The position numbers and the translations under genes were made by a program. The notes below the pieces were generated by a model that had not been told where the DNA came from, made no database searches, and saw only the letters and a program-made list of their open reading frames with translations. A DNA stretch of 64,000 nt. Origin: a virus. How positions within the stretch are numbered: position 1 is the stretch's first letter; each line of letters begins with the position of its first letter. Where the stretch lies: the IMG/VR virus record IMGVR_UViG_3300030328_002122, positions 64,001 through 128,000 of that record; one strand, written 5' to 3'. Positions 1-64,000 of the stretch are shown one piece after another.

Positions 1-1
1 A

Positions 2-835
2 AAAGTTGCTGGACTAGATTGGACAGTTGAAAAACAAGATATGTATACTGTCAATGGTGTTAAAGTGCCTAATAAACAAGCACTAGTTCGTTCATCTGAT
101 AATAAAGTTTTAGATACTGTAGGTTCTGGTTGGAATCCAGTTCAAAACTCTGAAGCATTTGATTTTTTCCAAGAGTATGTAATGGCTGGTGACATGGAAA
201 TGCACACAGCAGGATCACTAAAAGATGGTCAGTTAGTTTGGGCACTTGCAAAAACAAACGAATCTTTTGAGTTATTTAAGGGTGATGTTACAGAGAATTT
301 CTTTCTGTTTACTAATCCACATCAGTTTGGAAAAGCAATCAATATTAGAATGACACCAATTCGTGTTGTTTGTAATAATACTTTAACTTTATCGTTGTCT
401 ATAAAGTCTGATAATATGGTTACTGTAAATCATAGAAAAGAATTTGATGTAGAAGAAGTTAAAGAACAAATGGGTATTGCCAGAGAAAAAATGGAACAAT
501 ACAAGTCAATGGCTGAGTTTCTTGGATCTAAAAGATATTCACCAGATAATGTAGTAAACTACTTCAACGAAGTATTTGGTTCACCTACAAAATCAGATGA
601 TAAGATCTTTACATCTAGAAATGCAAAAATTGCCCATGAAAATTTACAAGAACAGCCTGGTTCTGAATTTGCAGAAGGTTCATGGTGGCAGGCATTTAAT
701 TCTGTAACTCACATGACAGATCACTTGCAAGGTAGAAGTACTGATGGTAGGTTAACATCTGCATGGTATGGTCGAAACAGAAAAGTAAAATTAAAGGCTC
801 TTGACAAAGCTCTTGAGTACGCAGAAAAAGTTTAA
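2..835 (+). CDS. DUF932-family phage/plasmid protein, 5'-truncated by window edge
   Basis: Frame is open from base 2 (KVAGLDWTVEKQDM...). Motifs AGLDW, TAGSL.dG..VW, TPIRVVCNNTL and GSWW.AFN.VT...DH are typical of the family. Confidence 0.75.
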   Translation, partial: KVAGLDWTVEKQDMYTVNGVKVPNKQALVRSSDNKVLDTVGSGWNPVQNSEAFDFFQEYVMAGDMEMHTAGSLKDGQLVWALAKTNESFELFKGDVTENFFLFTNPHQFGKAINIRMTPIRVVCNNTLTLSLSIKSDNMVTVNHRKEFDVEEVKEQMGIAREKMEQYKSMAEFLGSKRYSPDNVVNYFNEVFGSPTKSDDKIFTSRNAKIAHENLQEQPGSEFAEGSWWQAFNSVTHMTDHLQGRSTDGRLTSAWYGRNRKVKLKALDKALEYAEKV

Positions 836-853
836 AAAAGTTTTGTATAGGGG

Positions 854-885
854 TTGACTTTTCTAAGTTAATCCCTATATAAATA
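854..885 (+). promoter_or_regulatory. Overlapping sigma70-like (-35 TTGACT) and T4 late (TATAAATA 878-885) promoter for hsp20
   Basis: Direct motif match. It lies within a 15-bp inverted repeat (846-879). Confidence 0.65.
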
Positions 886-889
886 ATAG

Positions 890-947
890 TGATAGATGCT
901 TTATAGGTCTATCATATTAATCTTGCTTAATAAAGGAGATAGCAATG
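890..947 (+). promoter_or_regulatory. ROSE-like RNA thermometer in the hsp20 5' UTR
   Basis: AUCUUGCU (920-927) pairs with the SD AGGAGAU (934-940) leaving a bulged G. An upstream hairpin UGAUAGA/UCUAUCA precedes it. Confidence 0.65.
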
Positions 948-1391
948 ACAAACTTAAGCACTTTTAGAAACGCACTTCAAGCGTTTGACGTAAATCACTT
1001 AACACCTTATGCAGTTGGATTTGATCGACAATTTGATAGATTGTGGGATTATGCAAATCATCAAGCAGAATCAACAGGTTTTCCACCTTATAATATTGTG
1101 AAAGATGGTGACTACAAATTTACTATTGAAATGGCCTTGGCTGGATATAGTAAAGATGATATTGAGGTAGAAATCGCAGAAGGCGTCTTATCAATTAAAT
1201 CTATTAAAGAATCAAAAGATGAAGATGATAAACTTTATCGTGGTATTGCAACAAGAAACTTTACAAGAAAATTTACTCTTGCAGATGATATTGTTGTAAA
1301 TGGTGGTTCATTAAAAGATGGTATGCTTTCTATTAAATTAGAAAGAGTAATACCAGAGGAAAAGAAACCTCGTTTAATTGATATCAAGTAA
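945..1391 (+). CDS. hsp20: Small heat shock protein (Hsp20/IbpA family)
   Basis: Motifs GFDR.FD, FPPYNI, IEMALAG, RGIA.R.F.R.F.LAD, L.DGML.I.L and C-terminal PRLIDI; strong SD. Confidence 0.95.
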   Translation: MTNLSTFRNALQAFDVNHLTPYAVGFDRQFDRLWDYANHQAESTGFPPYNIVKDGDYKFTIEMALAGYSKDDIEVEIAEGVLSIKSIKESKDEDDKLYRGIATRNFTRKFTLADDIVVNGGSLKDGMLSIKLERVIPEEKKPRLIDIK

Positions 1392-1401
1392 TTGTTATCT
1401 G

Positions 1402-1430
1402 AAAGTGCCTCTTGACAGAGGCACTTTTTT
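1402..1430 (+). terminator. Rho-independent terminator after hsp20
   Basis: aaagtgcctct-tgac-agaggcacttt followed by a U-run. Confidence 0.85.
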
Positions 1431-1440
1431 ATGTTATAGT
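1412..1440 (+). promoter_or_regulatory. Sigma70-type promoter with its -35 in the terminator loop
   Basis: TTGACA (1412-1417), 17 nt, then TGn-TATAGT (1435-1440). Confidence 0.7.
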
Positions 1441-1471
1441 ATAAGTAGTATGTGAAATTTTTGGAGAGATT

Positions 1472-1747
1472 ATGAAAAAACTACAATATCGTTATAATGA
1501 AGAACAAATTCTTAATGAATTAAAGTCGTATGTAGACAAAACATATGACGCACATTATTCCCACAACAAATTTCAAGCATCAGAATTTATCATGGACAGC
1601 GGCCATGGCGAAGGTTTTTGTATCGGAAATGTGATGAAATACGCACAACGATATGGAAAAAAACAAGGAAGAAATAGAAATGACTTGTTTAAAATAGTAC
1701 ATTATGGTATAATGGCAATCTATAATCATGACAAATATAAGGAGTGA
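1472..1747 (+). CDS. DUF3310-like protein (T7 gp1.7 nucleotide-kinase-like)
   Basis: HY...GFCIGNVMKYAQRYGKK...DL.K..HY pattern. Confidence 0.65.
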   Translation: MKKLQYRYNEEQILNELKSYVDKTYDAHYSHNKFQASEFIMDSGHGEGFCIGNVMKYAQRYGKKQGRNRNDLFKIVHYGIMAIYNHDKYKE

Positions 1748-2409
1748 ACATGAATCTTAGTAATGATACAAGAGAAGTTTTAAAAAACTTTTCATCTATT
1801 AATCAAAACCTAATGGTTAATAGTGGTAATGTGATTGGAACTATGTCTGCAATGAAAAACATTGTTGCAAAAGCAACGATACCAGACACGTTTCAAAATG
1901 AATTTGCAATATATGATTTGAATGAATTTTTATCTGCACTTTCTTTATTTAAAAAACCATCACTTAACTTTTCAGATAAAAGTGTAAAGTTAGATGAAGA
2001 GGGTGGTGGAAGTTCTCTTAACTATTTCTTTAGTGATCCATCTATTGTTACATCACCAAAGACAGATATAACTATGCCTTCGGTAGATGTTGAGTTTACA
2101 TTTACACAAGATACTTTTAATCAAATTATGAAAGCATCAGCTGTTCTTGGTACACCAGATGTTGAAGTAAAAGGTACTGCTGGTGGTGATGTTAATCTTG
2201 TGGTAACAGACCGAAAGAATGATACATCAAATGATTTTAGTATGAAAGTTGGTGAAAACTCATCAAGTACATTTTCACATTTCTTTAAAGTTGAAAATCT
2301 AAAACTTTTAAGTGGTGACTATAATGTACAAGTTTCCAATAAGGGAATATCTCATTTTAAAAATATATCAAAGGATATAGAATACTTTATCGCTCTTGAA
2401 GCTTCCTAA
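1744..2409 (+). CDS. 45: DNA polymerase sliding clamp gp45
   Basis: LKNFSSINQ, FAIYDLNEFL and YFIALE; gene order 45-44-62-regA-43. Confidence 0.95.
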   Translation: MNMNLSNDTREVLKNFSSINQNLMVNSGNVIGTMSAMKNIVAKATIPDTFQNEFAIYDLNEFLSALSLFKKPSLNFSDKSVKLDEEGGGSSLNYFFSDPSIVTSPKTDITMPSVDVEFTFTQDTFNQIMKASAVLGTPDVEVKGTAGGDVNLVVTDRKNDTSNDFSMKVGENSSSTFSHFFKVENLKLLSGDYNVQVSNKGISHFKNISKDIEYFIALEAS

Positions 2410-2424
2410 GTTTAGGAGTATATA

Positions 2425-3363
2425 ATGAATGATGTGATTTTGTGGGTGGAAAAATATCGTCCATCCAAAATAAGTGATTGTATTCTTACAGATGATCTCA
2501 AAACAACTTTTCAAACATTTGTAAATGATGGGTTTATTCCTAATTTATTATTGTCTGGTGGGCCTGGTGTAGGTAAAACAACAATTGCAAAAGCAATGTT
2601 GAAAGAACTAGATGTAACTTACATGATGATAAATGGTTCTGAAGAGTCTGGTATTGATGTTCTTAGGAATAAAATTAAAAACTTTGCCTCAACTGTTTCT
2701 ATGGATGGTAAAAGAAAATTTGTAATTCTAGATGAGGCAGATTATCTAAATCCACAATCAACTCAACCAGCATTGCGTAATTTTATGGAAGAGTTTCATA
2801 AGAATTGTGGATTTATTCTTACTTGTAATTTTAAGAATCGTATTATAGAACCACTACATAGTAGATGTTCTGGAATTGAATTTCGTATTCCAACTACTCA
2901 AAAACCAATACTTGCTAATGAGTTCTTTAAAAGAGTTACTACTATTCTACAAGAAGAAAATGTTGAGTTTAATACAAAAGTTGTTCAAGAGATTGTTATA
3001 AAATACTTTCCAGATTGGAGAAGAGTTCTAAACGAACTACAAAGATATTCTGCAACTGGAGCAATCGATTCTGGCATATTAGTAAATATATCAGAAACAA
3101 ACATGAAAGATTTGGTATCTTTTTTAAAAGATAGGGATTTTAAATCCATACGTAAGTGGGTTAAAAATAACTTGGATAATGATCCATCAAGAATATATCG
3201 AAAAATTTATGATACATTGTATGATGAGGTTGAACCAACTTCAGTTCCACGTTTGGTTATGGTACTTGCAGATTATTCTTATAAGTCAGCTTTTGTTGCA
3301 GACCAAGAGATTAATATGCTTGCGTTTATGTATGAAGCATTTGGAGAAATAAGTTTCAAATGA
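2425..3363 (+). CDS. 44: Clamp loader AAA+ subunit gp44
   Basis: LWVEKYRP, Walker A GPGVGKT, ILDEAD and HSRC. Confidence 0.97.
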   Translation: MNDVILWVEKYRPSKISDCILTDDLKTTFQTFVNDGFIPNLLLSGGPGVGKTTIAKAMLKELDVTYMMINGSEESGIDVLRNKIKNFASTVSMDGKRKFVILDEADYLNPQSTQPALRNFMEEFHKNCGFILTCNFKNRIIEPLHSRCSGIEFRIPTTQKPILANEFFKRVTTILQEENVEFNTKVVQEIVIKYFPDWRRVLNELQRYSATGAIDSGILVNISETNMKDLVSFLKDRDFKSIRKWVKNNLDNDPSRIYRKIYDTLYDEVEPTSVPRLVMVLADYSYKSAFVADQEINMLAFMYEAFGEISFK

Positions 3364-3749
3364 GTTATGAACTTAAAGAGTATTTAAAAAGTATTAATCG
3401 AACAAAGGAAAATCTGATGGATTCAGATGATCCTATGTGGGAAAAGAAATATTTACCATATATCGTTAATAAATGTCTTGCACCATTTACAGACACAATT
3501 ATGTTTGTGAATGTAATGAATGGACATCACCACCTAGATAAAAAACTACAATATGATTTTTTACTAAATATACTTAGACCTAAAAATAGATACGAGCCTT
3601 GGTCAAGAGGCCGAAAATTAAAAGACTTGGAGTTTGTAAAAGAATATTATGGTTATAGTAATGAAAAGGCTAAAGTTGCTCTTCAGATACTTAGTAATGA
3701 CCAGATAAAAACTATCAAGAATAGTTTGAGTAAAGGTGGAAGAAAATGA
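3360..3749 (+). CDS. 62: Clamp loader small subunit gp62
   Basis: YLPYIVNKCL, LQYDFLLN and VKEYYGYSNEKA; synteny. Confidence 0.92.
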   Translation: MSYELKEYLKSINRTKENLMDSDDPMWEKKYLPYIVNKCLAPFTDTIMFVNVMNGHHHLDKKLQYDFLLNILRPKNRYEPWSRGRKLKDLEFVKEYYGYSNEKAKVALQILSNDQIKTIKNSLSKGGRK

Positions 3750-4150
3750 ACAATATTGAATGGCATCAAGATAAGATGCTAGAAGTAAAACTAAAAGAAC
3801 CAGATGACTTTCTAAAGGTTCGTGAAACATTATCTAGGATTGGTGTTGCATCTCGTAAAGAGAGAAAACTATATCAATCATGTCATATACTTCATAAACA
3901 AGGTAGATATTTCATAGTGCATTTTAAAGAATTATTTGCACTTGATGGTAAAGGTACAAACATTTCAGAGAATGATGTATCTAGACGAAACTCTATTGCA
4001 TCTCTTTTGAGTGATTGGGGTTTAGTTGAAATAATTGGTGATAGTGAACCAAAAGCACCATTGTCGCAAATCAAAGTTATTTCTTTTAAAGAAAAACATG
4101 AATGGACATTGGAAACAAAGTATAACATAGGGAAGAAAAAACTAGATTAG
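3746..4150 (+). CDS. regA: Translational repressor RegA
   Basis: DDFLKVRETLSRIG and LYQSCHILHKQGRYFIVHFKELF. Confidence 0.97.
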   Translation: MNNIEWHQDKMLEVKLKEPDDFLKVRETLSRIGVASRKERKLYQSCHILHKQGRYFIVHFKELFALDGKGTNISENDVSRRNSIASLLSDWGLVEIIGDSEPKAPLSQIKVISFKEKHEWTLETKYNIGKKKLD

Positions 4151-4158
4151 GAGTCGTT

Positions 4159-4410
4159 ATGAAATTCAGAGATAAGATGATTAAAGCCATGAAAGACCAC
4201 GCAAAAGGTCATATAGCCAAACACGCTATGAATGTCGAAGTCTACTTTAGAAATGCAGCTGGAATTGGTGGAAAAGATAATGCAGATATTTTGGAAGAGG
4301 TAGAAAAAGAACTTGATGTAGTTGCAAGATACCATGACCAAATAGAAATGTTGGATAGGTATTTTGTAGATGAATCTACACAAGAAACTTTATTTGAAGA
4401 TATGAATTGA
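4159..4410 (+). CDS. Hypothetical phage protein
   Basis: SD aggag; fills the regA-43 gap. Confidence 0.7.
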   Translation: MKFRDKMIKAMKDHAKGHIAKHAMNVEVYFRNAAGIGGKDNADILEEVEKELDVVARYHDQIEMLDRYFVDESTQETLFEDMN

Positions 4411-4435
4411 CAATTACACTAAAAAGTGATATAAC
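4407..4435 (+). promoter_or_regulatory. Sigma70-type promoter for gene 43 (probably leaderless mRNA)
   Basis: TTGACA, 17 nt, TGn-TATAAC. The ATG starts 7 nt after the -10 and there is no SD. Confidence 0.6.
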
Positions 4436-4441
4436 TATATT

Positions 4442-6955
4442 ATGAAATTTTATACTCATGTTGCCCAATGGGGTAACAATCTACTAGTTCGTGCAGTTGA
4501 GAATGGTGTTCGTTCAAACTTCAAAGTAAAGTATGAACCTACACTATTTGTTCCTGTAACAAAAGAAACTAATTGGAAAACATTGGATAATCGTAATGTC
4601 AATCCAATGAAGTTTCTTACAATCAAAGAAGCAAAAGAGTTTGTACAACAATATGAAAGTCAACCACATTTAGTTTGTGGTATGACACAGTTTCCATATT
4701 CATACATATCTGAAACATATCCTAATCAAATACAATATGATACATCTCTACTTAGAATTGTAACGATTGATATTGAGGTTGAATGTGAGAATGGTTTTCC
4801 AAATGCAGATCAAGCTGCAGAACCTATGTTATCTATTACTATCAAGAAACATGACACAGGTAAGATTATTGTTTGGGGTTTACATGAGTATCATAATGAC
4901 AGAGAAGATGTAAAGTATATTCGTTGTCAAAACGAAAGAGAACTTCTCACACAATTTTTGAATTGGTGGGAACATGACTATCCAGATATAATCACTGGTT
5001 GGAATACAGAGTTTTTTGATATTCCATATCTATGTAATCGCATCAATACTGTACTTGGTGAAGATGCAGTTCGTAAACTTTCGCCGTGGGGTATTGTCAG
5101 TTCTAGATTAGTTAATAGTGGGTTTGGTAAGAAAGATCAAGTGTATGATATTGTTGGTGTTGAAGAGATAGATTATCTACAACTATATCGTAAGTTTACT
5201 TATTCTGCACAAGAGTCATACAGACTAGATCATATTGCATTTGTTGAACTGGGTGAACGTAAAGATGAAAACCCATATGAAACATTTCGTGATTGGTACA
5301 CAAAAGATTATCAATCATTCTTAGACTATAATATTCAAGACGTTGAACTTGTTGATCGTATTGATGATAAGATGAAATTGATTGACCTTATATTGACTAT
5401 GACCTATGAGGCTAAAGTTAATATGTCTGATTCATTTACATCTGTTAAGTATTGGGATATTCTTATATACAATCATCTACTTAAAAATAATATTGTTATA
5501 CCACAGAAACCATCAACAAAGAATAAGTCTGAAAAGTATGTTGGTGCATATGTGAAAGAGCCTCAAGTAGGACAACACAAATGGGTATTATCTTTTGACC
5601 TAAACAGTTTGTATCCACATCTAATCATGCAGTATAATATATCACCAGAAACATTAGTAGATAAAACTGTTAATTTAGGTAAAAATCCTATTGATGATTT
5701 AGTTACAAAGAAAACTGGTTTAGATTCTTTCAAGGGAACTAACTATGCATTGACACCAAATGGTGCAATGTTTAAAAAAGATAAACAAGGGTTTCTTGCA
5801 AAGATGATGCAAGATATGTATGATGATCGTACTATTTACAAGAAGAAAATGTTAGATGCAAAACAGAAGTATGAAGATACAAAAGATCCAAAGTATCTCA
5901 AAGACATATCTAGGTTTAATAATATTCAGATGGCTCGTAAGATTTCTCTAAACTCTGCTTATGGTGCGATTGGTAACGAATGGTTTAGATACTATGAACT
6001 TATGATTGCAGAGGGTATTACAACTTCTGGTCAGTTAAGTATAAGATGGATTGAAAGAAAATTAAACGAGTACATTAATAATGTTCTCAAAACAAGTAAT
6101 AAAGATTATGTGATTGCATCAGATACAGATTCTGTTTATATCAGATTTGATGAGATTGTAAGTCATGTATTCAAAGGCTGTAATGATACACAAAGGATTG
6201 TAAACTTTCTAGATAAGATTGCAAGTGAAAAGATAGAACCATTTATTGAAAAGTCCTATCAAGAACTTGCAGATTATGTAAATGCATATGACCAAAAGAT
6301 GCAAATGAAAAGAGAAGTGATTGCAGATAAAGGTATCTGGACAGCAAAGAAAAGATATATTCTAAACGCATGGGATGTTGAGGGCGTTCGTTATCAAGAA
6401 CCACAACTCAAAGTTATGGGCCAGGAGATGGTCAAGTCATCTACGCCTGCACCTTGTCGTGAAAAGATGAGAGAAGCAGTTAAGATTATTATGAGTGGAA
6501 CTGAAAAAGATGTAAACAATTTTATTCAAGATTTTCGTGAAGAGTTTATGAAACTTCCACCAGAAGAGATTGCATTTCCAAGATCGGTAAATGGTTTAGG
6601 TAAATGGAGTAGTGGTCATGCAATATTTAAGAAAGGCTGTCCTATGCATTGTAAAGGTGCAATATTGTATAATCATTTTTTAAAAGAGAAAAAACTTACA
6701 AACAAATATCCTTTAATACAAGAGGGTAATAAGATTAAATTTTTAAACATAAGAACACCAAATCCTATGTCATCTAATGTTATATCTTTCTTTACCAAAC
6801 TACCAAAAGAACTTGACATTCACAAATATTTAGATTATGATATGCAGTACGAGAAGGCCTTTGTTGAACCTCTGACTTTTATTATGGATCAGATTGGTTG
6901 GAACATTGATCGTTCTTATGGAAAGCAAACTACACTTGAGGATTTCTTTAGTTGA
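4442..6955 (+). CDS. 43: Family B DNA polymerase gp43
   Basis: Exonuclease motifs DIE and GWN.E.FDIPY; polymerase motifs SFDLNSLYP, KISLNSAYG, SDTDS and KKRY; C-terminal clamp-binding tail LEDFF. Confidence 0.99.
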   Translation: MKFYTHVAQWGNNLLVRAVENGVRSNFKVKYEPTLFVPVTKETNWKTLDNRNVNPMKFLTIKEAKEFVQQYESQPHLVCGMTQFPYSYISETYPNQIQYDTSLLRIVTIDIEVECENGFPNADQAAEPMLSITIKKHDTGKIIVWGLHEYHNDREDVKYIRCQNERELLTQFLNWWEHDYPDIITGWNTEFFDIPYLCNRINTVLGEDAVRKLSPWGIVSSRLVNSGFGKKDQVYDIVGVEEIDYLQLYRKFTYSAQESYRLDHIAFVELGERKDENPYETFRDWYTKDYQSFLDYNIQDVELVDRIDDKMKLIDLILTMTYEAKVNMSDSFTSVKYWDILIYNHLLKNNIVIPQKPSTKNKSEKYVGAYVKEPQVGQHKWVLSFDLNSLYPHLIMQYNISPETLVDKTVNLGKNPIDDLVTKKTGLDSFKGTNYALTPNGAMFKKDKQGFLAKMMQDMYDDRTIYKKKMLDAKQKYEDTKDPKYLKDISRFNNIQMARKISLNSAYGAIGNEWFRYYELMIAEGITTSGQLSIRWIERKLNEYINNVLKTSNKDYVIASDTDSVYIRFDEIVSHVFKGCNDTQRIVNFLDKIASEKIEPFIEKSYQELADYVNAYDQKMQMKREVIADKGIWTAKKRYILNAWDVEGVRYQEPQLKVMGQEMVKSSTPAPCREKMREAVKIIMSGTEKDVNNFIQDFREEFMKLPPEEIAFPRSVNGLGKWSSGHAIFKKGCPMHCKGAILYNHFLKEKKLTNKYPLIQEGNKIKFLNIRTPNPMSSNVISFFTKLPKELDIHKYLDYDMQYEKAFVEPLTFIMDQIGWNIDRSYGKQTTLEDFFS

Positions 6956-8064
6956 TATTAGAACGTAAAGATGCAATTTATGTAGCACAAAAGTTGATGA
7001 ATTATTTCAAGGACTTTAATCGTATTGATGATTATTTTCGTGCAAGAAAGATTGAAAGAGTAAAAAATATACCATCACCATTACCAGGCATGGCTTTGGA
7101 AGATGACTTATTTCAAAACTTTGATATGCATCCAGAAGATATGAATTTTGAAGTTGTACAAATACCTACAAAGTTATTTGATACTTTACTTGAAAAAACT
7201 GCATCATTTAGTCCAGATGAAAATCCTGGCAAAACACTAAAGGTAGTTGTTAAGGAAACAAATACAAATACTGTAGTTGGATTTATTCGTTATGGTTCAC
7301 CTCTTATAAACTCTAAACCAAGAAATGATTATCTTGGTGGTGTTCCAGATCTTGACATATTTAACAAGCGTGCAATCATGGGATTTAATATTGTTCCTGT
7401 ACAACCATTTGGTTTTAATTGTTTAGGTGGTAAACTACTTGCAGCTATTTGTTGTTCCCATGCAACTCGTAGAATGTTGAATATCAAATATGATACAGAG
7501 TTTTGTTTGTTTGAAACTACATCTTTATATGGTAATATCAAGGGTGCATCTATGTATGATGGTATGCGTCCTTATTTAAGATACAAGGGTGATACTGAGT
7601 CTAAGTTTTTACTAACACTTGGTGAAGAAATATATCCAGAACTAAAAGATTGGTTTACTGAAAAGAATGGTGGTGAAGATATTATACGTAAAGGTGTATC
7701 TAGTAGAAAGTTAAAGATGCAAACTAAGATGATTGGTATAATCAAATCTTCACTTAAAGAACATGACACTAAAGCCTTTGAACTTTTTTCTAACGAAATT
7801 GCAAAGGCAAGTGATGTAACTACACAGAAAAGATTTTATATGAGTGAGTATGGTTACTCTAATGCAAAAGATGTTTTATTAGGTAAAACAAATACCTTAA
7901 CAAAAGCAGAAAATTATGATAGGTTTGAACTTGAAAATGTAATTGCATGGTGGAAAAAACTTGCAACTAAACGATACAATAATATTGTTGCAGATGGTAG
8001 AGTTCGTAAAGAACTTGAGGTTTGGAACAAAGATACTATGAATAAGATTGATATTATAAGATGA
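6952..8064 (+). CDS. DUF4338/DruA-like (putative GNAT/Mom-fold) protein, possible DNA-modification enzyme
   Basis: Motifs VP.QPFGFNCLGGKLLA and FETTSLYG..S.YDG recalled from DUF4338-like proteins. TTG start overlaps the gene 43 stop. Confidence 0.45.
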   Translation: MILERKDAIYVAQKLMNYFKDFNRIDDYFRARKIERVKNIPSPLPGMALEDDLFQNFDMHPEDMNFEVVQIPTKLFDTLLEKTASFSPDENPGKTLKVVVKETNTNTVVGFIRYGSPLINSKPRNDYLGGVPDLDIFNKRAIMGFNIVPVQPFGFNCLGGKLLAAICCSHATRRMLNIKYDTEFCLFETTSLYGNIKGASMYDGMRPYLRYKGDTESKFLLTLGEEIYPELKDWFTEKNGGEDIIRKGVSSRKLKMQTKMIGIIKSSLKEHDTKAFELFSNEIAKASDVTTQKRFYMSEYGYSNAKDVLLGKTNTLTKAENYDRFELENVIAWWKKLATKRYNNIVADGRVRKELEVWNKDTMNKIDIIR

Positions 8065-8450
8065 TAGGTTTTACTTGTGGAGCATTTGATTTATTACACG
8101 CTGGTCATATTGTGATGTTAGAAGAAGCTAAAAGTAAATGTGATAAACTTATTGTTGGGTTACAGACAGATCCAAGTATAGATAGACCAGAAAAGAATAA
8201 ACCTATTCAATCTGTTTATGAAAGGTTTATACAATTAAATGCTGTAAAGTATGTAGATCAAATAATACCATATGATACAGAAGAAAGTTTAATAGATTTA
8301 TTACAATCACAACATATTGATATTAGATTTATTGGTGAAGATTATAGAGAAAAGAAATTTACTGGATCTGAATTGCCAATAGATATTGAGTATACTAGTA
8401 GAAAACATTCGTTCTCTTCATCAAGTTTGAGAGAAAGAGTAAAAGTATGA
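8061..8450 (+). CDS. Cytidylyltransferase (TagD/glycerol-3-phosphate CT-like)
   Basis: G.FDLLHAGH (HxGH), LIVGLQTD, ER...L.AVKYVD, G.DY and terminal SSSSLR. Confidence 0.9.
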   Translation: MIGFTCGAFDLLHAGHIVMLEEAKSKCDKLIVGLQTDPSIDRPEKNKPIQSVYERFIQLNAVKYVDQIIPYDTEESLIDLLQSQHIDIRFIGEDYREKKFTGSELPIDIEYTSRKHSFSSSSLRERVKV

Positions 8451-9436
8451 AAATAACAATTGCAAGATTAAGATCAAATGTAAAATATAATGGGCCATTA
8501 GAAACTGTATTAGATAGTTTTTTTGAAAATTATGTAAAGTGGATGAAAGCGAATCCACAACATGAATATAGAACTTACAATGTATCATTTGGTAAAGATA
8601 GACCAAAGAGAATACCAGAGAATATAGAATGGGCAGATGTAATCGTCATACCATCAGATAGTGAGTTTCGATATCATGGTGAACTACAAATGAATCCAAA
8701 AGACCTTGCAAAGTCAGAAAGTCATATGGAAAAGATAATACCATTCTTTGAGGGTAAAATTGTTATCATGTGGAGAAGTGATAGAGGTGATACAGAAGAA
8801 CTATATCGCAGTTTTATACCTAATATAAAGAAGTTTATCACAATAGATGAGATTGGCTTTCCAGGCAATATTCATGGTATGAAATATCACTTTATACAAA
8901 CTCTTAAAAATCCTCTTGCAGATATGTTTGATAATGATAAGACAATTGATTTTGCTTATTGGGGAAGAATGAAACATGGTAATGATAGAGAAAAAACAAT
9001 TAGACAAATCTATCGTTCTGAATTATCTACAGTTATGGTTGGTGGATTTCCATCTGGTATAAAAAGACAATCTGCATGGATAAAAGATTGGAAGCAGTTA
9101 TACCCATTATTAGAACCAGCAAGGTCAACACTATGTTTTAATTGGATTGACCAATCTGCAACAACTAGTCGATATCCAGAAGCCTTGTCTATTGGTATCG
9201 TGCCTATGGTATGGAAAGATTATGATTCAAATAATACATATAACATTGATGATTGGCAAAGAGTATCATCATCAGAAGAATTTGTTGAAAAGGTTTTGCA
9301 ACTAAAAGATAAAAACTTTTTTGAATCTAAACTAGAAGAATACAGAAATAACTATAAAAAAGTGTTGTTATCTGAAGAAGAATATTTTAAACTTTTTTCT
9401 AAAAAAATGAATTTTGGACTTGACAAATCACTATAG
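8447..9436 (+). CDS. T4 beta-glucosyltransferase-like DNA glycosyltransferase (GT-B fold)
   Basis: Against T4 BGT recalled from memory: KTIDFAYWGRMKHGNDRE vs KTLDVIYGGSFRSGQRE, TSRYPEAL vs TLRVWETM, VSSSEEFVEKVLQLK vs VNNRAELIDRVNELK. Same genomic slot as beta-gt, between 43 and uvsX. Confidence 0.7.
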   Translation: MKITIARLRSNVKYNGPLETVLDSFFENYVKWMKANPQHEYRTYNVSFGKDRPKRIPENIEWADVIVIPSDSEFRYHGELQMNPKDLAKSESHMEKIIPFFEGKIVIMWRSDRGDTEELYRSFIPNIKKFITIDEIGFPGNIHGMKYHFIQTLKNPLADMFDNDKTIDFAYWGRMKHGNDREKTIRQIYRSELSTVMVGGFPSGIKRQSAWIKDWKQLYPLLEPARSTLCFNWIDQSATTSRYPEALSIGIVPMVWKDYDSNNTYNIDDWQRVSSSEEFVEKVLQLKDKNFFESKLEEYRNNYKKVLLSEEEYFKLFSKKMNFGLDKSL

Positions 9437-9494
9437 TTTATGTTAGTATCTTTGTATTGATTAAATTTGATTCTCAACAAGAATTTAATCAATA
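9420..9494 (+). promoter_or_regulatory. Sigma70-type promoter followed by a perfect 13-bp inverted repeat
   Basis: TTGACA (9420-9425), 18 nt, TGn-TAGTAT. IR arms tattgattaaatt (9455-9467) and aatttaatcaata (9482-9494). Confidence 0.6.
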
Positions 9495-9552
9495 TTGTTT
9501 TAATCAAGTTCTATCATGCAAATGGTAGGATGACTCAACATAGGAAAATAAA

Positions 9553-10977
9553 ATGACTAAAGTATATAGCACAGTTGTGTATGATAAAACACGACAATCA
9601 ATGACAATCGCAAGTTACCTTAAATGGGCAAGTACAGTTGCAAAACTTACAAAAAAAGAAAAGAAACTTTTGAAGAAATATTTCTTCATTGATATTGACC
9701 TTGCATTTCAATCGAGAGCAAGATGGTCAATGACACAAAAAGAAAACTTTATCAACTCTTGTCTTATTGATATGAATATTAGTAAATTTGTTTTAGTGGA
9801 TGTTCAGAGATGTAGAGATGCTTCACACAAAAATTCAGATGATTACAAATATTATGACTCTTGGTTTAAAAAGGGTGTTAATTATCTTAACGTAGATTCT
9901 AACAACAGAACTACAACTTTCAGAGAATTTGAAAAAGATGAAGTTGCAATACCTCTTGGTGATTATTTTGTAGATGGAACTACATATACTGTAACAAAAG
10001 ATACAAACTTATGTTCAACAATGAATGAGGATTTGAAGCAAACCTTTCTTGCAAATAAAACTTCTGTTCACATTGTTGTAGATGCTACAAGAGAACAATT
10101 GTCAGATCTCTTTATGAGAATGAACAGTGGTGAGTCTTTAAATTTTGAAGAACAGATTAATTGTTCATATAGTACTACTTGTGATGTCATAAGAGAATTG
10201 GTAGACACTCAAGTTAAATCTCTTAGTGATGCAAAATTATTCTCTGAGAAAGAAATTAACAGACGAAAAATTGATGGTTGGTTTGCTCATATTTTCTTTT
10301 TGTGGAGTCAACAATTTTCAACAAGTTTTACAAATACTGTTCATAAAAAATGGTATAGTTCAGACTCAGTTTCAAATAAATCTGTAAACACCTTTGTAAA
10401 AGATTGGAATTCTTTTATGGAATTAATCGCTGGAAAAGTAAAACTTTTTCATCATAAATGGGTCTTATTCGATTTATTTTATCAAATAGTAAAACAACAA
10501 AGATTGCATAAAGAACTTGTAAATGAAAATGTTGTTATGGATTTTATCGAAATGTACACTAAGTTGGCAGAAGATAAGAAACCTAGATATTCATATGATG
10601 AAACAATTACTGATGAGTCTGTGTTGTTTCCTTTTAAACAGTTTACGAGGGGTGGAGATGTTAATAACTTCAACGCTAGACATAGAGTATATGAATCAAA
10701 AGGTTGGGATATTTCAAAGTACTTTGGTAGTCCAGACCCAAAAGACTCAACTAGAACTTTTACAAGGATTGAAAAACAAGCAATCGCAGTTAGGGATAGT
10801 TGGAAAGATAGTGATGGTGATATGTTTGAACCAGAGTCTTTATTTGATGGTGATTTAGATTGTGGACATATTATTTCTCACAATAAAAAAGGGAAAACAG
10901 TATTGTCAAATGGTGTAGTAGAAAAAATGCCTAAAAATCGTGGTAAACATGACAAGGAAACAATAGTAACTAGATGA
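9553..10977 (+). CDS. DUF262 (ParB-like) + C-terminal HNH protein, GmrSD-like
   Basis: FQSRARW (QR..W), VDSNNRTTT (DGQQR variant), LFMRMNSG (F.R.N.G); C-terminal DCGHIISH.K.G.T...N......N..K. Confidence 0.7.
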   Translation: MTKVYSTVVYDKTRQSMTIASYLKWASTVAKLTKKEKKLLKKYFFIDIDLAFQSRARWSMTQKENFINSCLIDMNISKFVLVDVQRCRDASHKNSDDYKYYDSWFKKGVNYLNVDSNNRTTTFREFEKDEVAIPLGDYFVDGTTYTVTKDTNLCSTMNEDLKQTFLANKTSVHIVVDATREQLSDLFMRMNSGESLNFEEQINCSYSTTCDVIRELVDTQVKSLSDAKLFSEKEINRRKIDGWFAHIFFLWSQQFSTSFTNTVHKKWYSSDSVSNKSVNTFVKDWNSFMELIAGKVKLFHHKWVLFDLFYQIVKQQRLHKELVNENVVMDFIEMYTKLAEDKKPRYSYDETITDESVLFPFKQFTRGGDVNNFNARHRVYESKGWDISKYFGSPDPKDSTRTFTRIEKQAIAVRDSWKDSDGDMFEPESLFDGDLDCGHIISHNKKGKTVLSNGVVEKMPKNRGKHDKETIVTR

Positions 10978-12026
10978 AAATACTTTTACCTTATCAAGAT
11001 CCATATGATAGACCTCTCACTCACCCAATTGTGAGTGGGGGTACTGAAATGTTCTGTAAAAGTATTTACGATAATTTTGATGTAGAGGTTTTGCAGTTTG
11101 AATGTAAAGACATTTTAGAACAAAAAGAACTTTACACTCGTAAATATATACAAGAACAACAAAAAAAGATTATAGAAAAAGCAGAGGAGTGTAACGCAGA
11201 TGTTATAGTTAATAACTTTGCTTGGTCTGGATTTTGTGGTTCAGTAATATCTAAATCACATATTCCAATAATGAATGTTGAGCATTGTTTCTATCCATTT
11301 TTATCCATCATAAATAAATGGGATAAGTTAATTAAAAATGGACACTCTGTATTTCTTGTATCTAACTTCCAAAAAAAGTTCTACGATAAAATGACAAAAA
11401 GAGCTAAGTTTGAACCATTTCCCTTTAACATTATTAGTCCATCATATTGTAAAACAAAACCAGATATTTTAGATAACGAATATGATTGTGGCACTATTGG
11501 CAGATGTGACAAAGAAAAGAATCCTTTCAAATTAAAGCATATGACTAAACATACAGATTTAAATACGTTGGTTATAACATCAAAATCTTCACATGAAAAA
11601 AATTCAAAATATTATGAAACCAATAAGAATTGGAATAATGTTATTTGGGATAAACCACATGATGAGGTTGTAAAGAATATTTCAAAATGTAAAACATTCT
11701 TCTCTACTTGGAATAAAGAAACATGGGGAATAACTGCACTAGAATCTTTATCTTGTGGTGTGCCAGTAATACTAAATTGTGATAATGATGGTGACCATGC
11801 ATCTGAGATTATTCCTGCTCATAAAAGTCATTATAAGAAAATACCTAATAATGACAAGTCTGCATTGATTGATGCGATTGATAGTTTTGATGTAGATAAA
11901 AAAGAAGTTCAAGAAATGACATGGGAAAAACATAATTTGGATAATTGGAAAAAACAATTTTCTAATGCTGTTTCAATTACAATAGATAAGTTTAAAAGAC
12001 CAAATTTACTTGACTTTTTAAACTAA
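10974..12026 (+). CDS. Glycosyltransferase family 4 (GT-B)
   Basis: N-terminal SGGTE, GR...EKN and the E-x7-E motif ETWGITALESLSCGVPVI. Confidence 0.88.
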   Translation: MKILLPYQDPYDRPLTHPIVSGGTEMFCKSIYDNFDVEVLQFECKDILEQKELYTRKYIQEQQKKIIEKAEECNADVIVNNFAWSGFCGSVISKSHIPIMNVEHCFYPFLSIINKWDKLIKNGHSVFLVSNFQKKFYDKMTKRAKFEPFPFNIISPSYCKTKPDILDNEYDCGTIGRCDKEKNPFKLKHMTKHTDLNTLVITSKSSHEKNSKYYETNKNWNNVIWDKPHDEVVKNISKCKTFFSTWNKETWGITALESLSCGVPVILNCDNDGDHASEIIPAHKSHYKKIPNNDKSALIDAIDSFDVDKKEVQEMTWEKHNLDNWKKQFSNAVSITIDKFKRPNLLDFLN

Positions 12027-12053
12027 ATATCACATATACAATATGAGGTAAAA

Positions 12054-13226
12054 ATGATTATAGAAGAAGATACCAAACTAGATTTTTCTGATGTATTAAT
12101 CAGACCAAAAAGATCAACTCTTAAATCAAGAAAACAAGTAAATTTATTTAGAACTATGGACTTTAGAAATGCTAAAGGACATGATAGACGTTTTTATGGA
12201 ATACCTATTATTGCATCTAATATGGATGGTGTAGGTACTATGGAGATTGCAGATATTTTAGCTTCAGAAAGAATGTTTAGTTGTCTAGTTAAAACATATA
12301 ATACAAATGAATTAGTTGAATATTTTGATGCAGATGTATTAGGACAAGATGCATTTGATATATATCCAATGAGAACTGAACACGTTGCAATGTGTATTGG
12401 TGCAACTGAAGAAGAATATCTAAAGTTCAGAGATGTTTATGAACTTACTGATGGTAAAATAAAATATTTGTGTGTTGATGTTGCAAATGGTTACACAGAA
12501 ATGTTTAGTAACTTTATATATAATATAAGATCTAATCATCCAGAATTAGTCATTATTGCTGGTAATGTTGTAACAGCAGATATGACACAAGAACTAATAT
12601 TAAATGGTGCAGATATAATAAAAGTTGGTATTGGGCCTGGTTCTGTTTGTACAACAAGAGTTCATACTGGAATTGGTTATCCACAACTATCTGCAATTAT
12701 AGAATGTGCAGATGCAGCTCATGGTTTAGGTGGTCATATTATTGCAGATGGTGGTTGTACTACAAGTGGTGATATTGCAAAAGCATTTGGTGGTGGTGCA
12801 GATTTTGTTATGTTAGGGGGTATGTTTGCTGGACATGATGAAGGTGGTGGAGAAATAATTTCTACAGAACATATTACTAGTGAAATAAAAAATGTTAATA
12901 GAGGCTCACCTTTGTTTGTTGAAGGTCAAGAAGCACATAGGGAAACTAAAAAAAGACAAATGATTCATTTTTATGGAATGAGTTCTACGATTGCAAATGA
13001 TAAACATTTTGGTGGGTTAAAAGATTATCGTGCAAGTGAAGGTAAAGAAGTTATGATACCTTACAAAGGCCCTATTAAAGATACCATACAACATATACTT
13101 GGTGGATTGAGATCTACTTGTACTTATGTTGGTGCAAAACAAATAAAACACTTGACAAAGTGTACAACATTTGTTAAAGTAAACAAAACCCATAATACAA
13201 TATTTGGAGATTCTAATGGAAGGTGA
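12054..13226 (+). CDS. guaC: GMP reductase
   Basis: LDFSDVLIRPKRSTL.SR, IIASNMD, DVANGY, KVGIGPGSVCTTR, FYGMSS and YRASEGK. Confidence 0.95.
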   Translation: MIIEEDTKLDFSDVLIRPKRSTLKSRKQVNLFRTMDFRNAKGHDRRFYGIPIIASNMDGVGTMEIADILASERMFSCLVKTYNTNELVEYFDADVLGQDAFDIYPMRTEHVAMCIGATEEEYLKFRDVYELTDGKIKYLCVDVANGYTEMFSNFIYNIRSNHPELVIIAGNVVTADMTQELILNGADIIKVGIGPGSVCTTRVHTGIGYPQLSAIIECADAAHGLGGHIIADGGCTTSGDIAKAFGGGADFVMLGGMFAGHDEGGGEIISTEHITSEIKNVNRGSPLFVEGQEAHRETKKRQMIHFYGMSSTIANDKHFGGLKDYRASEGKEVMIPYKGPIKDTIQHILGGLRSTCTYVGAKQIKHLTKCTTFVKVNKTHNTIFGDSNGR

Positions 13227-13620
13227 TTTATTAACAGATTATGAAGAGTTCGTTAATGAGGTAACGAGTCAAGCTTCAAAAAGTCCTAAAAACTTTATAG
13301 ACGAAATTGATAGGATTGAAGAACAAGGAGTTAATCCAGCAAGACTTTTAACTGCAAGTGTAGGTTTGTCTGGTGAAAGTGGTGAATTTAGTGATATAGT
13401 AAAGAAGGTAGTATTTCAAGGTAAAGAAATAGATGATGATGTAGTTAAACATCTTAGGTCTGAACTTGGTGATATCATGTGGTATGTAGCACAAGGGTGT
13501 TTGGCTTTAGATACAACTATTGAAGAATTAATAGATATTAATACTGCGAAACTTGAGTCTAGATATCCTGGCGGTTTCTCAATGTTTAGATCTGAAAATA
13601 GACGTAAGGACGATATATAA
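13216..13620 (+). CDS. MazG-like NTP pyrophosphohydrolase
   Basis: GLSGESGEFSDIVKK, ELGDIMWYVAQ and N..KL..RYP. Start taken at MEGDLL, downstream of a ggaga SD. Confidence 0.88.
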   Translation: MEGDLLTDYEEFVNEVTSQASKSPKNFIDEIDRIEEQGVNPARLLTASVGLSGESGEFSDIVKKVVFQGKEIDDDVVKHLRSELGDIMWYVAQGCLALDTTIEELIDINTAKLESRYPGGFSMFRSENRRKDDI

Positions 13621-14676
13621 ATGGATTTTTTAAAAGAGATTGTAAAAACAACTGGTAATGAGTATGCAGCTTTAGTTTCAGATGGAGTAGAAGCAGGAGA
13701 TGTAGATTCATTTATTGACTCTGGTTCTTACATTTTCAATGCATTATTATCTGGTAGTATCTATGGTGGATTGCCTAGTAATAAGATAACTGCAATCGCT
13801 GGTGAAAGTGCAACAGGAAAAACATTTTTTGTTATGGGTATGGTCAAAAGTTTTCTAGATGCAAATCCAGATGCTGGTGTTTTATACTTTGAATCAGAAT
13901 CTGCAATTACAAAACAGATGGTAATCGACAGAGGTATAGATCCAAACAGAATGGTGATTGTTCCTGTAACAACTGTACAAGAATTTAGAACACAAGCTAT
14001 TCGTGTACTAGATAAGTTGTTAGAACAAAATGAATCAGATAGAAAACCCATCATGTTATGTCTTGATTCACTTGGTATGTTATCTACTACAAAAGAAGTA
14101 GAAGATACTGCTGATGGAAAAGAAACTAGAGATATGACACGAGCACAAGTTCTTAAAGCTGCATTTCGTGTATTAACTTTAAAACTAGGTCGTGCAAAAG
14201 TACCAATGGTTGTTACTAATCATACTTATGATGTTGTTGGTTCTATGTTTCCTACAAAAGAAATGGGTGGTGGTTCTGGACTAAAGTATGCAGCTTCATC
14301 TATTGTATATCTTTCAAAAAAGAAAGAGAAAGATGGAACTGAAGTAATTGGTAATATTGTACATTGTAAAAATGCAAAATCAAGACTTACAGTAGAAAAT
14401 AAAATGGTTGATGTAAGATTAACCTATACTAAAGGTTTAGACAGACACTATGGATTACTTGACCTTGCACTCAAGTATGGTATATTTAAATCTGTTTCTA
14501 CAAGAATAGAATTACCAGATGGTTCAAAGACATTTGGTAAAACAATAAATAATGATCCTACTAAGTTCTTTACTGAAGATATTATGAAACAGTTAGACGA
14601 ATGTGCAACTAAAGAATTTAAGTATGGAAACAAAAAAGCTGAGGAAGTTGTAGATGGTAGTTCTGAGCAAACTTGA
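13621..14676 (+). CDS. uvsX: RecA-like recombinase UvsX
   Basis: [21 protein letters not shown] and [12 protein letters not shown]. Confidence 0.96.
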
Positions 14677-14995
14677 TATATCTAGATGTTATAAGTTTGT
14701 AGCCAGTGAAGAAGAAGATAATAAGTGGCAAGGTATACAACTCCTAGAATCAACTGGTGAATACAAAGATATCATATACAAATATGGTAAAGTAGAATTT
14801 GCAAAAGAAGAAAATGAAAAGGGTGAAATGCCCTTGACATTTCATTATGATCTGATATATTCAAAAGACATATCTGGAAAAGAATTACAAGAAGATTTAA
14901 ATTTTAAAAATTTACTTGGTGATATACTTATGGATATTATGGAAAAACAACTAGAGGATAACAGCTTACAATATGTCAATTCAACAAAACATTGA
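14654..14995 (+). CDS. gp40-like protein (head vertex assembly chaperone slot)
   Basis: Lies between uvsX and 41; Y.YGKV.F and L.F.Y motifs. Confidence 0.55.
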
Positions 14996-16376
14996 ACGCA
15001 CAACATTATCAAACTTAATATCTAATGAACCTTATGCACGTAAGGTTTTACCATTTCTAAAACCAGAGTATTACTCTGATATTCATGATCGTGTTATATT
15101 TGAGGAGATAAATAAGTTTATAGAAAAATATGGTAATCTCCCTACCAAACAAACACTATCAATTGAATTAGATAATAGGAAAGATTTAAACCAAGAACAA
15201 TTTGGTAAAGTATTAGAGATTATAGAAACTCTAAACAAACATGATGTTGATATGCAATGGTTGGTAGAAACGACAGAAAAGTTTTGTAAAGACAAGGCAG
15301 TATATAATGCAATCATTAGTGGTATACAAATCATTGATGGAAAAGATAAACAACATACGCCTGAAGCAATTCCAAGTATTTTATCTGAAGCACTTGCAGT
15401 TGCATTTGACCAGAATGTAGGACATGATTATGTCGAGAATGGTAAAGAACGATTTGAGTTTTACCATAAAAAAGAAGAAAGAATGGAGTTTGACCTTGAG
15501 TATTTTAATAGAATAACAAAGGGTGGACTACCACAAAAAACACTAAACATTGCACTTGCTGGAACTGGTGTAGGTAAATCGTTGTTCATGTGTCACATGG
15601 CTGCATCTACACTTATGCAAGGTAAAAATGTTTTGTATATAACAATGGAGATGGCAGAAGAACGTATTGCAGAAAGAATTGATGCGAATCTAATGAATAT
15701 AACTATGGACGAATTGCATGAATTACCTAAGAAAATGTTTACTGATCGTCTTTCAAAAATACAAAAAAAGACCAATGGAAAGTTAATTATTAAAGAATAT
15801 CCAACTGCGTCTGCCCATACTGGGCATTTTCGTAGTTTGATAAAAGAACTTGCACTCAAGAAGTCATTTAAACCAGATATTATTTTTATTGATTATTTGA
15901 ATATATGTGCATCATCAAGATTTAAGGGGAACGCAAATGTTGGTTCTTACTTCTATATCAAAGCGATTGCAGAAGAACTTAGGGGTCTTGCAGTTGAAAA
16001 TATTGTTCCTATTATGTCGGCGACACAAACTACTAGAAGTGGATTTTCATCAAGCGACGTTGGGCTGGAAGATACATCAGAAAGTTTTGGTTTGCCTGCT
16101 ACAGCTGACCTTATGTTTGCACTTATTTCTACAGAGGAACTAGAAGATTTAAATCAAATAATGGTGAAACAATTAAAGAATAGATATAATGATCCTAGTA
16201 TGAATAAAAGATTTATTATAGGTATTGACAGAGCCAGAATGAAATTATATGATTGTGAACAAGAAGCACAAAAGGATATAGTAGATAGTGGACAAGAGAA
16301 CTCTAATAACAAAACTTTCGGATTGGGTCTTGGAAAGAGTAAGACCTATGATAAATTCACAGACATCAAGGTATAA
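14973..16376 (+). CDS. 41: Replicative helicase gp41
   Basis: AGTGVGKS, YITMEMAEE.IAERIDAN, IDYLNI, SATQTTR, SESFGLPATAD and QLKNRY. Confidence 0.97.
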   Translation: MSIQQNIERTTLSNLISNEPYARKVLPFLKPEYYSDIHDRVIFEEINKFIEKYGNLPTKQTLSIELDNRKDLNQEQFGKVLEIIETLNKHDVDMQWLVETTEKFCKDKAVYNAIISGIQIIDGKDKQHTPEAIPSILSEALAVAFDQNVGHDYVENGKERFEFYHKKEERMEFDLEYFNRITKGGLPQKTLNIALAGTGVGKSLFMCHMAASTLMQGKNVLYITMEMAEERIAERIDANLMNITMDELHELPKKMFTDRLSKIQKKTNGKLIIKEYPTASAHTGHFRSLIKELALKKSFKPDIIFIDYLNICASSRFKGNANVGSYFYIKAIAEELRGLAVENIVPIMSATQTTRSGFSSSDVGLEDTSESFGLPATADLMFALISTEELEDLNQIMVKQLKNRYNDPSMNKRFIIGIDRARMKLYDCEQEAQKDIVDSGQENSNNKTFGLGLGKSKTYDKFTDIKV

Positions 16377-16569
16377 AAAAGTGGACTATTTTATACAAGA
16401 GAATGGTACTGGTTGGAATGTAGTTGAATACCCAACTAATGATGTTGTCAGAACATTTCGTACTAAAACAGAAGCAGACAAAGTTGCAAAAGAAATATCT
16501 AGAATTAGACCTTTCGGAAATAGTACTATTCCAGATTTTTTAAAAGGTAATATTGACACAGTAGAATAA
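16288..16569 (+). CDS. Hypothetical protein (true start may be internal, ~16348)
   Basis: ORF fills the gap after gene 41. Confidence 0.5.
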   Translation: MDKRTLITKLSDWVLERVRPMINSQTSRYKKVDYFIQENGTGWNVVEYPTNDVVRTFRTKTEADKVAKEISRIRPFGNSTIPDFLKGNIDTVE

Positions 16570-16585
16570 TCATGTTATATAAATA
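16553..16585 (+). promoter_or_regulatory. Hybrid sigma70 (TTGACA) / T4 late (TATAAATA 16578-16585) promoter
   Basis: Direct motif match. Confidence 0.7.
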
Positions 16586-16620
16586 GTATAAACTTTTTGT
16601 ATAAATGGAAACTGTGTAAC

Positions 16621-18000
16621 ATGGCTAGAAATTTCTTTCGACAGATTAATCCTATCTGCGAGTCTAATAAAACACCTTTAGATATAGTTCAACAACTTGT
16701 TTCAGAAGCTACAATGAGTATAGCTCAACTGAAAAAAAGAGATAACCTCAATGTCCTTAAAGATTTAATAGACAATAAAAAACCAATAGATACTACAATT
16801 GGTTCTAGAATTATGTCTTGGATAAACCCCCAAAATAAAGTAGCATATGACAATCTTACACCAAAATCAAGTGATAAAGATTTTCAAAGAGTATTTCCAA
16901 GAGGTGCAGAAGTTTTTGTTACTGATAAAAATGAAAAGTTAAAATTATCAGGAATAGAAAAGACAGATATTTTTGGTGGTGGTAAAGGTTCTGGTGGTGG
17001 TTCTTCTGGAACTAAAGATGCTGAATCTGGTCAATGTGTATATTTACAGGTAATATGGGATAATCCAAAAACTGAATTTACTCCAGAAGAAATTTCTTCT
17101 GCATATGATAAAGTTTATGTTGATGCAACAAAAGATGGTGTTTTAAAATTATCAGATGATTGGGTAACATCTTCAATAACAAGTGCAAAATTATTATATA
17201 GAGTTTTAGGTAAAAGAAAGTATTCTTTTCATAGGGGTTCTGCATGGGTAAGTAAACTAGGAGAGTATTTTAAAGATTCTGGTCAAGATTATTTTACTGA
17301 TATTAATAAATGGACACCAGCTGATATTTGGTTGATAGACGATTCACAGTTAGGAAAATATGATTTTGGGGGTGGAGTTGGATTACCATATTTAAATAAT
17401 ATACTTTTACAAGCATATGCAGCTCGTGATATAATTGGTGTATCTTTAAAGAAAACCACTAAAGCAAAACTTAGTCAAATGAATTATAGAAAACCATTTA
17501 AAGAACCTAATTTTACAAGAGTGAATTTTGGTAAAAGAGATTATTTTAAATCTAAAGATGGTTATATTCAATTTAAAGAAGGTGAAATACAATTTAGAAC
17601 CTTTCCTGCTTTTCAAGGAGAGATAATTGGTAAAACAGCAAAACATGGAAAAATAAGTGGTGATAGTGGCCCTTTGGGCCCAATAGGTAAAGTTATGAGA
17701 TCAATTGGAGCTCAACCCATTCCTGCTCGAAAAGATATAACTGCAATGATAAAACAACAAGAAGATGAGTTTTTTCAAAAGTTTCATAATGAATATTCAC
17801 AAGCGGTACAAAAACCATTATCATTAAAAGATTTTAGAACTAATTTGAGTCGTAAAGATAGTGGTTGGTTAGAATCGAAATATCTAGTAACATTTATGTT
17901 TAATCGTATAAGAGGAAAAGAACAACTATTTTTATCTAAAGCATTTAGATATGCAAAATCACAATCTAAAGAATCAGCTGTTCATTTGAAGGTGTATTAA
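16621..18000 (+). CDS. PD-(D/E)xK restriction-endonuclease-fold protein (putative)
   Basis: Helix E (DAESGQC), KWTPADIWL and IGVSLKK catalytic-like motifs. ATG 16621 preferred over the TTG at 16597. Confidence 0.55.
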   Translation: MARNFFRQINPICESNKTPLDIVQQLVSEATMSIAQLKKRDNLNVLKDLIDNKKPIDTTIGSRIMSWINPQNKVAYDNLTPKSSDKDFQRVFPRGAEVFVTDKNEKLKLSGIEKTDIFGGGKGSGGGSSGTKDAESGQCVYLQVIWDNPKTEFTPEEISSAYDKVYVDATKDGVLKLSDDWVTSSITSAKLLYRVLGKRKYSFHRGSAWVSKLGEYFKDSGQDYFTDINKWTPADIWLIDDSQLGKYDFGGGVGLPYLNNILLQAYAARDIIGVSLKKTTKAKLSQMNYRKPFKEPNFTRVNFGKRDYFKSKDGYIQFKEGEIQFRTFPAFQGEIIGKTAKHGKISGDSGPLGPIGKVMRSIGAQPIPARKDITAMIKQQEDEFFQKFHNEYSQAVQKPLSLKDFRTNLSRKDSGWLESKYLVTFMFNRIRGKEQLFLSKAFRYAKSQSKESAVHLKVY

Positions 18001-19247
18001 TGATTAAGTTTAGTAATTTTTTAACTGAAGATAAGGCTGGTAAGAATTTACATCTAGAACATATCGAAGATGAAATTCTAAACTTTGGTGTGCCTGGTGG
18101 TAGAGCTGCAATCAACTTTGTTCAATCACTTAGAGATATGTTATCTGGTTCTTCAAGATCATCAGTCAATATGACAGTCAAATGGGATGGTGCTCCTGCA
18201 ATCTTTGCTGGTACAGATCCTAGTGATGGTAAATTCTTTGTTGCAAAGAAATCAGTATTCAATGTTAATCCAAAATTATATAAGACTAATGCAGAAATAG
18301 ATGCAGATTTATCTGGAGATTTAAATGCAAAATTCAAAGTCGCACTTGCAGAGTTCTCAAAACTTGGAATCAAAGGAGTCCTTCAAGGAGATCTTATGTA
18401 CACCTCAAATGATTTATCGAAAGAAAATGTTGAGGGGATATCATATTACACTTTCCAGCCTAACACTATTGTTTACGCTGTTCCTATTGACAGCACTTTA
18501 GGTAAGGTTATAAAGAGTTCTAAGATAGGAGTTGTATGGCATACAACATATACAGGAGATAATCTACAGGATATGAAAGCTTCTTTTGGTGCAAACATAA
18601 GTGGTCTTAAAACTGTATCAAGTGTTTGGATGGATGATGCAACTTATAAAGATGTATCTGGTAAAGCAACAATGACAGAAAAAGAAACTACATCAGTTAC
18701 TAAGTCATTATCAAATGCTGGTTCTATGTTCCAAAAAATAAACTCATCTATGTTAAGTAAGTTTTTAAATATACAAAATACATTTACTGGTAACCTATCT
18801 GGTGCATCTTTGAAAACATATAACAATAGTAAAGTACGACAGGGTAAACCTGTATCAAATCCAAAATCCCATGCACAAGGATATATAAGTTGGGTAGAAG
18901 ATACGTTTCAAAAACAAATTGATAAACTAAAAACACAATCAAGAAAAGATGCACTAGAGAATAAAAAGAAAGAAATATCTCGTGAGTTGCAAAAACATAC
19001 TTCTAATCTTACAAATGTGATCGCATTTCAAAATTATATAGTAGAAGCAAAGATGGGAATCGTAAGGAAACTAAATAGTGTTAAGGGGTTGACTAATACT
19101 TTTATCAAAACTGCAAATGGATTTAAAGTAACTAATCCAGAGGGGTATGTTGCAATAGATAGAATTTCTGGTAATGCAGTTAAACTTGTTGATAGAATGG
19201 AGTTTAGTTTTAACAACTTTACTGCAATAAAGGCGTGGGACAAATGA
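18000..19247 (+). CDS. ATP-dependent ligase-fold nucleotidyltransferase (RNA-ligase-like, DUF6267-like)
   Basis: Motif I VKWDG, motif III-like LQGDLMY, motif IV PEGYV and motif V VKLVDR. N-terminus MIKFSNFLTE. Confidence 0.65.
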   Translation: MIKFSNFLTEDKAGKNLHLEHIEDEILNFGVPGGRAAINFVQSLRDMLSGSSRSSVNMTVKWDGAPAIFAGTDPSDGKFFVAKKSVFNVNPKLYKTNAEIDADLSGDLNAKFKVALAEFSKLGIKGVLQGDLMYTSNDLSKENVEGISYYTFQPNTIVYAVPIDSTLGKVIKSSKIGVVWHTTYTGDNLQDMKASFGANISGLKTVSSVWMDDATYKDVSGKATMTEKETTSVTKSLSNAGSMFQKINSSMLSKFLNIQNTFTGNLSGASLKTYNNSKVRQGKPVSNPKSHAQGYISWVEDTFQKQIDKLKTQSRKDALENKKKEISRELQKHTSNLTNVIAFQNYIVEAKMGIVRKLNSVKGLTNTFIKTANGFKVTNPEGYVAIDRISGNAVKLVDRMEFSFNNFTAIKAWDK

Positions 19248-19636
19248 AAACATATGAAGAGTTAATGTACGAATTAGAAGAAAAGAAAGCGATGAGCGTT
19301 CTTCAAAGACGTAAGATGGGTATTCGTATGAGAAAGATGATGAAGAACCCAGCCGTTCAAGCGAAGATTGCAAGATCAAAAAAGAAACTTGCTCCAGATT
19401 CAAAAATTTTACAACGTGCAAATAAAGCTGCAAAACAAATTATTATTAAAAAGTTTGCTGGACTACAACCAAATGAATATGCAAATTTATCTATGATGCA
19501 AAGACAAACGATAGATAATAAAATTGTTTCAAAAAAGGCTGGTGCGATTAAAAAGATTGCAAAGAAACTAGTTGTTAAGTTGAAGAAAGCAGAACTAGAA
19601 AGATTGAAAAAAGCAAGAGAGGTTGGAAACCAATGA
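19244..19636 (+). CDS. Basic (Lys/Arg-rich) protein, probable internal head protein
   Basis: N-terminus MKTYEELMYE resembles the T4 capsid-targeting sequence; very basic. Confidence 0.6.
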   Translation: MKTYEELMYELEEKKAMSVLQRRKMGIRMRKMMKNPAVQAKIARSKKKLAPDSKILQRANKAAKQIIIKKFAGLQPNEYANLSMMQRQTIDNKIVSKKAGAIKKIAKKLVVKLKKAELERLKKAREVGNQ

Positions 19637-21261
19637 AAAAGTTTTTAGACATTGCAGAAGCTAGAGGGGATACTGCTGTCTTTACTTTTGGTAGATTTAA
19701 TCCACCAACTATAGGACACGAAAAGTTAGTAGATAAAGTTGCATCTGTCGCTAAGAGTAATCCAGGCGCACCTTATTATATCTTTGCATCACATTCAGAA
19801 AACCCAAAGAAAGATCCATTACCATATGTAAAAAAAGTTGCATATATGAAAAAGATGTTCTCAAAACATTCTAGGAATATAACAACAAGTAGAGATAGAA
19901 CTGTATTTGAACTTGCAGTAACACTTTACAATAAAGGACATAAAGCAATTGTGATGGTTGTTGGTTCTGATAGAGTTACAGAGTTCGACACACTATTAAA
20001 CAAATATAATGGTGTTGAAGGTAGACATGGTTACTATGGTTTTGATAATATAGAGGTTGTATCTGCTGGAGAAAGAGATCCAGATGCAGAAGGTGTATCT
20101 GGAATGTCTGCATCAAAGATGAGAGCAGCTGCATCAGCAGATGACTACGATACTTTTAAATTAGGGTTACCTAAGAACTTTAATAATGGAATGTCTTTAT
20201 TTAAAGATGTTCGTAAATTTATGGGTATTCGTGAGTCTTTTGTTGAACACCAAGTTAATATGACAGAGGAAGATGTTATTCGTGATATGTATGTTGAAAA
20301 TAAAATATTCTGTACTGGAGATATTGTAGAAGATGATTATAGTGGCGTATCTGGTACAGTAGTTCGTAGAGGAACAAATTATCTTGTATTTGCAGAAAGT
20401 GATGGTACAACTCATAAGAGATGGTTATATGAAGTAAGAAGAGTAAAACAAGAAGCAAGAGCAAAACAAGCAGTTTCTGGTGGAAAAGTTCAGAAACTTG
20501 TTACTGCACATGGTTTAAAATATAATGGTAAGGTGTATAAAGAAATAGATATGGAACTAAAAGGTATTGACAACAATACTCAAATGGTTACATTTAATAT
20601 TATACATCCCAAAGAAATATTTGGTAATGAAGTTAAAATTGCATTTAAAGTTTTGAGAAGAGGCCCCTTCATGGCAACTGATACTTCAAAGATAAATAAA
20701 GAAGATTTGGATGAAAAAGGAATAAAAAGAGCTTATGATAATATTGTAAAAGATTATTCTGATATGGTAAAAAAAGGAAAGGGTAAACATAGTAACTCTT
20801 TCTATCTGTCAAGAGCTGCAATGAATTATGGAGTTGATACTATCAAACCTATTAGAGATTATATTAACTCTCTTGTTAAATCAGATGAATTACCAAAAGA
20901 TTTATCGGCAGAATACGAAAAATTTGATGAAGAATTAGACGAAAAGATTGAAAGTCTTGTAAATAAATCTAATCAAAATGGTGTTCCATATTCTATACTT
21001 AAAGAAAGTTATGATAGAGGAATGTCTGCATGGAAAAATGGTCACAGGCCAGGTGTAAGTCAACAACAATGGGCGTTTGCAAGAGTCAACTCTATGTTAA
21101 CTGGTGGAAAAGCAGATCCAGATTTACAAAAACAAATTCGTGTTAGTGGATATAAAAAGAAAAAGAAATTAAAGTTAGAAGATTTTAAAGAAAATGTTTC
21201 ATATATAAAAAAGAAAGAAGAAAAAATAATATCTTTTAAAGAACACGTTAGGGGTATTTAA
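19633..21261 (+). CDS. HxGH nucleotidyltransferase (NMNAT/cytidylyltransferase-like) fused to extra C-terminal domains
   Basis: FGRFNPPTIGH, VVGSDR and MSASKMR. Later domains are separated by EDLDE/EELDE; last domain contains RG..AW..GHRPG..QQQWAFARVNS. Confidence 0.75.
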   Translation: MKKFLDIAEARGDTAVFTFGRFNPPTIGHEKLVDKVASVAKSNPGAPYYIFASHSENPKKDPLPYVKKVAYMKKMFSKHSRNITTSRDRTVFELAVTLYNKGHKAIVMVVGSDRVTEFDTLLNKYNGVEGRHGYYGFDNIEVVSAGERDPDAEGVSGMSASKMRAAASADDYDTFKLGLPKNFNNGMSLFKDVRKFMGIRESFVEHQVNMTEEDVIRDMYVENKIFCTGDIVEDDYSGVSGTVVRRGTNYLVFAESDGTTHKRWLYEVRRVKQEARAKQAVSGGKVQKLVTAHGLKYNGKVYKEIDMELKGIDNNTQMVTFNIIHPKEIFGNEVKIAFKVLRRGPFMATDTSKINKEDLDEKGIKRAYDNIVKDYSDMVKKGKGKHSNSFYLSRAAMNYGVDTIKPIRDYINSLVKSDELPKDLSAEYEKFDEELDEKIESLVNKSNQNGVPYSILKESYDRGMSAWKNGHRPGVSQQQWAFARVNSMLTGGKADPDLQKQIRVSGYKKKKKLKLEDFKENVSYIKKKEEKIISFKEHVRGI

Positions 21262-24141
21262 ATGGGAAAAGCAAGGAATAGAGCTGAACGTACTGGAAGT
21301 ATGGATGTTGTCATTGGTACTACTAAGTTAGTAACTAATTCTGGTGATATAGAAGTAAAAGATACCAGTAATAATAGAAAGAAAATTATTGCGTCAGAAA
21401 TCAAACTTGGTACTGGTAATGATATTGTTATTATTAAAAGAAATTCAAGTACAGGACAAGCTCAATTTCAATCATCATCTGATGGTGGAAGTAGTACAAG
21501 TGAACAAACTGTGGGCGGTGCTAGTACTGTAACTAATGCATCTGATTTGCCTATTACTGGAAATCAAGCTGGTGATTTGAAACTTGTTACTTCAACCAAT
21601 AATTTGATGATTCACAATGGTACTGGTTGGTATAAAATAGCAACAATTACAAACGCATCACCTACGATATCTTCTGCTGGAAGTGCTGCATATAATTTTG
21701 CAACAAATGGAACAGCAGTTTCTATAGAAATTGTTGCAACAGATCCAGAGGGTGCTGCTTTACAATATAAGTATCAAGTCACAACTGGATCATTAGGTTC
21801 AACTGCAGCTGTAACAAATAGTGCAACATCTGGTGGTACTTACTCTGCGCTTGCAGCTAATACTTATAGTAATAATAGATTCTTTAAAGTTACGCCTAGT
21901 ACAAATACTGCTCATGCTGGTACATTTGCAATCACATTTTCTGTAACTGATGGTATCAATACTGCGAACTCTAGTGCATCTTCATTTACTTTGGCATTTG
22001 AAACTTTTGGATCTACTGCTTTGGATTTAAACGCAGGCCCTACTTCGGCTGGTGATGCTCATTTAGAAGTTGCAGCCCATTCTGATTTTACTTTAGGTAC
22101 TAATAATTTTACAATTGAGGGTTGGTTTTTTTCTCAAGGGCCTGCTCCATCACAGGATTATCCATCTGCTAGGGTGGGATATAGAAACTCTGTTGGATAT
22201 TCTCCTCACCTTTTTGATTTTAGAAACGTAAGTGGGAATAATAAAAGAGCGCCTATGGTATGGATAGGTGGAACTGGTGGAAACAACGCTCAAGCGGGTA
22301 ATTTAACATTTCGATATCATGTTACTGGCTCTGATCGTATTACAAGCTCCCGCCAGTTTCCAGAAATAGAAAATCAATGGTTTCATTTTGCTATCGTCAG
22401 AAATTCTTCAACAACAACTATGTATATTAATGGTACATCTGAAGGTACATGGTCGGACAGTACAAATTATGATGAAATAGATAAGTTGTGGATAGGTAGA
22501 AAACATACTAATGGAAGTCATAACTTTACTGGATGGGTTTCAAATTTTAGAATAGTTAATGGTACTGCTGTATATACTGCTAACTTTACGCCTCCAACTG
22601 CACCTCTTACTGCCATTGCAAATACAAAGTTATTAATTTGTACAAAAAATAATGCAGTAGACGATATAGGCCCTACTGGTCATACAGTAACAAAATCTGG
22701 TACTGCTACTCATTCTACTTTTAATCCATACCCTTGGGCTACTACTGGTTGGGGTTCAGTATTTTTCGATAAAAACAATGATAGGATTAAATATATAAAA
22801 GGTGGTGGAAATGCAGTAACAGGTATGACCGCTCTTACAGACCTTACAGTAGAAGCTTGGGTCTATCATTTTGCTGGACATAGTGATGATAGTACAGATC
22901 CAACTACTGAAGAAATATATGTGCATTTTACTGATAACCTTTCTAGTGGTGTACAAATGTCATTTGGTAGAAAAAGAACTGAAAGTACTACTTGTCCAAT
23001 ATTTACTAGTACGTCTGGTCATCCTTATCAAAATCAAGTTTATACAGCTAACGCAGCCCATGATGTAAATCGTGGTGGGTGGTATCATGTTGCTTTTGTA
23101 AAAGATGGTACTAACCTAAGAATGTATAAAAATGGCACTAATGTAGCTGGGAATAATCAAACTTCTGCTACTAATCTTCCTTCATCATTTAGAGTAGGTG
23201 AAATTTATATTGGTGCAGATTCTGGTAATGGTTATGATATGTTAGGATATATGTCTAATCTTAGAATTTCTAATAGTGCAAGATATAGTGCCGATTTTAC
23301 TCCATCAACAACACCACTTACTAGTGATTCAAATACAGTATTGTTGACTTGTCAAAGGGCTGCACCACAAAAGCTTACAAATGGAGCAACAACTTTTAGT
23401 GGAACTAATACTAAATTAACTACAGCGGCTAGTAGTGACTTCACACTTGGAACTGGAGATTTTACAGCAGAAGGTTGGTTTAATTGGCCTTCTCTCCCAG
23501 GCAGTGGAAAGTATATTGTCGATATTGGTAGTAATGGTTGTGTTTTGCAATTTCAAAGTAATACTCAAATAGGTTTTTGGAATGGTACTGATGGTTATGT
23601 ACAAGGATCATATACTTTTGTAGTCGATACTTGGTATCATATTGCTTGGACAAGAGCATCTGGAACAGGAAAATGTTATGTTAATGGCACTCAAGTAGTT
23701 TCTGGTACTTTAAATAAAGATGTAACTACTAATACATTAACAATGAATGGTTATGGTGGTGGTGGATCTTATGGTCAAGGTGGGGTAAAATGGAGTGATT
23801 TCAGACTTGTAAAAGGTAAAGCAGTTTATACTGGTGCGTTTTCACCGCCTACTGGCCCATTAACAAAAACTGGTGGAACTTATCCTAATAGTACAAACCG
23901 AAGTGATCCTTCAGCTTCACAAACTGTACTTTTAACTCATCAAGCATCATCTGGATCAACTGCAACAGATAATAGCGATAGTGGTCATACAATCTCAAAT
24001 GGTGCTGCTTTTGGTGGTAGTATATCATTAGGTGCTGGAAATCAAAATATTGCAACAGATCAAGGTGCAAATAGTTTAGGTCTAGTAGTAGAAGGTGATG
24101 TACGTAATGCTAGATATTGGCCATTTACTTATAATGGATAA
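21262..24141 (+). CDS. LamG/concanavalin-A repeat fibre or adhesin 1
   Basis: Repeated FTIEGW...W.H.A.VR...Y.NG...SNFRIV.G.AVYT..FTPP modules; Ser/Thr/Gly-rich. Confidence 0.8.
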   Translation: MGKARNRAERTGSMDVVIGTTKLVTNSGDIEVKDTSNNRKKIIASEIKLGTGNDIVIIKRNSSTGQAQFQSSSDGGSSTSEQTVGGASTVTNASDLPITGNQAGDLKLVTSTNNLMIHNGTGWYKIATITNASPTISSAGSAAYNFATNGTAVSIEIVATDPEGAALQYKYQVTTGSLGSTAAVTNSATSGGTYSALAANTYSNNRFFKVTPSTNTAHAGTFAITFSVTDGINTANSSASSFTLAFETFGSTALDLNAGPTSAGDAHLEVAAHSDFTLGTNNFTIEGWFFSQGPAPSQDYPSARVGYRNSVGYSPHLFDFRNVSGNNKRAPMVWIGGTGGNNAQAGNLTFRYHVTGSDRITSSRQFPEIENQWFHFAIVRNSSTTTMYINGTSEGTWSDSTNYDEIDKLWIGRKHTNGSHNFTGWVSNFRIVNGTAVYTANFTPPTAPLTAIANTKLLICTKNNAVDDIGPTGHTVTKSGTATHSTFNPYPWATTGWGSVFFDKNNDRIKYIKGGGNAVTGMTALTDLTVEAWVYHFAGHSDDSTDPTTEEIYVHFTDNLSSGVQMSFGRKRTESTTCPIFTSTSGHPYQNQVYTANAAHDVNRGGWYHVAFVKDGTNLRMYKNGTNVAGNNQTSATNLPSSFRVGEIYIGADSGNGYDMLGYMSNLRISNSARYSADFTPSTTPLTSDSNTVLLTCQRAAPQKLTNGATTFSGTNTKLTTAASSDFTLGTGDFTAEGWFNWPSLPGSGKYIVDIGSNGCVLQFQSNTQIGFWNGTDGYVQGSYTFVVDTWYHIAWTRASGTGKCYVNGTQVVSGTLNKDVTTNTLTMNGYGGGGSYGQGGVKWSDFRLVKGKAVYTGAFSPPTGPLTKTGGTYPNSTNRSDPSASQTVLLTHQASSGSTATDNSDSGHTISNGAAFGGSISLGAGNQNIATDQGANSLGLVVEGDVRNARYWPFTYNG

Positions 24142-24173
24142 TTCATTCTAAAAATTCTAAAGGAACACGATAA

Positions 24174-27100
24174 ATGAGTATAGCAAGAGATAGAGCAAAT
24201 AGAAGTGGATCAGATCCTTTACAGATTGATAATACAAAATTAGTTACAGATTCTGGTGATTTAAAGGTTCAAGATGTAAGTGGTAATGAAAAAAAACTTA
24301 TAGCATCAGAAATTCATGTAGGAACTGGTGCAGATAAAGTCATATTAAAGAGAGATTCCTCTACAGGTAAAGTTGCAATTCAGACACAAGCATCTGGAGA
24401 AGCTGCAGAAGGTGGTACTGTTGCAAGTACAACTGTTTATGCAACTACAGCTCTTTTACCAACAAATCCAACTGATGGTCAACAAGCTCTAGTTACTGCA
24501 AATAATTTCATGTTTATTGCAAAATCTAATGGATGGTATAAAATAGCAGAAATTACTAATACTGCTCCTACTATTTCGTCAGCTGGTAATGCATCTTATC
24601 AGTTTTTAACTGATGGAACTCCAGTTTCTATAGAAATTACTGCTACAGACTCAGAAGTTGGTAGTGCGTTACAGTACAAATATGTAGTAAGTTCTGGATC
24701 AATAGGTTCAACTGCAGCTATTACTTCAAGTGCAACATCTGGTGGAACTTATAGTGCATTAGCCGCCAATACATTGACTACAAACAAATTTTTTAAAGTG
24801 ACGCCCAGTACAACTGATGCTCACGCTGGTACTTTTAGTTTAACCTTCTCAGCATCTGATGGTGTTGCAGTTGCAACTTCTAGTGCATCTGAATTTACTT
24901 TACAGTTTGATGTGCCTGGATCATATAAAGTTGGGCCTTATAATGCTGATACAGACTATTATAGTTTTCCTGCTAGTTCAGATTTTAATTTTGGATCAAA
25001 TAATTTTACTATAGAAGCATGGGTATGGCCTGATGGAGCTGCAGCTGATAAAAGAGGATCTTGGATAGAATGGGGGCCAGATGATAGTAATAATGTATTA
25101 AGAATATTTCAAGGATCTTCAACACAAAGTGCTTCTAATACAGATAATGATTTAGAAGCAATATATATAGTGGGTGGAACAGATAAATTTGAAATTGTTG
25201 CTCAAGATGGACTAAAACCAAATGCTTGGAATCATATTGCTCTACAAAGAGTAAGTAATACCATACATCTTTTTGTTGATGGTAGTGAAGTAGGTTCTGC
25301 TTCTTATAGTGGTACAGTTGATCTTTCATCATGGGTTGGATATCTTGGTATGGATAAGTATGGTACTGATAGAACAGCAACTGGTTATATATCAAATGTT
25401 AGAGTTGTAAATGGAAGTTCGGCTTATAGTGTAACTGCAGCTCCTCATAGTGGATCAATTCTTCTTAGTGGTGGTGCTGTTACTACAAGTACAAGTACTG
25501 ATTTTACAATGGGTACAGGAGATTGGACAATAGAATTATGGTTCAAATATGGAAGTTCTAGTTTATCTGGAAATAATTATCTTCTTGACTTAGGTTCTAA
25601 TGGTTTAAGATTTACTTTTACCAGTGGCTCTATTTTCGCCACATTAAATCATGGAGCTGGAGATACTATTGACTATGATATGGTAGATGATTTAGGTAGT
25701 TTAGATACAAGTAAATGGTATCATCTAGCTTTTACTAGAAGTGGTACAACCCTTAAACTTTATTTGGACGGCGTACTAAAAGGTACTGATACTGGTATCA
25801 GTAGTAATCACGCAACTAATACTTTTACACTTGGTGGTTATGGTGGTGGTGGTTATAATTGGCAAGGTGGTGTATGTGATCTTAGAATTGTAAAAGGTAA
25901 AGCAGTTTATACAGGCGCTTTTACACCACCAAGTGGCCCACTTACAAAAACTGGTGGAACTTATCCTAGTAATGTTAATATAAGTAATCCTTCTGCAAGT
26001 CAAACAATTATGTTACTTGGTAATAATGCAAGTAGTGTTACAGATACAAGTGATACTCCTCATACCATGAGTCATGGTGGTTCAGTTTCTGCTAGTTCAG
26101 CCGTACCAATTGCAGCCAGTATAACTAAACCAACATCTGGTTTAACTGCTGTAACAAATACAAAACTTTTAACTATGAAAGGGGCAGAACCATCAAAAGT
26201 AACAAATGGTGGAACAACTCTTGCATCTCAAGGTAGTAGTGAATTGAATGTAACATCTACTCATATCCCTGCTTGGGGTACTACTTGGACATTAGAAACA
26301 TGGGCTTATTTTACTTCTGGTGGTTCTTATAGAAATATATTTCATGGCGGCGCTGTTGGTAGTGCTTGGTATATGGCAAGAGTTGGTGCAGCTATTCAAC
26401 CATATAATATGGGTTTTAATTACTCCAATATGGGATCAACAAGTGTAAATCAATGGCATCATATTGCTGCGACTTGTAATAATGGTAGTTTTGTTTTATA
26501 TATTGACGGCGTTTCAGCTGGTACTGCGACAGCAAGTGCCAGTGGTACTAACCCACTAGGTGTTGGTAGTAGTCAAGATATACGTTTGTTTACTAATAGT
26601 GTCGATAGTCAAGACATGACAGGAACATTATCCGACTCAAGAGTTGTCGTTGGAACTTGTGTATATACAGGCGCTTTTACACCACCAAGTGGCCCACTTA
26701 CAAGAACTGGTGGAACTTATCCTAGTAATACAAATGTAAATACAAGTATTCCTTCAGCTCATACTTATTTGTTAACAAATCAAACTTCTTCTGGATTAGT
26801 AACAGACAATTCTCAATACAATGCGACTATGTATCAACTTGGTGTAACTACAGGTGCTGGATATGAGAAATTACTAGATGTAAATTCACAAGTAACAGCA
26901 AAAGTTTTAACTAAATATGGTGATGCCAAACATGATTATGCTACTCCATTTGCACAAGGTTCTGGTGGATCGGCATTTTTTGGAACTTATCTTGGCGCCA
27001 ATAATGCTAATATTGGTACTCTTATTCCAACTGCAAATAGTGATTTCACTTTGGGTACTGGTGATTATTGTGTAGATGGTTGGTTTAAAAATACATTTCC

Positions 27101-28325
27101 TGTAAATACAGGTATCACTCACAATGAAAGACTTTTTGATATTGGTAATAATGGTTGTAGAATATTTTTTAAAAATGGACTAATAAAAGCACAAACTGAT
27201 CAAAGTGTTCAAATGACTTACACACCTGGCACTACTGACGCTGTCTTTCCTACAAATGAATGGCATCATTATGCTCTACAAAGATCAAGTGGTACTACAA
27301 AATTTTTTCTTGATGGTAAAGAAAAGACTAGTATTTCTGATACTGCAAATCACACATCTAATACTTGTAAGATTGGTGGTTATGGTGCTGATGATACTAA
27401 TGATAAGAAATTTCTTGGTTATATGTCTGATTTTAGAATTGTTAAGGGTGCAACTGCTCATACTGTAACATCTGCGGCCTCATATGGGGGCGGTTCTATT
27501 ACTTTTGATGGAACTGGTGACTATGTAACTGGTGTGGTAACAGCAGCAGGAACTAGTGATTTTACTTTAGAATGTTGGTTCAATTTTGATGCTACAGGAC
27601 ATAAAGGTATTATGCATATAGGAAATAATGCATGGAGTGGTTCTAATAGTGCTGGTATTGGTATGGCAATAAAACCATCAATAAGTGGTTATCAAATATA
27701 TGCAAATGATACTTACACAAATACTAGTAATCAAGGTGTTATACCAGCTACTGGCAGTTGGCATCATGGTGCTATGGTCAGAATAGGTCAAACTACAAGA
27801 TTATATATTGATGGTATAGAAACTATATCTGTAGCAGATCCTAAAAATTATACATCAACACACATTATGATTGGTGGATTTTATAGTACATCTCAAGTAA
27901 TGGATGGAAAAATTTCAGACGTAAGATATGTTGTCGGAACAGGAGTTTATAGTGGCAACTTTTCCCCACCAGCTGGAAGATTGACATTAACTGGTGGAAC
28001 TTATTTGGATACAACAAATGTCAATACATCAATACCTTCTGGTCATACTAAACTTTTAACTGCAAATGAAGCAACTGGAGCTCCAAATGATGATAGTGCA
28101 TCAAGTGTATCTTTAACTGCTAATGGTGATGCAGCTGCAAATGCCGCAACACCTTTTGTTGATACAATACCATTACCAACATCAAAATCTACTGCAATAA
28201 CAGGTACAGTATTATTAACTTGTCAACAAAGTACAGGCGATTTTACTGATGCAAGTTCAAGTAATCATACAATATCGCAAGGTGCTACTGGTACAGTATT
28301 AGCAAAAAGACACCAACCATATTAG
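24174..28325 (+). CDS. LamG/concanavalin-A repeat fibre or adhesin 2
   Basis: About five LamG modules; N-terminus paralogous to fibres 1 and 3. Confidence 0.8.
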   Translation: MSIARDRANRSGSDPLQIDNTKLVTDSGDLKVQDVSGNEKKLIASEIHVGTGADKVILKRDSSTGKVAIQTQASGEAAEGGTVASTTVYATTALLPTNPTDGQQALVTANNFMFIAKSNGWYKIAEITNTAPTISSAGNASYQFLTDGTPVSIEITATDSEVGSALQYKYVVSSGSIGSTAAITSSATSGGTYSALAANTLTTNKFFKVTPSTTDAHAGTFSLTFSASDGVAVATSSASEFTLQFDVPGSYKVGPYNADTDYYSFPASSDFNFGSNNFTIEAWVWPDGAAADKRGSWIEWGPDDSNNVLRIFQGSSTQSASNTDNDLEAIYIVGGTDKFEIVAQDGLKPNAWNHIALQRVSNTIHLFVDGSEVGSASYSGTVDLSSWVGYLGMDKYGTDRTATGYISNVRVVNGSSAYSVTAAPHSGSILLSGGAVTTSTSTDFTMGTGDWTIELWFKYGSSSLSGNNYLLDLGSNGLRFTFTSGSIFATLNHGAGDTIDYDMVDDLGSLDTSKWYHLAFTRSGTTLKLYLDGVLKGTDTGISSNHATNTFTLGGYGGGGYNWQGGVCDLRIVKGKAVYTGAFTPPSGPLTKTGGTYPSNVNISNPSASQTIMLLGNNASSVTDTSDTPHTMSHGGSVSASSAVPIAASITKPTSGLTAVTNTKLLTMKGAEPSKVTNGGTTLASQGSSELNVTSTHIPAWGTTWTLETWAYFTSGGSYRNIFHGGAVGSAWYMARVGAAIQPYNMGFNYSNMGSTSVNQWHHIAATCNNGSFVLYIDGVSAGTATASASGTNPLGVGSSQDIRLFTNSVDSQDMTGTLSDSRVVVGTCVYTGAFTPPSGPLTRTGGTYPSNTNVNTSIPSAHTYLLTNQTSSGLVTDNSQYNATMYQLGVTTGAGYEKLLDVNSQVTAKVLTKYGDAKHDYATPFAQGSGGSAFFGTYLGANNANIGTLIPTANSDFTLGTGDYCVDGWFKNTFPVNTGITHNERLFDIGNNGCRIFFKNGLIKAQTDQSVQMTYTPGTTDAVFPTNEWHHYALQRSSGTTKFFLDGKEKTSISDTANHTSNTCKIGGYGADDTNDKKFLGYMSDFRIVKGATAHTVTSAASYGGGSITFDGTGDYVTGVVTAAGTSDFTLECWFNFDATGHKGIMHIGNNAWSGSNSAGIGMAIKPSISGYQIYANDTYTNTSNQGVIPATGSWHHGAMVRIGQTTRLYIDGIETISVADPKNYTSTHIMIGGFYSTSQVMDGKISDVRYVVGTGVYSGNFSPPAGRLTLTGGTYLDTTNVNTSIPSGHTKLLTANEATGAPNDDSASSVSLTANGDAAANAATPFVDTIPLPTSKSTAITGTVLLTCQQSTGDFTDASSSNHTISQGATGTVLAKRHQPY
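25908..26729 (+). repeat. 66-bp near-identical direct repeat (25908-25973 and 26664-26729, one mismatch)
   Basis: tatacaggcgcttttacaccaccaagtggcccacttacaa(a/g)aactggtggaacttatcctagtaat. Related copies near 23830-23890 and 30900-30950. Confidence 0.85.
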
Positions 28326-28330
28326 GATAG

Positions 28331-28338
28331 TATAAATA
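28331..28338 (+). promoter_or_regulatory. T4 late promoter
   Basis: TATAAATA upstream of fibre 3. Confidence 0.8.
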
Positions 28339-28355
28339 CTTAAAAAGGAATAACT

Positions 28356-31300
28356 ATGGGAAAATCAAGAGATAGAGCTAATCGTTCTGGAAGTGATCCA
28401 GTAAATATCGGCACAACAAGGTTGGCTGTTGATTCTGGTAATGTAAAAGTCACTGCTCAAGATGGTACAACATTTAAAAAGATTTTTGCAGAAGAAGTGC
28501 AAGTAGGGGTTGGTAATAATAGAGTTATACTTAAAAGAGGTTCAGATGGAAAAGCTGAGTTTCAATCTACAGCTGATGGTGGTGGTTCAACAACAAATTT
28601 AACAGTAGGTGGTTCTAGTACTGTAACTAATCCTTCCGATTTACCCATTACTGGAAATCAAGCTGGTGATACAATATTGGTAACATCAAATAATAATTTG
28701 ATGATCTACAATGGTTCTGGTTGGTACAAAATAGCTACCATAACTAATGCAACACCTACAATATCATCAGCTGGAAATGCGAGTTATACTTTTGCTACAG
28801 ATGGTACTCCAGTAAGTATCGAAATTACAGCATCTGATCCAGAGGGTGTTGCATTACAATATAAGTATCAAGTCACAACTGGTTCTCTTGGAAGTACAGC
28901 TGCTGTAACAAATAGTGCAACATCTGGTGGAACTTATAGTGCATTAGCCGCCAATACCTATAGTAATAATAGATTTTTTAAAGTGACGCCCAGCACAAAT
29001 AGTGCTCATGCTGGTGCATTCGCAATCACATTTTCTGTAACTGATGGTGTTAATACTGCTAATTCAAGTGCATCTTCATTTACTTTGGCATTTGAGGTTT
29101 CTGGTTCATTGAGATTTGATGGTACTGGAGATTATATAACTGTTCCAAGTTCTACTAATCTCCAATTAGGATCATCAAACTTTACAGTAGAATTTTGGTT
29201 GTATTTACCTGTAGCAATTGCTAGTAATTATCAAATTTATATTGGAAAAGGGCATAATGCTGATAGCAGTAGAGAATGGTATTTAGAGGGTATGTCTGAT
29301 GGAAAAATTGATTTATTTTGGTCAACTAATGGCGGTGGTTGGAGTAGTGCTGAAGTAACTGGAGTTTTACCTATAAGGACATGGCATCATATCGTTATGC
29401 AAAGAACAGGAAGTACTTTAAAGGTATATACAAACGGCAACGAATCATATGTTAATAGTTCTTTTCCAACTATTCATTCGGGCAGTCAAATATTAAACAT
29501 TGGCGGGTTCAATGATGGAAGTGGACTATATTCAAATAGTTTTATGTCAAATGTAAGACTTATAAAAGGTTCTAATGCTTATACTACAACTGGTGGATCT
29601 ATTAATCTTACTCCATCAAATGCAAATGTTTCTCTTGCCACAGATGCTGATTATTTGATAGGTAGTAGTGAAGATTTTACAATTGAAGCTTGGGTTTATA
29701 CACCTTCAAGTTTTGCATTAAATAATGCTAAGTGGAGAACAGTTTATTTTTGTGGTACTAATGGTGCATTACAAATTGCATATGATACAGCTGGAAAACC
29801 TGTTTTTTATTCTGGAGGCAATATTATTCTTGCTACTACTGCTTCAACGGCATCAACTTGGGAACATATAGCTTTTACTAGAACTGGTTCTTCTATGGTA
29901 TTTTATCGAAATGGTGTCGCTGATGGTACAGCTACAAATAATGCAGCACATGGTGCAAATACTAATGCACATTATATTGGTGCTTATAGTGGAACTGAAG
30001 GTGGTCTTGGTGGTTATATATCTAATTTTAGATTTGTTGTAGGTACAGGTGTATATACTGGTGCTTTTACTCCACCTCATGCTTTAACAACTAGTGGTGG
30101 AACTTATGCTTCTACTGCAAACGTAAATACATCATTTACAGCTTCACATACTATGATATTAACTGGACAAAGTTCATCTTCAGTAACAGACGCAAGCCAG
30201 AAAAATGAAACTTTAACACTAGGAAGCAGTGCAGCTGCAGCTGCAAATAGTCCATTTATTACAGTACCAACTGAACCAATAAGTGCTATATCAAATACTA
30301 TGTTATTAGTAGGAACTGAAAAAGAATCAGTTGCTGTTACAGATGGTGCATATAGTTTTGATGCAGTTACATCAAGATTAAAAACTCCAGATTCTTCAAG
30401 TGGTGCTTATAATCTTCCTGCTGATACACCAATGACACTTGAAATGTGGTATTATATGAGAGCCACTCCAGCTAATTCTGTATATCTTTGGTCATTACAC
30501 GATTATCAAGTTCATATGACTTATTATAGTAGTTATAGTAGTCACAATCAACCTCATATGCAACTTTATCTTGGTAAAGGTGGTTCTACTAGATTGTATG
30601 GTAATGGAAATACAGGCACTTCTCTTAATACTTGGTATCATGTTGCTGTAACTAGAAATTCGAGCAATGTTTGGAATATGTATATTGATGGCGTAAAACA
30701 AACACTTGGTGCTGGTGGTGGAGCTGGTGGTTCACAAATAACTAATAATAGTGGTTGGACAGGAGCATCTGAAGCTGCAAGAATAGGAATAAATTGTTAT
30801 CCAGTAGTTTCTAGTGCTTCTTGGGCTGTAAATTCTGGTATGAATGGAGCTCTTTCAGATATAAGATGGGTCGTAGGAACTTGTGTTTATTCTGATAGTT
30901 TTACTCCACCTTCAGGCCCATTAACAAAAACTGGTGGAACTTATCCATCAAATACAAATATCAATACATCTATAACATCTTCTCACACTAAAATGTTAAC
31001 TGCACAGAGTAGTGGTGTTGCTGGTGGTTTAGAATTTACTGGTAGTGGTGAAACTACTACTGCAAGTCATGCTGGTTTTGATTTTGGATCTAATGATTTT
31101 ACTGTAGAATTTTGGTACAAATGGAAAGATAATAGTGGGTATCAAACTCTCATAGATCAATATTATCATGTGGGGGCTCGTCATTTTTTACTTCAAGCTA
31201 ATACTAGTACAACTAAATGGGGAGTATTTATAAATCAGACTCATATTGGAAGTGCTTATGAATCATCAGATGCTACTATAGGTATATGGCATCATTATGC

Positions 31301-32480
31301 TATAGTAAGAAATGGTAGTGCGTTTAAGATGTATAGAGATGGCGTAGAAACTATATCTGCTACTGTTTCTGGATCATTAAGTGGAACAGAAGTTACAAAA
31401 TTTAATCATGCATCACATACCACTTCTGGATCAGTTAGTAATTTACGAGTGGTAAAGGGTACAGCTGTGTACACAAGTGCTGGTTTTACATTACCAACTG
31501 GTAATTTAACTGCAATAAGTGGAACATCTTTATTGTTATTCCAAGAAAATAGTGGAACAACATTAGATGATGGTAGTACAAATAATGTTACTATAACAAA
31601 ACATAGTGGTCATAATATTATAACTGGTGGTGGCCCATATTATTGGAAAGATAATAGTGATAGTGGTTTTAGATTATCTGCATCTGGTGCTGGAAATGCT
31701 ACTAAAACAACTGGTGTAACATACCCTTCAAAAGATATAAGCACACAAAATAATTCATTATCTTTTAAAGGAGATACATCACACAGCTTTGCAACTCCAT
31801 TTAGTGATGGTGGTGGTGGATCTACATTGTTTTGTGCTACTCAGACACTTGGCGGTAATCATTCGGGGCATTATGCTGATGCTCCAGATAGTGCCCAATT
31901 TAGTATGGGTACTGGTGATTTTACTATTGAGGGTTGGGTATATCCTTATGATCAACAACATAATCGAGGATTTTGGGCTTTAAGTACTACTGCTGCTGAC
32001 AGTTGGAATTGGAATAGTGGAAATTCATTAGGATTTTTAAGAGGGTATGGTGATAGTGGAAATTTAGGGTTTTATGGTATTGGCAACGAACATAACTTAA
32101 CTACTACTGTTAATCCAGCGATTAATACTTGGTTTCATTTTGCCTTTGTTAGAATTTCTAACACTTTAAAGATCTATATTGATGGTGTTGAAAAGCATTC
32201 TGCAACTGATAACACTAATTATACAGGTGATGGTATAAAAATTGGTGGTCTTGGTGGTGTCGGTGGTGTAGCACATTTTAATATGTCTAATTTCAGAATT
32301 GTTAAGGGAACTGGTGTCTATACAAGTGCTTTTAGTGTACCAACTTCACCATTAACTGCTATAACAAACACAGTTTTATTAACTTGTAATGACAGTAATA
32401 AAGTTGATGATGCAAGTACATCTGGTCATGTTATCACTACTTATAATGATGTGATTGCAACAAGATTTCATCCATTCTAA
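28356..32480 (+). CDS. LamG/concanavalin-A repeat fibre or adhesin 3
   Basis: About five LamG modules; residues ~85-245 are nearly identical to fibre 1. Confidence 0.8.
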   Translation: MGKSRDRANRSGSDPVNIGTTRLAVDSGNVKVTAQDGTTFKKIFAEEVQVGVGNNRVILKRGSDGKAEFQSTADGGGSTTNLTVGGSSTVTNPSDLPITGNQAGDTILVTSNNNLMIYNGSGWYKIATITNATPTISSAGNASYTFATDGTPVSIEITASDPEGVALQYKYQVTTGSLGSTAAVTNSATSGGTYSALAANTYSNNRFFKVTPSTNSAHAGAFAITFSVTDGVNTANSSASSFTLAFEVSGSLRFDGTGDYITVPSSTNLQLGSSNFTVEFWLYLPVAIASNYQIYIGKGHNADSSREWYLEGMSDGKIDLFWSTNGGGWSSAEVTGVLPIRTWHHIVMQRTGSTLKVYTNGNESYVNSSFPTIHSGSQILNIGGFNDGSGLYSNSFMSNVRLIKGSNAYTTTGGSINLTPSNANVSLATDADYLIGSSEDFTIEAWVYTPSSFALNNAKWRTVYFCGTNGALQIAYDTAGKPVFYSGGNIILATTASTASTWEHIAFTRTGSSMVFYRNGVADGTATNNAAHGANTNAHYIGAYSGTEGGLGGYISNFRFVVGTGVYTGAFTPPHALTTSGGTYASTANVNTSFTASHTMILTGQSSSSVTDASQKNETLTLGSSAAAAANSPFITVPTEPISAISNTMLLVGTEKESVAVTDGAYSFDAVTSRLKTPDSSSGAYNLPADTPMTLEMWYYMRATPANSVYLWSLHDYQVHMTYYSSYSSHNQPHMQLYLGKGGSTRLYGNGNTGTSLNTWYHVAVTRNSSNVWNMYIDGVKQTLGAGGGAGGSQITNNSGWTGASEAARIGINCYPVVSSASWAVNSGMNGALSDIRWVVGTCVYSDSFTPPSGPLTKTGGTYPSNTNINTSITSSHTKMLTAQSSGVAGGLEFTGSGETTTASHAGFDFGSNDFTVEFWYKWKDNSGYQTLIDQYYHVGARHFLLQANTSTTKWGVFINQTHIGSAYESSDATIGIWHHYAIVRNGSAFKMYRDGVETISATVSGSLSGTEVTKFNHASHTTSGSVSNLRVVKGTAVYTSAGFTLPTGNLTAISGTSLLLFQENSGTTLDDGSTNNVTITKHSGHNIITGGGPYYWKDNSDSGFRLSASGAGNATKTTGVTYPSKDISTQNNSLSFKGDTSHSFATPFSDGGGGSTLFCATQTLGGNHSGHYADAPDSAQFSMGTGDFTIEGWVYPYDQQHNRGFWALSTTAADSWNWNSGNSLGFLRGYGDSGNLGFYGIGNEHNLTTTVNPAINTWFHFAFVRISNTLKIYIDGVEKHSATDNTNYTGDGIKIGGLGGVGGVAHFNMSNFRIVKGTGVYTSAFSVPTSPLTAITNTVLLTCNDSNKVDDASTSGHVITTYNDVIATRFHPF

Positions 32481-32497
32481 AATTAAAGGAAAATAAA

Positions 32498-34129
32498 ATG
32501 GGAAAATATGGAAAAACAATAACAGACTCATATAAAGAAGTTTTAGAGTGGACAGAAACTACAAATGAACTTCAAGAGAAAAAGAAAGTAACCAAACGAG
32601 AAATTGATAAGTTAGAAGATGGCAATGAACATGGAATGGTTGCACTCAAACTTGCACAATCTTTTGGTACTCCTAAAGAAATTAAGACAGTTCAAGACAT
32701 TAATAAAAGACATAATAGAGCTGGATCTATTGAACATAAAGATCAAAAAGAAAGAGATGCAATTATTCGTAAGTACTACGATATGGCAGAAAAAGTTGAA
32801 CTTGATGAAATGAATCCAACTGATCATGTTAAGAAAAAAGGTGACAAGTATTGTGTATATAATGCAGATGGTAGTGTTGCAAAAGAGTTTGATAATGAAG
32901 AAGATGCTAATAAATATGCGATTGACAATCACGATAAACTAATGAATGAAGAAGATAAACTTGATGAGGGTGCATTTTGGGGTCAGGATAAAATGGTCAA
33001 GTTCTTCAAAGATGCTGATAAGAAAAAAGGTCTTGTTCAGTTGAAAAAATCCACAGGTAGTTCAACATCAACGACTGTAACAGTCAAAGCAAAAGATATT
33101 AAAAAATATGAGAAACAAGGGTTTGAATTAGATCCTTACTTTGATGACATGAGAGAAGAAGTTGAACTTGATGAGAAATACGACTTGTATCATAAGTCTT
33201 TTTCAGATGCAATGAAACACGCTGTAGACTATGCAAAAAGTAAAATGGGTATTACAGTTGATCCAAAAGAAATTGATGATAAGGTTGCAACTGGCCCGAA
33301 AAAACCTTCTGATGGTAAAACTAATAAGTATAGGTTAAAGGGTAAGGGTGGAACTTTACAAATTCAAGTATATAACAAAGGTGGATCAAAACCATTTGAA
33401 TTAAATATGTATAAAGAAGAAATTGAACTTGATGAAGCAAAGTTTCAAGTAAATTATTCAAAGAATAATAAATTGTATTCAAAAACAATAAATGCAAAAG
33501 ACGAAGATGATGCAGAAGAAAAGGCAATCAAACAATTCAAGATTGATGATGACGATATTAGAAGTGTTGTTAAAGAGTCACTTACTGAAGATGCAATGAT
33601 TATAGATTTGGATTATTCTAAAAATCCAAAAGGTCTTTACAACGCAGTTCTTCAAATGTCCAAAAGATTAGGTCTTACAATATACAATGCACCACAAGCT
33701 ATGAAAGACTTACAAACTAAAGGTAAAGTTAGACTTGGTGGTACAGGTGCAAACCTTGTTAAGTTTATGAAACATCTAAATGACAAAGGTATTGAACCTA
33801 GTGTTGATGTTCAAAAAGGTAAGATGAAAGAAGAACTAGACTCTAGTCTAGAGGAAAAGAAACTTACAGATGCAGAGATGAAGAAAAGAGAAGAGATCGC
33901 AAAGGCTATAGAAAAAGATGATCCAGATATGCCTATGGATAAGAAGATGGCGATTGCAACTGCAACTGCAAAGAGAGTCGCAGAGGAAGAAGAACCAGAT
34001 AAACCAGACACTGCGAAACAAGTAGATCAGATGCGTGATGATAAAAAGAAAACACGTATCGCACAATTACAACTACAGATTGCAAAAGCAACTGAAACTA
34101 TTAATAAATTAAATACACAGGAGAAATAA
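32498..34129 (+). CDS. Charged multi-module protein with repeated E-x-ELDE linkers, probable processed internal head protein
   Basis: Linkers ELQE, EKVELDE, EDKLDE, EEVELDE, EEIELDE, ESLTE and SSLEE. Confidence 0.6.
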   Translation: MGKYGKTITDSYKEVLEWTETTNELQEKKKVTKREIDKLEDGNEHGMVALKLAQSFGTPKEIKTVQDINKRHNRAGSIEHKDQKERDAIIRKYYDMAEKVELDEMNPTDHVKKKGDKYCVYNADGSVAKEFDNEEDANKYAIDNHDKLMNEEDKLDEGAFWGQDKMVKFFKDADKKKGLVQLKKSTGSSTSTTVTVKAKDIKKYEKQGFELDPYFDDMREEVELDEKYDLYHKSFSDAMKHAVDYAKSKMGITVDPKEIDDKVATGPKKPSDGKTNKYRLKGKGGTLQIQVYNKGGSKPFELNMYKEEIELDEAKFQVNYSKNNKLYSKTINAKDEDDAEEKAIKQFKIDDDDIRSVVKESLTEDAMIIDLDYSKNPKGLYNAVLQMSKRLGLTIYNAPQAMKDLQTKGKVRLGGTGANLVKFMKHLNDKGIEPSVDVQKGKMKEELDSSLEEKKLTDAEMKKREEIAKAIEKDDPDMPMDKKMAIATATAKRVAEEEEPDKPDTAKQVDQMRDDKKKTRIAQLQLQIAKATETINKLNTQEK

Positions 34130-34783
34130 ATGTCCAAGTACTTTGAAACTAAAAAGGATAGTTTGGAACAGGCTGTGCTTGAGGCAATGTCGCCTGTACA
34201 GCCCGAAACAATTGTAGAAAAAATTGAGTATGTAGAATATAAATTTAAAAATTCTAAAGATGCAAAATCTGCTAAGTCATACTTTGAAGGAATCCAACTA
34301 ATGACTTTTGATGTGAATGATGATAACATTAGTAATGGAGAACTTATGGTAGATGCTGGTAACAAAGATATGACCAAGTATCACAAAGAAGTTATGCAAA
34401 AGTTTAAACCAAAAGTAATGACTCAAGAAAAGAAACTTACAGATGAAGATAAACTTGATGCAGTAAATCCAGACGCTGTTAAAAAGAAATTTAAAGATCG
34501 TAAGGATAAAGATATTGACAATGATGGTGATGTAGATTCATCTGATAAGTTTTTACATAAAAGACGTAAAGCAATATCAAAAGCAGTTAAAGAACAAAGT
34601 GAAACACTAATTCAAAGAGCTGCAAATGAGATTACAAAAATGTGGGAAAAGTCTGCAAATGTAAAAAGTGAAGAAGAAATGGATGATGAAGATGATGAAG
34701 AACCTAAGAATGGTAAAAAAACCATGACAGGTAAACCAATGTCTAAGGTTGAAACGGCCCCAAAAGACAAGATTGAGAAATAG
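34130..34783 (+). CDS. Probable head-associated protein with EF-hand-like loop
   Basis: DKDIDNDGDVDSSDKFLHKRRKAI. Confidence 0.55.
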   Translation: MSKYFETKKDSLEQAVLEAMSPVQPETIVEKIEYVEYKFKNSKDAKSAKSYFEGIQLMTFDVNDDNISNGELMVDAGNKDMTKYHKEVMQKFKPKVMTQEKKLTDEDKLDAVNPDAVKKKFKDRKDKDIDNDGDVDSSDKFLHKRRKAISKAVKEQSETLIQRAANEITKMWEKSANVKSEEEMDDEDDEEPKNGKKTMTGKPMSKVETAPKDKIEK

Positions 34784-34822
34784 ATAAATAGAAGAGTAAA
34801 TTCTTAGAGAAGGAGAAATGAT

Positions 34823-35380
34823 ATGGCCCTATGGGGAAATTCAAGTACTGATGAGTCCAAACCAAAGTGGACTACTGATGGAAATAAAACAGCAGATAAA
34901 CAAAATGTCTTTGCAACAGCGCAAGGATGGGTTATGCGTCATTATACAAAAGCTGATAAATCAACGCATTATGATGAAATTCTTTGTGCAATGAAAGGAC
35001 TTCCTACTGCTCTGGCAGCTGCAACAATTACTTCTGTTCACTTTGACACGAAAACATTAGCACGAGCTGCTACTGGTAAAGTTATTGTTGTGTATAACGA
35101 ACTTGTTGATGTTACTAGTGGTGCAACTCTAGTTGTTACAGCATCTGGACAATCAAATCCAACAGCTACTGCAGCTGCACAGACAGGTACAAATCGTGTG
35201 GAGTTCACATTTACAGTTCCTAATGCGGCAACCAATCTTTCAATTGGTGCTCAGACTCTTGGTGGTGGAAATAAAACTAAAGATGCAGGCACAAACACTA
35301 ATTCTGATAAAGTATTCGCTGCTGGTGATGTTATCGGTGCAGGCGGTAGTGGTGCAACTAAGACTATAGCAGTTGCATAA
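34823..35380 (+). CDS. Virion structural protein (MALWG-type)
   Basis: GATAAATA late-promoter variant at 34783-34790, strong SD; Thr/Ala/Gly-rich, Ig-like C-terminal half. Confidence 0.6.
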   Translation: MALWGNSSTDESKPKWTTDGNKTADKQNVFATAQGWVMRHYTKADKSTHYDEILCAMKGLPTALAAATITSVHFDTKTLARAATGKVIVVYNELVDVTSGATLVVTASGQSNPTATAAAQTGTNRVEFTFTVPNAATNLSIGAQTLGGGNKTKDAGTNTNSDKVFAAGDVIGAGGSGATKTIAVA

Positions 35381-35398
35381 TAAATAGTAAGGATAATT

Positions 35399-35653
35399 AT
35401 GAAAAAGAATGGTAACACTTTAAGTGTTGATGATATTGAAAAAAGAAAAGAAATGTTACAAACTGATATGAAACAAGTTCAGAAACAGTTGGAACAAACA
35501 GAAAAAATGAAGTTTCAGTTGACGGCTCAACATAATGCACTCAATGGTGCAATACAACAATGTGACTCGTTTATTGAACAATTAAGTGGGGCGAATAACG
35601 TCAGTAGCATCCCCTCGCAAGACGATAGAGCAGTAACTACTGCTCTTAGTTGA
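35399..35653 (+). CDS. Small coiled-coil protein (possible fibre chaperone)
   Basis: Heptad-rich; AATAAATA at 35379-35386 and SD aagga. Confidence 0.55.
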   Translation: MKKNGNTLSVDDIEKRKEMLQTDMKQVQKQLEQTEKMKFQLTAQHNALNGAIQQCDSFIEQLSGANNVSSIPSQDDRAVTTALS

Positions 35654-35677
35654 GGGTTTAAAATATAGGAGATAAAA

Positions 35678-36163
35678 ATGGCTGATAAAAAAATAACAGC
35701 GTTAACAGATTTAGGTGCAGCTATAGCAGATGTAGATTTACTACACGTTATAGATGATCCTGCTGGTAATCCAGTAAATAAAAAAGTTAGTATTGCAAAT
35801 GTTTTTAACAATATTCCAACATATCTTGGATTGGGTGGAACTGCACAAACACTTACTGCAACAGGTAATCCGACAGTTGGTGCTGGTGCATCATCAATAA
35901 CATTAGTTGATTTAAGTGGTGCAAGTAGTAGTACAGCTGCAACTGGTACATTGGGTACAGGAACAAATGGTCAAATTAAAATAGTTGCAATGAAAAACGC
36001 ACCTTCATCAAGTTCAGCATATACACTAACTGTAACTAATTGGGGATCAACTGCTACTGGAACTAACCAAATTGTATTAAACGCAATAGGTGAAGCTGTA
36101 GTTCTAATATGGATAGTAGATAAGTGGTATGTACTTTCAAATTTTAATGCAACCATTAGCTAA
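35678..36163 (+). CDS. Virion structural/short fibre protein
   Basis: [12 protein letters not shown]...D.L...D....NKKV N-terminal fibre-type motif; SD aggag. Confidence 0.6.
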
Positions 36164-36177
36164 GGGAGATTAAAACT

Positions 36178-36393
36178 ATGAAAAAATCTCCTATAGATCC
36201 TATCAGATATGGTGCAAATGGTAAACCCATATCTGAAAGTTCTGAAGTTTTACAGGAAATATTACAGGAAAATCCTAATATTGTAAAACTTCATAAGAAA
36301 AAAGATCCAATGTTACATACTCATGATGATGGTGTGGAACATTCACATAAGGGTGGTGATAAACCACACGAACATAATGAAGAGGAAGATTAA
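36178..36393 (+). CDS. Small protein with His-rich tail
   Basis: HTHDDGVEHSHKGGDKPHEH; SD gggag. Confidence 0.6.
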   Translation: MKKSPIDPIRYGANGKPISESSEVLQEILQENPNIVKLHKKKDPMLHTHDDGVEHSHKGGDKPHEHNEEED

Positions 36394-36394
36394 A

Positions 36395-36820
36395 ATGAAA
36401 AGATTTAATCAATACGTTTCTGAAGGAGCTAAGACTACTGAAGGTCAAGCAAGTGCAGATAGTGATTTCTCTTATGGTATGAGTAACCTATCTAATCCAG
36501 AAGTCATTGAAAGAATCAATGCATTTCTAGGTGTGATGGGTAGTATGGAACATTTAGTTGCAGAACACGCCATAAATAAGTTAAGAGAAAGACTTTCAAG
36601 ATTAGGTATTAATTTTGGTGATGTTGACCTATCAGAAGGTGGTGGTAAAATATCTTTACCATTATCACAGTATGCTAGATCTGGTAAAGAAGAAAATGGT
36701 GATGATATAAGTCCAGGCAGTGATAGTATTTCACATAATGTCGAAGGTGGATTATCATTACAGATTGAACATGAAAAAACTAAAGCAGGGACTCATTTTA
36801 TAAAGGCTAAAATAGTTTAA
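36395..36820 (+). CDS. Hypothetical protein with CTS-like N-terminus
   Basis: Start MKRFNQYVSE directly after the upstream stop, with SD gagg. Confidence 0.6.
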   Translation: MKRFNQYVSEGAKTTEGQASADSDFSYGMSNLSNPEVIERINAFLGVMGSMEHLVAEHAINKLRERLSRLGINFGDVDLSEGGGKISLPLSQYARSGKEENGDDISPGSDSISHNVEGGLSLQIEHEKTKAGTHFIKAKIV

Positions 36821-36832
36821 TATAATTATATT

Positions 36833-37195
36833 ATGTATGAAAAATTAACGAATGAAAACATCATAATGTTTGCAATCAGACATTATGATAATCCACAATG
36901 TGAAGGTGAATATGAGTTTCATGATGACATGAAACGATTCAAGTACATTAAGCGATTATTGAGAAAGTATGATGAAACTGGTGATTTAAAAGAAAGACTT
37001 ATATTAAACCACATAACTGTCATATATAATGTCTTTGGTGCAGACGCTGGGTCTACTTTATTATTATTTAAGATTGAAAAAGAATTTTGGAGTGTTCTTA
37101 AAGCATTTATGAGATTTTTAAATATGATTTCTGATGATGAACTTAAAGAAATAGAAGAAGATCTAAAGGTAAAGAAAGTGTTAGAGAAACTATAA
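36833..37195 (+). CDS. Conserved T4-like hypothetical protein
   Basis: Motifs FAIRHYDNPQC, D.KRFKYIKRLL and ERLILNH...YNVFG, recalled from marine T4-like phages. Confidence 0.75.
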   Translation: MYEKLTNENIIMFAIRHYDNPQCEGEYEFHDDMKRFKYIKRLLRKYDETGDLKERLILNHITVIYNVFGADAGSTLLLFKIEKEFWSVLKAFMRFLNMISDDELKEIEEDLKVKKVLEKL

Positions 37196-37812
37196 TGGGA
37201 AGAGCGATTGATTTATTTGTAACTTATAGATTTATTAAACTATTGGTTACACCTTTTGAAAAAACAGATGCTTTTAAGTTGGGTATCATTGATGAAAAAG
37301 GAGTTAGAACAAAGAAAAGATTGTATAAAGCTGTAGAACAAAATGCATATACAGTTTTACACAAACTTGTTTTTAACATCAAGAAAATATTTCAAAAGGT
37401 GCCAGGTTTAAGAACAAAGTTAGGTACATATGCAGCTGCTTTATTCTTGTTGAAAGATACTTTTAAAGAACACATAGAAGATCCAGAGATGTTTGAAAAA
37501 GAGTTTATGAAGTATCTTAAAGAAAACAATATTGATTTAGATGATGATATTTCAGAAGAAGTAACATTAGATAATGGTAAACTATCAAAAGGAATTTATT
37601 TACTTACACAAGATGTTATCGTAACAGGAGATGATGAGGAAGATGAAATAGATGCATTAGAAGGTGATGAAGTTGAAGCCTTTGAAGATCTTTCACCCTC
37701 TGATACAATACTAGGTGTTGATGTTTTTCCTGTCATACATAAAAAGACGAAACAAAAAATATTTGTAAGTGCAGAAGATATAAAAGAATTACAATTAGGG
37801 GATCTATTATGA
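37195..37812 (+). CDS. Conserved T4-like hypothetical protein
   Basis: D....YRFIKLL.TPF....AFKLGIID.KG and AYT..H.LVFN.K. Confidence 0.7.
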   Translation: MGRAIDLFVTYRFIKLLVTPFEKTDAFKLGIIDEKGVRTKKRLYKAVEQNAYTVLHKLVFNIKKIFQKVPGLRTKLGTYAAALFLLKDTFKEHIEDPEMFEKEFMKYLKENNIDLDDDISEEVTLDNGKLSKGIYLLTQDVIVTGDDEEDEIDALEGDEVEAFEDLSPSDTILGVDVFPVIHKKTKQKIFVSAEDIKELQLGDLL

Positions 37813-38318
37813 GTATAAGTTTTGACGATTTAATGAAAAAGTTCTATGATGATCCAAAACTAGGATTACAATCAGAAGATGTGCCAACAACATCAACTGC
37901 TAATGTGCCTGGAGCTGGAGATGATTCTTCTACAGTAGTGGTTAAAAGAAAAAAGAAACCATATGATGGTAGAACTAAAGAAGCAAGAAACTTTTTAAAA
38001 AGAATAGAAAATTTAAGATCTAAAAGAGAATCAAAACTTGCAAAGAAAGTGCAAGAAAATACTGTAAATTTTGAGAATGAATATTTACTTGTAGAAGATA
38101 ATATAGATGTTCTTAAAAATATTGTAAAGAATAAACAACACAAAACAATAAAGTTTAAAGATGGTTCTTTGAAAGTTGATATGTTTACTGCATCTGCAAT
38201 TACAAAAGTTTTTGACTTGATTAATAAATCTAATCAAGAAAAAATGAAACGGATGGTAAATGGAAGTAAGGGTCAGTTTATGAAAATAGCTGATTTTGCA
38301 CTCTCTAAAGTAAAGTAA
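37809..38318 (+). CDS. Hypothetical protein (probable head-associated)
   Basis: DGRTKEAR motif; internal LQSE and LVE sites. Confidence 0.55.
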   Translation: MSISFDDLMKKFYDDPKLGLQSEDVPTTSTANVPGAGDDSSTVVVKRKKKPYDGRTKEARNFLKRIENLRSKRESKLAKKVQENTVNFENEYLLVEDNIDVLKNIVKNKQHKTIKFKDGSLKVDMFTASAITKVFDLINKSNQEKMKRMVNGSKGQFMKIADFALSKVK

Positions 38319-38770
38319 TGAAAACATTCAAAGATTTTCTTAAAGAGGTATCTTACTCCTATGCGCTTGGTAACTATAAACCTATCGCAGATTTAAATGC
38401 GTCTACATCTGACGCAAAATTATCCAAAAAAGATTTAGACTCAGTAGAGAAATATGCAGATAGATTGTATAAATCTGTCGGTATTGATGTTGAGTTTACA
38501 CGACATTTTCTGGATCGTGTTAATGATGTTCGCAACAAAACACAAATTACAGTTGCAGAGTTGATACGTATGTTTAAACAATCATACAAAAAACACGGCA
38601 AGAAAATAGCACAACTTGGGCCTGATGCCGAAGCTGTGCTCAACGATATGCAAACAGATATAAATGTTCCGTTTGTATTAAAGTGGGATGGAAAAGAACT
38701 GGATTTGGTAGCAAAAACTGTTATGAGAAAAAAGAACTTTGGTACTCCAAATCCTAAACTATCATTCTAA
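38318..38770 (+). CDS. Probable internal head protein
   Basis: N-terminus MKTFKDFLKE (CTS-like); motifs FTRHFLDRVND.RN and KTVMRK..F. Confidence 0.6.
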   Translation: MKTFKDFLKEVSYSYALGNYKPIADLNASTSDAKLSKKDLDSVEKYADRLYKSVGIDVEFTRHFLDRVNDVRNKTQITVAELIRMFKQSYKKHGKKIAQLGPDAEAVLNDMQTDINVPFVLKWDGKELDLVAKTVMRKKNFGTPNPKLSF

Positions 38771-38783
38771 AGGAGAAAGTAAT

Positions 38784-39017
38784 ATGGAAATATTAAATAA
38801 AATAAAAGAGTGGGCTGGTGGATTAGCTAATGTAGGTGTTTCACTTGCTGCTCTTGCGATTATTTTAGAAGTGTTGGGTTTGGGTGCTATGCCATTCATG
38901 CCTTCCGAAATGTCTGTGATTACCAATATAAGTAATATTATGTCTGGACTAGGTTCACAAGGTATTATTGGTTTAATCGCTGTGTGGATTCTATATGAAA
39001 TTTGGCAAAAGCGATAA
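38784..39017 (+). CDS. Small two-TM membrane protein (holin candidate)
   Basis: SD aaggag; two hydrophobic segments and a basic C-terminus. Confidence 0.55.
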   Translation: MEILNKIKEWAGGLANVGVSLAALAIILEVLGLGAMPFMPSEMSVITNISNIMSGLGSQGIIGLIAVWILYEIWQKR

Positions 39018-39032
39018 TATAAGGAGAACATT

Positions 39033-39194
39033 ATGATTACTTGGATTAAGAATAGAATATCAGAAAGAACTACGTGGGATGGTGGAATTTGTATTGCAAT
39101 GGGTCTACTAGTTCTATTCATGACACCACTCGCTAAGATTGCAGCTGGAGTTGCGATTGCGTGGGGTTTATGGACTATTTGGAAATCTGAATAA
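39033..39194 (+). CDS. 53-aa two-TM membrane protein, not in the ORF track (holin candidate)
   Basis: SD aaggag; MITWIKNRISERTTWDGGICIAMGLLVLFMTPLAKIAAGVAIAWGLWTIWKSE. Confidence 0.65.
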   Translation: MITWIKNRISERTTWDGGICIAMGLLVLFMTPLAKIAAGVAIAWGLWTIWKSE

Positions 39195-39203
39195 AGGTTA
39201 ATT

Positions 39204-39626
39204 ATGGTGCGTGTATATATTACCATAATTATAATGTTGATACTTGGCTCTGTAGCATATGGGGCCAAGTATTATTATGATACAACCCAAGAAACTATTT
39301 CTGTTTTGAGAACAAATAATGCAACACTTAAAACAGTAAATAAACAAGTAACAACACAATTTGAAGAATATCGTAAAACTGTACAACAAGAGATAGAAGA
39401 TTTCAAAGCAGAAGTAAAAAAACAACAAGAATTAAATACCGAATTAAATACAAATCTTAAAAAAGTACAGGACGCAAATAAAGAAATATCAAAACTACTT
39501 GCGAATACAGATATAATAAAGAATAGCCTTGCAAACCCAAAAGCAAGTGAGGAAAAAATAAATGAAGAAGTTGATGTATTTTTTAGTGACATTAGTTGTG
39601 TTACTGATGATAAGTGCTTGCAGTAG
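39204..39626 (+). CDS. i-spanin-like (Rz-like) protein
   Basis: N-terminal TM helix plus long coiled coil; overlaps the downstream lipoprotein gene. Confidence 0.65.
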   Translation: MVRVYITIIIMLILGSVAYGAKYYYDTTQETISVLRTNNATLKTVNKQVTTQFEEYRKTVQQEIEDFKAEVKKQQELNTELNTNLKKVQDANKEISKLLANTDIIKNSLANPKASEEKINEEVDVFFSDISCVTDDKCLQ

Positions 39627-39975
39627 TTTTCGTGAGAAAGAAATTGTAACAGTACCGACAGTAGTTGAAAAAGTAGAAATTCCTGCTCCTACTATACAAA
39701 TTGTCAATCGTCCAAATCCAGTTAAAATGAAAGACGCTGACATTGTTGTAGTCACAGAAAATAACTTAGAAGATGTTATGAGTCGCATTAAAGATACACA
39801 AGGAGAGTTTGTGTTATATGCAATGACTGCTAGTAGTTTTGAGGCTCTTGCACTTAACTTTGAAGAGATAAAAAGATTTATAGAAGAACAAAATCAAATC
39901 ATTTTGTATTATGAAAAGGCAGTTACACCAAGAGAGGATAATACAGAAGATGACATACAATCTGAAGAAAATTAA
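39562..39975 (+). CDS. o-spanin-like (Rz1-like) lipoprotein
   Basis: Signal peptide with lipobox ISA-C; Pro-rich; overlaps the 3' end of the i-spanin gene. Confidence 0.65.
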   Translation: MKKLMYFLVTLVVLLMISACSSFREKEIVTVPTVVEKVEIPAPTIQIVNRPNPVKMKDADIVVVTENNLEDVMSRIKDTQGEFVLYAMTASSFEALALNFEEIKRFIEEQNQIILYYEKAVTPREDNTEDDIQSEEN

Positions 39976-40681
39976 CCTTATGGCTCAGTTGTCACAACTG
40001 GCGTATAATGGTAAAAATTCTAAATCATATTTTCAAAAACTAGGATATACTGGACACAAATATTTTGATGTTGATGGTGCTCAATGTCATGCAGTATGGA
40101 ATAATAAAGAATATTGTTTGTGTTTTAGGGGTACAGAACCAAAAGAAATATCTGACATATTTGCAGATTTGAAAGCATGGCCTAGAGGTTCTATGACACA
40201 TGGATTAGTACACGCTGGTTTCAAAGGTGAAATAGATAAGTTATGGGAAGAGATTAATAAACATCAACAAAAACATGAGAATAAAAAGTTTTACATAACT
40301 GGTCACTCTTTAGGTGCAGCTATGGCTACAATTGCAACATCTAGATTTGAAGAATATTGTGAAGTAGACCAACTAACAACATTTGGATCACCTAGAGTTG
40401 GAACAAGAAGATTTATAAAAAATATTAGAACTTTACATTATCGTGTCGTTAATAATAATGATATAGTTACAAGAGTACCATTATTTCTAATGGGATATAA
40501 ACATCATGGAAATCTTATATACATTAATTATTATGGAAAGATAAGAAATATGACACTATGGCAAAGGTTCAAAGATAAAGTACGTGGTAGATGGGCTGCA
40601 ATGAAGAAGTTACACCCATTTGATGGAACAATAGATCATGGTATGAATTTTTATATAGATTACACTAAGGAAAATAAATAA
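39950..40681 (+). CDS. Class 3 lipase (alpha/beta hydrolase)
   Basis: FRGTE, VHAGF, nucleophile elbow TGHSLGAA, TFGSPRVG, NNNDIV.RVP and DH. Confidence 0.92.
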   Translation: MTYNLKKINLMAQLSQLAYNGKNSKSYFQKLGYTGHKYFDVDGAQCHAVWNNKEYCLCFRGTEPKEISDIFADLKAWPRGSMTHGLVHAGFKGEIDKLWEEINKHQQKHENKKFYITGHSLGAAMATIATSRFEEYCEVDQLTTFGSPRVGTRRFIKNIRTLHYRVVNNNDIVTRVPLFLMGYKHHGNLIYINYYGKIRNMTLWQRFKDKVRGRWAAMKKLHPFDGTIDHGMNFYIDYTKENK

Positions 40682-41010
40682 TGTGGGATATGATAGAGAG
40701 AATGGTGAACGACAGGTTGTGGATTTACACAGGTATTGGTGGTTCTATATTTGGTGCATTGTTTATTGCATACATGAGAGATACAAGAATAGGTCTGTGG
40801 GTCTATTCACAATTCGATAAGATATTAGATTTTTTCAGAGATCGTTATGGTTGGACATGGTTTGATCAACCAGATGATGCTTGGAAAAAAGTAAATCCAA
40901 AAATTGCGAGAAAAATTGAAGAACTGGAACGAAGATTGCATACATTAGAGATGTTAGGTGATGAATATCATTACTTAATGCACAGAGGAAAAGATAAGAA
41001 TGTCAAGTAG
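40681..41010 (+). CDS. Membrane-anchored hypothetical protein
   Basis: N-terminal hydrophobic segment, then a short coiled coil. Confidence 0.6.
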   Translation: MWDMIERMVNDRLWIYTGIGGSIFGALFIAYMRDTRIGLWVYSQFDKILDFFRDRYGWTWFDQPDDAWKKVNPKIARKIEELERRLHTLEMLGDEYHYLMHRGKDKNVK

Positions 41011-41422
41011 TAAAAGTGTGGAAACAGAGGTTGCACTTCTCAAAAGAGAAGTAAACGACATGAAACAAATACACCACAGACTTGATTCTGCAATAGAAAA
41101 GATTGCAGATGTATCTTCTTCTTTACATACTATAATGGCTGTGCATGAAGAAAAACTTATACGCCAGGAAGAAAATTTGGAACAACAAGAAAAAGAATTT
41201 AGAGATAGTGTACAAGAATTGCACTCTCGCATTACCACTAATGCAAAGGAAACCCATCATGCAATGGGTGAGATGGAACGTAGACTCGTGGAAGAATTTC
41301 AAAAGATGCGACAAGATATGTCTAATCGTGTCGGTGTCTTAGAAAAATGGAGATGGTTAATTATCGGTGGATCTATTGTTTTAGGATTTATTATACAGAA
41401 AGTAATTACGATAAATGTTTAA
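41000..41422 (+). CDS. Coiled-coil protein with C-terminal TM (XhlA/holin-like)
   Basis: Ends RV..LEKWRWLIIGGSIVLGF. Confidence 0.6.
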   Translation: MSSSKSVETEVALLKREVNDMKQIHHRLDSAIEKIADVSSSLHTIMAVHEEKLIRQEENLEQQEKEFRDSVQELHSRITTNAKETHHAMGEMERRLVEEFQKMRQDMSNRVGVLEKWRWLIIGGSIVLGFIIQKVITINV

Positions 41423-41465
41423 TATCTATTGACAAATTGGTTTGAATTATATATTATGAAAAATA

Positions 41466-42476
41466 ATGAATTACATTGACAGTAAATACATATCCTTAAT
41501 ATCACCAAGACTTAGAAACTTCACAAAAAAAAGTGATTATCTGTGGAATTTCTCTTGTCCTTATTGTGGTGATTCTCAAAAAAATACAAAAAAGGCCAGA
41601 GGGTTTGTTTATAGAACAAAAACTGAATTGTTCTATAAATGTCATAACTGCTCTATGGGAACAACTTTACCTAAACTGATCGAGTTTATAGATGTAAATC
41701 TTTTCAATGAATATCGTCTGGAAAGGTATAAAGAAGGGTATGGTCAGAACTACACTGGTAAGTCAGTACCACAAGACCAATTTGAATTTAAACAACCAAA
41801 ATTTAAAACAAAACTTGATTTAAAAAGTTTTGAGAATCTTGAAAAAAGTCACCCAGCTGTTGACTTTTTATCACAAAGATTGATACCTAGAGAATTTTGG
41901 AATGATATATATTACTGTCCAAACTTCTTTGGTTTTTCTAACAAACACATAGAAAATAAGTTTCCTTCTTTAGATGGTGACCACCCTAGAATAATAATTC
42001 CTTTTAGGAATAAAGATGGAGATATTATAGGGTATCAAGGAAGAGCATTTGGAAAAGAGATGCCTAAGTATCTAACAGTAATTTTAGATAAAAATAGTCC
42101 TAAAATTTATGGAATAGATAGAATAGATGATAAGAAAGATATATATGTTGTTGAAGGCCCATTTGATAGTCTATTCGTTGAAAATTGTATTGCAGTTGCA
42201 CAAAGTGATTTACGTGTTTCTCAATATAAAGAAAAATCTATTCTTATTCCAGATAACGAACCTAGAAATAAAGAACTGTGTAAACAAATTAAAAAGTTTA
42301 TAGATAACAACTATCGTATTGTACTATGGCCTTCTGCAATTAAAGAAAAAGATATTAATGAAATGATTTTATCTGGAAAAACAAAAAAAGAAATAAAAAC
42401 AATAATTGATAATAATACTTATCAAGGTACTAAGGCCTTGATGCAGTTTTCAATGTGGAGAAAAGTAAATGTCTAA
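41466..42476 (+). CDS. 61: DNA primase gp61
   Basis: Zn finger CPYCGDS...CHNC, YQGR, TOPRIM motifs VVEGPFDS, DNEPRN and KDINE. Promoter TTGACA (41429), 17 nt, TATTAT. Confidence 0.96.
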   Translation: MNYIDSKYISLISPRLRNFTKKSDYLWNFSCPYCGDSQKNTKKARGFVYRTKTELFYKCHNCSMGTTLPKLIEFIDVNLFNEYRLERYKEGYGQNYTGKSVPQDQFEFKQPKFKTKLDLKSFENLEKSHPAVDFLSQRLIPREFWNDIYYCPNFFGFSNKHIENKFPSLDGDHPRIIIPFRNKDGDIIGYQGRAFGKEMPKYLTVILDKNSPKIYGIDRIDDKKDIYVVEGPFDSLFVENCIAVAQSDLRVSQYKEKSILIPDNEPRNKELCKQIKKFIDNNYRIVLWPSAIKEKDINEMILSGKTKKEIKTIIDNNTYQGTKALMQFSMWRKVNV

Positions 42477-44403
42477 TCAACTACCAACGCAATATCAACA
42501 ATTTATTCATCTATCTAGATACTCTAGATGGTTACCAGAAGAAGGACGCAGAGAAACATGGAATGAAACTATCGAAAGATATTTTGATTTTTTTACTGAA
42601 CATTTGAAGGAAATGTGTGACTATGATTTAGATGATAAAACAAGAAAAGAGTTGGAAGAAGCAGTATTAGATATTAAAGTGATGCCCTCTATGAGATGTT
42701 TAATGACCGCTGGTGAAGCATTGAAAAGAGAAAATATCGCTGGATATAATTGTTCTTATGTTGCAGTTGATAGAGTTGCAGCTTTTGATGAAATACTTTA
42801 TGTGTTGATGAATGGTACTGGTGTTGGGTTTTCTGTGGAAAGACAATTTACTGCGAAACTTCCTATTGTTGCAGAGGAGTTTTATCATTCTGATACAATG
42901 ATACAAGTTGCAGATAGTAAACTAGGTTGGGCAAAAGCACTCAAAGAACTTATAGGTATGTTATATATTGGTCAAATACCAAAATGGGATGTATCAAAGG
43001 TTAGACCAGCAGGATCACCACTTAAAACATTTGGTGGTCGTGCATCAGGCCCAGAACCACTAGATAGTTTGTTTAGATTTGTTGAGAGTACATTTACAAA
43101 TGCAAAAGGAAGAAAACTATCCTCTATAGAATGTCATGATATTGTATGTAAGATTGCAGAGATTGTGGTTGTGGGTGGAGTAAGAAGATCTGCTCTTATT
43201 TCATTATCTAATCTATCTGATGATCGTATGCGTCATGCAAAATCTGGTCAATGGTGGGAACATCATAGTCAAAGAGCACTTGCAAATAACTCTGCGTGTT
43301 ATACAGAGAAACCAGATATTGGTATCTTTATGGACGAATGGAAATCACTATATGATTCTAAGTCTGGTGAAAGAGGTATCTTTAATCGTGCATCTGCAAA
43401 TAAAATGGCTGAGAAAAATGGTAGAAGAACTATTGATGGTCATGAGTTTGGTACAAACCCATGTTCTGAAATCATATTAAGAGATAGACAATTCTGCAAC
43501 TTATCAGAAGCTGTTATCAGACCAACTGATACAAGTGAATGTTTGAAAGAGAAAGTAAGGATTGCAACCATACTTGGTACATTTCAATCTACACTTACTA
43601 ACTTCAAGTATGTTTCTAATATGTGGAAAAAGAATTGTTCAGAAGAAAGATTGCTTGGTGTATCACTTACAGGTATCATGGATAGTCCTTTAACAAATGG
43701 TAAAAGAAATCCAGTTTCAAATTCTTACAATAGTCTTGAAGGTTTATTAGATGAACTTAGAGAAGTTGCAATAGAAACAAATAAAATATGGTCTAAGAAG
43801 TTAGGTATTAATCAAGCAACTGCAATTACTTGTGTGAAACCATCTGGTACAGTTTCACAGTTGGTTGATGCAGCTTCTGGTATTCATGCAAGACATAATC
43901 CTTATTATATTAGAACAGTAAGAGGTGACAAGAAAGATCCACTTACACAAATGATGGTAGACTCTGGATTTCCTGTAGAAGATGATGTAATGAATCCAGG
44001 CCATACATCAGTATTTTCTTTTCCTATGAAGGTAAATAAAAATGCAGTATTCAGAACTGATATGTCTGCAATACAACAATTAGAATTATGGTTAACTTAT
44101 CAGAAACATTGGTGTGAACATAAACCATCTGTAACTATATCTGTAAAAGAACACGAATGGTTAGAAGTTGGTGCATGGGTGTATGAACACTTTGATTATA
44201 TGTCTGGTGTAAGTTTCCTACCATTTAGTGAACATACATATAAACAAGCACCATATCAAGATTGTGATGAAGATCAGTATAAAGATATACTAAACAGTAT
44301 GCCTAAGAATGTTGATTGGGGTTTACTAGGAGAATATGAGAAACAAGATACGACAACAAGTTCTCAAGAATTAGCCTGCACAGCAGGAGGCTGTGAAATT
44401 TAA
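42469..44403 (+). CDS. nrdJ: Class II (adenosylcobalamin-dependent) ribonucleotide reductase
   Basis: YNCSY, GTGVGFSV, GGVRRSA, TNPCSEI, CVKPSGTVSQL and C-terminal CTAGGC; no beta-subunit gene nearby. Confidence 0.93.
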   Translation: MSNQLPTQYQQFIHLSRYSRWLPEEGRRETWNETIERYFDFFTEHLKEMCDYDLDDKTRKELEEAVLDIKVMPSMRCLMTAGEALKRENIAGYNCSYVAVDRVAAFDEILYVLMNGTGVGFSVERQFTAKLPIVAEEFYHSDTMIQVADSKLGWAKALKELIGMLYIGQIPKWDVSKVRPAGSPLKTFGGRASGPEPLDSLFRFVESTFTNAKGRKLSSIECHDIVCKIAEIVVVGGVRRSALISLSNLSDDRMRHAKSGQWWEHHSQRALANNSACYTEKPDIGIFMDEWKSLYDSKSGERGIFNRASANKMAEKNGRRTIDGHEFGTNPCSEIILRDRQFCNLSEAVIRPTDTSECLKEKVRIATILGTFQSTLTNFKYVSNMWKKNCSEERLLGVSLTGIMDSPLTNGKRNPVSNSYNSLEGLLDELREVAIETNKIWSKKLGINQATAITCVKPSGTVSQLVDAASGIHARHNPYYIRTVRGDKKDPLTQMMVDSGFPVEDDVMNPGHTSVFSFPMKVNKNAVFRTDMSAIQQLELWLTYQKHWCEHKPSVTISVKEHEWLEVGAWVYEHFDYMSGVSFLPFSEHTYKQAPYQDCDEDQYKDILNSMPKNVDWGLLGEYEKQDTTTSSQELACTAGGCEI

Positions 44404-44416
44404 AGAGTATTATTAA

Positions 44417-44578
44417 ATGAAAAAGTTAATAGTTTGTGAATCATGTGATGTAGAGTATACGATTCAATATGACATGGAAGAAGAATATTACAAAATTACA
44501 TATTGTCCTTTTTGTGGAGAACCAGTGAGTAACAACGAAGATTTCATGTATGATGAAGAATACTATGATGGCGACTAG
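44417..44578 (+). CDS. 53-aa zinc-ribbon protein, not in the ORF track
   Basis: MKKLIVCESCD...YCPFCGE... with an acidic tail. Confidence 0.75.
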   Translation: MKKLIVCESCDVEYTIQYDMEEEYYKITYCPFCGEPVSNNEDFMYDEEYYDGD

Positions 44579-44580
44579 GT

Positions 44581-44931
44581 ATGAAAACACAAAGTGCAAA
44601 ATCAAAAGGTAGAAGATTACAACAATGGGTACGTGATAAGTTAATAGAAGAACTTGACGTACATCCAGAAGATATAGAATCTCGTTCAATGGGAGCTGGT
44701 GGTGAAGATTTAATCATGGCTCGTGATGCGAGAAAGAAATTTCCATATTCTATAGAATGTAAGAATGTGGAGAAGTTGAATGTTTGGGATGCTTATTCCC
44801 AAGCATCAGAGAACAGTAATAACTATGAACCTATAGTTGTTATGAAGAAGAATGGTAAAACTCCTCTAGTAGTAGTTGATGCCGAATATTTTATGAAAAT
44901 ACATCAAAAATCCCCAAAAAAAGAAAGGTAG
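44581..44931 (+). CDS. PD-(D/E)xK nuclease, Holliday-junction-resolvase-like
   Basis: SAKSKGRRLQ, GEDL and SIECKN. Confidence 0.7.
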   Translation: MKTQSAKSKGRRLQQWVRDKLIEELDVHPEDIESRSMGAGGEDLIMARDARKKFPYSIECKNVEKLNVWDAYSQASENSNNYEPIVVMKKNGKTPLVVVDAEYFMKIHQKSPKKER

Positions 44932-44934
44932 AAA

Positions 44935-45951
44935 ATGAAACTGTTTAAAATCTTATCAGTACTATTATTATCATTAAGTGTATCATCTGCATTTGCAGAT
45001 AAATTAAAAGTTGGATTTATATATGTTGGGCCAGTTGGAGATCATGGTTGGACTTATATGCATGATCAAGGTCGATTAATGGCCGAAAAACATTTTGGTG
45101 ACGATATAACAACCACATTTGTAGAATCTGTACCAGAAGGGCCTGATGCAGAAAGAGTTATGACTCAGATGGCTTTACAAGGACATGATATTATATTTGC
45201 AACATCATTTGGTTATATGGAACAAATGTTAAATGTTGCTAAAAAATTCCCTAACATAAAATTTGAACACGCAACTGGATATAAAACTGCTGACAATATG
45301 TCAGTATATTCTTCTAAGTTTTATGAAGGAAGATATGTTCAAGGTGTTATCGCTGGACATATGAGTAAAGAAGGAAAAGCAGGATATATTGCATCATTCC
45401 CTATTCCAGAAGTTATTCGTGGTATCAATGCATTTTGGTTAGGTGCTACTTCTGTTAATCCAGATTTTGACATAGATGTTGTGTGGGTTAATACTTGGTA
45501 TGATCCTGCTAAAGAAGGTGATGCAGCCAGAGTACTAATCAATCAAGGTGCTGATATTATAACTCAACATACTGATTCAACTGCACCACTATCAGTTGCA
45601 GAAGAGATGGGTATTAAGGGTTTCGGTCAAGCATCTGATATGATTCACTTTGCACCTAATACACAATTAACTTCCATCATAGATCAATGGGGCCCTTATT
45701 ATATTAAGAGAATACAGGCTGCGTTAGATGGTACTTGGGAATCTTCTGATACTTGGGGTGGTATGGATACTGGAATGGTTGAAATGGCTCCAATGACTAA
45801 TATGCCTGATAATATTGCTAAGATTGCAGTAAAAGTTGCAAATCAAATAAATGATGGTAAACTAGATCCATTTGGTGGAGAGTTTACTGTAGGTGAACTA
45901 TTAGGAATGTCTAAGTATCTTTCTGGTATAGATGCACCAAATCCTAATTAA
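44935..45951 (+). CDS. BMP-family ABC transporter substrate-binding protein (purine nucleoside type)
   Basis: Signal peptide; GFIYVGPVGDHGWTY.H, IFATSFGYM, FPIPEVIRGINAF, WYDP and GAD...QHTDS. Confidence 0.92.
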   Translation: MKLFKILSVLLLSLSVSSAFADKLKVGFIYVGPVGDHGWTYMHDQGRLMAEKHFGDDITTTFVESVPEGPDAERVMTQMALQGHDIIFATSFGYMEQMLNVAKKFPNIKFEHATGYKTADNMSVYSSKFYEGRYVQGVIAGHMSKEGKAGYIASFPIPEVIRGINAFWLGATSVNPDFDIDVVWVNTWYDPAKEGDAARVLINQGADIITQHTDSTAPLSVAEEMGIKGFGQASDMIHFAPNTQLTSIIDQWGPYYIKRIQAALDGTWESSDTWGGMDTGMVEMAPMTNMPDNIAKIAVKVANQINDGKLDPFGGEFTVGELLGMSKYLSGIDAPNPN

Positions 45952-45969
45952 TAATGAAAAGGGTAGAAA

Positions 45970-46449
45970 ATGAAATCGCCTGAAGAAAAACTTTGGAAAA
46001 AGGTAGGAAAAATGGAACTTGGAAATCCTGTTATAACAACTTTAGTAGGACTTGTAGTATTTTATATTGGCCTTAAAATGTTTTCTGGTGGAATGAAATC
46101 AATGGGAAATATGGAACATCTTACTTGGTTTTTAGGAAACCCTATCTATATGTTCTTTGGTGGAATACTTATGACACTTGCATGGCAATCATCTTCATTA
46201 TCAACTACAGCGATTATTGCATTGGTTGCTTCTGGTGCATTACCACTACCAGCTGCAGTTGCGTGTGTACTAGGTGCAAACATAGGAACAACTGGAACTA
46301 TATGGTTAGCAGGATTCTTTGTATCAGATGGTTGGCCAAAAGGAGATACATTGCGAATCGCTATGGCTCATACTGGTGCAAATTTATTAATGGCACTTGC
46401 ATTATTACCATTTGTAGGACATTTATCAAGGTTTTTATCTAAATTTTAG
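45970..46449 (+). CDS. Na+/Pi cotransporter family protein (single repeat)
   Basis: QSSSLST and GANIGTT signature motifs; hydrophobic. Confidence 0.85.
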   Translation: MKSPEEKLWKKVGKMELGNPVITTLVGLVVFYIGLKMFSGGMKSMGNMEHLTWFLGNPIYMFFGGILMTLAWQSSSLSTTAIIALVASGALPLPAAVACVLGANIGTTGTIWLAGFFVSDGWPKGDTLRIAMAHTGANLLMALALLPFVGHLSRFLSKF

Positions 46450-46472
46450 TGTTTCATTTTTACCACTATTAG

Positions 46473-46502
46473 AAAAAAGTGTCTTTCGGGGCACTTTTTT
46501 TT
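46473..46502 (+). terminator. Rho-independent terminator
   Basis: aaaaagtgtct-ttcg-gggcacttttttt. Confidence 0.85.
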
Positions 46503-46571
46503 GTTTTTGAGGTTGACTCCATATGCAAAAAATGTTAATATGATTCGTAAACAGAGAGAAAGGTATTAATA

Positions 46572-46868
46572 ATGATTTCATATTTGAGTTGTAGCGAAGG
46601 TAAATTAGATTTGCATCATTATGAAAATGGTAACCATGAGATTGTTTGTTCTTCAAACAATGTTAATGAACTTGCAAATTGTCTTGCAAACTATGGTTTT
46701 GGGGAGTTCTTCAGAACTTCTTCTTCATTAGACTTTGCAGATGAGTATGGGTTTGAAACAATGGATGGTGCTCATGATCTTTTAGAAGCTGCTTGTATTG
46801 AAGCATACAAGATTATTGAGATACATGAAGAATATGAGAAAGGTTTAACTCCTAATTATTTATTATAA
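46572..46868 (+). CDS. Hypothetical early protein
   Basis: Own promoter (TTGACT ~46514) and GA-rich RBS. Confidence 0.6.
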   Translation: MISYLSCSEGKLDLHHYENGNHEIVCSSNNVNELANCLANYGFGEFFRTSSSLDFADEYGFETMDGAHDLLEAACIEAYKIIEIHEEYEKGLTPNYLL

Positions 46869-46871
46869 ATA
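46864..46871 (+). promoter_or_regulatory. T4 late promoter directly before rpsU
   Basis: TATAAATA, then 5 nt, then ATG. Confidence 0.75.
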
Positions 46872-46876
46872 CTAGT

Positions 46877-47122
46877 ATGAAATATAAAAAGAAATCATAT
46901 AAGTCAGATGAACTTAAAGGTTTGTCGGTATCTGTTCGTAACAATGATGTAAATGGTGCATTGCGTGTTCTTAGAAAACGTCTTGTCAAAGATGGTATTA
47001 TTCAAGAATTACGTGAAAAAACTTACTTTCAATCTAGGGGTGAGAAACGTAGGAAAGAAAAGGCAGCTGCAATACGCAGATATAAACGTAAATTGCAGAA
47101 AGAATTAGAAGAGAGATTATAA
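46877..47122 (+). CDS. rpsU: Ribosomal protein bS21
   Basis: V.VRNNDVNGALRVLRKRL.KDG...ELRE..YF....EKRR.EK.AAIRR. Confidence 0.9.
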   Translation: MKYKKKSYKSDELKGLSVSVRNNDVNGALRVLRKRLVKDGIIQELREKTYFQSRGEKRRKEKAAAIRRYKRKLQKELEERL

Positions 47123-47133
47123 GAGAGGTTATA

Positions 47134-47520
47134 ATGAATACTGTGAAAAAAATTAAGAGAAAAAGAAAACCAATGTCAGTTGAACAAAGGTTAGCCGCAA
47201 CCGAAAGACTTGCAATTGCAAGGGAGAAAAGGTTGAAAGAAAATCCACCACAATATAAGAATATATGTCCAGAGGTTTTATCTAAACCAGATGACTACGC
47301 TTTTTCCTTAAAGAAAGTGCGTCAATGGATTAAGACTCAGAAAGAGTTACTTACAGTTGAGAGAAAAGCTGTAAGAGATAATATTAAAGGTGCGATTGCA
47401 AGAGCTGCTAGTCATGAAGGTTATATTAGACATTGTGAATACTATCTTAAACATGGTGATTGGTGTGATGATTTCTATGGTGAATATCAAGAGAAGAGAG
47501 TAAGATGGAAAAGTCTATAA
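47134..47520 (+). CDS. Conserved phage hypothetical protein
   Basis: RKPMS.EQR.AA.ERLA.ARE and YL..GDW.D.FYG. Confidence 0.65.
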   Translation: MNTVKKIKRKRKPMSVEQRLAATERLAIAREKRLKENPPQYKNICPEVLSKPDDYAFSLKKVRQWIKTQKELLTVERKAVRDNIKGAIARAASHEGYIRHCEYYLKHGDWCDDFYGEYQEKRVRWKSL

Positions 47521-47741
47521 AAAGAGTAGAGTTTGAAGAAGCTCATGCAGATATTGTAAAACTAGTTGAAGAACTAGTTACAAAAAAGAATATTAGTTTA
47601 TTACAAATTGCAGGGATAATGCAAGCAACAGCAACACGTATATATAAAGAAGTGTTGTCTGAAGATGAGTTTATAAGTTTGATGGCTATGGTAGTAGATC
47701 AATCAACTGAACTAGGAGCAGAGAAAGAAACACTACACTAG
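47505..47741 (+). CDS. Hypothetical protein
   Basis: Coupled ORF in the operon. Confidence 0.6.
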   Translation: MEKSIKRVEFEEAHADIVKLVEELVTKKNISLLQIAGIMQATATRIYKEVLSEDEFISLMAMVVDQSTELGAEKETLH

Positions 47742-47750
47742 GAATGTATT

Positions 47751-48617
47751 ATGATATTAGTTGATATGAATCAAGTAACCATTAGTAATCTTATGATGCA
47801 AATTGGTTCTAAAAGACAAAATGATGTAGATGAGAACCTTGTTAGACACATGGTTCTTAACTCTTTAAGAATGTATAGATCTAGATTCTTTGAAAAATTC
47901 GGAGAACTGATATTATGTTATGATAACAAAAGATATTGGAGAAGGGATTATTTTCCAAATTATAAATGTAATCGGAGAAAAGATAGAGCTAACTCTAATC
48001 TAGATTGGAATTTAATATTTGAAACATTAAATACTATTCGTGACGAAATTAGAGAAATCTTTCCATATAAAGTAATAGAAGTTGATGGTGCAGAAGCAGA
48101 TGATTGTATTGCGACTATCTGTATGCATATTAACCAAACACCAAATGAATATGAGAAAGTATTGATATTATCAAGTGATAAAGACTTTATACAATTACAA
48201 AAATATAACTTTGTTACACAGTATAGCCCCGTAAACAAGAAGTTTATCAATGGTATTGATCCCTACCTATATATAAAAGAACATATATTAGTAGGAGATA
48301 GAAGCGATAGTATTCCGAATATCTTATCACCAGATAATACTTTTGTTGATGGATTAAGACAGAAACCTTTCAGTAAAAAAAGAAAAGATTCAATTCTTAT
48401 GTCCAAACAAGAACCAGAAGATTTTTGTAATGCAGAACAATTAAGAAACTATCAAAGAAATAAAACTTTAATTGATTTAGAATGTATTCCAAAAGATGTG
48501 AAAAGAGAAATAATGATTGAGTATCGTAAATCACCAAAAGGTGAAAGATCTAATCTACTAAATTATTTTATACAAAAAAGATTGAAAAATCTTATGAATG
48601 ATATTGGAGATTTTTAG
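47751..48617 (+). CDS. rnh: T4-type RNase H (5'-3' exonuclease)
   Basis: MILVD.NQ, YWRR..FP.YK..R, EADD.IA, SSDKDF.QL and GD.SD.IPN. Confidence 0.95.
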   Translation: MILVDMNQVTISNLMMQIGSKRQNDVDENLVRHMVLNSLRMYRSRFFEKFGELILCYDNKRYWRRDYFPNYKCNRRKDRANSNLDWNLIFETLNTIRDEIREIFPYKVIEVDGAEADDCIATICMHINQTPNEYEKVLILSSDKDFIQLQKYNFVTQYSPVNKKFINGIDPYLYIKEHILVGDRSDSIPNILSPDNTFVDGLRQKPFSKKRKDSILMSKQEPEDFCNAEQLRNYQRNKTLIDLECIPKDVKREIMIEYRKSPKGERSNLLNYFIQKRLKNLMNDIGDF

Positions 48618-48618
48618 T

Positions 48619-49074
48619 ATGGCTATGAAAACATATACACCACTACTTTCTGAAGTTTTGAAGAAAGTAAACAATGCAAAAACAAAAGATAAAAAGGTTG
48701 CAGTTCTCAAAGAACATGATACTCAACCATTAAGAATAATAATAAAAGGTTCTTTTGATCCTAAAATTGTATGGATGCTTCCAGAAGGTAATGTTCCATA
48801 TAAACCTAATGAATCAGAAGAAGGAACTGAACATACAGTTCTTGCAAGAGAAGCAAGAAAATTATACCATTATGTTAAGGGTGGTAATGATAGATTACCA
48901 ACAACAAAACGTGAAACTATGTTTATACAATTGCTTGAAGGGTTACATAAATCAGAAGCAGAATTAGTAATCAATGCAAAAGATAAAAAATTACATCAAA
49001 TATATAAAGGATTATCTGCAGCTGTTGTTAAAGAAGCGTTTAATTGGAACGATAATTTTAATAGGAGAACATAA
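48619..49074 (+). CDS. Conserved T4-like hypothetical protein
   Basis: LPEG.VPY and KRETMFIQLLEGLH..EA. Confidence 0.7.
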   Translation: MAMKTYTPLLSEVLKKVNNAKTKDKKVAVLKEHDTQPLRIIIKGSFDPKIVWMLPEGNVPYKPNESEEGTEHTVLAREARKLYHYVKGGNDRLPTTKRETMFIQLLEGLHKSEAELVINAKDKKLHQIYKGLSAAVVKEAFNWNDNFNRRT

Positions 49075-49075
49075 A

Positions 49076-49531
49076 ATGGCATTTAAATTATCACAAAGAT
49101 CACTAGATAAATTAGAAGGCGTTGATGAACGTATGCAAAGAGTTGTCAAGGCTGCAATAGAATTGACTAAAACTGACTTTGGCGTGATTCAAGGTATGAG
49201 AACTGAAGCACAACAAAAAGAACTTGTAGCAAAAGGCGCAAGTCAAACTATGAAAAGTAAACATCTAGAAGGTAAAGCAGTTGACCTCATGGCCTATGTT
49301 GGTTCAAGGGGATCATGGGAACTGAATCTTTATGATGATCTTGCAGATGCAATGAAACAAGCGGCTATCCAAGAAGGTGTACAAGTACGTTGGGGAGCTG
49401 CATGGCAGATTGATGATATGCGAGATTGGGATGGTACAATGGAAGAAGCAATGAACGCATATATTGATTTACGCCGTTCACAAGGCAGACGCCCATTTAT
49501 TGATGGGCCACATTTTGAGTTAATGGATTAA
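49076..49531 (+). CDS. Endolysin, M15 peptidase (L-Ala-D-Glu peptidase type)
   Basis: LSQRS...L.GV, G.RT..QQ, SKHLEGKAVD, RWG..W and DGPHFEL; SD aggag before 49076. Confidence 0.9.
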   Translation: MAFKLSQRSLDKLEGVDERMQRVVKAAIELTKTDFGVIQGMRTEAQQKELVAKGASQTMKSKHLEGKAVDLMAYVGSRGSWELNLYDDLADAMKQAAIQEGVQVRWGAAWQIDDMRDWDGTMEEAMNAYIDLRRSQGRRPFIDGPHFELMD

Positions 49532-49571
49532 AAACTATTGACATTTATATTATGATATGATAGTCTAATCC

Positions 49572-49660
49572 ATGTGTCGTGGGATTGTTAGTCCTCTCTC
49601 TCTCACTCTCAAAAATCTAATAACCCACGACAACTGAAAACCCTCTTATGAGGGTTTTTT
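49572..49660 (+). ncRNA. Candidate sRNA: 16-bp hairpin with a 25-nt CU-rich loop plus terminator
   Basis: Promoter TTGACA (49538), 17 nt, TGnTAGTCT. Stems tgtcgtggg/cccacgaca and ttgttag/ctaataa; terminator aaaaccctc-ttat-gagggtttttt. Confidence 0.65.
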
Positions 49661-49680
49661 GTTTTGATAACAAAAAAGTG

Positions 49681-49735
49681 TTGACAAATAAAACGAATCA
49701 GTATATACTGTAAGTATAGTTAACAAAAGAGGGAG
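49681..49735 (+). promoter_or_regulatory. Early promoter, copy 1 (duplicated at 49917)
   Basis: TTGACAaataaaacgaatcagta-TATACT...gtatagttaa...GA-rich RBS. Confidence 0.75.
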
Positions 49736-49914
49736 ATTAAAACCAATGACATGGGTATAACGAGGGTAACAGAGTGGGTTACAAGTTTGGTAAACTCAAG
49801 GGCCTAATACTCTTAAAGAAGTTACTGCATCAAGGGTGGGTGTCCGAAGCTTGATGACAACTGACAAGGACTCAAGAGGGAACTGAAACAATAGTCGAGT
49901 TCCCTCTTTTTTTT
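49716..49914 (+). ncRNA. Candidate structured RNA or minigene transcript
   Basis: Bounded by a promoter and the terminator aagagggaact/agttccctctttt. More GC-rich than flanks, several stems, only very short ORFs. Confidence 0.45.
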
Positions 49915-49916
49915 AC

Positions 49917-49970
49917 TTGACAAATAAAACGAATCAGTGTATAATATAGGTATAGTTAATAAGAGAGAGA
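49917..49970 (+). promoter_or_regulatory. Early promoter, copy 2
   Basis: TTGACAaataaaacgaatcagtg-TATAAT; first 22 nt identical to copy 1. Confidence 0.8.
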
Positions 49971-50161
49971 TGTATAAAATGGATATTGCAGTTTTACAAG
50001 ACAACATGATTTTCTTTACTGATTTGTTAAATAAATTAGAAAAGAAGAAAAAGAAAACGCCTGGAAATGGTTTTGCAATAATGAAATGCAAAGAAAAGAT
50101 TGCAGAAATTAATCTTATCTTTGATAAAATTAATTATAATTCACAAATTACATACGACTAA
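49970..50161 (+). CDS. Hypothetical early protein
   Basis: Follows the early promoter and AGAGAGAG RBS; start could instead be the next in-frame ATG at 49979. Confidence 0.6.
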   Translation: MYKMDIAVLQDNMIFFTDLLNKLEKKKKKTPGNGFAIMKCKEKIAEINLIFDKINYNSQITYD

Positions 50162-50583
50162 TGTATATAGAATTTTCAAAAACAAATAAGAAACAACAAC
50201 GAATCATTGAGGATGCTCTCTGGTTCGCAAAGGCATATCTATTACCTAAACATAAGATTGATGAGATTCATGTTGAGTCTGTAAAAAAATGGAATTATAG
50301 AGATGGTGATTGTTATGATACAGATGATAGATCCTATCATATAAGAGTTAGAAAGAATATGTCAGAAGATGTTTTGATTAAAACAATCTTTCATGAATTT
50401 GCTCATATTAAACAATCAATCAAAAAAGAATTTGGTGATATTTTTGGAATTTTGAGTGATGATGCATCATGGATTTCTTATGATGATAGACCTTATGAAA
50501 TGGATGCTTTTAAATTAGAAAATGAAATGTTCGATAAGTATGCTAAAGATGGAAAATTTAAATTTTCTATAGATGATATCTAG
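50161..50583 (+). CDS. HExxH zinc metallopeptidase-like protein
   Basis: TIFHEFAHIKQ...RPYE.DA. Confidence 0.7.
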   Translation: MYIEFSKTNKKQQRIIEDALWFAKAYLLPKHKIDEIHVESVKKWNYRDGDCYDTDDRSYHIRVRKNMSEDVLIKTIFHEFAHIKQSIKKEFGDIFGILSDDASWISYDDRPYEMDAFKLENEMFDKYAKDGKFKFSIDDI

Positions 50584-50594
50584 AGGAGAGAGTT

Positions 50595-50798
50595 ATGGGA
50601 ATGTCAAGTTACGTATTAGATTTTGAAGAAAAATTTTGGGATTATGCTCACGAAATTGTTGGTGAATGTGAATGTTATAAAGAATTTTATAATAAAATGT
50701 TTAAATTTGATGATATTACTACAACCTATTCTATTATAACATGGCCGCACAATGAATTAAATATGTTTTGGGATGAATTTTGGGTTGGAAAACAATAA
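50595..50798 (+). CDS. Hypothetical protein
   Basis: SD gaggag. Confidence 0.55.
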   Translation: MGMSSYVLDFEEKFWDYAHEIVGECECYKEFYNKMFKFDDITTTYSIITWPHNELNMFWDEFWVGKQ

Positions 50799-50807
50799 AT
50801 ACTTGTA

Positions 50808-51242
50808 ATGTTACTTCAAACTGCACTAATATGTATGGCTATGAATGTATATCACGAAGCACGTTCAGAACCTATTGTTGGACAAATTGCTGTCGCACAA
50901 GTTGTTATCAATCGTGTAAATGATAAACGATTTCCAGATACAATTTGTGGAGTTGTTAAGCAAGCAGTTTTAGATAGTAATGGTTTACCTAAAAAAAATA
51001 TGTGTCATTTTAGTTGGTACTGTGATGGTGCAGACGATATGCCGAATACAGAAAGTAAATCATGGGAAACTTCTTTGATGGTTGCAAAGACAGTAATATC
51101 TGGAAAGACAGAAGAACTTGTAAGTAATGCAACACATTATCATGCAACTTCTGTTTTTCCATATTGGGCTAAGAATAAAAAATATAAAAGAATTGCAAAG
51201 ATTGATAGTCATATATTTTATAGATGGGAGAACAGAAAATGA
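50808..51242 (+). CDS. Cell wall hydrolase, SleB/Hydrolase_2 family
   Basis: CMAMNVYHEARSE...GQIAVAQV..NRV...FP.TIC.VV.Q, C.FSWYCDG, ATHYHA and HIFY. Confidence 0.92.
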   Translation: MLLQTALICMAMNVYHEARSEPIVGQIAVAQVVINRVNDKRFPDTICGVVKQAVLDSNGLPKKNMCHFSWYCDGADDMPNTESKSWETSLMVAKTVISGKTEELVSNATHYHATSVFPYWAKNKKYKRIAKIDSHIFYRWENRK

Positions 51243-51400
51243 AGTTTGATGAGCGGATATCTTTAAGACAAGAAAATGCAGAATTGAGGCAAGAAATAAA
51301 AATGTTAAAAGAAGAAATTGCATCAATGAATAAGGAAAAATACGGACTCCTAAATAGAATAAAAGAGTTAAGTGATTTAAGAGAAGCGATAATTAGATAA
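51239..51400 (+). CDS. 53-aa coiled-coil protein, not in the ORF track
   Basis: MKFDERISLRQENAELRQEIKMLKEE...; overlaps both neighbours (ATGA, TAATG). Confidence 0.6.
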   Translation: MKFDERISLRQENAELRQEIKMLKEEIASMNKEKYGLLNRIKELSDLREAIIR

Positions 51401-51711
51401 TGCCTACATTTAGATTTATGAATAATGAAACTGGCGAACAGTTTGATGACTTTTTGTCAAATTCTAAAAGAGAAGATCTTTTAGAAAAAAATCCACACAT
51501 AACACAAGTACCTACGCCATTTGCAATTGTATCTACAGTTGCAACGACAGTAGATAGTAAAACTGATGATGGTTTTAAAGAAGTGTTACAGAAGATTGGT
51601 GAAAATCACCCAGGCAGTGAAATAGACGAAAGATACAATAGAAGAAGTGTAAAACAATCACAGACAAAACGAGTGATTGATAAACACAGAAGTAAATGGA
51701 AAGTTAGTTAA
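51400..51711 (+). CDS. Conserved T4-like hypothetical protein (FmdB-like N-terminus without Cys)
   Basis: MPTF.F.N.ETGE.F and GFKEVL.KI...HPGS. Confidence 0.65.
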   Translation: MPTFRFMNNETGEQFDDFLSNSKREDLLEKNPHITQVPTPFAIVSTVATTVDSKTDDGFKEVLQKIGENHPGSEIDERYNRRSVKQSQTKRVIDKHRSKWKVS

Positions 51712-52418
51712 TGGCTAAAGCAAAAGATATTAGAATTGATGATATGATTTCTGTATCGCCAGTTGGTGATAATCAAAAGAAAGTATTTGAACATTATAAA
51801 AAAGGAAAGAATATGTTTCTCTATGGTGCAGCTGGTACAGGAAAAACATTTATTTCTTTATATCTTGCATTACAGGAATGTCTAAGAAATGATACTAAGT
51901 ATGATACAGTTTATCTAGTTCGTAGTGCAGTTCCTACAAGAGAAATAGGTTTTTTACCAGGCGATGAAGAAGATAAAACTGCGTTGTTTCAAGTACCATA
52001 TCAGAATATGGTGAGGTTTATATTCTCACAACCAAATGAACACGCATTTTCTTTATTGTATGATAGATTAAAAGGTCAACAAAGTTTGATGTTTCTGACT
52101 ACATCTTTTCTACGAGGTATAACATTAGATAATGCAATTATTATTGTAGATGAGTGCCAGAACCTAAATTTTCACGAGCTAGACACTATTATGACAAGAG
52201 TTGGACAAGATAGTAAGATAATGTTCTGTGGTGATTTCTTTCAGACAGATTTACAAAAACCTTCAGAGAAAGAAGGATTAAAATACTTTATGTCCATCAT
52301 ATCTAAAATGAGTAGTTTTTCTACAGTAGAATTTAACTTAGGGGATATAGTTCGTTCTGGTCTAGTAAAAGAATATCTTATTAGTAAGATTAAAACAGGC
52401 CAGGAAAAAAATGAGTGA
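51711..52418 (+). CDS. phoH: PhoH-family ATPase
   Basis: GAAGTGKT, IGFLPG, FLRG.T, DECQN, TRVG and GD..Q.DL. Confidence 0.95.
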   Translation: MAKAKDIRIDDMISVSPVGDNQKKVFEHYKKGKNMFLYGAAGTGKTFISLYLALQECLRNDTKYDTVYLVRSAVPTREIGFLPGDEEDKTALFQVPYQNMVRFIFSQPNEHAFSLLYDRLKGQQSLMFLTTSFLRGITLDNAIIIVDECQNLNFHELDTIMTRVGQDSKIMFCGDFFQTDLQKPSEKEGLKYFMSIISKMSSFSTVEFNLGDIVRSGLVKEYLISKIKTGQEKNE

Positions 52419-52548
52419 TGAGGATATAAAAGATTTTATTGATTATTTTGGAGAAGATAATATACCATCGCCAGAAAATTATCCAAGAAAATTTGCATGG
52501 TTAATGAGGTGGTACAAAGTAGTGGTAAGGAATAGAGAAAATGGGTAA
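52411..52548 (+). CDS. 45-aa hypothetical protein, not in the ORF track
   Basis: MSDEDIKDFIDYFGEDNIPSPENYPRKFAWLMRWY...; fills the gap exactly. Confidence 0.55.
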   Translation: MSDEDIKDFIDYFGEDNIPSPENYPRKFAWLMRWYKVVVRNRENG

Positions 52549-52801
52549 AAAGAAAAAAAGAGATAAACAAACTTCTAAAGGTGAAAGACGAAGTGTTTCT
52601 AAAAGTATTACCAAGTCTTTACGTATAGATTTTATAGAATCTGGTCAGAGGGTGGTACGCCAAGCAGAAGCTTTTCGTAAGGGTAAAAAGGTTATGGTAA
52701 CAATGCCTAACCCTAATAAATCTGAAACAAATAGACCTTTTATTCGTGTACCAGCTACAGAAGTTTGGAAAAGAATTTCTTTAAAACCATTGACAATGTA
52801 A
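52541..52801 (+). CDS. Basic hypothetical protein
   Basis: SKGERRSV and NPNK.ETNRPFIRV. Confidence 0.6.
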   Translation: MGKKKKRDKQTSKGERRSVSKSITKSLRIDFIESGQRVVRQAEAFRKGKKVMVTMPNPNKSETNRPFIRVPATEVWKRISLKPLTM

Positions 52802-52848
52802 GTTATATTTGATATATTGATTTAAATTAATTATAGAATGGAAATATT

Positions 52849-53559
52849 ATGTTTATACACGAGTCGGTAGATATACCAGAGGTATCTACAAAAAACGTCA
52901 ATCGAAAAAGATTTTATGTGACACCAGAAGGTGGATTATATCCATCTATTACTACAGTACTTTCTCTTAGAAAGAAACAAGGTCTTTCAGAATGGAGAAA
53001 ACGAGTCGGTGATGATGTTGCAAATTATATTGCAAGAACGGCTGCAAATCGTGGAACGAAAGTTCACCAGATGTGTGAGGATTTTCTAAACAATAAAGAA
53101 GTAACTAAAGACAATAGAGATTTTTTACCATATTGTTTATTCACACAAATCAAAGATGTTATCAAAACAAATATAAATAATATATATGCACAAGAATGTG
53201 GATTATGGAGTGATAAATACAAAGTTGCAGGCCGAGTAGATTGCATTGCAGAGTATAACAACATTCCATCTATAATTGATTTTAAAACTTCCAAATCAGA
53301 AAGAAAAGATGATTGGAACTTAGAGTATTATATACAAGCATCTGCATATGCAGAGATGTTTGAGGAAAGAACAGGAAAACCAATAGAGCAAATTGTTATT
53401 CTTGTGGTTACAGAAGATGGTCATGTTCAAGAGTTTATTAGAAAGAAACATGAGTATTTACCTATGCTTGTTGAAGTTATTGATGAATTTGTAATGCAAT
53501 GGGAAAGAGAAGAAAATGCAAAAAATAATTCTAATAATAACATTTCTGTTAACGCTTAA
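52849..53559 (+). CDS. PD-(D/E)xK exonuclease (Cas4/RecB-like)
   Basis: YPSITTVL, RGT.VH, AGRVDCIAEY, IIDFKTS and Y..Q..AYA. Confidence 0.88.
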   Translation: MFIHESVDIPEVSTKNVNRKRFYVTPEGGLYPSITTVLSLRKKQGLSEWRKRVGDDVANYIARTAANRGTKVHQMCEDFLNNKEVTKDNRDFLPYCLFTQIKDVIKTNINNIYAQECGLWSDKYKVAGRVDCIAEYNNIPSIIDFKTSKSERKDDWNLEYYIQASAYAEMFEERTGKPIEQIVILVVTEDGHVQEFIRKKHEYLPMLVEVIDEFVMQWEREENAKNNSNNNISVNA

Positions 53560-53872
53560 TATCTATAGTGTAAATGCACAACCCACTACTGGTTGGGTAA
53601 TGAAACCAACTCAATGTGGTAATGCAGATGTTGTTATAGAAGGTCTGAAATCAGCAGGAGAAGATCCTTTTGTTTGGATGAATGGTCGTTCTATGAGTGT
53701 AGAAGGTATATTTCTAGATACCAGATTTGTTTTAGCTATGAACACAAAAACACTTGATTGGACTCTTTTAGAGTTTACTAGAGATAATAAATTTGCGTGT
53801 GTACTAGGATCTGGTAATGGAACAATTAATATGAATACAGAAATAAATAAGAAAAAAGGTGTTGACTTATAA
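53516..53872 (+). CDS. Secreted/periplasmic hypothetical protein
   Basis: Signal peptide; KP.QC...C.LG.G. Confidence 0.6.
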   Translation: MQKIILIITFLLTLNIYSVNAQPTTGWVMKPTQCGNADVVIEGLKSAGEDPFVWMNGRSMSVEGIFLDTRFVLAMNTKTLDWTLLEFTRDNKFACVLGSGNGTINMNTEINKKKGVDL

Positions 53873-53892
53873 TATTCTATATGTTATAAATA
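53862..53892 (+). promoter_or_regulatory. Hybrid sigma70/late promoter for tmRNA
   Basis: TTGACT, 17 nt, TGn-TATAAATA. Confidence 0.75.
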
Positions 53893-53896
53893 AGGT

Positions 53897-54237
53897 ACAG
53901 TTTGTTGATACGAATTGATGTTTGGATAGGACTTGGGGGCAGTACCCAACGCCTCCACCATAGACACACTAGGTTTTGGTATATCAATTGATATATAACC
54001 ATACCTTTGTACACAATGGTTAACATCATCTGATCGGAAGGTAGGATCAGCTAGTGTGTCTTTGATGGGGGCGAAATAGGATCGACTAACAAATGAATAT
54101 GAGAGTAGAACTGTCGCATGACCTCGTTATCGGTCAAAACAAATAAGTGCAAACAATAATTTTGCGCCTGTAGATTTCGCCATAGCGGCTTAATCGTACT
54201 GAGTTTTGGTGGTGTACTTGGAAACAGAAACACCACT
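53897..54237 (+). ncRNA. ssrA: Circularly permuted (two-piece) tmRNA, alphaproteobacterial type; tag (A)ANNNFAPVDFAIAA
   Basis: Acceptor piece GACTTGGGGGCAGTACCCAACGCCTCCACCA ends at 53960, followed by an intervening hairpin. Coding piece starts GGGGGCGAAATAGGATCGAC at 54067 with a G3.U pair. Tag ORF 54149-54193. Outer ends approximate. Confidence 0.93.
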
Positions 54238-54327
54238 ACATGAATAGGGTCACTACTTAATAGGTGCGTGTGGAGTCATGGTTAACTCCATTTCAACAAA
54301 ACACAACATGACAATAAAGGAGTCTTT

Positions 54328-54564
54328 GTGATGAATCTAGAAGAAGTTGTAAAAATTACACCAAAGAAATTTGCATTACAGATTGAAGAAATCGTTAAAT
54401 GTGGTGGTGTAACTTATATGGATGCTATTCTAGATTATTGCGAAAAGAATAATATGGAGCCAGATACAGTTGCTCCATTGATTTCTAAACCTCTGAAAGA
54501 GAAGTTAGAGGCAGATGCAAGGGAATTAAACTTTTTACCAAGAGTTGCAACATTACCTATTTAA
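54328..54564 (+). CDS. 33: Late transcription coactivator gp33
   Basis: F...IE.IV....TYMDAI..YCE.N..E...V..LISKPLKEKL..A..LNFL; adjacent to gene 59. Confidence 0.9.
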   Translation: MMNLEEVVKITPKKFALQIEEIVKCGGVTYMDAILDYCEKNNMEPDTVAPLISKPLKEKLEADARELNFLPRVATLPI

Positions 54565-54566
54565 TT

Positions 54567-55142
54567 ATGGAATCGTGGGAAGCCTATCAGATGTATCTAG
54601 GTCTTAAATTACACTTTACAAGTGACTATGATTACAGACGATATGGTGGTAAAACATCTGCCTCTAAATCATCTTTCTTGAAAAGAAAAGACAGGAATTT
54701 CTTTTCAAGAGTTGTAAGAAAATATGAAGGTAAAGAATTAGATTTTTTTATATCTAATTTTATTAAGCAACCGAAAGGTTATATTGGAGATTTTAAGGAA
54801 GAAAATTTTATAGAGTGGTCTAAAAATCAACAATCGTTGACATATAACTTTATTAAAGATATGTCACATTTAGTTTCTCAAGAAAGTTTTGATAACATAT
54901 TTAAATGCGAGTCTGGTAAACATCCAACTCTTGTCAAATCTTATCTTGCAAAAAGAATTAGTTTAGAAACTATGGTGATATTACAAAGTTTAGTCAACTA
55001 CATGGAACAGTTTAATAGGGATTTAAAACAAGACTTAATATGGCCAGACATAAGAAGAATGGTTACGAAATATAGTTCGTTTTTATCTTTTGATAAACAT
55101 AAATGCAAAATAAAACTTCTAGAATTACTAAAGGAGATATGA
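54567..55142 (+). CDS. 59: Helicase loader gp59
   Basis: Y..YL.LKLHFT..YDY..Y.GK, F.KRKDR.FF and ISLET. Confidence 0.9.
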   Translation: MESWEAYQMYLGLKLHFTSDYDYRRYGGKTSASKSSFLKRKDRNFFSRVVRKYEGKELDFFISNFIKQPKGYIGDFKEENFIEWSKNQQSLTYNFIKDMSHLVSQESFDNIFKCESGKHPTLVKSYLAKRISLETMVILQSLVNYMEQFNRDLKQDLIWPDIRRMVTKYSSFLSFDKHKCKIKLLELLKEI

Positions 55143-55351
55143 TCGTGGAAAAAGAAATGCACTCTAATAATAAAAGTAAACTTGTTAGAGAAAGAGATTT
55201 TTATCGTGCTAAAATGAGTGAATTAAAAAATAAGATAAAAGCTCTTGAATATGATAATGCAGAATTAATTAAACGTGATCAAGTTTTATCTAAGAGAATG
55301 GAAGAAATAACTTCCTTGAGATCACTTAAACAAAAGAAAAGGGTTAATTGA
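55103..55351 (+). CDS. Coiled-coil hypothetical protein (start likely 55139)
   Basis: SD aaggag before ATG 55139. Confidence 0.55.
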   Translation: MQNKTSRITKGDMIVEKEMHSNNKSKLVRERDFYRAKMSELKNKIKALEYDNAELIKRDQVLSKRMEEITSLRSLKQKKRVN

Positions 55352-55361
55352 GGATTTATAA

Positions 55362-55559
55362 ATGGATAAATTATTTGTACTTGTAGTTTCATTATGGGGT
55401 AATAATGGATCTGATTGGGTTTATATAGGCAATCAATATGTTCTAAATGAACCTATGCCTAAAGAAAGATGTATTGAAATGGCCGATTTAGATAATTGGT
55501 CGTGGTGGGAAACCAACGAATATTACACAGTACAGTTAAGTTGTGAAGAGGCGAAATAA
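55362..55559 (+). CDS. Hypothetical protein
   Basis: SD gagga. Confidence 0.55.
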   Translation: MDKLFVLVVSLWGNNGSDWVYIGNQYVLNEPMPKERCIEMADLDNWSWWETNEYYTVQLSCEEAK

Positions 55560-55562
55560 AGT

Positions 55563-56303
55563 ATGGTGACCAAAATACAAGGAATAAATAACTTGACACC
55601 AAACGCAAAATTAGTGTCGTATTCGACACCAACTAAAAATTTTTCAGAGGAAGGATTGAAAGATGTACAAGATCTCATTTCGTACTGTGCTCGTGTTTCC
55701 AATCCATCAAACCAATTTAACAAAGCGACAGCGCAAAAACTTATCATATATCTCATTAAACACAAACACTGGTCGCCATTGGAGATGGCTAGCGCTTGCA
55801 TAGAGATAGAAACTACAAGAGATATCGCACACCAAATTGTAAGACATAGAAGTTTTTCATTTCAAGAGTTTAGTCAAAGATATGCAAATCCAGATGAGAT
55901 GGGTGATGCATTTACTATACGTGAGTGTAGATTACAAGACAGTACTAATAGACAAAATTCTATAGAAATAGAAAATGATCCATCATTACAATTGGATCAA
56001 TCAAGACAAGAACTTATAACCGAATGGCAACGCAGACAACATGGTATTATTAACCAATCTAAAGAAGTTTATGATTGGGCTATAAAAAATGGTATTGCAA
56101 AAGAACAAGCTCGTGTAGTATTACCAGAGGGTTTAACTAAGAGTAGAATACTTATGAATGGAACACTAAGATCATGGGTACATTATATAGAGTTAAGAAC
56201 TGCAAAGGGTACACAGAAAGAACATATGCAAATTGCAGAAGGTTGTGCAATTGAAATTTCAAAAATATTTCCAATGATGGAGAATTTAAATGGAAAGAGA
56301 TGA
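55563..56303 (+). CDS. thyX: Flavin-dependent thymidylate synthase
   Basis: H.SPLE, the RHRx7S signature RHRSFSFQEFSQRY, AKEQAR.VLP and TQKEH. Confidence 0.96.
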   Translation: MVTKIQGINNLTPNAKLVSYSTPTKNFSEEGLKDVQDLISYCARVSNPSNQFNKATAQKLIIYLIKHKHWSPLEMASACIEIETTRDIAHQIVRHRSFSFQEFSQRYANPDEMGDAFTIRECRLQDSTNRQNSIEIENDPSLQLDQSRQELITEWQRRQHGIINQSKEVYDWAIKNGIAKEQARVVLPEGLTKSRILMNGTLRSWVHYIELRTAKGTQKEHMQIAEGCAIEISKIFPMMENLNGKR

Positions 56304-56628
56304 ATACACTAGACTTAGATTAAGTCTTAAAAAGATCAAAGAAGAAGTTTCGCATATAGAACAAACTATAGAAAATATAAAAATTCGTAAGATAACAGAA
56401 GGATTGACTTATGCAGAATGGGCTGCAAATCAAGCTAAAGAAGAACAAAAAAAGTCAATTCAAGAAGCTCTTGTAGAACACGAAGAAAAAGAGTTTGAAA
56501 AATGGTTTGAGGAAGAACATAATCAAAAATTTGACAAGTTGACTTTTCAACAATCAAAAGATATTGGTATCAAGTTTAGTGGTACATACGAAGATGATAA
56601 ACCACCATTACACGAAAAAGATAACTAA
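56290..56628 (+). CDS. Hypothetical protein
   Basis: Coupled ORF; coiled coil. Confidence 0.55.
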   Translation: MERDEYTRLRLSLKKIKEEVSHIEQTIENIKIRKITEGLTYAEWAANQAKEEQKKSIQEALVEHEEKEFEKWFEEEHNQKFDKLTFQQSKDIGIKFSGTYEDDKPPLHEKDN

Positions 56629-56735
56629 AATATATTGACAATTGATTGTGTAAATGATATAAATAGAGTTATATATTATGAATCAAGTGAAATATTTAAA
56701 CATACGAAAAACATATATTAACATAGGAGAATAAT

Positions 56736-57626
56736 ATGTCTATTTCAGCACTTAGAAACCAGAGTAGTCTGGACAAATTACTTGCACAAGTCCAAAAGGA
56801 CGAAACCCCAACCACAGATAAAAAATCTTATGTAGATGAAAGGCTTTGGAAACCACAAGTTGACAAAGCTGGAAATGGTTATGCAGTTATAAGATTTTTA
56901 CCAGCGTCTAAGGATGAGGAAATGCCTTGGGTTCGTGTTTGGAATCATGCGTTTCAAGGGCCTACTGGTCAATGGTATATAGAGAACTCTCTTACTACTG
57001 TTAATCAGAAAGATCCAGTTTCAGAGTATAACACACAGTTATGGAACTCTGGTGTTGAGAGTGATAAAGAAATCGCTCGTAAACAAAAACGCAAATTACA
57101 ATACTACTCAAACATTTATGTAGTAAGTGATAGTGTAAATCCTAGTAATCAAGGTAAAGTATTTCTTTTCAGATATGGAAAGAAAATATTTGACAAACTT
57201 AGTGAAGCGATGCAGCCTGCATTTGAAGATGAAACTCCTATCAATCCATTTGATTTGTGGGAAGGTGCAAATTTCAAATTGAAAATTCGTAAGGTTGATG
57301 GTTATTGGAACTATGATAAATCAGAATTTGATAAACCATCTAAACTAAACGATAGTGATGATGAGATGGAAAAGATCTGGAATACACAGTATTCATTAAA
57401 AGATTTTAATGCACCATCTAATTTCAAATCTTATGATGAGTTGAAGACTCGTCTTGATGCTGTTCTTACAGGCTCTGTAACTACTGGTAAGTCTGCAGCT
57501 CAAATGGTTGAGGAAGATAGTACAGATTTTAAACCAACATTTAAATCTGAACCAGCTCCAGAAATTGCATCAACAAATGAAGATGATGATGCAATGAACT
57601 ATTTTGAGAAACTTGCTAACGAATAA
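56736..57626 (+). CDS. 32: Single-stranded DNA-binding protein gp32
   Basis: DER.WK..VDKAGNGYAVIRFLP, GKKIFDK, GANFKLK, NYDKSEF and an acidic tail; late promoter at 56658-56665. Confidence 0.97.
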   Translation: MSISALRNQSSLDKLLAQVQKDETPTTDKKSYVDERLWKPQVDKAGNGYAVIRFLPASKDEEMPWVRVWNHAFQGPTGQWYIENSLTTVNQKDPVSEYNTQLWNSGVESDKEIARKQKRKLQYYSNIYVVSDSVNPSNQGKVFLFRYGKKIFDKLSEAMQPAFEDETPINPFDLWEGANFKLKIRKVDGYWNYDKSEFDKPSKLNDSDDEMEKIWNTQYSLKDFNAPSNFKSYDELKTRLDAVLTGSVTTGKSAAQMVEEDSTDFKPTFKSEPAPEIASTNEDDDAMNYFEKLANE

Positions 57627-57657
57627 TTCGTTATCAAAACATTTTATATAATGTGAC

Positions 57658-57691
57658 AAAAAGTCAGAGATATTCTCTCTGACTTTTTTTT
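57658..57691. terminator. Bidirectional-type terminator after gene 32
   Basis: aaaaagtcagaga-tattctc-tctgactttttttt. Confidence 0.8.
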
Positions 57692-57920
57692 ATGAAATCT
57701 TTAATTTTTTTATGGGGGTTTCATAATATAATTCCTTTCACTCTTTTTTTATAATATTAATTTTATAATATTAATATAATCACTTATAGATCAATTGGTA
57801 ATGGGTGGCTAGAAAAAACTCCACTTAACCAACAAAACTATTATTTCATAAAATGATGAATATTAATGTCACCACAAAGTCTGGTTTTATAAATAGTATT
57901 GAGATCTAGTGGGAGAGAGA

Positions 57921-58403
57921 ATGGTAGATCCAGTTACAGCGATTGCAGCCGCAACGACAGCTTTCAATGCGATTAAAAAAGGTTTTCAGTTTGGACGAGA
58001 TGTAGAATCTATGTCTGGAGATCTTGGTCGCTGGATGGGCGCTGTTAGTGATATTGACAAAGCTGACCAATATGCTAAAAAACCACCATTGTTCAAAAAA
58101 CTGTTCAATGCTGGATCAGTAGAAGAAGAGGCATTAAACGCATTTATGGCGAAGAAAAAAGCTCAAGATATGAGAGATGAGTTGAAAAACATAATTGTTT
58201 TTTCAAGAGGCCCTAACGCATGGAATGAACTATTAAAAACTGAAGCAGATATCAGAAAGAAAAGACAACAAGCAATTTATGCACAACAAGAATTAAGAAG
58301 AAAAATTCTTGAAATAGTTGCAGTTGTAGTTATATTGGGAATTGCCACTACTGCAATGGGTTTACTAATTTATGCAGCTGGTGTAAAAAGAGGTCTTTGG
58401 TAG
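57921..58403 (+). CDS. Conserved hypothetical protein with C-terminal TM
   Basis: MVDPVTAIAAA..AF..IKKG...; late promoter TATAAATA at 57888-57895. Confidence 0.65.
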   Translation: MVDPVTAIAAATTAFNAIKKGFQFGRDVESMSGDLGRWMGAVSDIDKADQYAKKPPLFKKLFNAGSVEEEALNAFMAKKKAQDMRDELKNIIVFSRGPNAWNELLKTEADIRKKRQQAIYAQQELRRKILEIVAVVVILGIATTAMGLLIYAAGVKRGLW

Positions 58404-58404
58404 A

Positions 58405-60279
58405 TTAAATAGGAAATGCAAAATTAGGTATAGTATTATCTCTAACAGGCCAAGGAACAACTCCACCACCAGAACCACCACCACTTACATTATTATTATT
58501 TACAACACTATTATTAGTGATTATTGATCCACCACCACCAGTTCTTTTTTCTTCTGCAAGTTCACTATTTGCAGTTGCAACTGCACTACCTAATAGTGTT
58601 TTTAACTCTGTAGTTAATTGTTCAACAAGTTTTGCATCTTGATTTCTTCCTTTATAATCAAGGCCTCTGTAAACATTTTCACCAGACTCTGATCTTGCAA
58701 TTCTATCTTTTGCTTCTTGTATCTCTGTTTGAACTTGAACTCTTTTTTGTTCATCAGTTGGTGTTTTTACTAATTCCTCTAATTCAACATCAGCTGGTTC
58801 TTGAACTGTTTCTTCAACTGGTGTGTCATTTTTCAGAAATGGTATATACCCCTCTAAAAAGTCTGGTATAACTGCTCTTGCAATATCTTTAACATTTATA
58901 TCAAATAAACCACCAAAGAAATCTGTAACTTTTTTTACTGTCTTTTCAAACAATTCACTTATGTTTGGAAGTTCTGGTAGTTTTAAGTTGGTTAATACAT
59001 CTCTTACATCTTTAAATGGGTCAAATGTGGTTAGAAAAGTTCGTAAACTACCAAAGATATCTAGGTTTGCAAAGAACTCTCTGATATCACCAAAAAGATC
59101 TAGGTTTGCAAAGAACTCTCTAATACTACCAAAAAGATTTAAGTTTGCAAAGAAACCTCTTATATCTTCAATTTTCTGACCTACTGTATCTGGTATAGAA
59201 GTAAAAAATCCTACAAGGTCATCATATATACCAGTTATTCTTTCAATAAATGCATCTGATGGAGTAAATGCAGCTATGGCTGCAGTAAACATATTACTAA
59301 TAAAATCACTTACATTTTGCAAAAATCCATTGATAAGATCCTCAAAAGAAAAACTATCAAGTTTTGCAGCTATTTCTTCAAATCCAAGTTTTGTCAAGAG
59401 CCAAGATGTTAGATCTTTTAACAAATCAAGTGGAAGTCCTATGATAGTAGAATAAAATTCTATACTAGCTTGTTTTATCGCTTCCATAATACTGCCAGTT
59501 TCTCTCCAAGTATCCATGAAACTCTTAAATGCATCATACAATCCTTTTGCAGTTACCAAAATTCCTGCTACTATTGCAACGATAACTGCACCTGTAGCAG
59601 CTGCACCTAATCCTATGACTCCACCAATTGCAGTTAGACCAGCAGCGATTGCAGTAAAAGCCCCACCAAGACTTGTTACGATACCAACTATTTTAACTAT
59701 CGCCCAACCACCTAAAACTGCACTTAATGTTGTCATTTGAGCAGTATGATCAGTAAATAAAGTTTTTAATTCTTCCCATGATGGTGAAGTGATAAAGCCT
59801 AATATTGCAGGCCAAAAAGGATGCAAAACAAATTTTTTCACACCTTCTACAATCGCAAGTGCTTTTTCTGTTATTTTAGGCCATTCCTCACTATCCATAA
59901 ATGATAGTAATCCAATCAGAGCAGCACCAAACAAGAATTTTTTTGCAAGATTCCAAATACCACCAGCTGCTTTCTTTGCAGAATCTAATGCATTTTTTTC
60001 TATAATACCAGTTAGAGTACCTACACCCTTTGTAACACCAAAAATACCTTTTTTTATAACTTTAAATATTGACAGTTGTTCTCTTTTATCTTCTGTTTCT
60101 TTTGCATCAGTTTTGTTTTTATCTTGTAGTTCAACACCTTGTGCTTGGGCCATTTGATTTTGAGTATCAGATATATTTTCTAATACTTTCAAAAGTCCTT
60201 CTTGACCTTTATTATTTGCTTGTTGTTCTGAAACTAAGGTTTTGAAATCTTTAGCGCCACCAAAACTTACTTCTACCAT
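58405..60279 (-). CDS. Tape-measure/baseplate-hub protein (gp29-like)
   Basis: Helical, hydrophobic segments, 11-aa repeats FFANL.LFG.IRE, N/G-rich tail; downstream of 26/51. Confidence 0.65.
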   Translation of the reverse strand: MVEVSFGGAKDFKTLVSEQQANNKGQEGLLKVLENISDTQNQMAQAQGVELQDKNKTDAKETEDKREQLSIFKVIKKGIFGVTKGVGTLTGIIEKNALDSAKKAAGGIWNLAKKFLFGAALIGLLSFMDSEEWPKITEKALAIVEGVKKFVLHPFWPAILGFITSPSWEELKTLFTDHTAQMTTLSAVLGGWAIVKIVGIVTSLGGAFTAIAAGLTAIGGVIGLGAAATGAVIVAIVAGILVTAKGLYDAFKSFMDTWRETGSIMEAIKQASIEFYSTIIGLPLDLLKDLTSWLLTKLGFEEIAAKLDSFSFEDLINGFLQNVSDFISNMFTAAIAAFTPSDAFIERITGIYDDLVGFFTSIPDTVGQKIEDIRGFFANLNLFGSIREFFANLDLFGDIREFFANLDIFGSLRTFLTTFDPFKDVRDVLTNLKLPELPNISELFEKTVKKVTDFFGGLFDINVKDIARAVIPDFLEGYIPFLKNDTPVEETVQEPADVELEELVKTPTDEQKRVQVQTEIQEAKDRIARSESGENVYRGLDYKGRNQDAKLVEQLTTELKTLLGSAVATANSELAEEKRTGGGGSIITNNSVVNNNNVSGGGSGGGVVPWPVRDNTIPNFAFPI

Positions 60280-60288
60280 TTTTCTGTC

Positions 60289-60615
60289 CTACTTTTTCGC
60301 AAAGGTTTCTTTTGCATAGAAAGCTGCAACTATAGCTGCAACTGATACAAAGTATGTTGGAGCCATATCACCTAATATACCACTTGCTTTATCTAATCCA
60401 ATCCACTCTGCAAGAACTACTGAAAAAGGATATAATAACATACCAAACAATGCAAACCATGCCATGTTGCGTTGTGCATCGGCCTTCTTATCTTCATTCT
60501 CTAATCTCATCATTTCTTTACTCATTGCAATTTCCTCATCGCTTACTATCCCATCTCCATCCACATCAAAATCTGCATATTGTGAACCTTTTTCTAATTT
60601 CTTTTGTGCAGCCAT
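60289..60615 (-). CDS. Membrane protein with EF-hand-like loop
   Basis: DVDGDGIVSDEE plus two TM segments; start at MAAQ with SD gagagg. Confidence 0.65.
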   Translation of the reverse strand: MAAQKKLEKGSQYADFDVDGDGIVSDEEIAMSKEMMRLENEDKKADAQRNMAWFALFGMLLYPFSVVLAEWIGLDKASGILGDMAPTYFVSVAAIVAAFYAKETFAKK

Positions 60616-60668
60616 TTTACTTTCCTCTCTATAATCCAAATGATGTTTAATTGATATAAAATCTACCA

Positions 60669-60791
60669 CTAACAGTTACATTTACTACACTCGCAACCTG
60701 TACAAACATCATTTGCACATTGTTCACATTCTTTTTCACAATGACAATCATGTCCACACTTTTTACATTTTCCGTTACAAGTACAACTCAT
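60669..60791 (-). CDS. 40-aa Cys-rich metallothionein-like peptide, not in the ORF track
   Basis: MSCTCNGKCKKCGHDCHCEKECEQCANDVCTGCECSKCNC (13 Cys, 2 His); SD AAGGAG; GATAAATA upstream at 60808-60815. Confidence 0.75.
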   Translation of the reverse strand: MSCTCNGKCKKCGHDCHCEKECEQCANDVCTGCECSKCNC

Positions 60792-60810
60792 AGTGCTCTC
60801 CTTGTTCTAT

Positions 60811-61008
60811 TTATCCTTTTCCATCTGCTTTAGCTTGTCTTTCAGCGGTTTTTTCATCATCTAACCATTGAAGAAGAAGTTTTGTGTATATTTCCCTCTC
60901 CCAAGGCATCATATATTCTAGTTCTGTTAAAGAATACTTATGATGTTGCATAAGTTGGAAATTTAATTGATAATAGTTTTCCAACGTATTATGAGAGAGG
61001 GATACTAG
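60811..61008 (-). CDS. 51: gp51-like baseplate hub assembly protein, probably reached by -1 frameshift from gene 26
   Basis: LSHNTLENYYQLNFQLMQHHKYSLTELEYMMPWEREIY; no SD-preceded start codon. Confidence 0.75.
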   Translation of the reverse strand, partial: LVSLSHNTLENYYQLNFQLMQHHKYSLTELEYMMPWEREIYTKLLLQWLDDEKTAERQAKADGKG

Positions 61009-61709
61009 AAAAAATCTTGTAGTCCTTCTAATGTTAAATCACTTTCAACTTCAGTTTTAGGATTCTTCACAGTAATCTTATGTTTCACTTTAGGCATTGT
61101 TTCAAAAAAACTTTGCACTTTCACAAATTGTTCATGTGACATTGATTCAATAAAATCATCTAATTCTTTTTCTTCCATGTCGTTTTTAGTATAAACATTC
61201 TCTGCATCATATATTTGATTAACACAGCTTTTAATAACATTAAAAGTTGCAACTGCATCATTCTTTCCATCTGTAATTTTTACAACTTTGCTTATTTCTG
61301 GATAATCAAATACTATCCCTACATCATCACTAATTTTTATATTATTAGTATGATCTTTGTCTTTAATACATTGTACTTCAGATAGATTTACATCTACTTT
61401 TACTTTTGTTTCTTCATCATCTGGACAAATTACTGTAACAGCAGTTGTTTCTCCAATAGACTTACATCTAATCTGTAAAAATACATATTCTATATCAAAT
61501 GTTGGTAATTTTTTTGAATCTAATTTACCAAACGTACACGCATCAATAAGATCCTGTACTGCACGTATTAAAGATTGTTGACTTCCTTCTTGTTGTGCTA
61601 ACATTAACATTTTTTCTTCTTTCACAAGAAAGGGTCTAAACTCTACTTTTTGTCCTGTAGAGGGTAATGTCAATTCATATTTAGCGGTTGCTAACTTTGG
61701 TAACGCCAT
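61005..61709 (-). CDS. 26: Baseplate hub assembly chaperone gp26
   Basis: MALPK....YEL.LPSTG..V.FRPFLVKEEK, FDIEYVFL.IR.KS.GE, FFETMPK and LEGL.DFF. Confidence 0.92.
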   Translation of the reverse strand: MALPKLATAKYELTLPSTGQKVEFRPFLVKEEKMLMLAQQEGSQQSLIRAVQDLIDACTFGKLDSKKLPTFDIEYVFLQIRCKSIGETTAVTVICPDDEETKVKVDVNLSEVQCIKDKDHTNNIKISDDVGIVFDYPEISKVVKITDGKNDAVATFNVIKSCVNQIYDAENVYTKNDMEEKELDDFIESMSHEQFVKVQSFFETMPKVKHKITVKNPKTEVESDLTLEGLQDFF

Positions 61710-61734
61710 AATTTAATTTTCTCCTCATATTATA

Positions 61735-62376
61735 TTATCTTGCACCAGTACCGATTACTGATGTTAGGGTTTGTCCACCAGAAACAGTTTTGGGTGGATT
61801 TTGAGTTGCAAATGTTCTGGTATCACTATTATCCATTACTTGTCCATTTGCATCTATAAAAACAAAATCTCTGAAAACAAAAGAAACCTCTTGTCTTGCA
61901 ATGTCCATATTTTGAGCGCTAAACTCTACTGCACCAACTGTTTTTGGAAAACATTCATTCAATCTAAGACCAGCTAATGGTAAACCATTTTTTCCTAATT
62001 GGAAAACTTCTATTGGTGTTACATACTGATTATAATATTCTAGATTGTAATTATTTGGTTTAACAACAAGATCTTGCCACTTTAAGAAATACTGTCTTTC
62101 AAAATGTTCTGCTGATAAAAAGAATGTCATACTTATATCTTCTGCATATGTCAATCCCTGAGCCATTTCATAAGTTGGGCCATATACTGTTTCGTTTGTA
62201 ACAGTTCTTATATTTTTACCAGGCATGGTGAACGCTTCAACTCTAAAAGATACGTGTCTATCTGCGTCTGGATCTCTTATTGCTGGTGGTGATGTTATTT
62301 TTACTTCAAATCTATTTGCAAGTGCATGACCACCATACTTACTAAAACTTGCAATGAACTCATCTAGTGCAGCCAT
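61735..62376 (-). CDS. Tail-tube-fold protein (gp19/gp54-like)
   Basis: NRFEV.I, F.MPG, F.KWQ and L..CFP..VG..EF. Confidence 0.65.
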   Translation of the reverse strand: MAALDEFIASFSKYGGHALANRFEVKITSPPAIRDPDADRHVSFRVEAFTMPGKNIRTVTNETVYGPTYEMAQGLTYAEDISMTFFLSAEHFERQYFLKWQDLVVKPNNYNLEYYNQYVTPIEVFQLGKNGLPLAGLRLNECFPKTVGAVEFSAQNMDIARQEVSFVFRDFVFIDANGQVMDNSDTRTFATQNPPKTVSGGQTLTSVIGTGAR

Positions 62377-62945
62377 TATCCTCTCCTTGCAATCCTTCTT
62401 GAGTCTGCATAAACTCTCGTTTCTTGTGCTCTTACAAATCTTTGTACTGGTAACAAAACTGCAACCATCATTTCGTCTGCATCAATTCTACGAAATGGAG
62501 TTCGTACATGATCCATAAGATATCTCTTTACTGTGGGTTTTACGATTGGATTTCTTTTTATTCTATTCCATGTCAATCTTATTCTAGTTTTTTGATCTAA
62601 CTTAGCGTTGATTGCATATTCAGCGATAATGTTTAAAAGTTTTAATCTCATGGGTATGGATAGATAGTGAAAGTTTAATCCTAAAAAACCATTGTTATAT
62701 TGTTCAATGGGCATGATTAAAGGAAACCTATCATAGTATGGTAATATGTCAACATTATCCTTATTCTTAGGACTATACATAAAAAAGTTCATAGTACCAA
62801 ACGTAGGTCTGGTTGTAACCATTCCTTCACGAATAAGTGTTTGTGGTTGTATTTCGCCCAACTCTTTGACTTTCTCACGAAACCAACGAATTGACCTATC
62901 TCTACCACCAGTTTTCTTTAATATACCATCAATTAATTTTGTCAT
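62376..62945 (-). CDS. 2: DNA end protector gp2
   Basis: LPYYDRFPL, FLGLNFHYL and KRYL..HV; late promoter at 62951-62958 (-). Confidence 0.9.
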   Translation of the reverse strand: MTKLIDGILKKTGGRDRSIRWFREKVKELGEIQPQTLIREGMVTTRPTFGTMNFFMYSPKNKDNVDILPYYDRFPLIMPIEQYNNGFLGLNFHYLSIPMRLKLLNIIAEYAINAKLDQKTRIRLTWNRIKRNPIVKPTVKRYLMDHVRTPFRRIDADEMMVAVLLPVQRFVRAQETRVYADSRRIARRG

Positions 62946-62962
62946 ACTCCTATTTATATGAC

Positions 62963-63391
62963 TTAACCAAGATGATCTTCAGTTAGAATTTTAAATTCCA
63001 TATTTCTATCTTTACACCATTCCAACGCATATTCCCACTTGGCTTTATTAACACCCCATGTCTGAACTTCCTTTATATAATATTTGGTTTTCTTCTTACC
63101 GACAGGTGGTTTACATTGTTTCTTTGGTTTAACTTCTATAATCATTTTCTTGATAGTACCATCATTCTGTTTTACTTTTACATAGAAATCTGGAAAGTAT
63201 CTGTGTGTTCTACCATCAAGAGGTGACTTGTATGGTATGATTATTTCTTCACTACCCCACTCTAGTATTGCATCAGTTCTATCACAATAGACCATAAACT
63301 TACGTTCCCACAAACTCCTGTAAATTATGTTTGATGGGTCACCTTTATATTTTCTAGGTTTTGTGGGAATATATCTACCTTTGTATGTCAT
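62963..63391 (-). CDS. 4: Head completion nuclease gp4
   Basis: KYKGDP.NI.YRSLWE, WGSEE..IPY, HRYFPDF, IEVKP and N.AKW..A. Confidence 0.93.
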   Translation of the reverse strand: MTYKGRYIPTKPRKYKGDPSNIIYRSLWERKFMVYCDRTDAILEWGSEEIIIPYKSPLDGRTHRYFPDFYVKVKQNDGTIKKMIIEVKPKKQCKPPVGKKKTKYYIKEVQTWGVNKAKWEYALEWCKDRNMEFKILTEDHLG

Positions 63392-63395
63392 ACTG

Positions 63396-63438
63396 TATAA
63401 ATACTATTGAAACCATAATATATTTAGGACTATTTATA
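63396..63438. promoter_or_regulatory. Face-to-face T4 late promoters for the divergent genes 4 and 48
   Basis: TATAAATA (+) at 63396-63403 and TATAAATA (-) at 63431-63438. Confidence 0.8.
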
Positions 63439-64000
63439 TGGCTCAATTAATCATAGGAACTGATGGACAAAAATCACACATCACTGCAAATAGGACTTCT
63501 TATCAATACCCACTAGATGTAAATGATAGCAAAGGTCATTTTATTCAATTTCAGATAAGAGTTAGAGAACAAGCAACTATAAGTTATGGTAGTGGAGCAG
63601 TAGATGCATCTAATGTTGGTGGTAATGAATACATAACAGTTCCAAGACCACCTAGAAAAACTTTAGATTCAACAATTCAAATACAGATGCCACCCACCAT
63701 TGAAGTGTCACATAAGATAAATTATGCAGATACAGAAATAGGATTAATAGTCGCTGGGTTACTTGCAGCTGGTAATGCGATAAGTAGTGAGAATATAAAC
63801 ACAAAAGCAACAAGAGATGCAGTTGCAAATACAGTAAGATCAGAAGGTGAGAAAGTAATAGCAAACATTGCTGAAGGAATTGGTGTAACAGGTGCAAAGG
63901 CTGCTATGGAATTGAGTAAAGGAAAAGTTACGAACAATAGAACTGAATTAAAGTTTGAAGGTATTGATAGAAGATCTTTTGCATTTACTTTTAGAATGTT
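63438..64000 (+). CDS. 48: Baseplate tail-tube cap gp48, 3'-truncated by window edge
   Basis: YQYPLD, I.I.MP..I......Y and N.RTELKFEGIDRRSFAFTF. Confidence 0.8.
   Translation, partial: MAQLIIGTDGQKSHITANRTSYQYPLDVNDSKGHFIQFQIRVREQATISYGSGAVDASNVGGNEYITVPRPPRKTLDSTIQIQMPPTIEVSHKINYADTEIGLIVAGLLAAGNAISSENINTKATRDAVANTVRSEGEKVIANIAEGIGVTGAKAAMELSKGKVTNNRTELKFEGIDRRSFAFTFRM

What the first reader, a model, noticed from the sequence alone, without database searches (positions are those of the whole stretch)
6952..13620. Candidate new DNA-hypermodification pathway in the T4 gene 42/beta-gt slot, with no hydroxymethylase
Established: in T4 the 43-uvsX interval holds dCMP hydroxymethylase (42) and beta-gt. 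Seen: here it holds a DUF4338/DruA-like putative GNAT/Mom-fold protein, a TagD-like cytidylyltransferase and a BGT-like transferase, coupled to gene 43 by TTGA/ATGA overlaps. A GT4 glycosyltransferase, GuaC and a MazG-like pyrophosphatase follow. No gp42-type enzyme, TET or methyltransferase is visible in the window. Inference: the GNAT-like enzyme may create a handle on a base, the cytidylyltransferase may supply a CDP-polyol or CDP-sugar donor, and the two glycosyltransferases may decorate phage DNA with an unknown adduct.
Basis: partly seen in the sequence, partly recalled or inferred. Interest (0 to 1): 0.85.

Follow-up and report, generated by a model that had tools for sequence, protein, structure and literature searches.

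The report
Mom-like acyltransferase plus BGT-like DNA-modification island
An abundant uncultured ocean T4-like phage carries, where T4 keeps its hydroxymethylase and DNA glucosyltransferase, a Mom-like acyltransferase paired with a true relative of that glucosyltransferase but no hydroxymethylating enzyme, so it probably makes an undescribed sugar-bearing DNA base.

Summary
All ORFs, the TTGA/ATGA overlaps and the family calls were confirmed.

- **6952-8064:** a DruA/DUF4338-family GNAT. Its best solved structural match is phage Mu Mom.
- **8447-9436:** a real homologue of T4 DNA beta-glucosyltransferase (BGT), by both fold and sequence profile.
- **Whole genome (95% complete):** no ThyA-fold hydroxymethylase, no TET/JBP and no C5-methylase.
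- **Unmentioned ORF 9553-10977:** a DUF262-HNH endonuclease, not a biosynthetic enzyme.
- **Just before the window:** an N6/N4 DNA methylase.

Comparative genomics adds the main evidence. The GNAT and the BGT-like gene travel together through at least six genome positions and orders in marine T4-like phages. In near-identical siblings, window 8056-12025 is swapped for a single other glycosyltransferase-like gene. In phage Melnitz the same slot holds a C5-methylase plus TET.

So the slot is a DNA-modification island, and GNAT plus BGT-like is its core pair. The link of the cytidylyltransferase to the pathway is weak. GuaC and MazG are stable flanks, not part of it. The chemistry (which base, which handle, which donor) is inferred, not shown.

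This scan has already found the same pair on other phage DNA. I found no paper describing it.

The parts
4442..6955 (+). gp43 family-B DNA polymerase; upstream anchor, its stop overlaps the next start (TTGA)
   Evidence: Pfam DNA_pol_B and phrog_262; 78% identical to Melnitz gp43; overlap read
6952..8064 (+). DruA/DUF4338-family GNAT with a Mom-like fold ('DruAl'); proposed priming enzyme of the module
8061..8450 (+). 129-aa TagD/ECT-type nucleotidyltransferase; occasional accessory gene
   Evidence: PF01467 67 bits. PDB: ECT 9e-20, TagD 9e-15 over the full length. Below the TagD and RfaE-II equivalog cut-offs. Present in 14 of 48 and 12 of 57 related loci.
8447..9436 (+). Homologue of T4 DNA beta-glucosyltransferase ('p329'), GT-B fold; proposed DNA glycosyltransferase
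9420..9449 (+). Promoter-like site (TTGACA-18-TAGTAT, TG extension) in the only intergenic gap of the block, before the nuclease gene
   Evidence: consensus match only, and the site count in the region equals chance. Gap sequence read.
9553..10977 (+). DUF262 (GmrSD_N-like) plus C-terminal HNH endonuclease ('p474'); probably a free-standing mobile or modification-sensing nuclease
   Evidence: phrog_2598, shared with a Pfam-positive GmrSD_N+HNH_4 protein of sibling loci. Atlas look-alikes carry GmrSD_N and HNH. Motifs read. Replaced by a different nuclease-like gene in L041 and L058.
10974..12026 (+). GT4-type glycosyltransferase; recurrent partner of the BGT-like gene, possible second sugar transferase
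   Evidence: PF00534 43.8 bits. Beside p329 in L194-L197, L201, L204, L206 and L219. No homologue in isolate phages.
8056..12025 (.). Exchangeable cassette; replaced by one 1.39-kb gene (c9, glycosyltransferase-like) in siblings that are 95-96% identical on both sides
   Evidence: blastn breakpoints at window 8055 and 12026 against L005 and L006
12054..13226 (+). GMP reductase GuaC; stable flank, nucleotide-pool gene, not part of the cassette
   Evidence: NF003470 497.7 bits above cut-off; retained in L003-L006, which lack the cassette
13204..13620 (+). MazG-like pyrophosphohydrolase; stable flank next to uvsX
   Evidence: PF03819 33.4 bits; conserved before UvsX in Melnitz and many loci
13621..14676 (+). 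UvsX recombinase; downstream anchor of the slot
   Evidence: Pfam RecA and phrog_97

Best explanation
The gp43-uvsX interval of this marine T4-like phage is a DNA-modification island. Its core is a two-gene module.

1. **DruA-family GNAT (6952-8064).** It has a Mom-like fold and sits where T4 has gene 42. It is proposed to put an acyl or aminoacyl group on a base in phage DNA. By analogy with Mom this would happen after replication, possibly on adenine N6.
2. **BGT homologue (8447-9436).** It is proposed to transfer a sugar from an NDP-sugar onto that new handle. It cannot use hydroxymethylcytosine, because the genome has no way to make it.

The GT4 enzyme (10974-12026) may add a second residue. 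The TagD/ECT-like nucleotidyltransferase (8061-8450) may supply an activated donor, but that link is weak. The DUF262-HNH gene (9553-10977) is a free-standing nuclease: either selfish or able to tell modified from unmodified DNA. GuaC and MazG are separate nucleotide-pool genes.

Shown: folds, homology, gene order, co-inheritance, cassette exchange, and absence of hydroxymethylase and TET. Inferred: DNA as the target, the order of steps, the base, the handle and the donor.
For: **The BGT-like protein (p329)**
- BGT is the only significant PDB hit of the family profile.
- hhalign gives E 7.7e-5 over the donor domain. It aligns the invariant R242/E245 with BGT R269/E272, and K176/R181 near BGT R191/R195.
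- An ESM Atlas cluster in which 40% of members carry PF09198 is the nearest named cluster.

**The GNAT (DruAl)**
- DruAl has a GNAT core, and Mom is the top match in two searches.
- Mom is a proven DNA-adenine modifier that uses Gly-tRNA (PMC13219725).

**Co-inheritance**
- 46 of 48 loci with 2.5 kb or more after DruAl carry a glycosyltransferase-like gene. These are p329 (25) or c9 (21), never both.
- 53 of 57 further p329 loci carry a DruA-like gene.
- The pair appears in these contexts:
  - after gp43;
  - between gp44 and gp62;
  - as an inverted island between uvsW and gp23;
  - upstream of gp43;
  - beside gp47;
  - after gp46, with a second DruA paralogue.

**Other contents of the same slot**
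- Melnitz has a C5-MTase plus Tet_JBP there.
- Siblings have a TAGT-family glycosyltransferase and a true Mom there.

**Links of the p329 family to DNA enzymes**
- p329 relatives are fused to, or sit next to, N6/N4 DNA methylases.

**Synteny with T4**
- T4 reads 43-imm.1-imm-42-b-gt-segA-uvsX.

**No hydroxymethylpyrimidine route**
- There is no ThyA-fold or TET gene in this genome, in HTVC008M (100% complete) or in the 148-kb L037 genome.
Against: - There is no chemical evidence of any modified base.
- p329 does not hit Pfam PF09198. Its acceptor (N-terminal) domain shows no sequence similarity to BGT.
- In cyanophage-type genomes the GNAT mostly stands alone between gp44 and gp62. It therefore has a function that needs no glycosyltransferase.
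- GT4 plus a TagD-like enzyme is also a classic surface-polymer pairing. A published analysis read pelagimyophage glycosyltransferases and rfaE as LPS-related (PMC7029224).
- Many loci are near-duplicates, so the counts overstate independent events.
Confidence: 0.5

Rival explanations
1. There are two independent DNA modifications. The GNAT alone makes a Mom-like adenine adduct. The BGT-like enzyme glycosylates a hydroxymethylpyrimidine, or another hydroxylated base, made by an enzyme not recognised here: a divergent oxygenase, the ThyX homologue, or a host activity.
For: The GNAT stands alone in most cyanophage-type loci. HTVC008M has a JmjC/cupin gene between its p329 homologue and its DruA paralogue. 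Siblings carry a TAGT-family glycosyltransferase, a family normally tied to TET products. ThyX is present.
Against: Neither this genome nor HTVC008M has a ThyA-fold or TET/JBP gene. This genome also has no 2OG-FeII_Oxy_3 hit and no homologue of the sibling oxygenases. The very tight GNAT-p329 linkage across six contexts is hard to explain if the two do not cooperate.
Confidence: 0.2
2. The glycosyltransferases and the nucleotidyltransferase are auxiliary genes that remodel a host surface polymer (LPS or a teichoic-like polymer) or glycosylate a protein, for superinfection exclusion. The GNAT is an unrelated acyltransferase.
For: GT4 and TagD/RfaE-like enzymes are typical of envelope glycan synthesis. 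This is the published reading for pelagimyophage glycosyltransferases (PMC7029224). SAR11 hosts rarely have restriction systems (same paper).
Against: p329 is specifically BGT-like, not GT8- or GT4-like. Its relatives are fused to or sit beside DNA methylases. The slot holds a C5-MTase plus TET, Mom and TAGT in relatives. The genes are translationally coupled to the DNA polymerase gene.
Confidence: 0.12
3. The GNAT acylates a protein (a replisome or host factor), or acts as a counter-defence mimic of Druantia DruA. The neighbouring genes are an unrelated mosaic brought in by homing endonucleases.
For: The GNAT always sits among replisome genes: after gp43 or between gp44 and gp62. Nuclease-like genes (p474, c7, c27) are interspersed and swap independently. 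DruA is a defence-system protein of unknown function (Pfam PF14236).
Against: A mosaic does not predict that p329 or c9 follows the GNAT in 46 of 48 loci, or that the pair moves together to new positions. No Druantia partner genes are present.
Confidence: 0.1

Closest known systems
T4 gene 42 (dCMP hydroxymethylase) plus beta-glucosyltransferase (b-gt, Pfam PF09198, CAZy GT63), followed by segA
   Same: Same chromosomal slot between gp43 and uvsX. It holds a homologous GT-B DNA-glucosyltransferase-like enzyme with conserved NDP-binding residues. In relatives a free-standing nuclease gene follows it, as segA follows b-gt in T4.
   Different: There is no ThyA-fold hydroxymethylase anywhere. A GNAT sits in its place. 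The acceptor domain of p329 has no sequence similarity to BGT. Extra GT4 and nucleotidyltransferase genes are present.
Phage Mu Mom (Pfam PF25680), a Gly-tRNA-dependent N6-adenine DNA modifier
   Same: GNAT core with a helical insertion. Mom is the best solved structural match, with 172-185 residues aligned against about 145 for other GNATs. The cyanophage orthologue has already been annotated 'mom' from structure (PMC12801897).
   Different: No Pfam Mom hit. The protein is 370 aa against about 230 aa for Mom and has an extra N-terminal helical region. It belongs to DruA/DUF4338. Equivalents of the Mom catalytic residues were not mapped. True Mom genes coexist with it in some sibling genomes, which argues for a different reaction.
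Phage C5-methylase + TET/5mYOX + glycosyltransferase hypermodification clusters (TAGT, PF20691)
   Same: It is a modular island with a priming enzyme, one or more glycosyltransferases and nucleases or ParB-fold proteins. Melnitz carries the canonical C5-MTase plus Tet_JBP cassette in the very same slot. ParB-fold proteins and glycosyltransferases in such clusters are described in PMC13229309.
   Different: This genome has no methylase-TET pair and no TAGT. The priming enzyme is a GNAT.
Druantia type I DruA (DUF4338, PF14236)
   Same: Same protein family. It was called a GNAT domain in PMC10853773, and paralogues in related phages pass the Pfam threshold.
   Different: It is phage-encoded, with no DruB-E partners, and lies in a replication module. 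The window's copy scores just below the Pfam cut-off.

Membership tests
T4 beta-glucosyltransferase family (PF09198 / GT63) | Full-length GT-B fold closest to BGT | tested here: met
T4 beta-glucosyltransferase family (PF09198 / GT63) | Sequence-level homology | tested here: inconclusive
   Profile against PDB: BGT is the only significant hit, E 7.7e-4. hhalign gives 62% probability and E 7.7e-5, for the C-terminal domain only. There is no Pfam PF09198 hit at E 0.01.
T4 beta-glucosyltransferase family (PF09198 / GT63) | UDP-binding residues (BGT R191, R195, R269, E272) | tested here: met
   Invariant R242/E245 align with R269/E272. K176 aligns with R191. Invariant R181 lies one column from R195.
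T4 beta-glucosyltransferase family (PF09198 / GT63) | Catalytic base equivalent to BGT Asp100 | not tested
   The N-terminal domain is not aligned at sequence level, and no residue-level superposition was available. Near-invariant D64, E73 and D115 are candidates.
T4 beta-glucosyltransferase family (PF09198 / GT63) | 5-hydroxymethylcytosine acceptor supplied by the phage | tested here: not met
   No PF00303 and no Tet_JBP in the 95%-complete genome; the TET search worked on Melnitz.
Mom family (PF25680) | GNAT fold with Mom as nearest structure | tested here: inconclusive
Mom family (PF25680) | Profile match and essential residues R111, S124, D149, R151 | tested here: inconclusive
   No Pfam Mom hit for the window protein, although true Mom proteins of sibling loci hit at 173 bits. 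hhalign against those finds nothing. The residues were not mapped.
DruA / DUF4338 (PF14236) | Pfam profile match above the gathering score | tested here: inconclusive
   24.1 bits against a cut-off of 27 for the window protein. Most close homologues carry a precomputed PF14236 label. Paralogues 24-29% identical to it score 74-76 bits.
TagD / ECT-type cytidylyltransferase (PF01467) | Family profile, and specific equivalog scores | tested here: inconclusive
   PF01467 67 bits, above cut-off. TagD (71 against 165) and RfaE-II (78 against 181) equivalog cut-offs are not reached. ECT and TagD are the nearest solved proteins. The substrate is unknown.
GmrSD-type DUF262-HNH nuclease | GmrSD_N domain plus HNH motif | tested here: inconclusive
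   No Pfam GmrSD_N hit in the genome at E 1. It shares phrog_2598 with a Pfam-positive sibling protein. Atlas look-alikes carry GmrSD_N and HNH. DUF262-like and HNH-like motifs were read by eye.
GT4 glycosyltransferase (PF00534) | Profile above cut-off | tested here: met
   43.8 bits against 26.4
GMP reductase GuaC | NCBIfam equivalog score | tested here: met
   NF003470 497.7 bits against 397

The most novel reading that the evidence does not exclude
A GNAT of the Druantia DruA family acylates or aminoacylates a DNA base (perhaps adenine N6, with an amino acid that carries a hydroxyl). A BGT-derived transferase then glycosylates that adduct. The result would be a sugar-amino-acid purine hypermodification in some of the most abundant phages of the ocean. 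It would also reveal the biochemical activity of DruA in Druantia defence.
Probability: 0.3. Interest if true: 0.88.

Novelty: new variant of a known kind. Interest (0 to 1): 0.72.

Why it matters
Every known DNA glucosylation system in phages starts from a hydroxymethylpyrimidine made by a ThyA-fold enzyme or a TET/JBP oxygenase. Here a BGT homologue is inherited together with a Mom-like GNAT, in genomes that have neither.

This points to a different priming chemistry. The lineage is very abundant: the metagenome searches returned 5,247 homologues of the GNAT and 844 of the BGT-like protein, many from Tara samples.

It gives a concrete gene pair that can be tested by expression in E. coli. 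An isolate, HTVC008M, has DNA that could be analysed directly. It also offers a handle on the unknown function of DruA in Druantia. Finally, it bears on how native marine virome DNA behaves in sequencing and restriction-based methods.

Tried and rejected
- **Melnitz cassette.** BLASTP of the window's cassette proteins against the Melnitz genes in the same slot found no homology.
- **Shallow profile comparisons.** hhalign among p474, c7, c9, c27 and c74, between DruAl and true Mom, and between p329 and GT4 or TAGT, found nothing significant.
- **PDB sequence searches.** Searches with single proteins, and with the c7 and c9 profiles, found nothing.
- **Distant p329 loci.** The search for related loci with the diverse p329 alignment failed for lack of conserved stretches. 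Several distant p329 relatives sit on contigs too short to be informative.
- **A private aminoacyl-tRNA donor.** I tested whether the phage's aaRS-like gene and odd tRNA-Asn could feed a Mom-like enzyme. Both genes are real. Among isolates, however, the aaRS-like gene occurs in P-SSM2, P-SSM5 and P-SSM7, none of which appeared among the tblastn hits for the GNAT. The idea is not supported.
- **Promoters and terminators.** Counts in the block equal chance.
- **GT4.** It has no homologue in isolate phages.
- **Sibling cassette genes.** None of the alternative cassette genes of siblings occurs elsewhere in this genome.
- **Literature.** I found no paper on a DruA-GNAT plus BGT-like pairing.
- **Not done.** A complex prediction was not run, because I do not claim that the proteins bind each other.


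Full report
**What the window is.** The window is bases 64001-128000 of a 145-kb IMG/VR virus record estimated to be 95% complete. Its GC content is about 32%. Its gp43 is 78% identical to that of Methylophilales phage Melnitz and about 50% identical to that of Pelagibacter phage HTVC008M. It is therefore an uncultured marine T4-like myophage of the pelagi/methylo-myophage group. The gene order around the finding is Hsp20, gp45, gp44, gp62, RegA, a small ORF, gp43, then the block in question, then UvsX, a small ORF and gp41.

**Check of the observation.**
- All ORFs exist at the stated coordinates.
- The coupling is real. TTGA joins gp43 to 6952. ATGA joins 6952 to 8061 and 8061 to 8447.
- T4 reads 43-imm.1-imm-42-b-gt-segA-uvsX, so the comparison with the T4 slot is correct.
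- The whole genome lacks a ThyA-fold enzyme (PF00303), Tet_JBP, a C5 DNA methylase and TAGT. The Tet_JBP six-frame search rang in Melnitz as a positive control.
- ThyX is present.
- Two things were missed. ORF 9553-10977 lies between the two glycosyltransferases. An N6/N4 DNA methylase (about 514 aa, 113.6 bits) lies directly after gp46, about 200 bases before the window begins.

**The BGT-like protein (8447-9436).**
- It has no Pfam, PHROG or NCBIfam match.
- Its family is small. An exhaustive search found 161 clusters at 50% identity, nearly all about 330 aa long.
- An AlphaFold model built from 44 diverse members has mean pLDDT 93.
- The twelve best Foldseek matches in the PDB are all T4 beta- or alpha-glucosyltransferase.
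- The family profile finds BGT as its only significant PDB hit, at E 7.7e-4.
- hhalign against the T4 protein gives E 7.7e-5 over 177 columns covering the donor-binding domain. It aligns the invariant R242 and E245 with BGT R269 and E272. K176 and R181 fall at or next to R191 and R195.
- The acceptor domain has no detectable sequence similarity to BGT. That fits a different acceptor.
- One distant family member is fused to ParB_N and an N6/N4 DNA methylase. Another sits directly beside such a methylase.

**The GNAT (6952-8064).**
- Pfam DruA matches at 24.1 bits, just under the cut-off. Most close homologues carry a precomputed PF14236 label.
- Paralogues 24-29% identical to it score 74-76 bits.
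- DUF4338 has been called a GNAT domain (PMC10853773).
- The model (pLDDT 88) has a GNAT core at residues 60-325 with a helical insertion.
- Mom transfers glycine from Gly-tRNA to adenine N6 in double-stranded DNA (PMC13219725).
- A cyanophage orthologue was already annotated 'mom' from structure (PMC12801897).
- The GNAT search returned 5,247 homologues in metagenomes.

**The other genes.**
- **8061-8450:** a 129-aa nucleotidyltransferase nearest to ethanolamine-phosphate cytidylyltransferase and TagD. Homologues 53-59% identical occur in many unrelated phages. In the two whose neighbourhoods I read, Caulobacter phage Cr30 and Vibrio phage phiKT1024, the gene stands alone among hypothetical genes.
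- **9553-10977:** it carries DUF262-like motifs and a C-terminal HNH motif. It shares phrog_2598 with a sibling protein that Pfam calls GmrSD_N plus HNH_4. Its Atlas look-alikes carry those families. It follows the only intergenic gap of the block, which holds a promoter-like site.
- **10974-12026:** a GT4 glycosyltransferase.
- **12054-13620:** GuaC and MazG.

**Comparative genomics: loci found with the GNAT.**
- In 80 IMG/VR loci found with the GNAT, gp43 is the upstream neighbour in 57 of 76 cases.
- Of 48 loci with at least 2.5 kb downstream, 46 carry a glycosyltransferase-like gene in the same-strand run.
  - The gene is either p329 (25 loci) or a 447-aa protein, c9 (21 loci), and never both.
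  - c9 has a GT-B-like motif and glycosyltransferase look-alikes in the Atlas.
- Around the pair are variable extras:
  - the nucleotidyltransferase (14 loci);
  - a TAGT-family glycosyltransferase (55 bits, above cut-off);
  - a true Mom (173 bits);
  - an FkbM methyltransferase;
  - a P-loop kinase;
  - nuclease-like genes.

**Comparative genomics: loci found with p329.** Of 57 new p329 loci with room upstream, 53 hold a DruA-like gene, and 51 of those lie within 2.2 kb. The pair occurs in at least six arrangements:
- after gp43;
- between gp44 and gp62;
- as a counter-oriented island between uvsW and gp23;
- as GNAT-nucleotidyltransferase-p329 upstream of gp43;
- beside gp47;
- in HTVC008M-type genomes, after gp46, as p329 homologue, then a JmjC/cupin protein, then a second DruA paralogue.

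Many of these loci are near-duplicates, so the counts are not counts of independent events. The number of distinct contexts is the stronger argument.

**Cassette exchange.** Against siblings that are 95-96% identical, homology stops exactly at window 8055 and resumes at 12026. The 3.97-kb segment holding the nucleotidyltransferase, p329, the nuclease and GT4 is replaced by the single c9 gene. GuaC, MazG and the GNAT stay in place. In two other loci the nuclease gene alone is swapped for a different nuclease-like gene between p329 and GT4, as expected of a free-standing mobile endonuclease gene.

**The same slot in relatives.**
- In Melnitz the slot holds a C5-methylase. The next gene is annotated 'hypothetical' but is a Tet_JBP oxygenase (43 bits, above cut-off). 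Then come a nuclease-like gene, a P-loop kinase and MazG. That is the known methylase-TET type of cluster (compare PMC13229309).
- HTVC008M has only the GNAT between gp43 and uvsX.
- Cyanophage-type genomes keep the GNAT between gp44 and gp62, usually alone.
- HTVC008M (100% complete) and a 148-kb genome carrying p329, TAGT and Mom also lack ThyA-fold and TET genes.

**Reading.** The slot is a DNA-modification island, and GNAT plus BGT-like is a co-inherited module. The most economical mechanism is that the GNAT, in gene 42's position, makes the handle and the BGT homologue glycosylates it. GT4 would be an optional second transferase.

My odds:
- about 0.6 that DNA is the target;
- about 0.4 for the handle-then-sugar order;
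- about 0.25 that the nucleotidyltransferase feeds the pathway.

The main rivals are two independent modifications, envelope or protein glycosylation as proposed for pelagimyophage glycosyltransferases (PMC7029224), and a protein-directed GNAT. Nothing chemical has been measured.

**Earlier notes of this scan.** Other readers and two follow-up agents reported the same DruA/BGT-like pair on other phage DNA. I re-derived several of those configurations independently. I treat their conclusions as leads only.

Noticed in passing
G000:C1:62255-63799 (L184:1342-2886), about 200 bases before the window start: An N6/N4 DNA methyltransferase of about 514 aa, with a large insertion in the methylase domain, lies directly after gp46. 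The phage therefore does encode a DNA methylase, outside the window.
   Followed up: partly
L001:5208-6194 (Melnitz MZ577097.1, gene 6): This gene is annotated 'hypothetical' but is a Tet_JBP oxygenase (43 bits, above cut-off). It sits next to the HhaI-like C5-methylase. Melnitz therefore probably carries an oxidised-5mC type DNA modification, which its paper does not mention.
   Followed up: partly
L183:4671-5489 and 5795-5883 (G000 54670-55488 and 55794-55882): A catalytic-domain-only class II aaRS-like protein (tRNA-synt_2, 52.9 bits) sits right after gp23, followed by an 89-nt tRNA-Asn(GUU). Its homologues are in P-SSM2, P-SSM5 and P-SSM7, so it is not co-distributed with the GNAT.
   Followed up: partly
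L002:5576-6103 (HTVC008M gp105): A JmjC/cupin-like protein sits between the BGT-like gp104 and the DruA paralogue gp106. It is a possible hydroxylase step in that version of the module.
   Followed up: no
L037:12646-13452 and L016:6285-7064: Sibling genomes carry a true Mom (173 bits) and a TAGT-family glycosyltransferase in the same slot, together with the DruA-like GNAT and p329. Up to four DNA-modification-type genes therefore coexist without any TET.
   Followed up: partly
window 19633-21261: A second nucleotidyltransferase: a 542-aa protein with an N-terminal CTP_transf_like domain and a C-terminal DUF5824. It follows a DUF6267 protein (18000-19247). HTVC008M has a 596-aa 'cytidyltransferase' at the matching place.
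   Followed up: no
window 55662-56273: ThyX (Thy1, 140 bits) is the only thymidylate-synthase-type enzyme in the genome.
   Followed up: no
window 21262-32480: Three very large proteins (959, 1383 and 1374 aa) are built from repeated Laminin_G_3 / concanavalin-like modules. They are probably fibre or host-recognition proteins.
   Followed up: no
L069:10118-11353 and related loci (c7 family): The roughly 410-aa protein that usually follows p329 has an N-terminal GIY-YIG-like motif and a possible ParB-like motif, read by eye. It mirrors segA after b-gt in T4. No profile support was obtained.
   Followed up: partly

Follow-up and report, generated by a model that had tools for sequence, protein, structure and literature searches.

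Does the short segment that follows the endolysin gene of a marine T4-like myophage encode a small RNA and, if so, what might the C/U-rich loop of that RNA contact? The segment occupies positions 49538–49665 of the 64,000-nt stretch of DNA analyzed here (the window), which belongs to a 145-kb phage genome from an IMG/VR record that is ~95% complete. The window has a G+C content of ~32% and nearly all of its genes lie on the + strand. Among isolates, the OM43 phage Melnitz is the nearest, with 68% identity in the DUF6433 protein. An earlier reading of the sequence (the original prediction) proposed a stand-alone sRNA presenting a CU-rich loop that pairs with GA-rich ribosome-binding sites of the phage. 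Our analysis indicates that the feature is very likely a genuine, conserved and structured RNA gene.

The principal features of the locus are given in Table 1. Beyond the element are small early genes, a cell-wall hydrolase, PhoH and a tmRNA, followed by gp59, ThyX and gp32. The tmRNA is a permuted (two-piece) molecule of the alphaproteobacterial type, which has also been reported for Melnitz and pelagimyophages. Further upstream, at 44935–46449, the window carries host-like auxiliary genes for a PnrA/Bmp-type nucleoside-binding lipoprotein and a short Na/Pi-cotransporter-like protein.

Table 1. Features of the sRNA locus, candidate target leaders and selected genes, in window coordinates
Feature	Position	Strand	Basis or remark
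RegA translational-repressor homologue	3776–4132		156 bits
T4-type RNase H gene	47751–48617		Upstream of element
DUF6433 protein gene	48598–49074		Upstream of element
M15-type endolysin gene	48974–49531		Directly upstream of element
sRNA promoter, −35 box TTGACA	49538–49543	+	Direct reading of sequence
Extended −10 (TG, one base, TAGTCT)	49558–49566	+	Direct reading; TG at 49558–49559, TAGTCT at 49561–49566
Predicted transcription start region	49572–49574	+	From position of −10 box
Hairpin 5′ arm, one bulged A	49575–49591	+	Fold; covariation in alignment A4
Hairpin loop, 25 nt, UCCUCUCUCUCUCACUCUCAAAAAU	49592–49616	+	Fold
Loop core CCUCUCUCUC	49593–49602	+	Nearly invariant across family
Hairpin 3′ arm	49617–49632	+	Fold; covariation
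Intrinsic terminator (10-bp stem, 4-nt loop, U run)	49636–49665	+	Sequence reading and fold; hairpin at 49636–49659
Candidate target: GA-repeat leader of first protein gene downstream	49955–49981	+	Behind early promoter at 49917–49945
Permuted tmRNA, tag ANNNFAPVDFAIAA	53858–54240
Candidate target: leader and start codon of 160-aa gene	57897–57923	+	Best whole-genome loop complement, −26.5 kcal/mol

The predicted RNA fold reproduces the structure of Table 1, including a large hairpin at 49575–49632, with an energy of −35.5 kcal/mol (z = −7.68), which none of 200 shuffled sequences equals. The large hairpin contains 16 pairs and one bulge, so that the 16-bp stem of the original prediction is recovered; its loop, previously put at 19 nt, is longer in the fold (Table 1). 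The expected intrinsic terminator is also present, beginning 3 nt downstream of the large hairpin and ending in a U run that reaches 49665. The large hairpin itself does not have the properties of a plain terminator or 3′-UTR hairpin: no U run directly follows it, and its loop core is invariant among relatives.

Near-identical copies of the sRNA unit (94–98% identity) are found in ~9 viral contigs, where the neighbouring genes are 77–95% identical; these copies are too close for a test of structure. More divergent examples come from 80 loci fetched through the DUF6433 protein (56–86% identity) and scanned for stem-enclosed CU-rich tracts. Of 82 related loci, 68 have the element at an equivalent genomic position, instances having been chosen partly because they fold, and 43 distinct sequences are represented. 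When contigs were instead picked independently, by the loop 21-mer alone, all 22 that were tested have the full hairpin. The element occurs once per genome, downstream of the genes for RNase H, DUF6433 and, in genomes that have one, the lysin; the Melnitz member is at 38544–38601 of MZ577097. Most of the 14 loci lacking an instance have too little downstream flank, and the element is absent from five more distant contigs with enough flank (L173–L177). At 40–220 nt downstream of the sRNA, most of the relatives L106–L167 have, as their next transcription unit, an early promoter driving a gene whose product starts MNYIEVNGGNKFQ; the window carries other genes at this place.

Searches from other starting points define the limits of the family. 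The exact loop 19-mer retrieves only near-identical relatives among viral contigs, together with two chance CT-rich matches (L085 and L086), and a stem-anchored pattern adds two further close relatives, its remaining matches being unrelated high-GC sequences. With the endolysin as anchor, the element appears in just 2 of 78 loci searched with the model (L004–L081); the endolysin is a poor anchor because lysins are common to unrelated phages. The 140-aa protein encoded downstream leads to close relatives only. A covariance model of the family (R1) finds no convincing match in HTVC008M, syn9, P-SSM4, ACG-2014d or Sinorhizobium phage phiM7, the best score among these five being 20 bits for a doubtful HTVC008M hairpin. 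The commonest loop 21-mer is present in only 2 of ~185,000 prokaryote species genomes, apparently a chance occurrence in each. The family is confined to one clade of lytic marine myophages.

Family members combine variable stems with a nearly constant loop core. Stem sequences diverge among relatives, as illustrated by the 5′ arms UGUCGUGGGAUUGUUAG, GGUGAGGGCAAC, GUUGGGGGG, GAUUCGGUUGGC and GUUUGCGGUGCA, yet their pairing is preserved. An unguided MAFFT alignment analyzed with RNAalifold returns 11 pairs, all 11 of which show compensatory (double-sided) changes. In the R1-guided alignment, standard pairs fill 88.6% of cells, as compared with 58.8% in column shuffles, and 133 double-sided changes are observed where 38.8 are expected, a number not reached in any of 500 shuffles. 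Pairing falls to 35–51% when the 3′ partner is slid by 1–3 columns. Invariant or nearly invariant alignment columns are confined to the loop core: in family loops, CCUCUCUCUC, sometimes with one base altered, begins 1–3 nt past the stem, and many loops continue with AAC and a second CU run. A conserved structure thus keeps a conserved C/U-rich motif unpaired, as in the class of small RNAs to which the element was assigned, and the comparison across related phages finds the element conserved in both respects.

Covariation of the arms would equally keep a DNA hairpin, and cruciforms or triplexes can arise from inverted repeats and (CT)n tracts, so that the repeat and its polypyrimidine/polypurine tract could be imagined as such a structure, or as a protein site, in replication or recombination. 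The G–U pairs (52 of 640) favor an RNA of the + strand, however, which folds more stably than the opposite strand in 29 of 43 versions, and a promoter and a terminator or tRNA frame the element in a single orientation. A role at the level of DNA is accordingly very improbable.

The hairpin region can also be read as a small protein gene. In Melnitz it is annotated as gene 66, a 60-aa ‘hypothetical protein’ (MZ577097 38547–38726, equivalent to L097 5015–5194) that overlies both the sRNA hairpin and its terminator. A leaderless mini-ORF of this kind would start from an ATG at the foot of the stem, close to the predicted transcription start; in the window this ATG, at 49572–49574, opens a 21-codon frame that is not conserved. 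In 25 of the 43 versions, the CU run would be translated as Pro-Leu-Ser from an ATG close to the base of the stem, but other frames are used in 12 and the ATG is missing in 9. The frames are 12–60 codons long and are interrupted by a stop codon within the loop in the closest relatives, and differences in loop length are not multiples of three. Both arms moreover co-vary so that pairing, rather than a reading frame, is preserved. With start, frame and length all unconserved, we reject the small-protein reading, to which we assign hardly any probability; the protein annotations of Melnitz gene 66 and of similar calls in relatives are very probably mistaken.

The signals that flank the hairpin are compatible with an independent transcription unit. 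In the window, the −35 and −10 boxes are separated by a 17-nt spacer. The promoter had been described as near-consensus, which applies to the perfect −35 box but not to the −10 hexamer, where TAGTCT matches the consensus at 3 of 6 positions; the promoter is absent from the listing of a generic promoter scan. It is credible because relatives have the same −35/17/−10 layout at an equal distance from the hairpin, with better −10 boxes (TATTAT, TACTAT or TATGAT). A TTGAC[ACT]-17-TAnnnT promoter stands in register before the hairpin in 38 of the 43 distinct members, and the −10 box ends 3–12 nt short of the stem in 33. An outer stem encloses the hairpin in a divergent clade (L148, L157, L162 and L167), and the clade L169–L180 has no promoter directly upstream.

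A terminator follows the hairpin in 27 of the 43 members. Some others instead have a tRNA gene that begins 4–8 nt past the stem, including tRNA-Gly genes that abut the hairpin in L106, L112 and L136 and a tRNA at 1106–1176 of L123, where the hairpin–tRNA stretch spans 1042–1176. In these relatives, the sRNA and the abutting tRNA would be one precursor. RNA is represented by two low-depth metatranscriptome contigs from a relative, which cover 49451–49598 and 49461–49660; they resolve neither a discrete small RNA nor its start or strand, and may include DNA carry-over. Both contigs bridge the endolysin stop codon and enter the hairpin, indicating read-through from upstream, and one ends at the terminator (49660), a weak indication of a 3′ end.

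These contigs, together with the tRNAs that lie so close to the stem in several relatives, are what would be expected if the hairpin acted in cis, as a 3′-end stabilizer of the RNase H–DUF6433–endolysin transcript or as a processing or leader element for the downstream tRNA, with no role in trans. A protective hairpin would not need an invariant loop sequence, however, and would not explain why a promoter is conserved immediately 5′ of nearly all versions. The element also persists while its surroundings change: the upstream gene encodes an M15 peptidase or a GH108 lysozyme or is lacking altogether, and the downstream context alternates between terminator and tRNA. We regard a purely cis-acting element as distinctly unlikely. 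A stand-alone sRNA, as originally proposed, is strongly supported by the conserved stem, loop, promoter and 3′ end, the RNA contigs showing upstream read-through only.

Several other features of the promoters in this region can be noted. The sRNA promoters of relatives contain a co-varying 6–8 bp inverted repeat that overlaps the −10 box. Early promoters of the phage group often contain a different inverted repeat, TGTT-N5-AACA, within the 17-nt spacer (genome positions 131676, 139922 and 140179). Both repeats may be operator sites for a phage regulator. Immediately after the sRNA, at 49681–49912, is a second orphan unit of ~190 nt with a consensus early promoter (TTGACA-17-TATACT) and a terminator. 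Its mini-ORF has only 2–4 codons, both here and in all close relatives, and one stem shows a compensatory change between relatives (CAUCAAG/CUUGAUG versus CACCAAG/CUUGGUG), with a fold z-score of just −0.8. This unit is probably another non-coding RNA or a gene-less leader.

The element does not belong to a described RNA family. In a covariance search of Rfam 15, the element matches Phe_leader best, but the score of 24 bits (E = 0.27; threshold 55) reflects a generic resemblance to a hairpin followed by a terminator. The same search returns only tRNAs for six relatives and only the tmRNA for the whole window. Membership in AbcR/ar15, cuckoo/CcsR, Yfr1, IMES or the phage RNA families is rejected, as gathering thresholds are not reached; the analogy with AbcR and cuckoo RNAs drawn in the original prediction does not extend to common family membership. 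The papers on Melnitz and the pelagimyophages cover the tmRNA, riboswitches and promoters without this RNA, and full-text literature searches gave the same result. The RNA is a previously undescribed family, and a new one within the known class of sRNAs with C/U-rich, anti-Shine–Dalgarno-like loops.

The loop core resembles the anti-Shine–Dalgarno 3′ end of 16S rRNA (ACCUCCUU...), and the 5-mers most enriched before start codons in this genome are AGGAG, GAGAG, GGAGA, GAGGA, AGAGG and AGAGA. The GA-rich leaders cited in the original prediction (near 46552, 47121, 49961, 50582 and 57911) are all present just 5′ of start codons. Pairing of the loop with GA-rich ribosome-binding sites is the best-supported mechanism, and one that we consider possible. 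When ~48,000 windows on both strands were scanned for complementarity to the loop, the two best sites, leaving aside the element's own antisense, were at translation start regions. The first belongs to the 160-aa gene of Table 1, which stands behind a TATAAATA late promoter (57889–57896); the 5′ leader that follows this promoter box is almost wholly complementary to the loop. This 160-aa protein (phrog_32327) is confined to the closest relatives and is absent from Melnitz, and close relatives, which have CTAAATA in place of TATAAATA and a different GA-rich leader, lack the extended match. The second site (−23.2 kcal/mol) is at genome position 140215, in an early leader.

The distribution of GA repeats among leaders provides a broader view. 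Here a GA run is defined as alternating GA of at least 6, and early-promoter genes as those just behind sigma-70-type promoters. In this genome, a GA run precedes 7 of 15 early-promoter genes and 10 of 166 others (Fisher p = 7e-5). The corresponding values are 3 of 21 and 8 of 194 for Melnitz (p = 0.08), 3 of 6 and 3 of 75 for G002 (p = 0.004), and 2 of 10 and 2 of 66 for G003 (p = 0.08), with the qualification that all of these tests overstate independence because several early leaders are duplicated cassettes. In the four genomes with the sRNA that were compared, GA-repeat leaders are concentrated on early-promoter genes; the repeat occurs in only 4–9% of all start regions. In HTVC008M, where no family member was found, GA runs precede 0 of 12 early-promoter genes and 7 of 188 others (p = 1.0). 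The enrichment fits pairing of the RNA with early-message leaders. Against this reading, GA-rich leaders are also simply strong Shine–Dalgarno sites, and timing alone cannot separate the sRNA from its proposed targets, because both have the early type of promoter.

Comparisons between genomes give less. The complementarity scan of Melnitz shows no preference for start regions, its best sites being mostly inside genes. A comparative ranking of targets over four genomes yields one weak candidate, shared by two genomes only, which is the first gene of an early operon and adjoins the sRNA in G002. Cognate loops have no advantage over foreign ones on the leader of the conserved downstream gene (permutation p = 0.39). 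Across the family, these comparisons bring out no target that is conserved or co-varies. The proposal that early mRNAs are bound at their GA-rich ribosome-binding sites by the CU loop stands in part: GA leaders are enriched on early genes and the two best sites are at starts, but conservation or covariation of a target is not seen.

A further sequence recurs in this set of leaders. The hexamer GATTCG is found at the start of early leaders (GATTCGTAAAC) and beside Shine–Dalgarno sites (GGTGATTCG), at window position 46542 and genome positions 132464, 139951 and 140208. It is also present inside or beside the sRNA stem in divergent members (L148 and L169–L180). This recurrence may in part represent an extended Shine–Dalgarno sequence (GGUGAU).

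An invariant core surrounded by differing stems and differing post-core loop sequence is explained equally well by a fixed protein partner. The main rival to mRNA pairing is therefore a decoy or sponge, in which the pyrimidine-tract hairpin soaks up a C/U-binding protein of the host or the phage and alters termination, antitermination or translation. Rho, ribosomal protein S1, NusB/NusE and cold-shock proteins all bind pyrimidine-rich RNA, and the primary site of Rho prefers YC dinucleotides. Each is a candidate, NusB/NusE by way of the BoxA-like CUCUUUAAC. The two CU runs split by AAC in many loops are in keeping with such binding, as is the failure to find a conserved or co-varying mRNA target. 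On the other hand, the loop is short for a Rho-binding site, its resemblance to BoxA is loose, and a seed that pairs with many targets would be just as invariant as a protein site. We consider the decoy unlikely; if true, an RNA that binds Rho or NusB/E would rewire transcription termination in the host.

The best overall explanation, which we advance tentatively, is an early-type sRNA gene whose loop masks GA-rich Shine–Dalgarno regions. In this model, the host sigma-70 RNA polymerase would transcribe the single-copy gene from its own early-type promoter to give a small RNA of ~90 nt, starting at the foot of the hairpin and ending at the intrinsic terminator. Where a tRNA abuts the hairpin, as in some relatives, RNase P would instead generate the 3′ end by cleaving at that tRNA. 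The hairpin would serve to display the single-stranded loop, which would pair with Shine–Dalgarno regions, chiefly those in the (GA)n leaders of early phage transcripts, with host messages as possible further targets. A paired leader would be closed to 30S subunits, and translation would fall as the RNA accumulates. We infer each of these elements, namely the RNA as a discrete species, the loop–leader pairing and the direction of the effect, from the features described above.

A stronger version of this model, which is rather doubtful, is that the RNA is a mimic of the anti-Shine–Dalgarno sequence carried throughout a clade of globally abundant marine T4-like phages, namely Melnitz and its uncultured relatives. 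Made early and in bulk, such an RNA would outcompete ribosomes at GA leaders and time the switch from early translation, with possible shut-off of host messages; it would amount to an RNA-only replacement for early-message shut-off of the T4 RegB type. More generally, if the loop masks GA-rich ribosome-binding sites, the timing of early expression in T4-like phages would have an RNA-based component. Little is known of the regulatory RNAs of lytic phages, and hardly any have been reported from phages that infect the streamlined bacteria dominant in the surface ocean. Melnitz and its host, OM43 strain H5P1, are a cultured pair bearing the element, which makes the proposal directly testable, and covariance model R1 could seed a new RNA family.

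The alphaproteobacterial AbcR and ‘cuckoo’ CcsR RNAs are sRNAs of the same C/U-rich-loop kind. Small RNAs that mask Shine–Dalgarno sequences with C/U-rich loops also include Streptococcus pyogenes FasX, the pneumococcal csRNAs, Staphylococcus aureus RNAIII and RsaE, and Listeria LhrC (PMC4691137); a ribosome-binding site is blocked by a (CU)n seed in the case of FasX on cpa mRNA, and the csRNAs use CCUCCU (PMC4691137). Like the FasX, csRNA, RNAIII and LhrC class, the phage element has a predicted promoter and terminator and a hairpin that exposes an anti-Shine–Dalgarno-like C/U motif able in principle to pair with purine-rich ribosome-binding sites, and FasX employs its UCUCUCUC run in the same way against a ribosome-binding site. 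Unlike these RNAs and AbcR and CcsR, to which it has no sequence or model similarity, the element is encoded by a lytic T4-like phage rather than a bacterium. It is built of a single hairpin whose core is strictly (CU)n, would form part of a tRNA precursor in some relatives, and has targets that are candidates only.

Among T4-type phages, the rnaC and rnaD RNAs (species 1 and 2) of T4 are likewise small stable RNAs of unassigned function that lie beside tRNA genes or are co-transcribed with them. They lack the CU-repeat loop, and their R1 scores of at most 5 bits indicate that they are not homologous. By functional analogy, the proposed outcome for the phage element, shut-off of early messages at Shine–Dalgarno or start regions, would be the same as that of T4 RegB and RegA, which are proteins (a nuclease and a repressor, respectively) rather than RNA. 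A RegA homologue is encoded in the window (Table 1), and no RegB homologue was detected in the phage genome by a search that had no positive control. Other phage-encoded sRNAs, such as those of Escherichia coli prophages, have been reviewed (PMC12197685). These are mostly from temperate phages or prophages and act on host genes in an Hfq-dependent manner, whereas the family described here belongs to marine lytic myophages.

Follow-up and report, generated by a model that had tools for sequence, protein, structure and literature searches.

Introduction

The two-piece tmRNA found in alphaproteobacterial cells, of the Caulobacter type, was reportedly described by Keiler, Shapiro and Williams in 2000. 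Phages carry tmRNA genes as well: earlier lists included mycobacteriophages and Bacillus phage G (PMC4131195), and a 2025 tmRNA database holds 79 unique bacteriophage tmRNAs (PMC11915505). In 2022, Buchholz et al. reported two-piece ssrA genes from Melnitz, a phage of OM43, as well as from pelagiphages and related contigs (PMC9004378). In that study, 17 of the 47 related contigs had a permuted tmRNA, and the count of two-piece tmRNAs over 18,146 phage genomes was 53 (PMC9004378). The ssrA of Melnitz was reported to be alphaproteobacterial in type, although the OM43 host of this phage is no alphaproteobacterium, and a glutamine riboswitch was found 3′ of ssrA in Melnitz and Mosig, a feature that was stated not to be defining (PMC9004378). 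A phage two-piece tmRNA of such kind is already known, and the novelty of the locus analysed here was overrated in the initial annotation because the kind had been published (PMC9004378).

Here we describe one such gene in an uncultured marine T4-like phage. The window, by which we mean the whole stretch of DNA that was analysed (64,000 nt), comprises bases 64001-128000 of the 145,194-bp IMG/VR virus record IMGVR_UViG_3300030328_002122, which is estimated to be 95% complete. The genome has a GC content of 33.4%, and besides the tmRNA it encodes a single tRNA in the whole 145-kb record. The analysis adds one well-characterised example to the published class, and this example is present in ocean metatranscriptomes.

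Results and Discussion

The locus encodes a circularly permuted tmRNA

According to ARAGORN, the window contains a single permuted tmRNA, which lies on the plus strand at 53868-54284 and has the tag ANNNFAPVDFAIAA followed by a stop codon. The Rfam model RF01849 (alpha_tmRNA, gathering cut-off 50 bits) matched 53858-54240 with 116.4 bits and an E value of 4.7e-31, and RF04321 (tmRNA_permuted, cut-off 47) matched 53897-54193 with 105 bits, the alpha model being the best-scoring member of the clan for this RNA. The detection is far beyond chance. A scan of IMG/VR with the exact 26-mer of the T-arm and acceptor found the same core in at least 120 viral contigs, with compensatory base changes. ARAGORN called permuted tmRNAs in 77 of the relative loci, most of which are T4-like fragments of low GC content that share the neighbouring genes. 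Two of the checks that had been proposed for the locus, ARAGORN in permuted mode and the Rfam alpha_tmRNA model, were thus positive, and the initial annotation was right in reading a phage-borne, circularly permuted two-piece tmRNA from the letters alone. It had placed the CCA end at 53960 and, after a 106-nt segment, GGGGGCG at 54067, with G3.U in the acceptor stem, and each of these positions proved exact.

The circular permutation puts the 3′ half of the acceptor stem and the T-arm upstream of the spacer, and the 5′ half of the acceptor stem and the tag frame downstream. All elements lie on the plus strand. The acceptor piece (53897-53960, 64 nt) was delimited from Rfam alignments and from covariation in 94 distinct phage sequences. 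It opens with one strand of a 5′-terminal helix (53897-53902 with 54109-54114, supported by column pair counts) and carries, according to the Rfam alignments, P2b at 53922-53924 and P2a at 53927-53929, whose partners in the coding piece are 54090-54092 (P2b) and 54086-54088 (P2a). These are followed in the sequence by the T-stem (53933-53937 with 53945-53949) around the T-loop GGCAGUA (53938-53944), by the acceptor 3′ strand CGCCUCC (53950-53956) and by ACCA (53957-53960), which supplies the CCA end. The intervening segment occupies 53961-54066 (106 nt). The coding piece, as placed by Rfam, covers 54067-54240, its 3′ end being approximate, and starts with the acceptor 5′ strand GGGGGCG (54067-54073), which forms a 7-bp stem with CGCCUCC and contributes the G of the G3.U pair at 54069. 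Further downstream within the coding piece are the PK1 region (about 54115-54140) and the hairpin of the 3′ pseudoknot (54201-54237), with its stem at 54208-54215/54230-54237 and the loop ACUUGGAAACAGAA, where the RF01849 match ends; GAGU at 54201-54204 is able to pair with ACUU at 54216-54219 in the hairpin loop. The acceptor stem with G3.U, the T-arm and the 3′ CCA mean that all tRNA-like determinants are present. As the initial annotation had recognised, the T-loop is of the non-canonical alphaproteobacterial type: GGCAGUA agrees with the GGCRGUA consensus of RF01849.

The tmRNA lies within a conserved neighbourhood, in the order PhoH, PDDEXK nuclease, hypothetical protein, tmRNA, gp33, gp59, ThyX and gp32, and this synteny from PhoH to gp32 is the order annotated in the Methylophilales phage Melnitz. 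The gene for the late-transcription coactivator gp33 (54331-54564, plus strand; its L029 homologue matches Pfam Trans_coact PF16805) is followed directly by that for the helicase loader gp59 (54567-55142, plus strand), as it is in Melnitz.

Comparison with cultured phages and with cellular genes

Melnitz is the closest cultured counterpart of this gene. Its tmRNA is likewise permuted and of the alpha type, with the T-loop GGCAGUA and a TTGAC-17-TATAAATA promoter, stands after PhoH, PDDEXK nuclease and hypothetical protein and before gp33, gp59, ThyX and gp32, and is 79% identical to ours over the conserved parts of the tmRNA, with which it shares a clade in the tree. The two loci differ in the spacer (106 nt here versus 142 nt in Melnitz), in the tag (ANNNFAPVDFAIAA versus ANDNYVPVDYALAA) and in genome GC (33.4% versus 37.6%). 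They also differ in the glutamine riboswitch, which Melnitz has (52.8 bits, our positive control) whereas RF01739 and RF01704 gave no match at E≤10 for our phage, and the core motif occurs neither in the window nor in the genome. The SAR11 myophages HTVC008M and Mosig resemble our phage in having a permuted alpha-type tmRNA in a T4-like marine genome, but differ in their T-loops (UGCAAUA and UGCAACU), in the acceptor strand CACCUCC and in their short tags (ANFNEYALAA and GEDNFALAA); their tmRNAs form a separate clade, joined by that of a single small cellular genome of low GC content, and their proteins are only about 48% identical to those of the window. RF01849 scored above its cut-off in all three cultured phages (Melnitz 106.7, HTVC008M 83.8 and Mosig 67.6 bits), for which a gene of this kind has been published (PMC9004378).

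Cellular alphaproteobacterial tmRNAs share with the phage gene the order of acceptor piece, spacer and coding piece, the G3.U pair, the GGCRGUA T-loop, the P2 helices and a 3′ hairpin with an AACAGAA loop. The differences from them are a tag that starts with ANNN instead of ANDN and is longer, a promoter of phage type, and the lack of a terminator and of a cognate smpB. The phage RNA also scores 116 bits with RF01849, compared with about 160-313 bits for most cellular alpha tmRNAs (151 genomes in that score range), and RF01849 model positions of about 275-330 are missing from it. Part of the usual 3′ domain is therefore absent, a point that we count against our best explanation of the locus.

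The RNA structure has been under selection

How well is the structure kept? Over the 94 distinct phage tmRNA copies, the 18 core pairs of the acceptor, T-stem, P2a and P2b are canonical in 97.6% of cases, compared with 42-52% in a control in which the 3′ partners were slid by 1-3 columns. Double, compensatory changes are numerous in the two outer pairs of the T-stem and in all six P2 pairs, and G3.U is retained in 94/94 relatives, even though the extraction permitted A-U at that position. The inner three pairs of the 5′-terminal helix are canonical in 88/91, 90/91 and 87/92 copies, with AU, UA, GC and CG all in use. When the duplex energy of this helix was compared with that obtained with the partners of other phages, the contrast was weak (-10.0 versus -8.7 kcal/mol), since helix sequences are common to relatives, and the column pair counts were used instead. 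At the 3′ end, the ...AACAGAA motif of the hairpin loop is constant while the stem covaries in nearly all relatives, and the pairing between the 3′ flank and the loop shifts in step (GAGU/ACUU, GGGU/CCC, GCGC/GCGU), as for a pseudoknot.

The spacer contributes to this structure through an 11-bp closing helix (53962-53972/54051-54061) that stacks on the acceptor stem and is followed by the leader UUGAU (54062-54066). The spacer folds with -31.9 kcal/mol (z -4.0). At least 7 contiguous base pairs of the closing helix are found in 78/81 relatives, with quite different sequences, and a C-G to U-A double change separates the helix from that of the nearest relative, L106. This layout of spacer and acceptor is that expected of a tRNA-like precursor, with an RNase P cut 5′ of G1 and trimming to the CCA. 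Covariation in the T-stem, P2, the 5′-terminal helix, the closing helix and the 3′ hairpin therefore plainly shows the locus to be selected as an RNA.

The interior of the spacer was also considered as a conserved structure, and this candidate was rejected: across relatives the interior varies in length between 9 and 266 nt, conservation is limited to the closing helix, and a 31-nt indel distinguishes the interior from that of L106. A search of the 106-nt spacer for a gene found none, its sole ATG opening a frame of 5 codons.

A model for the phage tmRNA

We consider it highly probable that the locus is a functional phage ssrA gene which makes a two-piece tmRNA, works in trans-translation on host factors, is expressed both early and late and is matured by host enzymes. 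According to this model, transcription would start at about 53897, early from TTGACT/TATAAA through host sigma70 and late from TATAAATA through phage gp55/gp33, and the transcript would probably continue into gp33-gp59. The RNA folds, as the covariation shows, into the 7-bp acceptor stem with G3.U, the T-arm and P2, extended by the closing helix of the spacer. Host RNase P may then cut 5′ of G54067, a step to which one weak hint from RNA points, with the 3′ side trimmed to the CCA at 53960; the 106-nt spacer would be discarded, and the 64-nt acceptor piece would remain base-paired to the coding piece of about 174 nt. From established tmRNA biology, the RNA would be charged by the host alanyl-tRNA synthetase and delivered to stalled ribosomes by host SmpB and EF-Tu. 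Translation would resume at GCA 54149 and add ANNNFAPVDFAIAA, presumably marking the protein for host proteases. The phage might benefit by sustaining ribosome-rescue capacity during an infection that shuts off host transcription and degrades mRNA. The initial annotation had proposed relief of stalling or a counter to RNA-cleaving defences as the possible benefit.

The use of host SmpB is assumed in this model because the phage genome encodes no SmpB: as the initial annotation had noted for the window, none is found there, and none is found in the whole 145-kb record (95% complete) either. Compatibility with the SmpB of a non-alphaproteobacterial host is likewise an assumption. In this respect the locus resembles the mycobacteriophages of the Bxz1 group and Bacillus phage G, which carry ssrA without a phage smpB and for which host factors are presumed (PMC4131195), although their ssrA is of the standard one-piece form and belongs to unrelated phages and hosts (PMC4131195). 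Structural selection is seen across about a hundred diverged phage copies, and the tmRNA has been evolving independently as a gene of phages.

The tag reading frame

The tag frame runs from 54149 to 54193 on the plus strand, as called by ARAGORN, with the resume codon GCA (Ala), the peptide ANNNFAPVDFAIAA and the stop codon UAA at 54191-54193. Among 70 phage and 106 bacterial tags, an ANDN start is found in 106/106 of the bacterial ones, and the ANNN start of our tag is the sole case in the 176. The ANDN rule under which the initial annotation had placed this tag consequently does not hold for it. The loss of D3 from a near-invariant ANDN start is an observation that we count against the best explanation. 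Endings in AIAA are rare in both the 70 phage and the 106 bacterial tags.

The tag bears on a second reading, in which the RNA would be a competitor of the host system: it would titrate host SmpB and swap the host tag for a phage tag, damping or redirecting trans-translation, and the fate of tagged proteins would differ. There is a precedent in mycobacteriophage DS6A, whose type of tmRNA, consisting of the tRNA-like domain only, reportedly acts as an inhibitor of tmRNA, an effect that titration of SmpB may explain (PMC4131195, PMC11915505), and the lack of a phage-encoded SmpB suits this reading as well. So does the speed at which the tag evolves. L106, whose gp33 is 97% identical to that of our phage, has 7 differences in 54067-54300, and 6 of the 7 fall inside the 45-nt tag frame, which makes the tag the fastest-changing part of the mature RNA. 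The tag furthermore deviates from ANDN...ALAA, and phage tags are typically 14 aa long versus 12 aa in the sampled bacterial ones. Nevertheless, the replacements relative to L106 are conservative (N/D, F/Y, I/L), AIAA endings occur in bacteria too, and an Ala resume codon together with an A-x-A-A end is found in 70/70 phage tags, as in a normal degradation tag. We therefore regard competition with the host RNA as distinctly unlikely.

Promoter and transcripts

Upstream of the acceptor piece lies a dual promoter (53862-53892, plus strand) made of TTGACT (53862-53867), a 17-nt spacer and TATAAATA (53885-53892). The TATAAATA box fits both a sigma70-like -10 (TATAAA) and a late box of the T4 type. 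TTGAC-N16-19-TATAAATA precedes the tmRNA in about 45/77 relatives and the late box alone in a further dozen, which bears out the earlier proposal that the gene has its own promoter. In the 145-kb genome the combined motif occurs at only 3 sites, the other two being at window positions 854 and 56635 (upstream of gp32). Transcription is predicted from the sequence to start at about 53897, a position that is also the first base of the covarying 5′-terminal helix and the start of the RF04321 match. A scanner for consensus sigma70 promoters did not list the proposed tmRNA promoter, because its TATAAA -10 is without the conserved T6. The lack of T6 is a further observation that we count against the best explanation.

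No terminator-like site was found in 53400-55300, so that the 3′ end is not set by a terminator, which we likewise count against the best explanation. Read-through into gp33-gp59 is therefore the most likely course, with the 3′ end of the coding piece made by processing, and the tmRNA is probably co-transcribed with gp33 and gp59. Part of the stretch is present in 20 marine metatranscriptome runs from 17 studies, and four runs from four studies were examined. Run X1 contains a 517-nt contig with 0 differences over 54067-54581, which passes without a break from the coding piece through the leader and the whole of gp33 and whose first base is exactly G54067. Run X8 contains a 152-nt contig (54076-54227) inside the coding piece that carries the six substitutions defining the L106 tag, and runs X5 and X6 contain gp33-region contigs of relatives only. 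The coding piece is thus covered by contigs from two studies, and both tag variants are present in RNA libraries. No contig of the four runs extends over the acceptor piece, over the spacer or over the upstream ORF, an absence that carries no weight in assembled contigs. The start of the X1 contig, for which there is no DNA control, hints weakly that an RNA 5′ end lies at G54067, where RNase P is predicted to cut, and the contig end there is possibly an assembly break because the spacer differs between strains.

These observations invite a third reading, namely that the tRNA-like fold is a processing module, an RNase P site that defines or stabilises the 5′ end of the gp33-gp59 message, with ribosome rescue secondary or lost. 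The absence of a terminator between the tmRNA and gp33/gp59, the unbroken X1 contig from G54067 into gp33 and a dual early/late promoter, which suits a gene needed in the late switch, all agree with it. However, a contig across two genes is no proof of a single transcript, and many relatives have other genes, tRNAs or a further promoter behind the tmRNA where our phage has gp33. Moreover, conservation of the tag frame, of G3.U and of the 3′ pseudoknot would be needless for a mere processing signal. This makes the reading very improbable, and the functional ssrA gene remains the preferred one.

Origin of the gene and inference of the host

The exact T-arm/acceptor 26-mer occurs in at least 120 cellular genomes, essentially all of them Alphaproteobacteria among the matches listed, and the signal of ancestry is therefore real. 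In a tree of the conserved core, a single branch (support 97/91) splits 96 phage tmRNAs from 102 bacterial ones, and the window tmRNA joins Melnitz in one phage-only clade. When nine small alphaproteobacterial genomes were added, one of them (1.41 Mb, about 34% GC) joined the HTVC008M/Mosig clade (95/85), and the clade of the window tmRNA was still phage-only. Since the alignment is short (111 columns), the tree is indicative only. As far as it goes, it suggests that the phage tmRNA is an old, vertically inherited gene of alphaproteobacterial ancestry, rather than one lately taken up from the host it now infects.

Genome-wide comparisons of sequence place Melnitz, whose OM43 host is a non-alphaproteobacterium, as the nearest cultured phage. 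Counterparts in Melnitz were found for 94/147 phage ORFs (mean identity 61%), compared with 66 shared ORFs in HTVC008M (mean 49%) and 54 in Mosig (mean 46%). For the proteins common to all three cultured phages, 40/42 have their best match in Melnitz, at 67% identity versus 48% for the SAR11 phages, and gp32 alone is 75.7% identical to that of Melnitz versus about 60% to those of Mosig and HTVC008M. The phage-only clade and the closeness of the genome to an OM43 phage together mean that the tmRNA type is unusable for assigning the present host. The initial annotation had taken the tmRNA as a pointer to the host class and had called for a phylogeny against host ssrA genes; the tree with bacterial tmRNAs, by grouping the window tmRNA with Melnitz among phages only, gives no indication of the present host, and the pointer has to be withdrawn. 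SAR11, OM43 or another streamlined marine bacterium are possible hosts. In general, the host of a marine myophage cannot be told reliably from a tmRNA of alphaproteobacterial type.

A roleless passenger, whether host DNA that the phage picked up or the remnant of an integration site, is hardly credible and is contradicted by the covariation: tmRNA genes are indeed common sites of prophage integration and fragments of them occur in prophages (PMC9004378; PMC4383910), but the gene is complete and no fragment, has stayed at one syntenic position, while undergoing compensatory changes, in no fewer than 70 diverged contigs of T4-like phages, belongs to a phage-only clade and is present in RNA libraries.

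A two-hairpin leader element beside the tmRNA

Between the tmRNA and gp33, and separate from the tmRNA, lies a two-hairpin leader RNA element (54246-54291, plus strand) of the form AGGGU-[CACU]-ACUUAAUA-[GGUG]-CGUGU-[GGAGU]-CAUGGUUA-[ACUCC], with the paired strands in brackets. At least 120 viral contigs matched its pattern in a scan. The loops CUUAAUA and GGUUA are invariant while the stems covary: stem 1 is fully paired in 88/90 distinct copies, with several pair types per position, and stem 2 has 6-8 bp in 79/90 copies, with 61 stem variants. The element matched no family when compared with Rfam. It is 100% identical in L106 despite indels in the flanking spacer, and Melnitz carries it too, downstream of the riboswitch.

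The dual promoter, the tmRNA, this element and gp33/gp59 might form one composite RNA unit, in which the RNase P cut at G54067 and the element would shape expression of the coactivator. We put this forward as a tentative and rather doubtful idea. If it is true, the supply of rescue RNA would be tied to the late-gene switch, and in the two-hairpin element phages would possess a cis-regulatory RNA of a new class, one that either senses a ligand or serves as an operator to which a protein binds.

Candidate hammerhead ribozymes were also considered after the tmRNA in relatives, where cores of the form CUGAUGAG...CGAAAC are present; no Rfam hammerhead family reached its gathering score on them, and they stay unconfirmed candidates.

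The two-hairpin element stands ahead of gp33 in 26/82 cases. Elsewhere the gene that follows it encodes Hsp20, the gp44 clamp loader, a radical SAM protein, a desaturase, a lysozyme or a 2OG oxygenase, and the element is often found 25-40 nt ahead of the start codon and sometimes after a tRNA.

A two-hairpin RNA element beyond the tmRNA gene

A conserved RNA element with two hairpins and covarying stems lies on the plus strand at 54246-54291 of the window, between the tmRNA gene and gp33. It is arranged as AGGGU, a first stem closed by a CUUAAUA loop, a CG linker and a second stem closed by a (C)AYGGUUA loop. Copies were found in the Methylophilales phage Melnitz (L001, 4517-4560) and in at least 120 viral contigs, and among 90 distinct copies both loops are invariant and both stems show covariation. 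Downstream of the element, gp33 is found in the window; elsewhere, the genes in this position vary and include Hsp20, gp44, radical SAM, desaturase and lysozyme genes. The element has no match among Rfam families. It is a candidate for a new cis-regulatory or processing element of phages.

Variable content of the post-tmRNA slot

What follows the tmRNA differs among phages, and may be tRNAs, a riboswitch, the two-hairpin leader element or ORFs. In eight relatives (L013, L018, L030, L032, L048, L060, L067 and L111), tRNA genes come immediately 3′ of the tmRNA 3′ hairpin, and those of L013 and L032 are borne out by Rfam. Six others (L038, L049, L080, L095, L097 and L103) carry, about 100 nt past this hairpin, a TTGACA...TATACT promoter followed by GUCACUGAUGAG-stem-CGAAAC. 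The latter motif resembles a hammerhead core and is put forward as an unconfirmed candidate; when L038, L049 and L103 were scanned at Rfam gathering thresholds, no hammerhead family was retrieved.

A 79-aa protein family (MSNSKNPFELRFDTL...), without Pfam match, recurs shortly 3′ of the tmRNA at some loci and of the two-hairpin element at others. One member is encoded at 586-822 on the minus strand of locus L287, with 12 further loci likewise, and the family also follows the tmRNA in L005, L021, L075, L077 and L086.

Other observations

Besides the tmRNA promoter, the hybrid motif TTGAC-N16-19-TATAAATA occurs in the 145-kb phage genome only at window positions 854 and 56635, both on the plus strand, the second around 100 nt upstream of gp32. 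The sole tRNA called in this genome (G000:C1) is a tRNA-Asn(GTT) located outside the window (55794-55882), whose 89 nt are long for a tRNA. Finally, a typical alphaproteobacterial two-piece tmRNA (RF01849, 249 bits) is present in contig CANISR010000028.1 (L126) of a MAG labelled Candidatus Marinimicrobia; this contig is possibly mis-binned.
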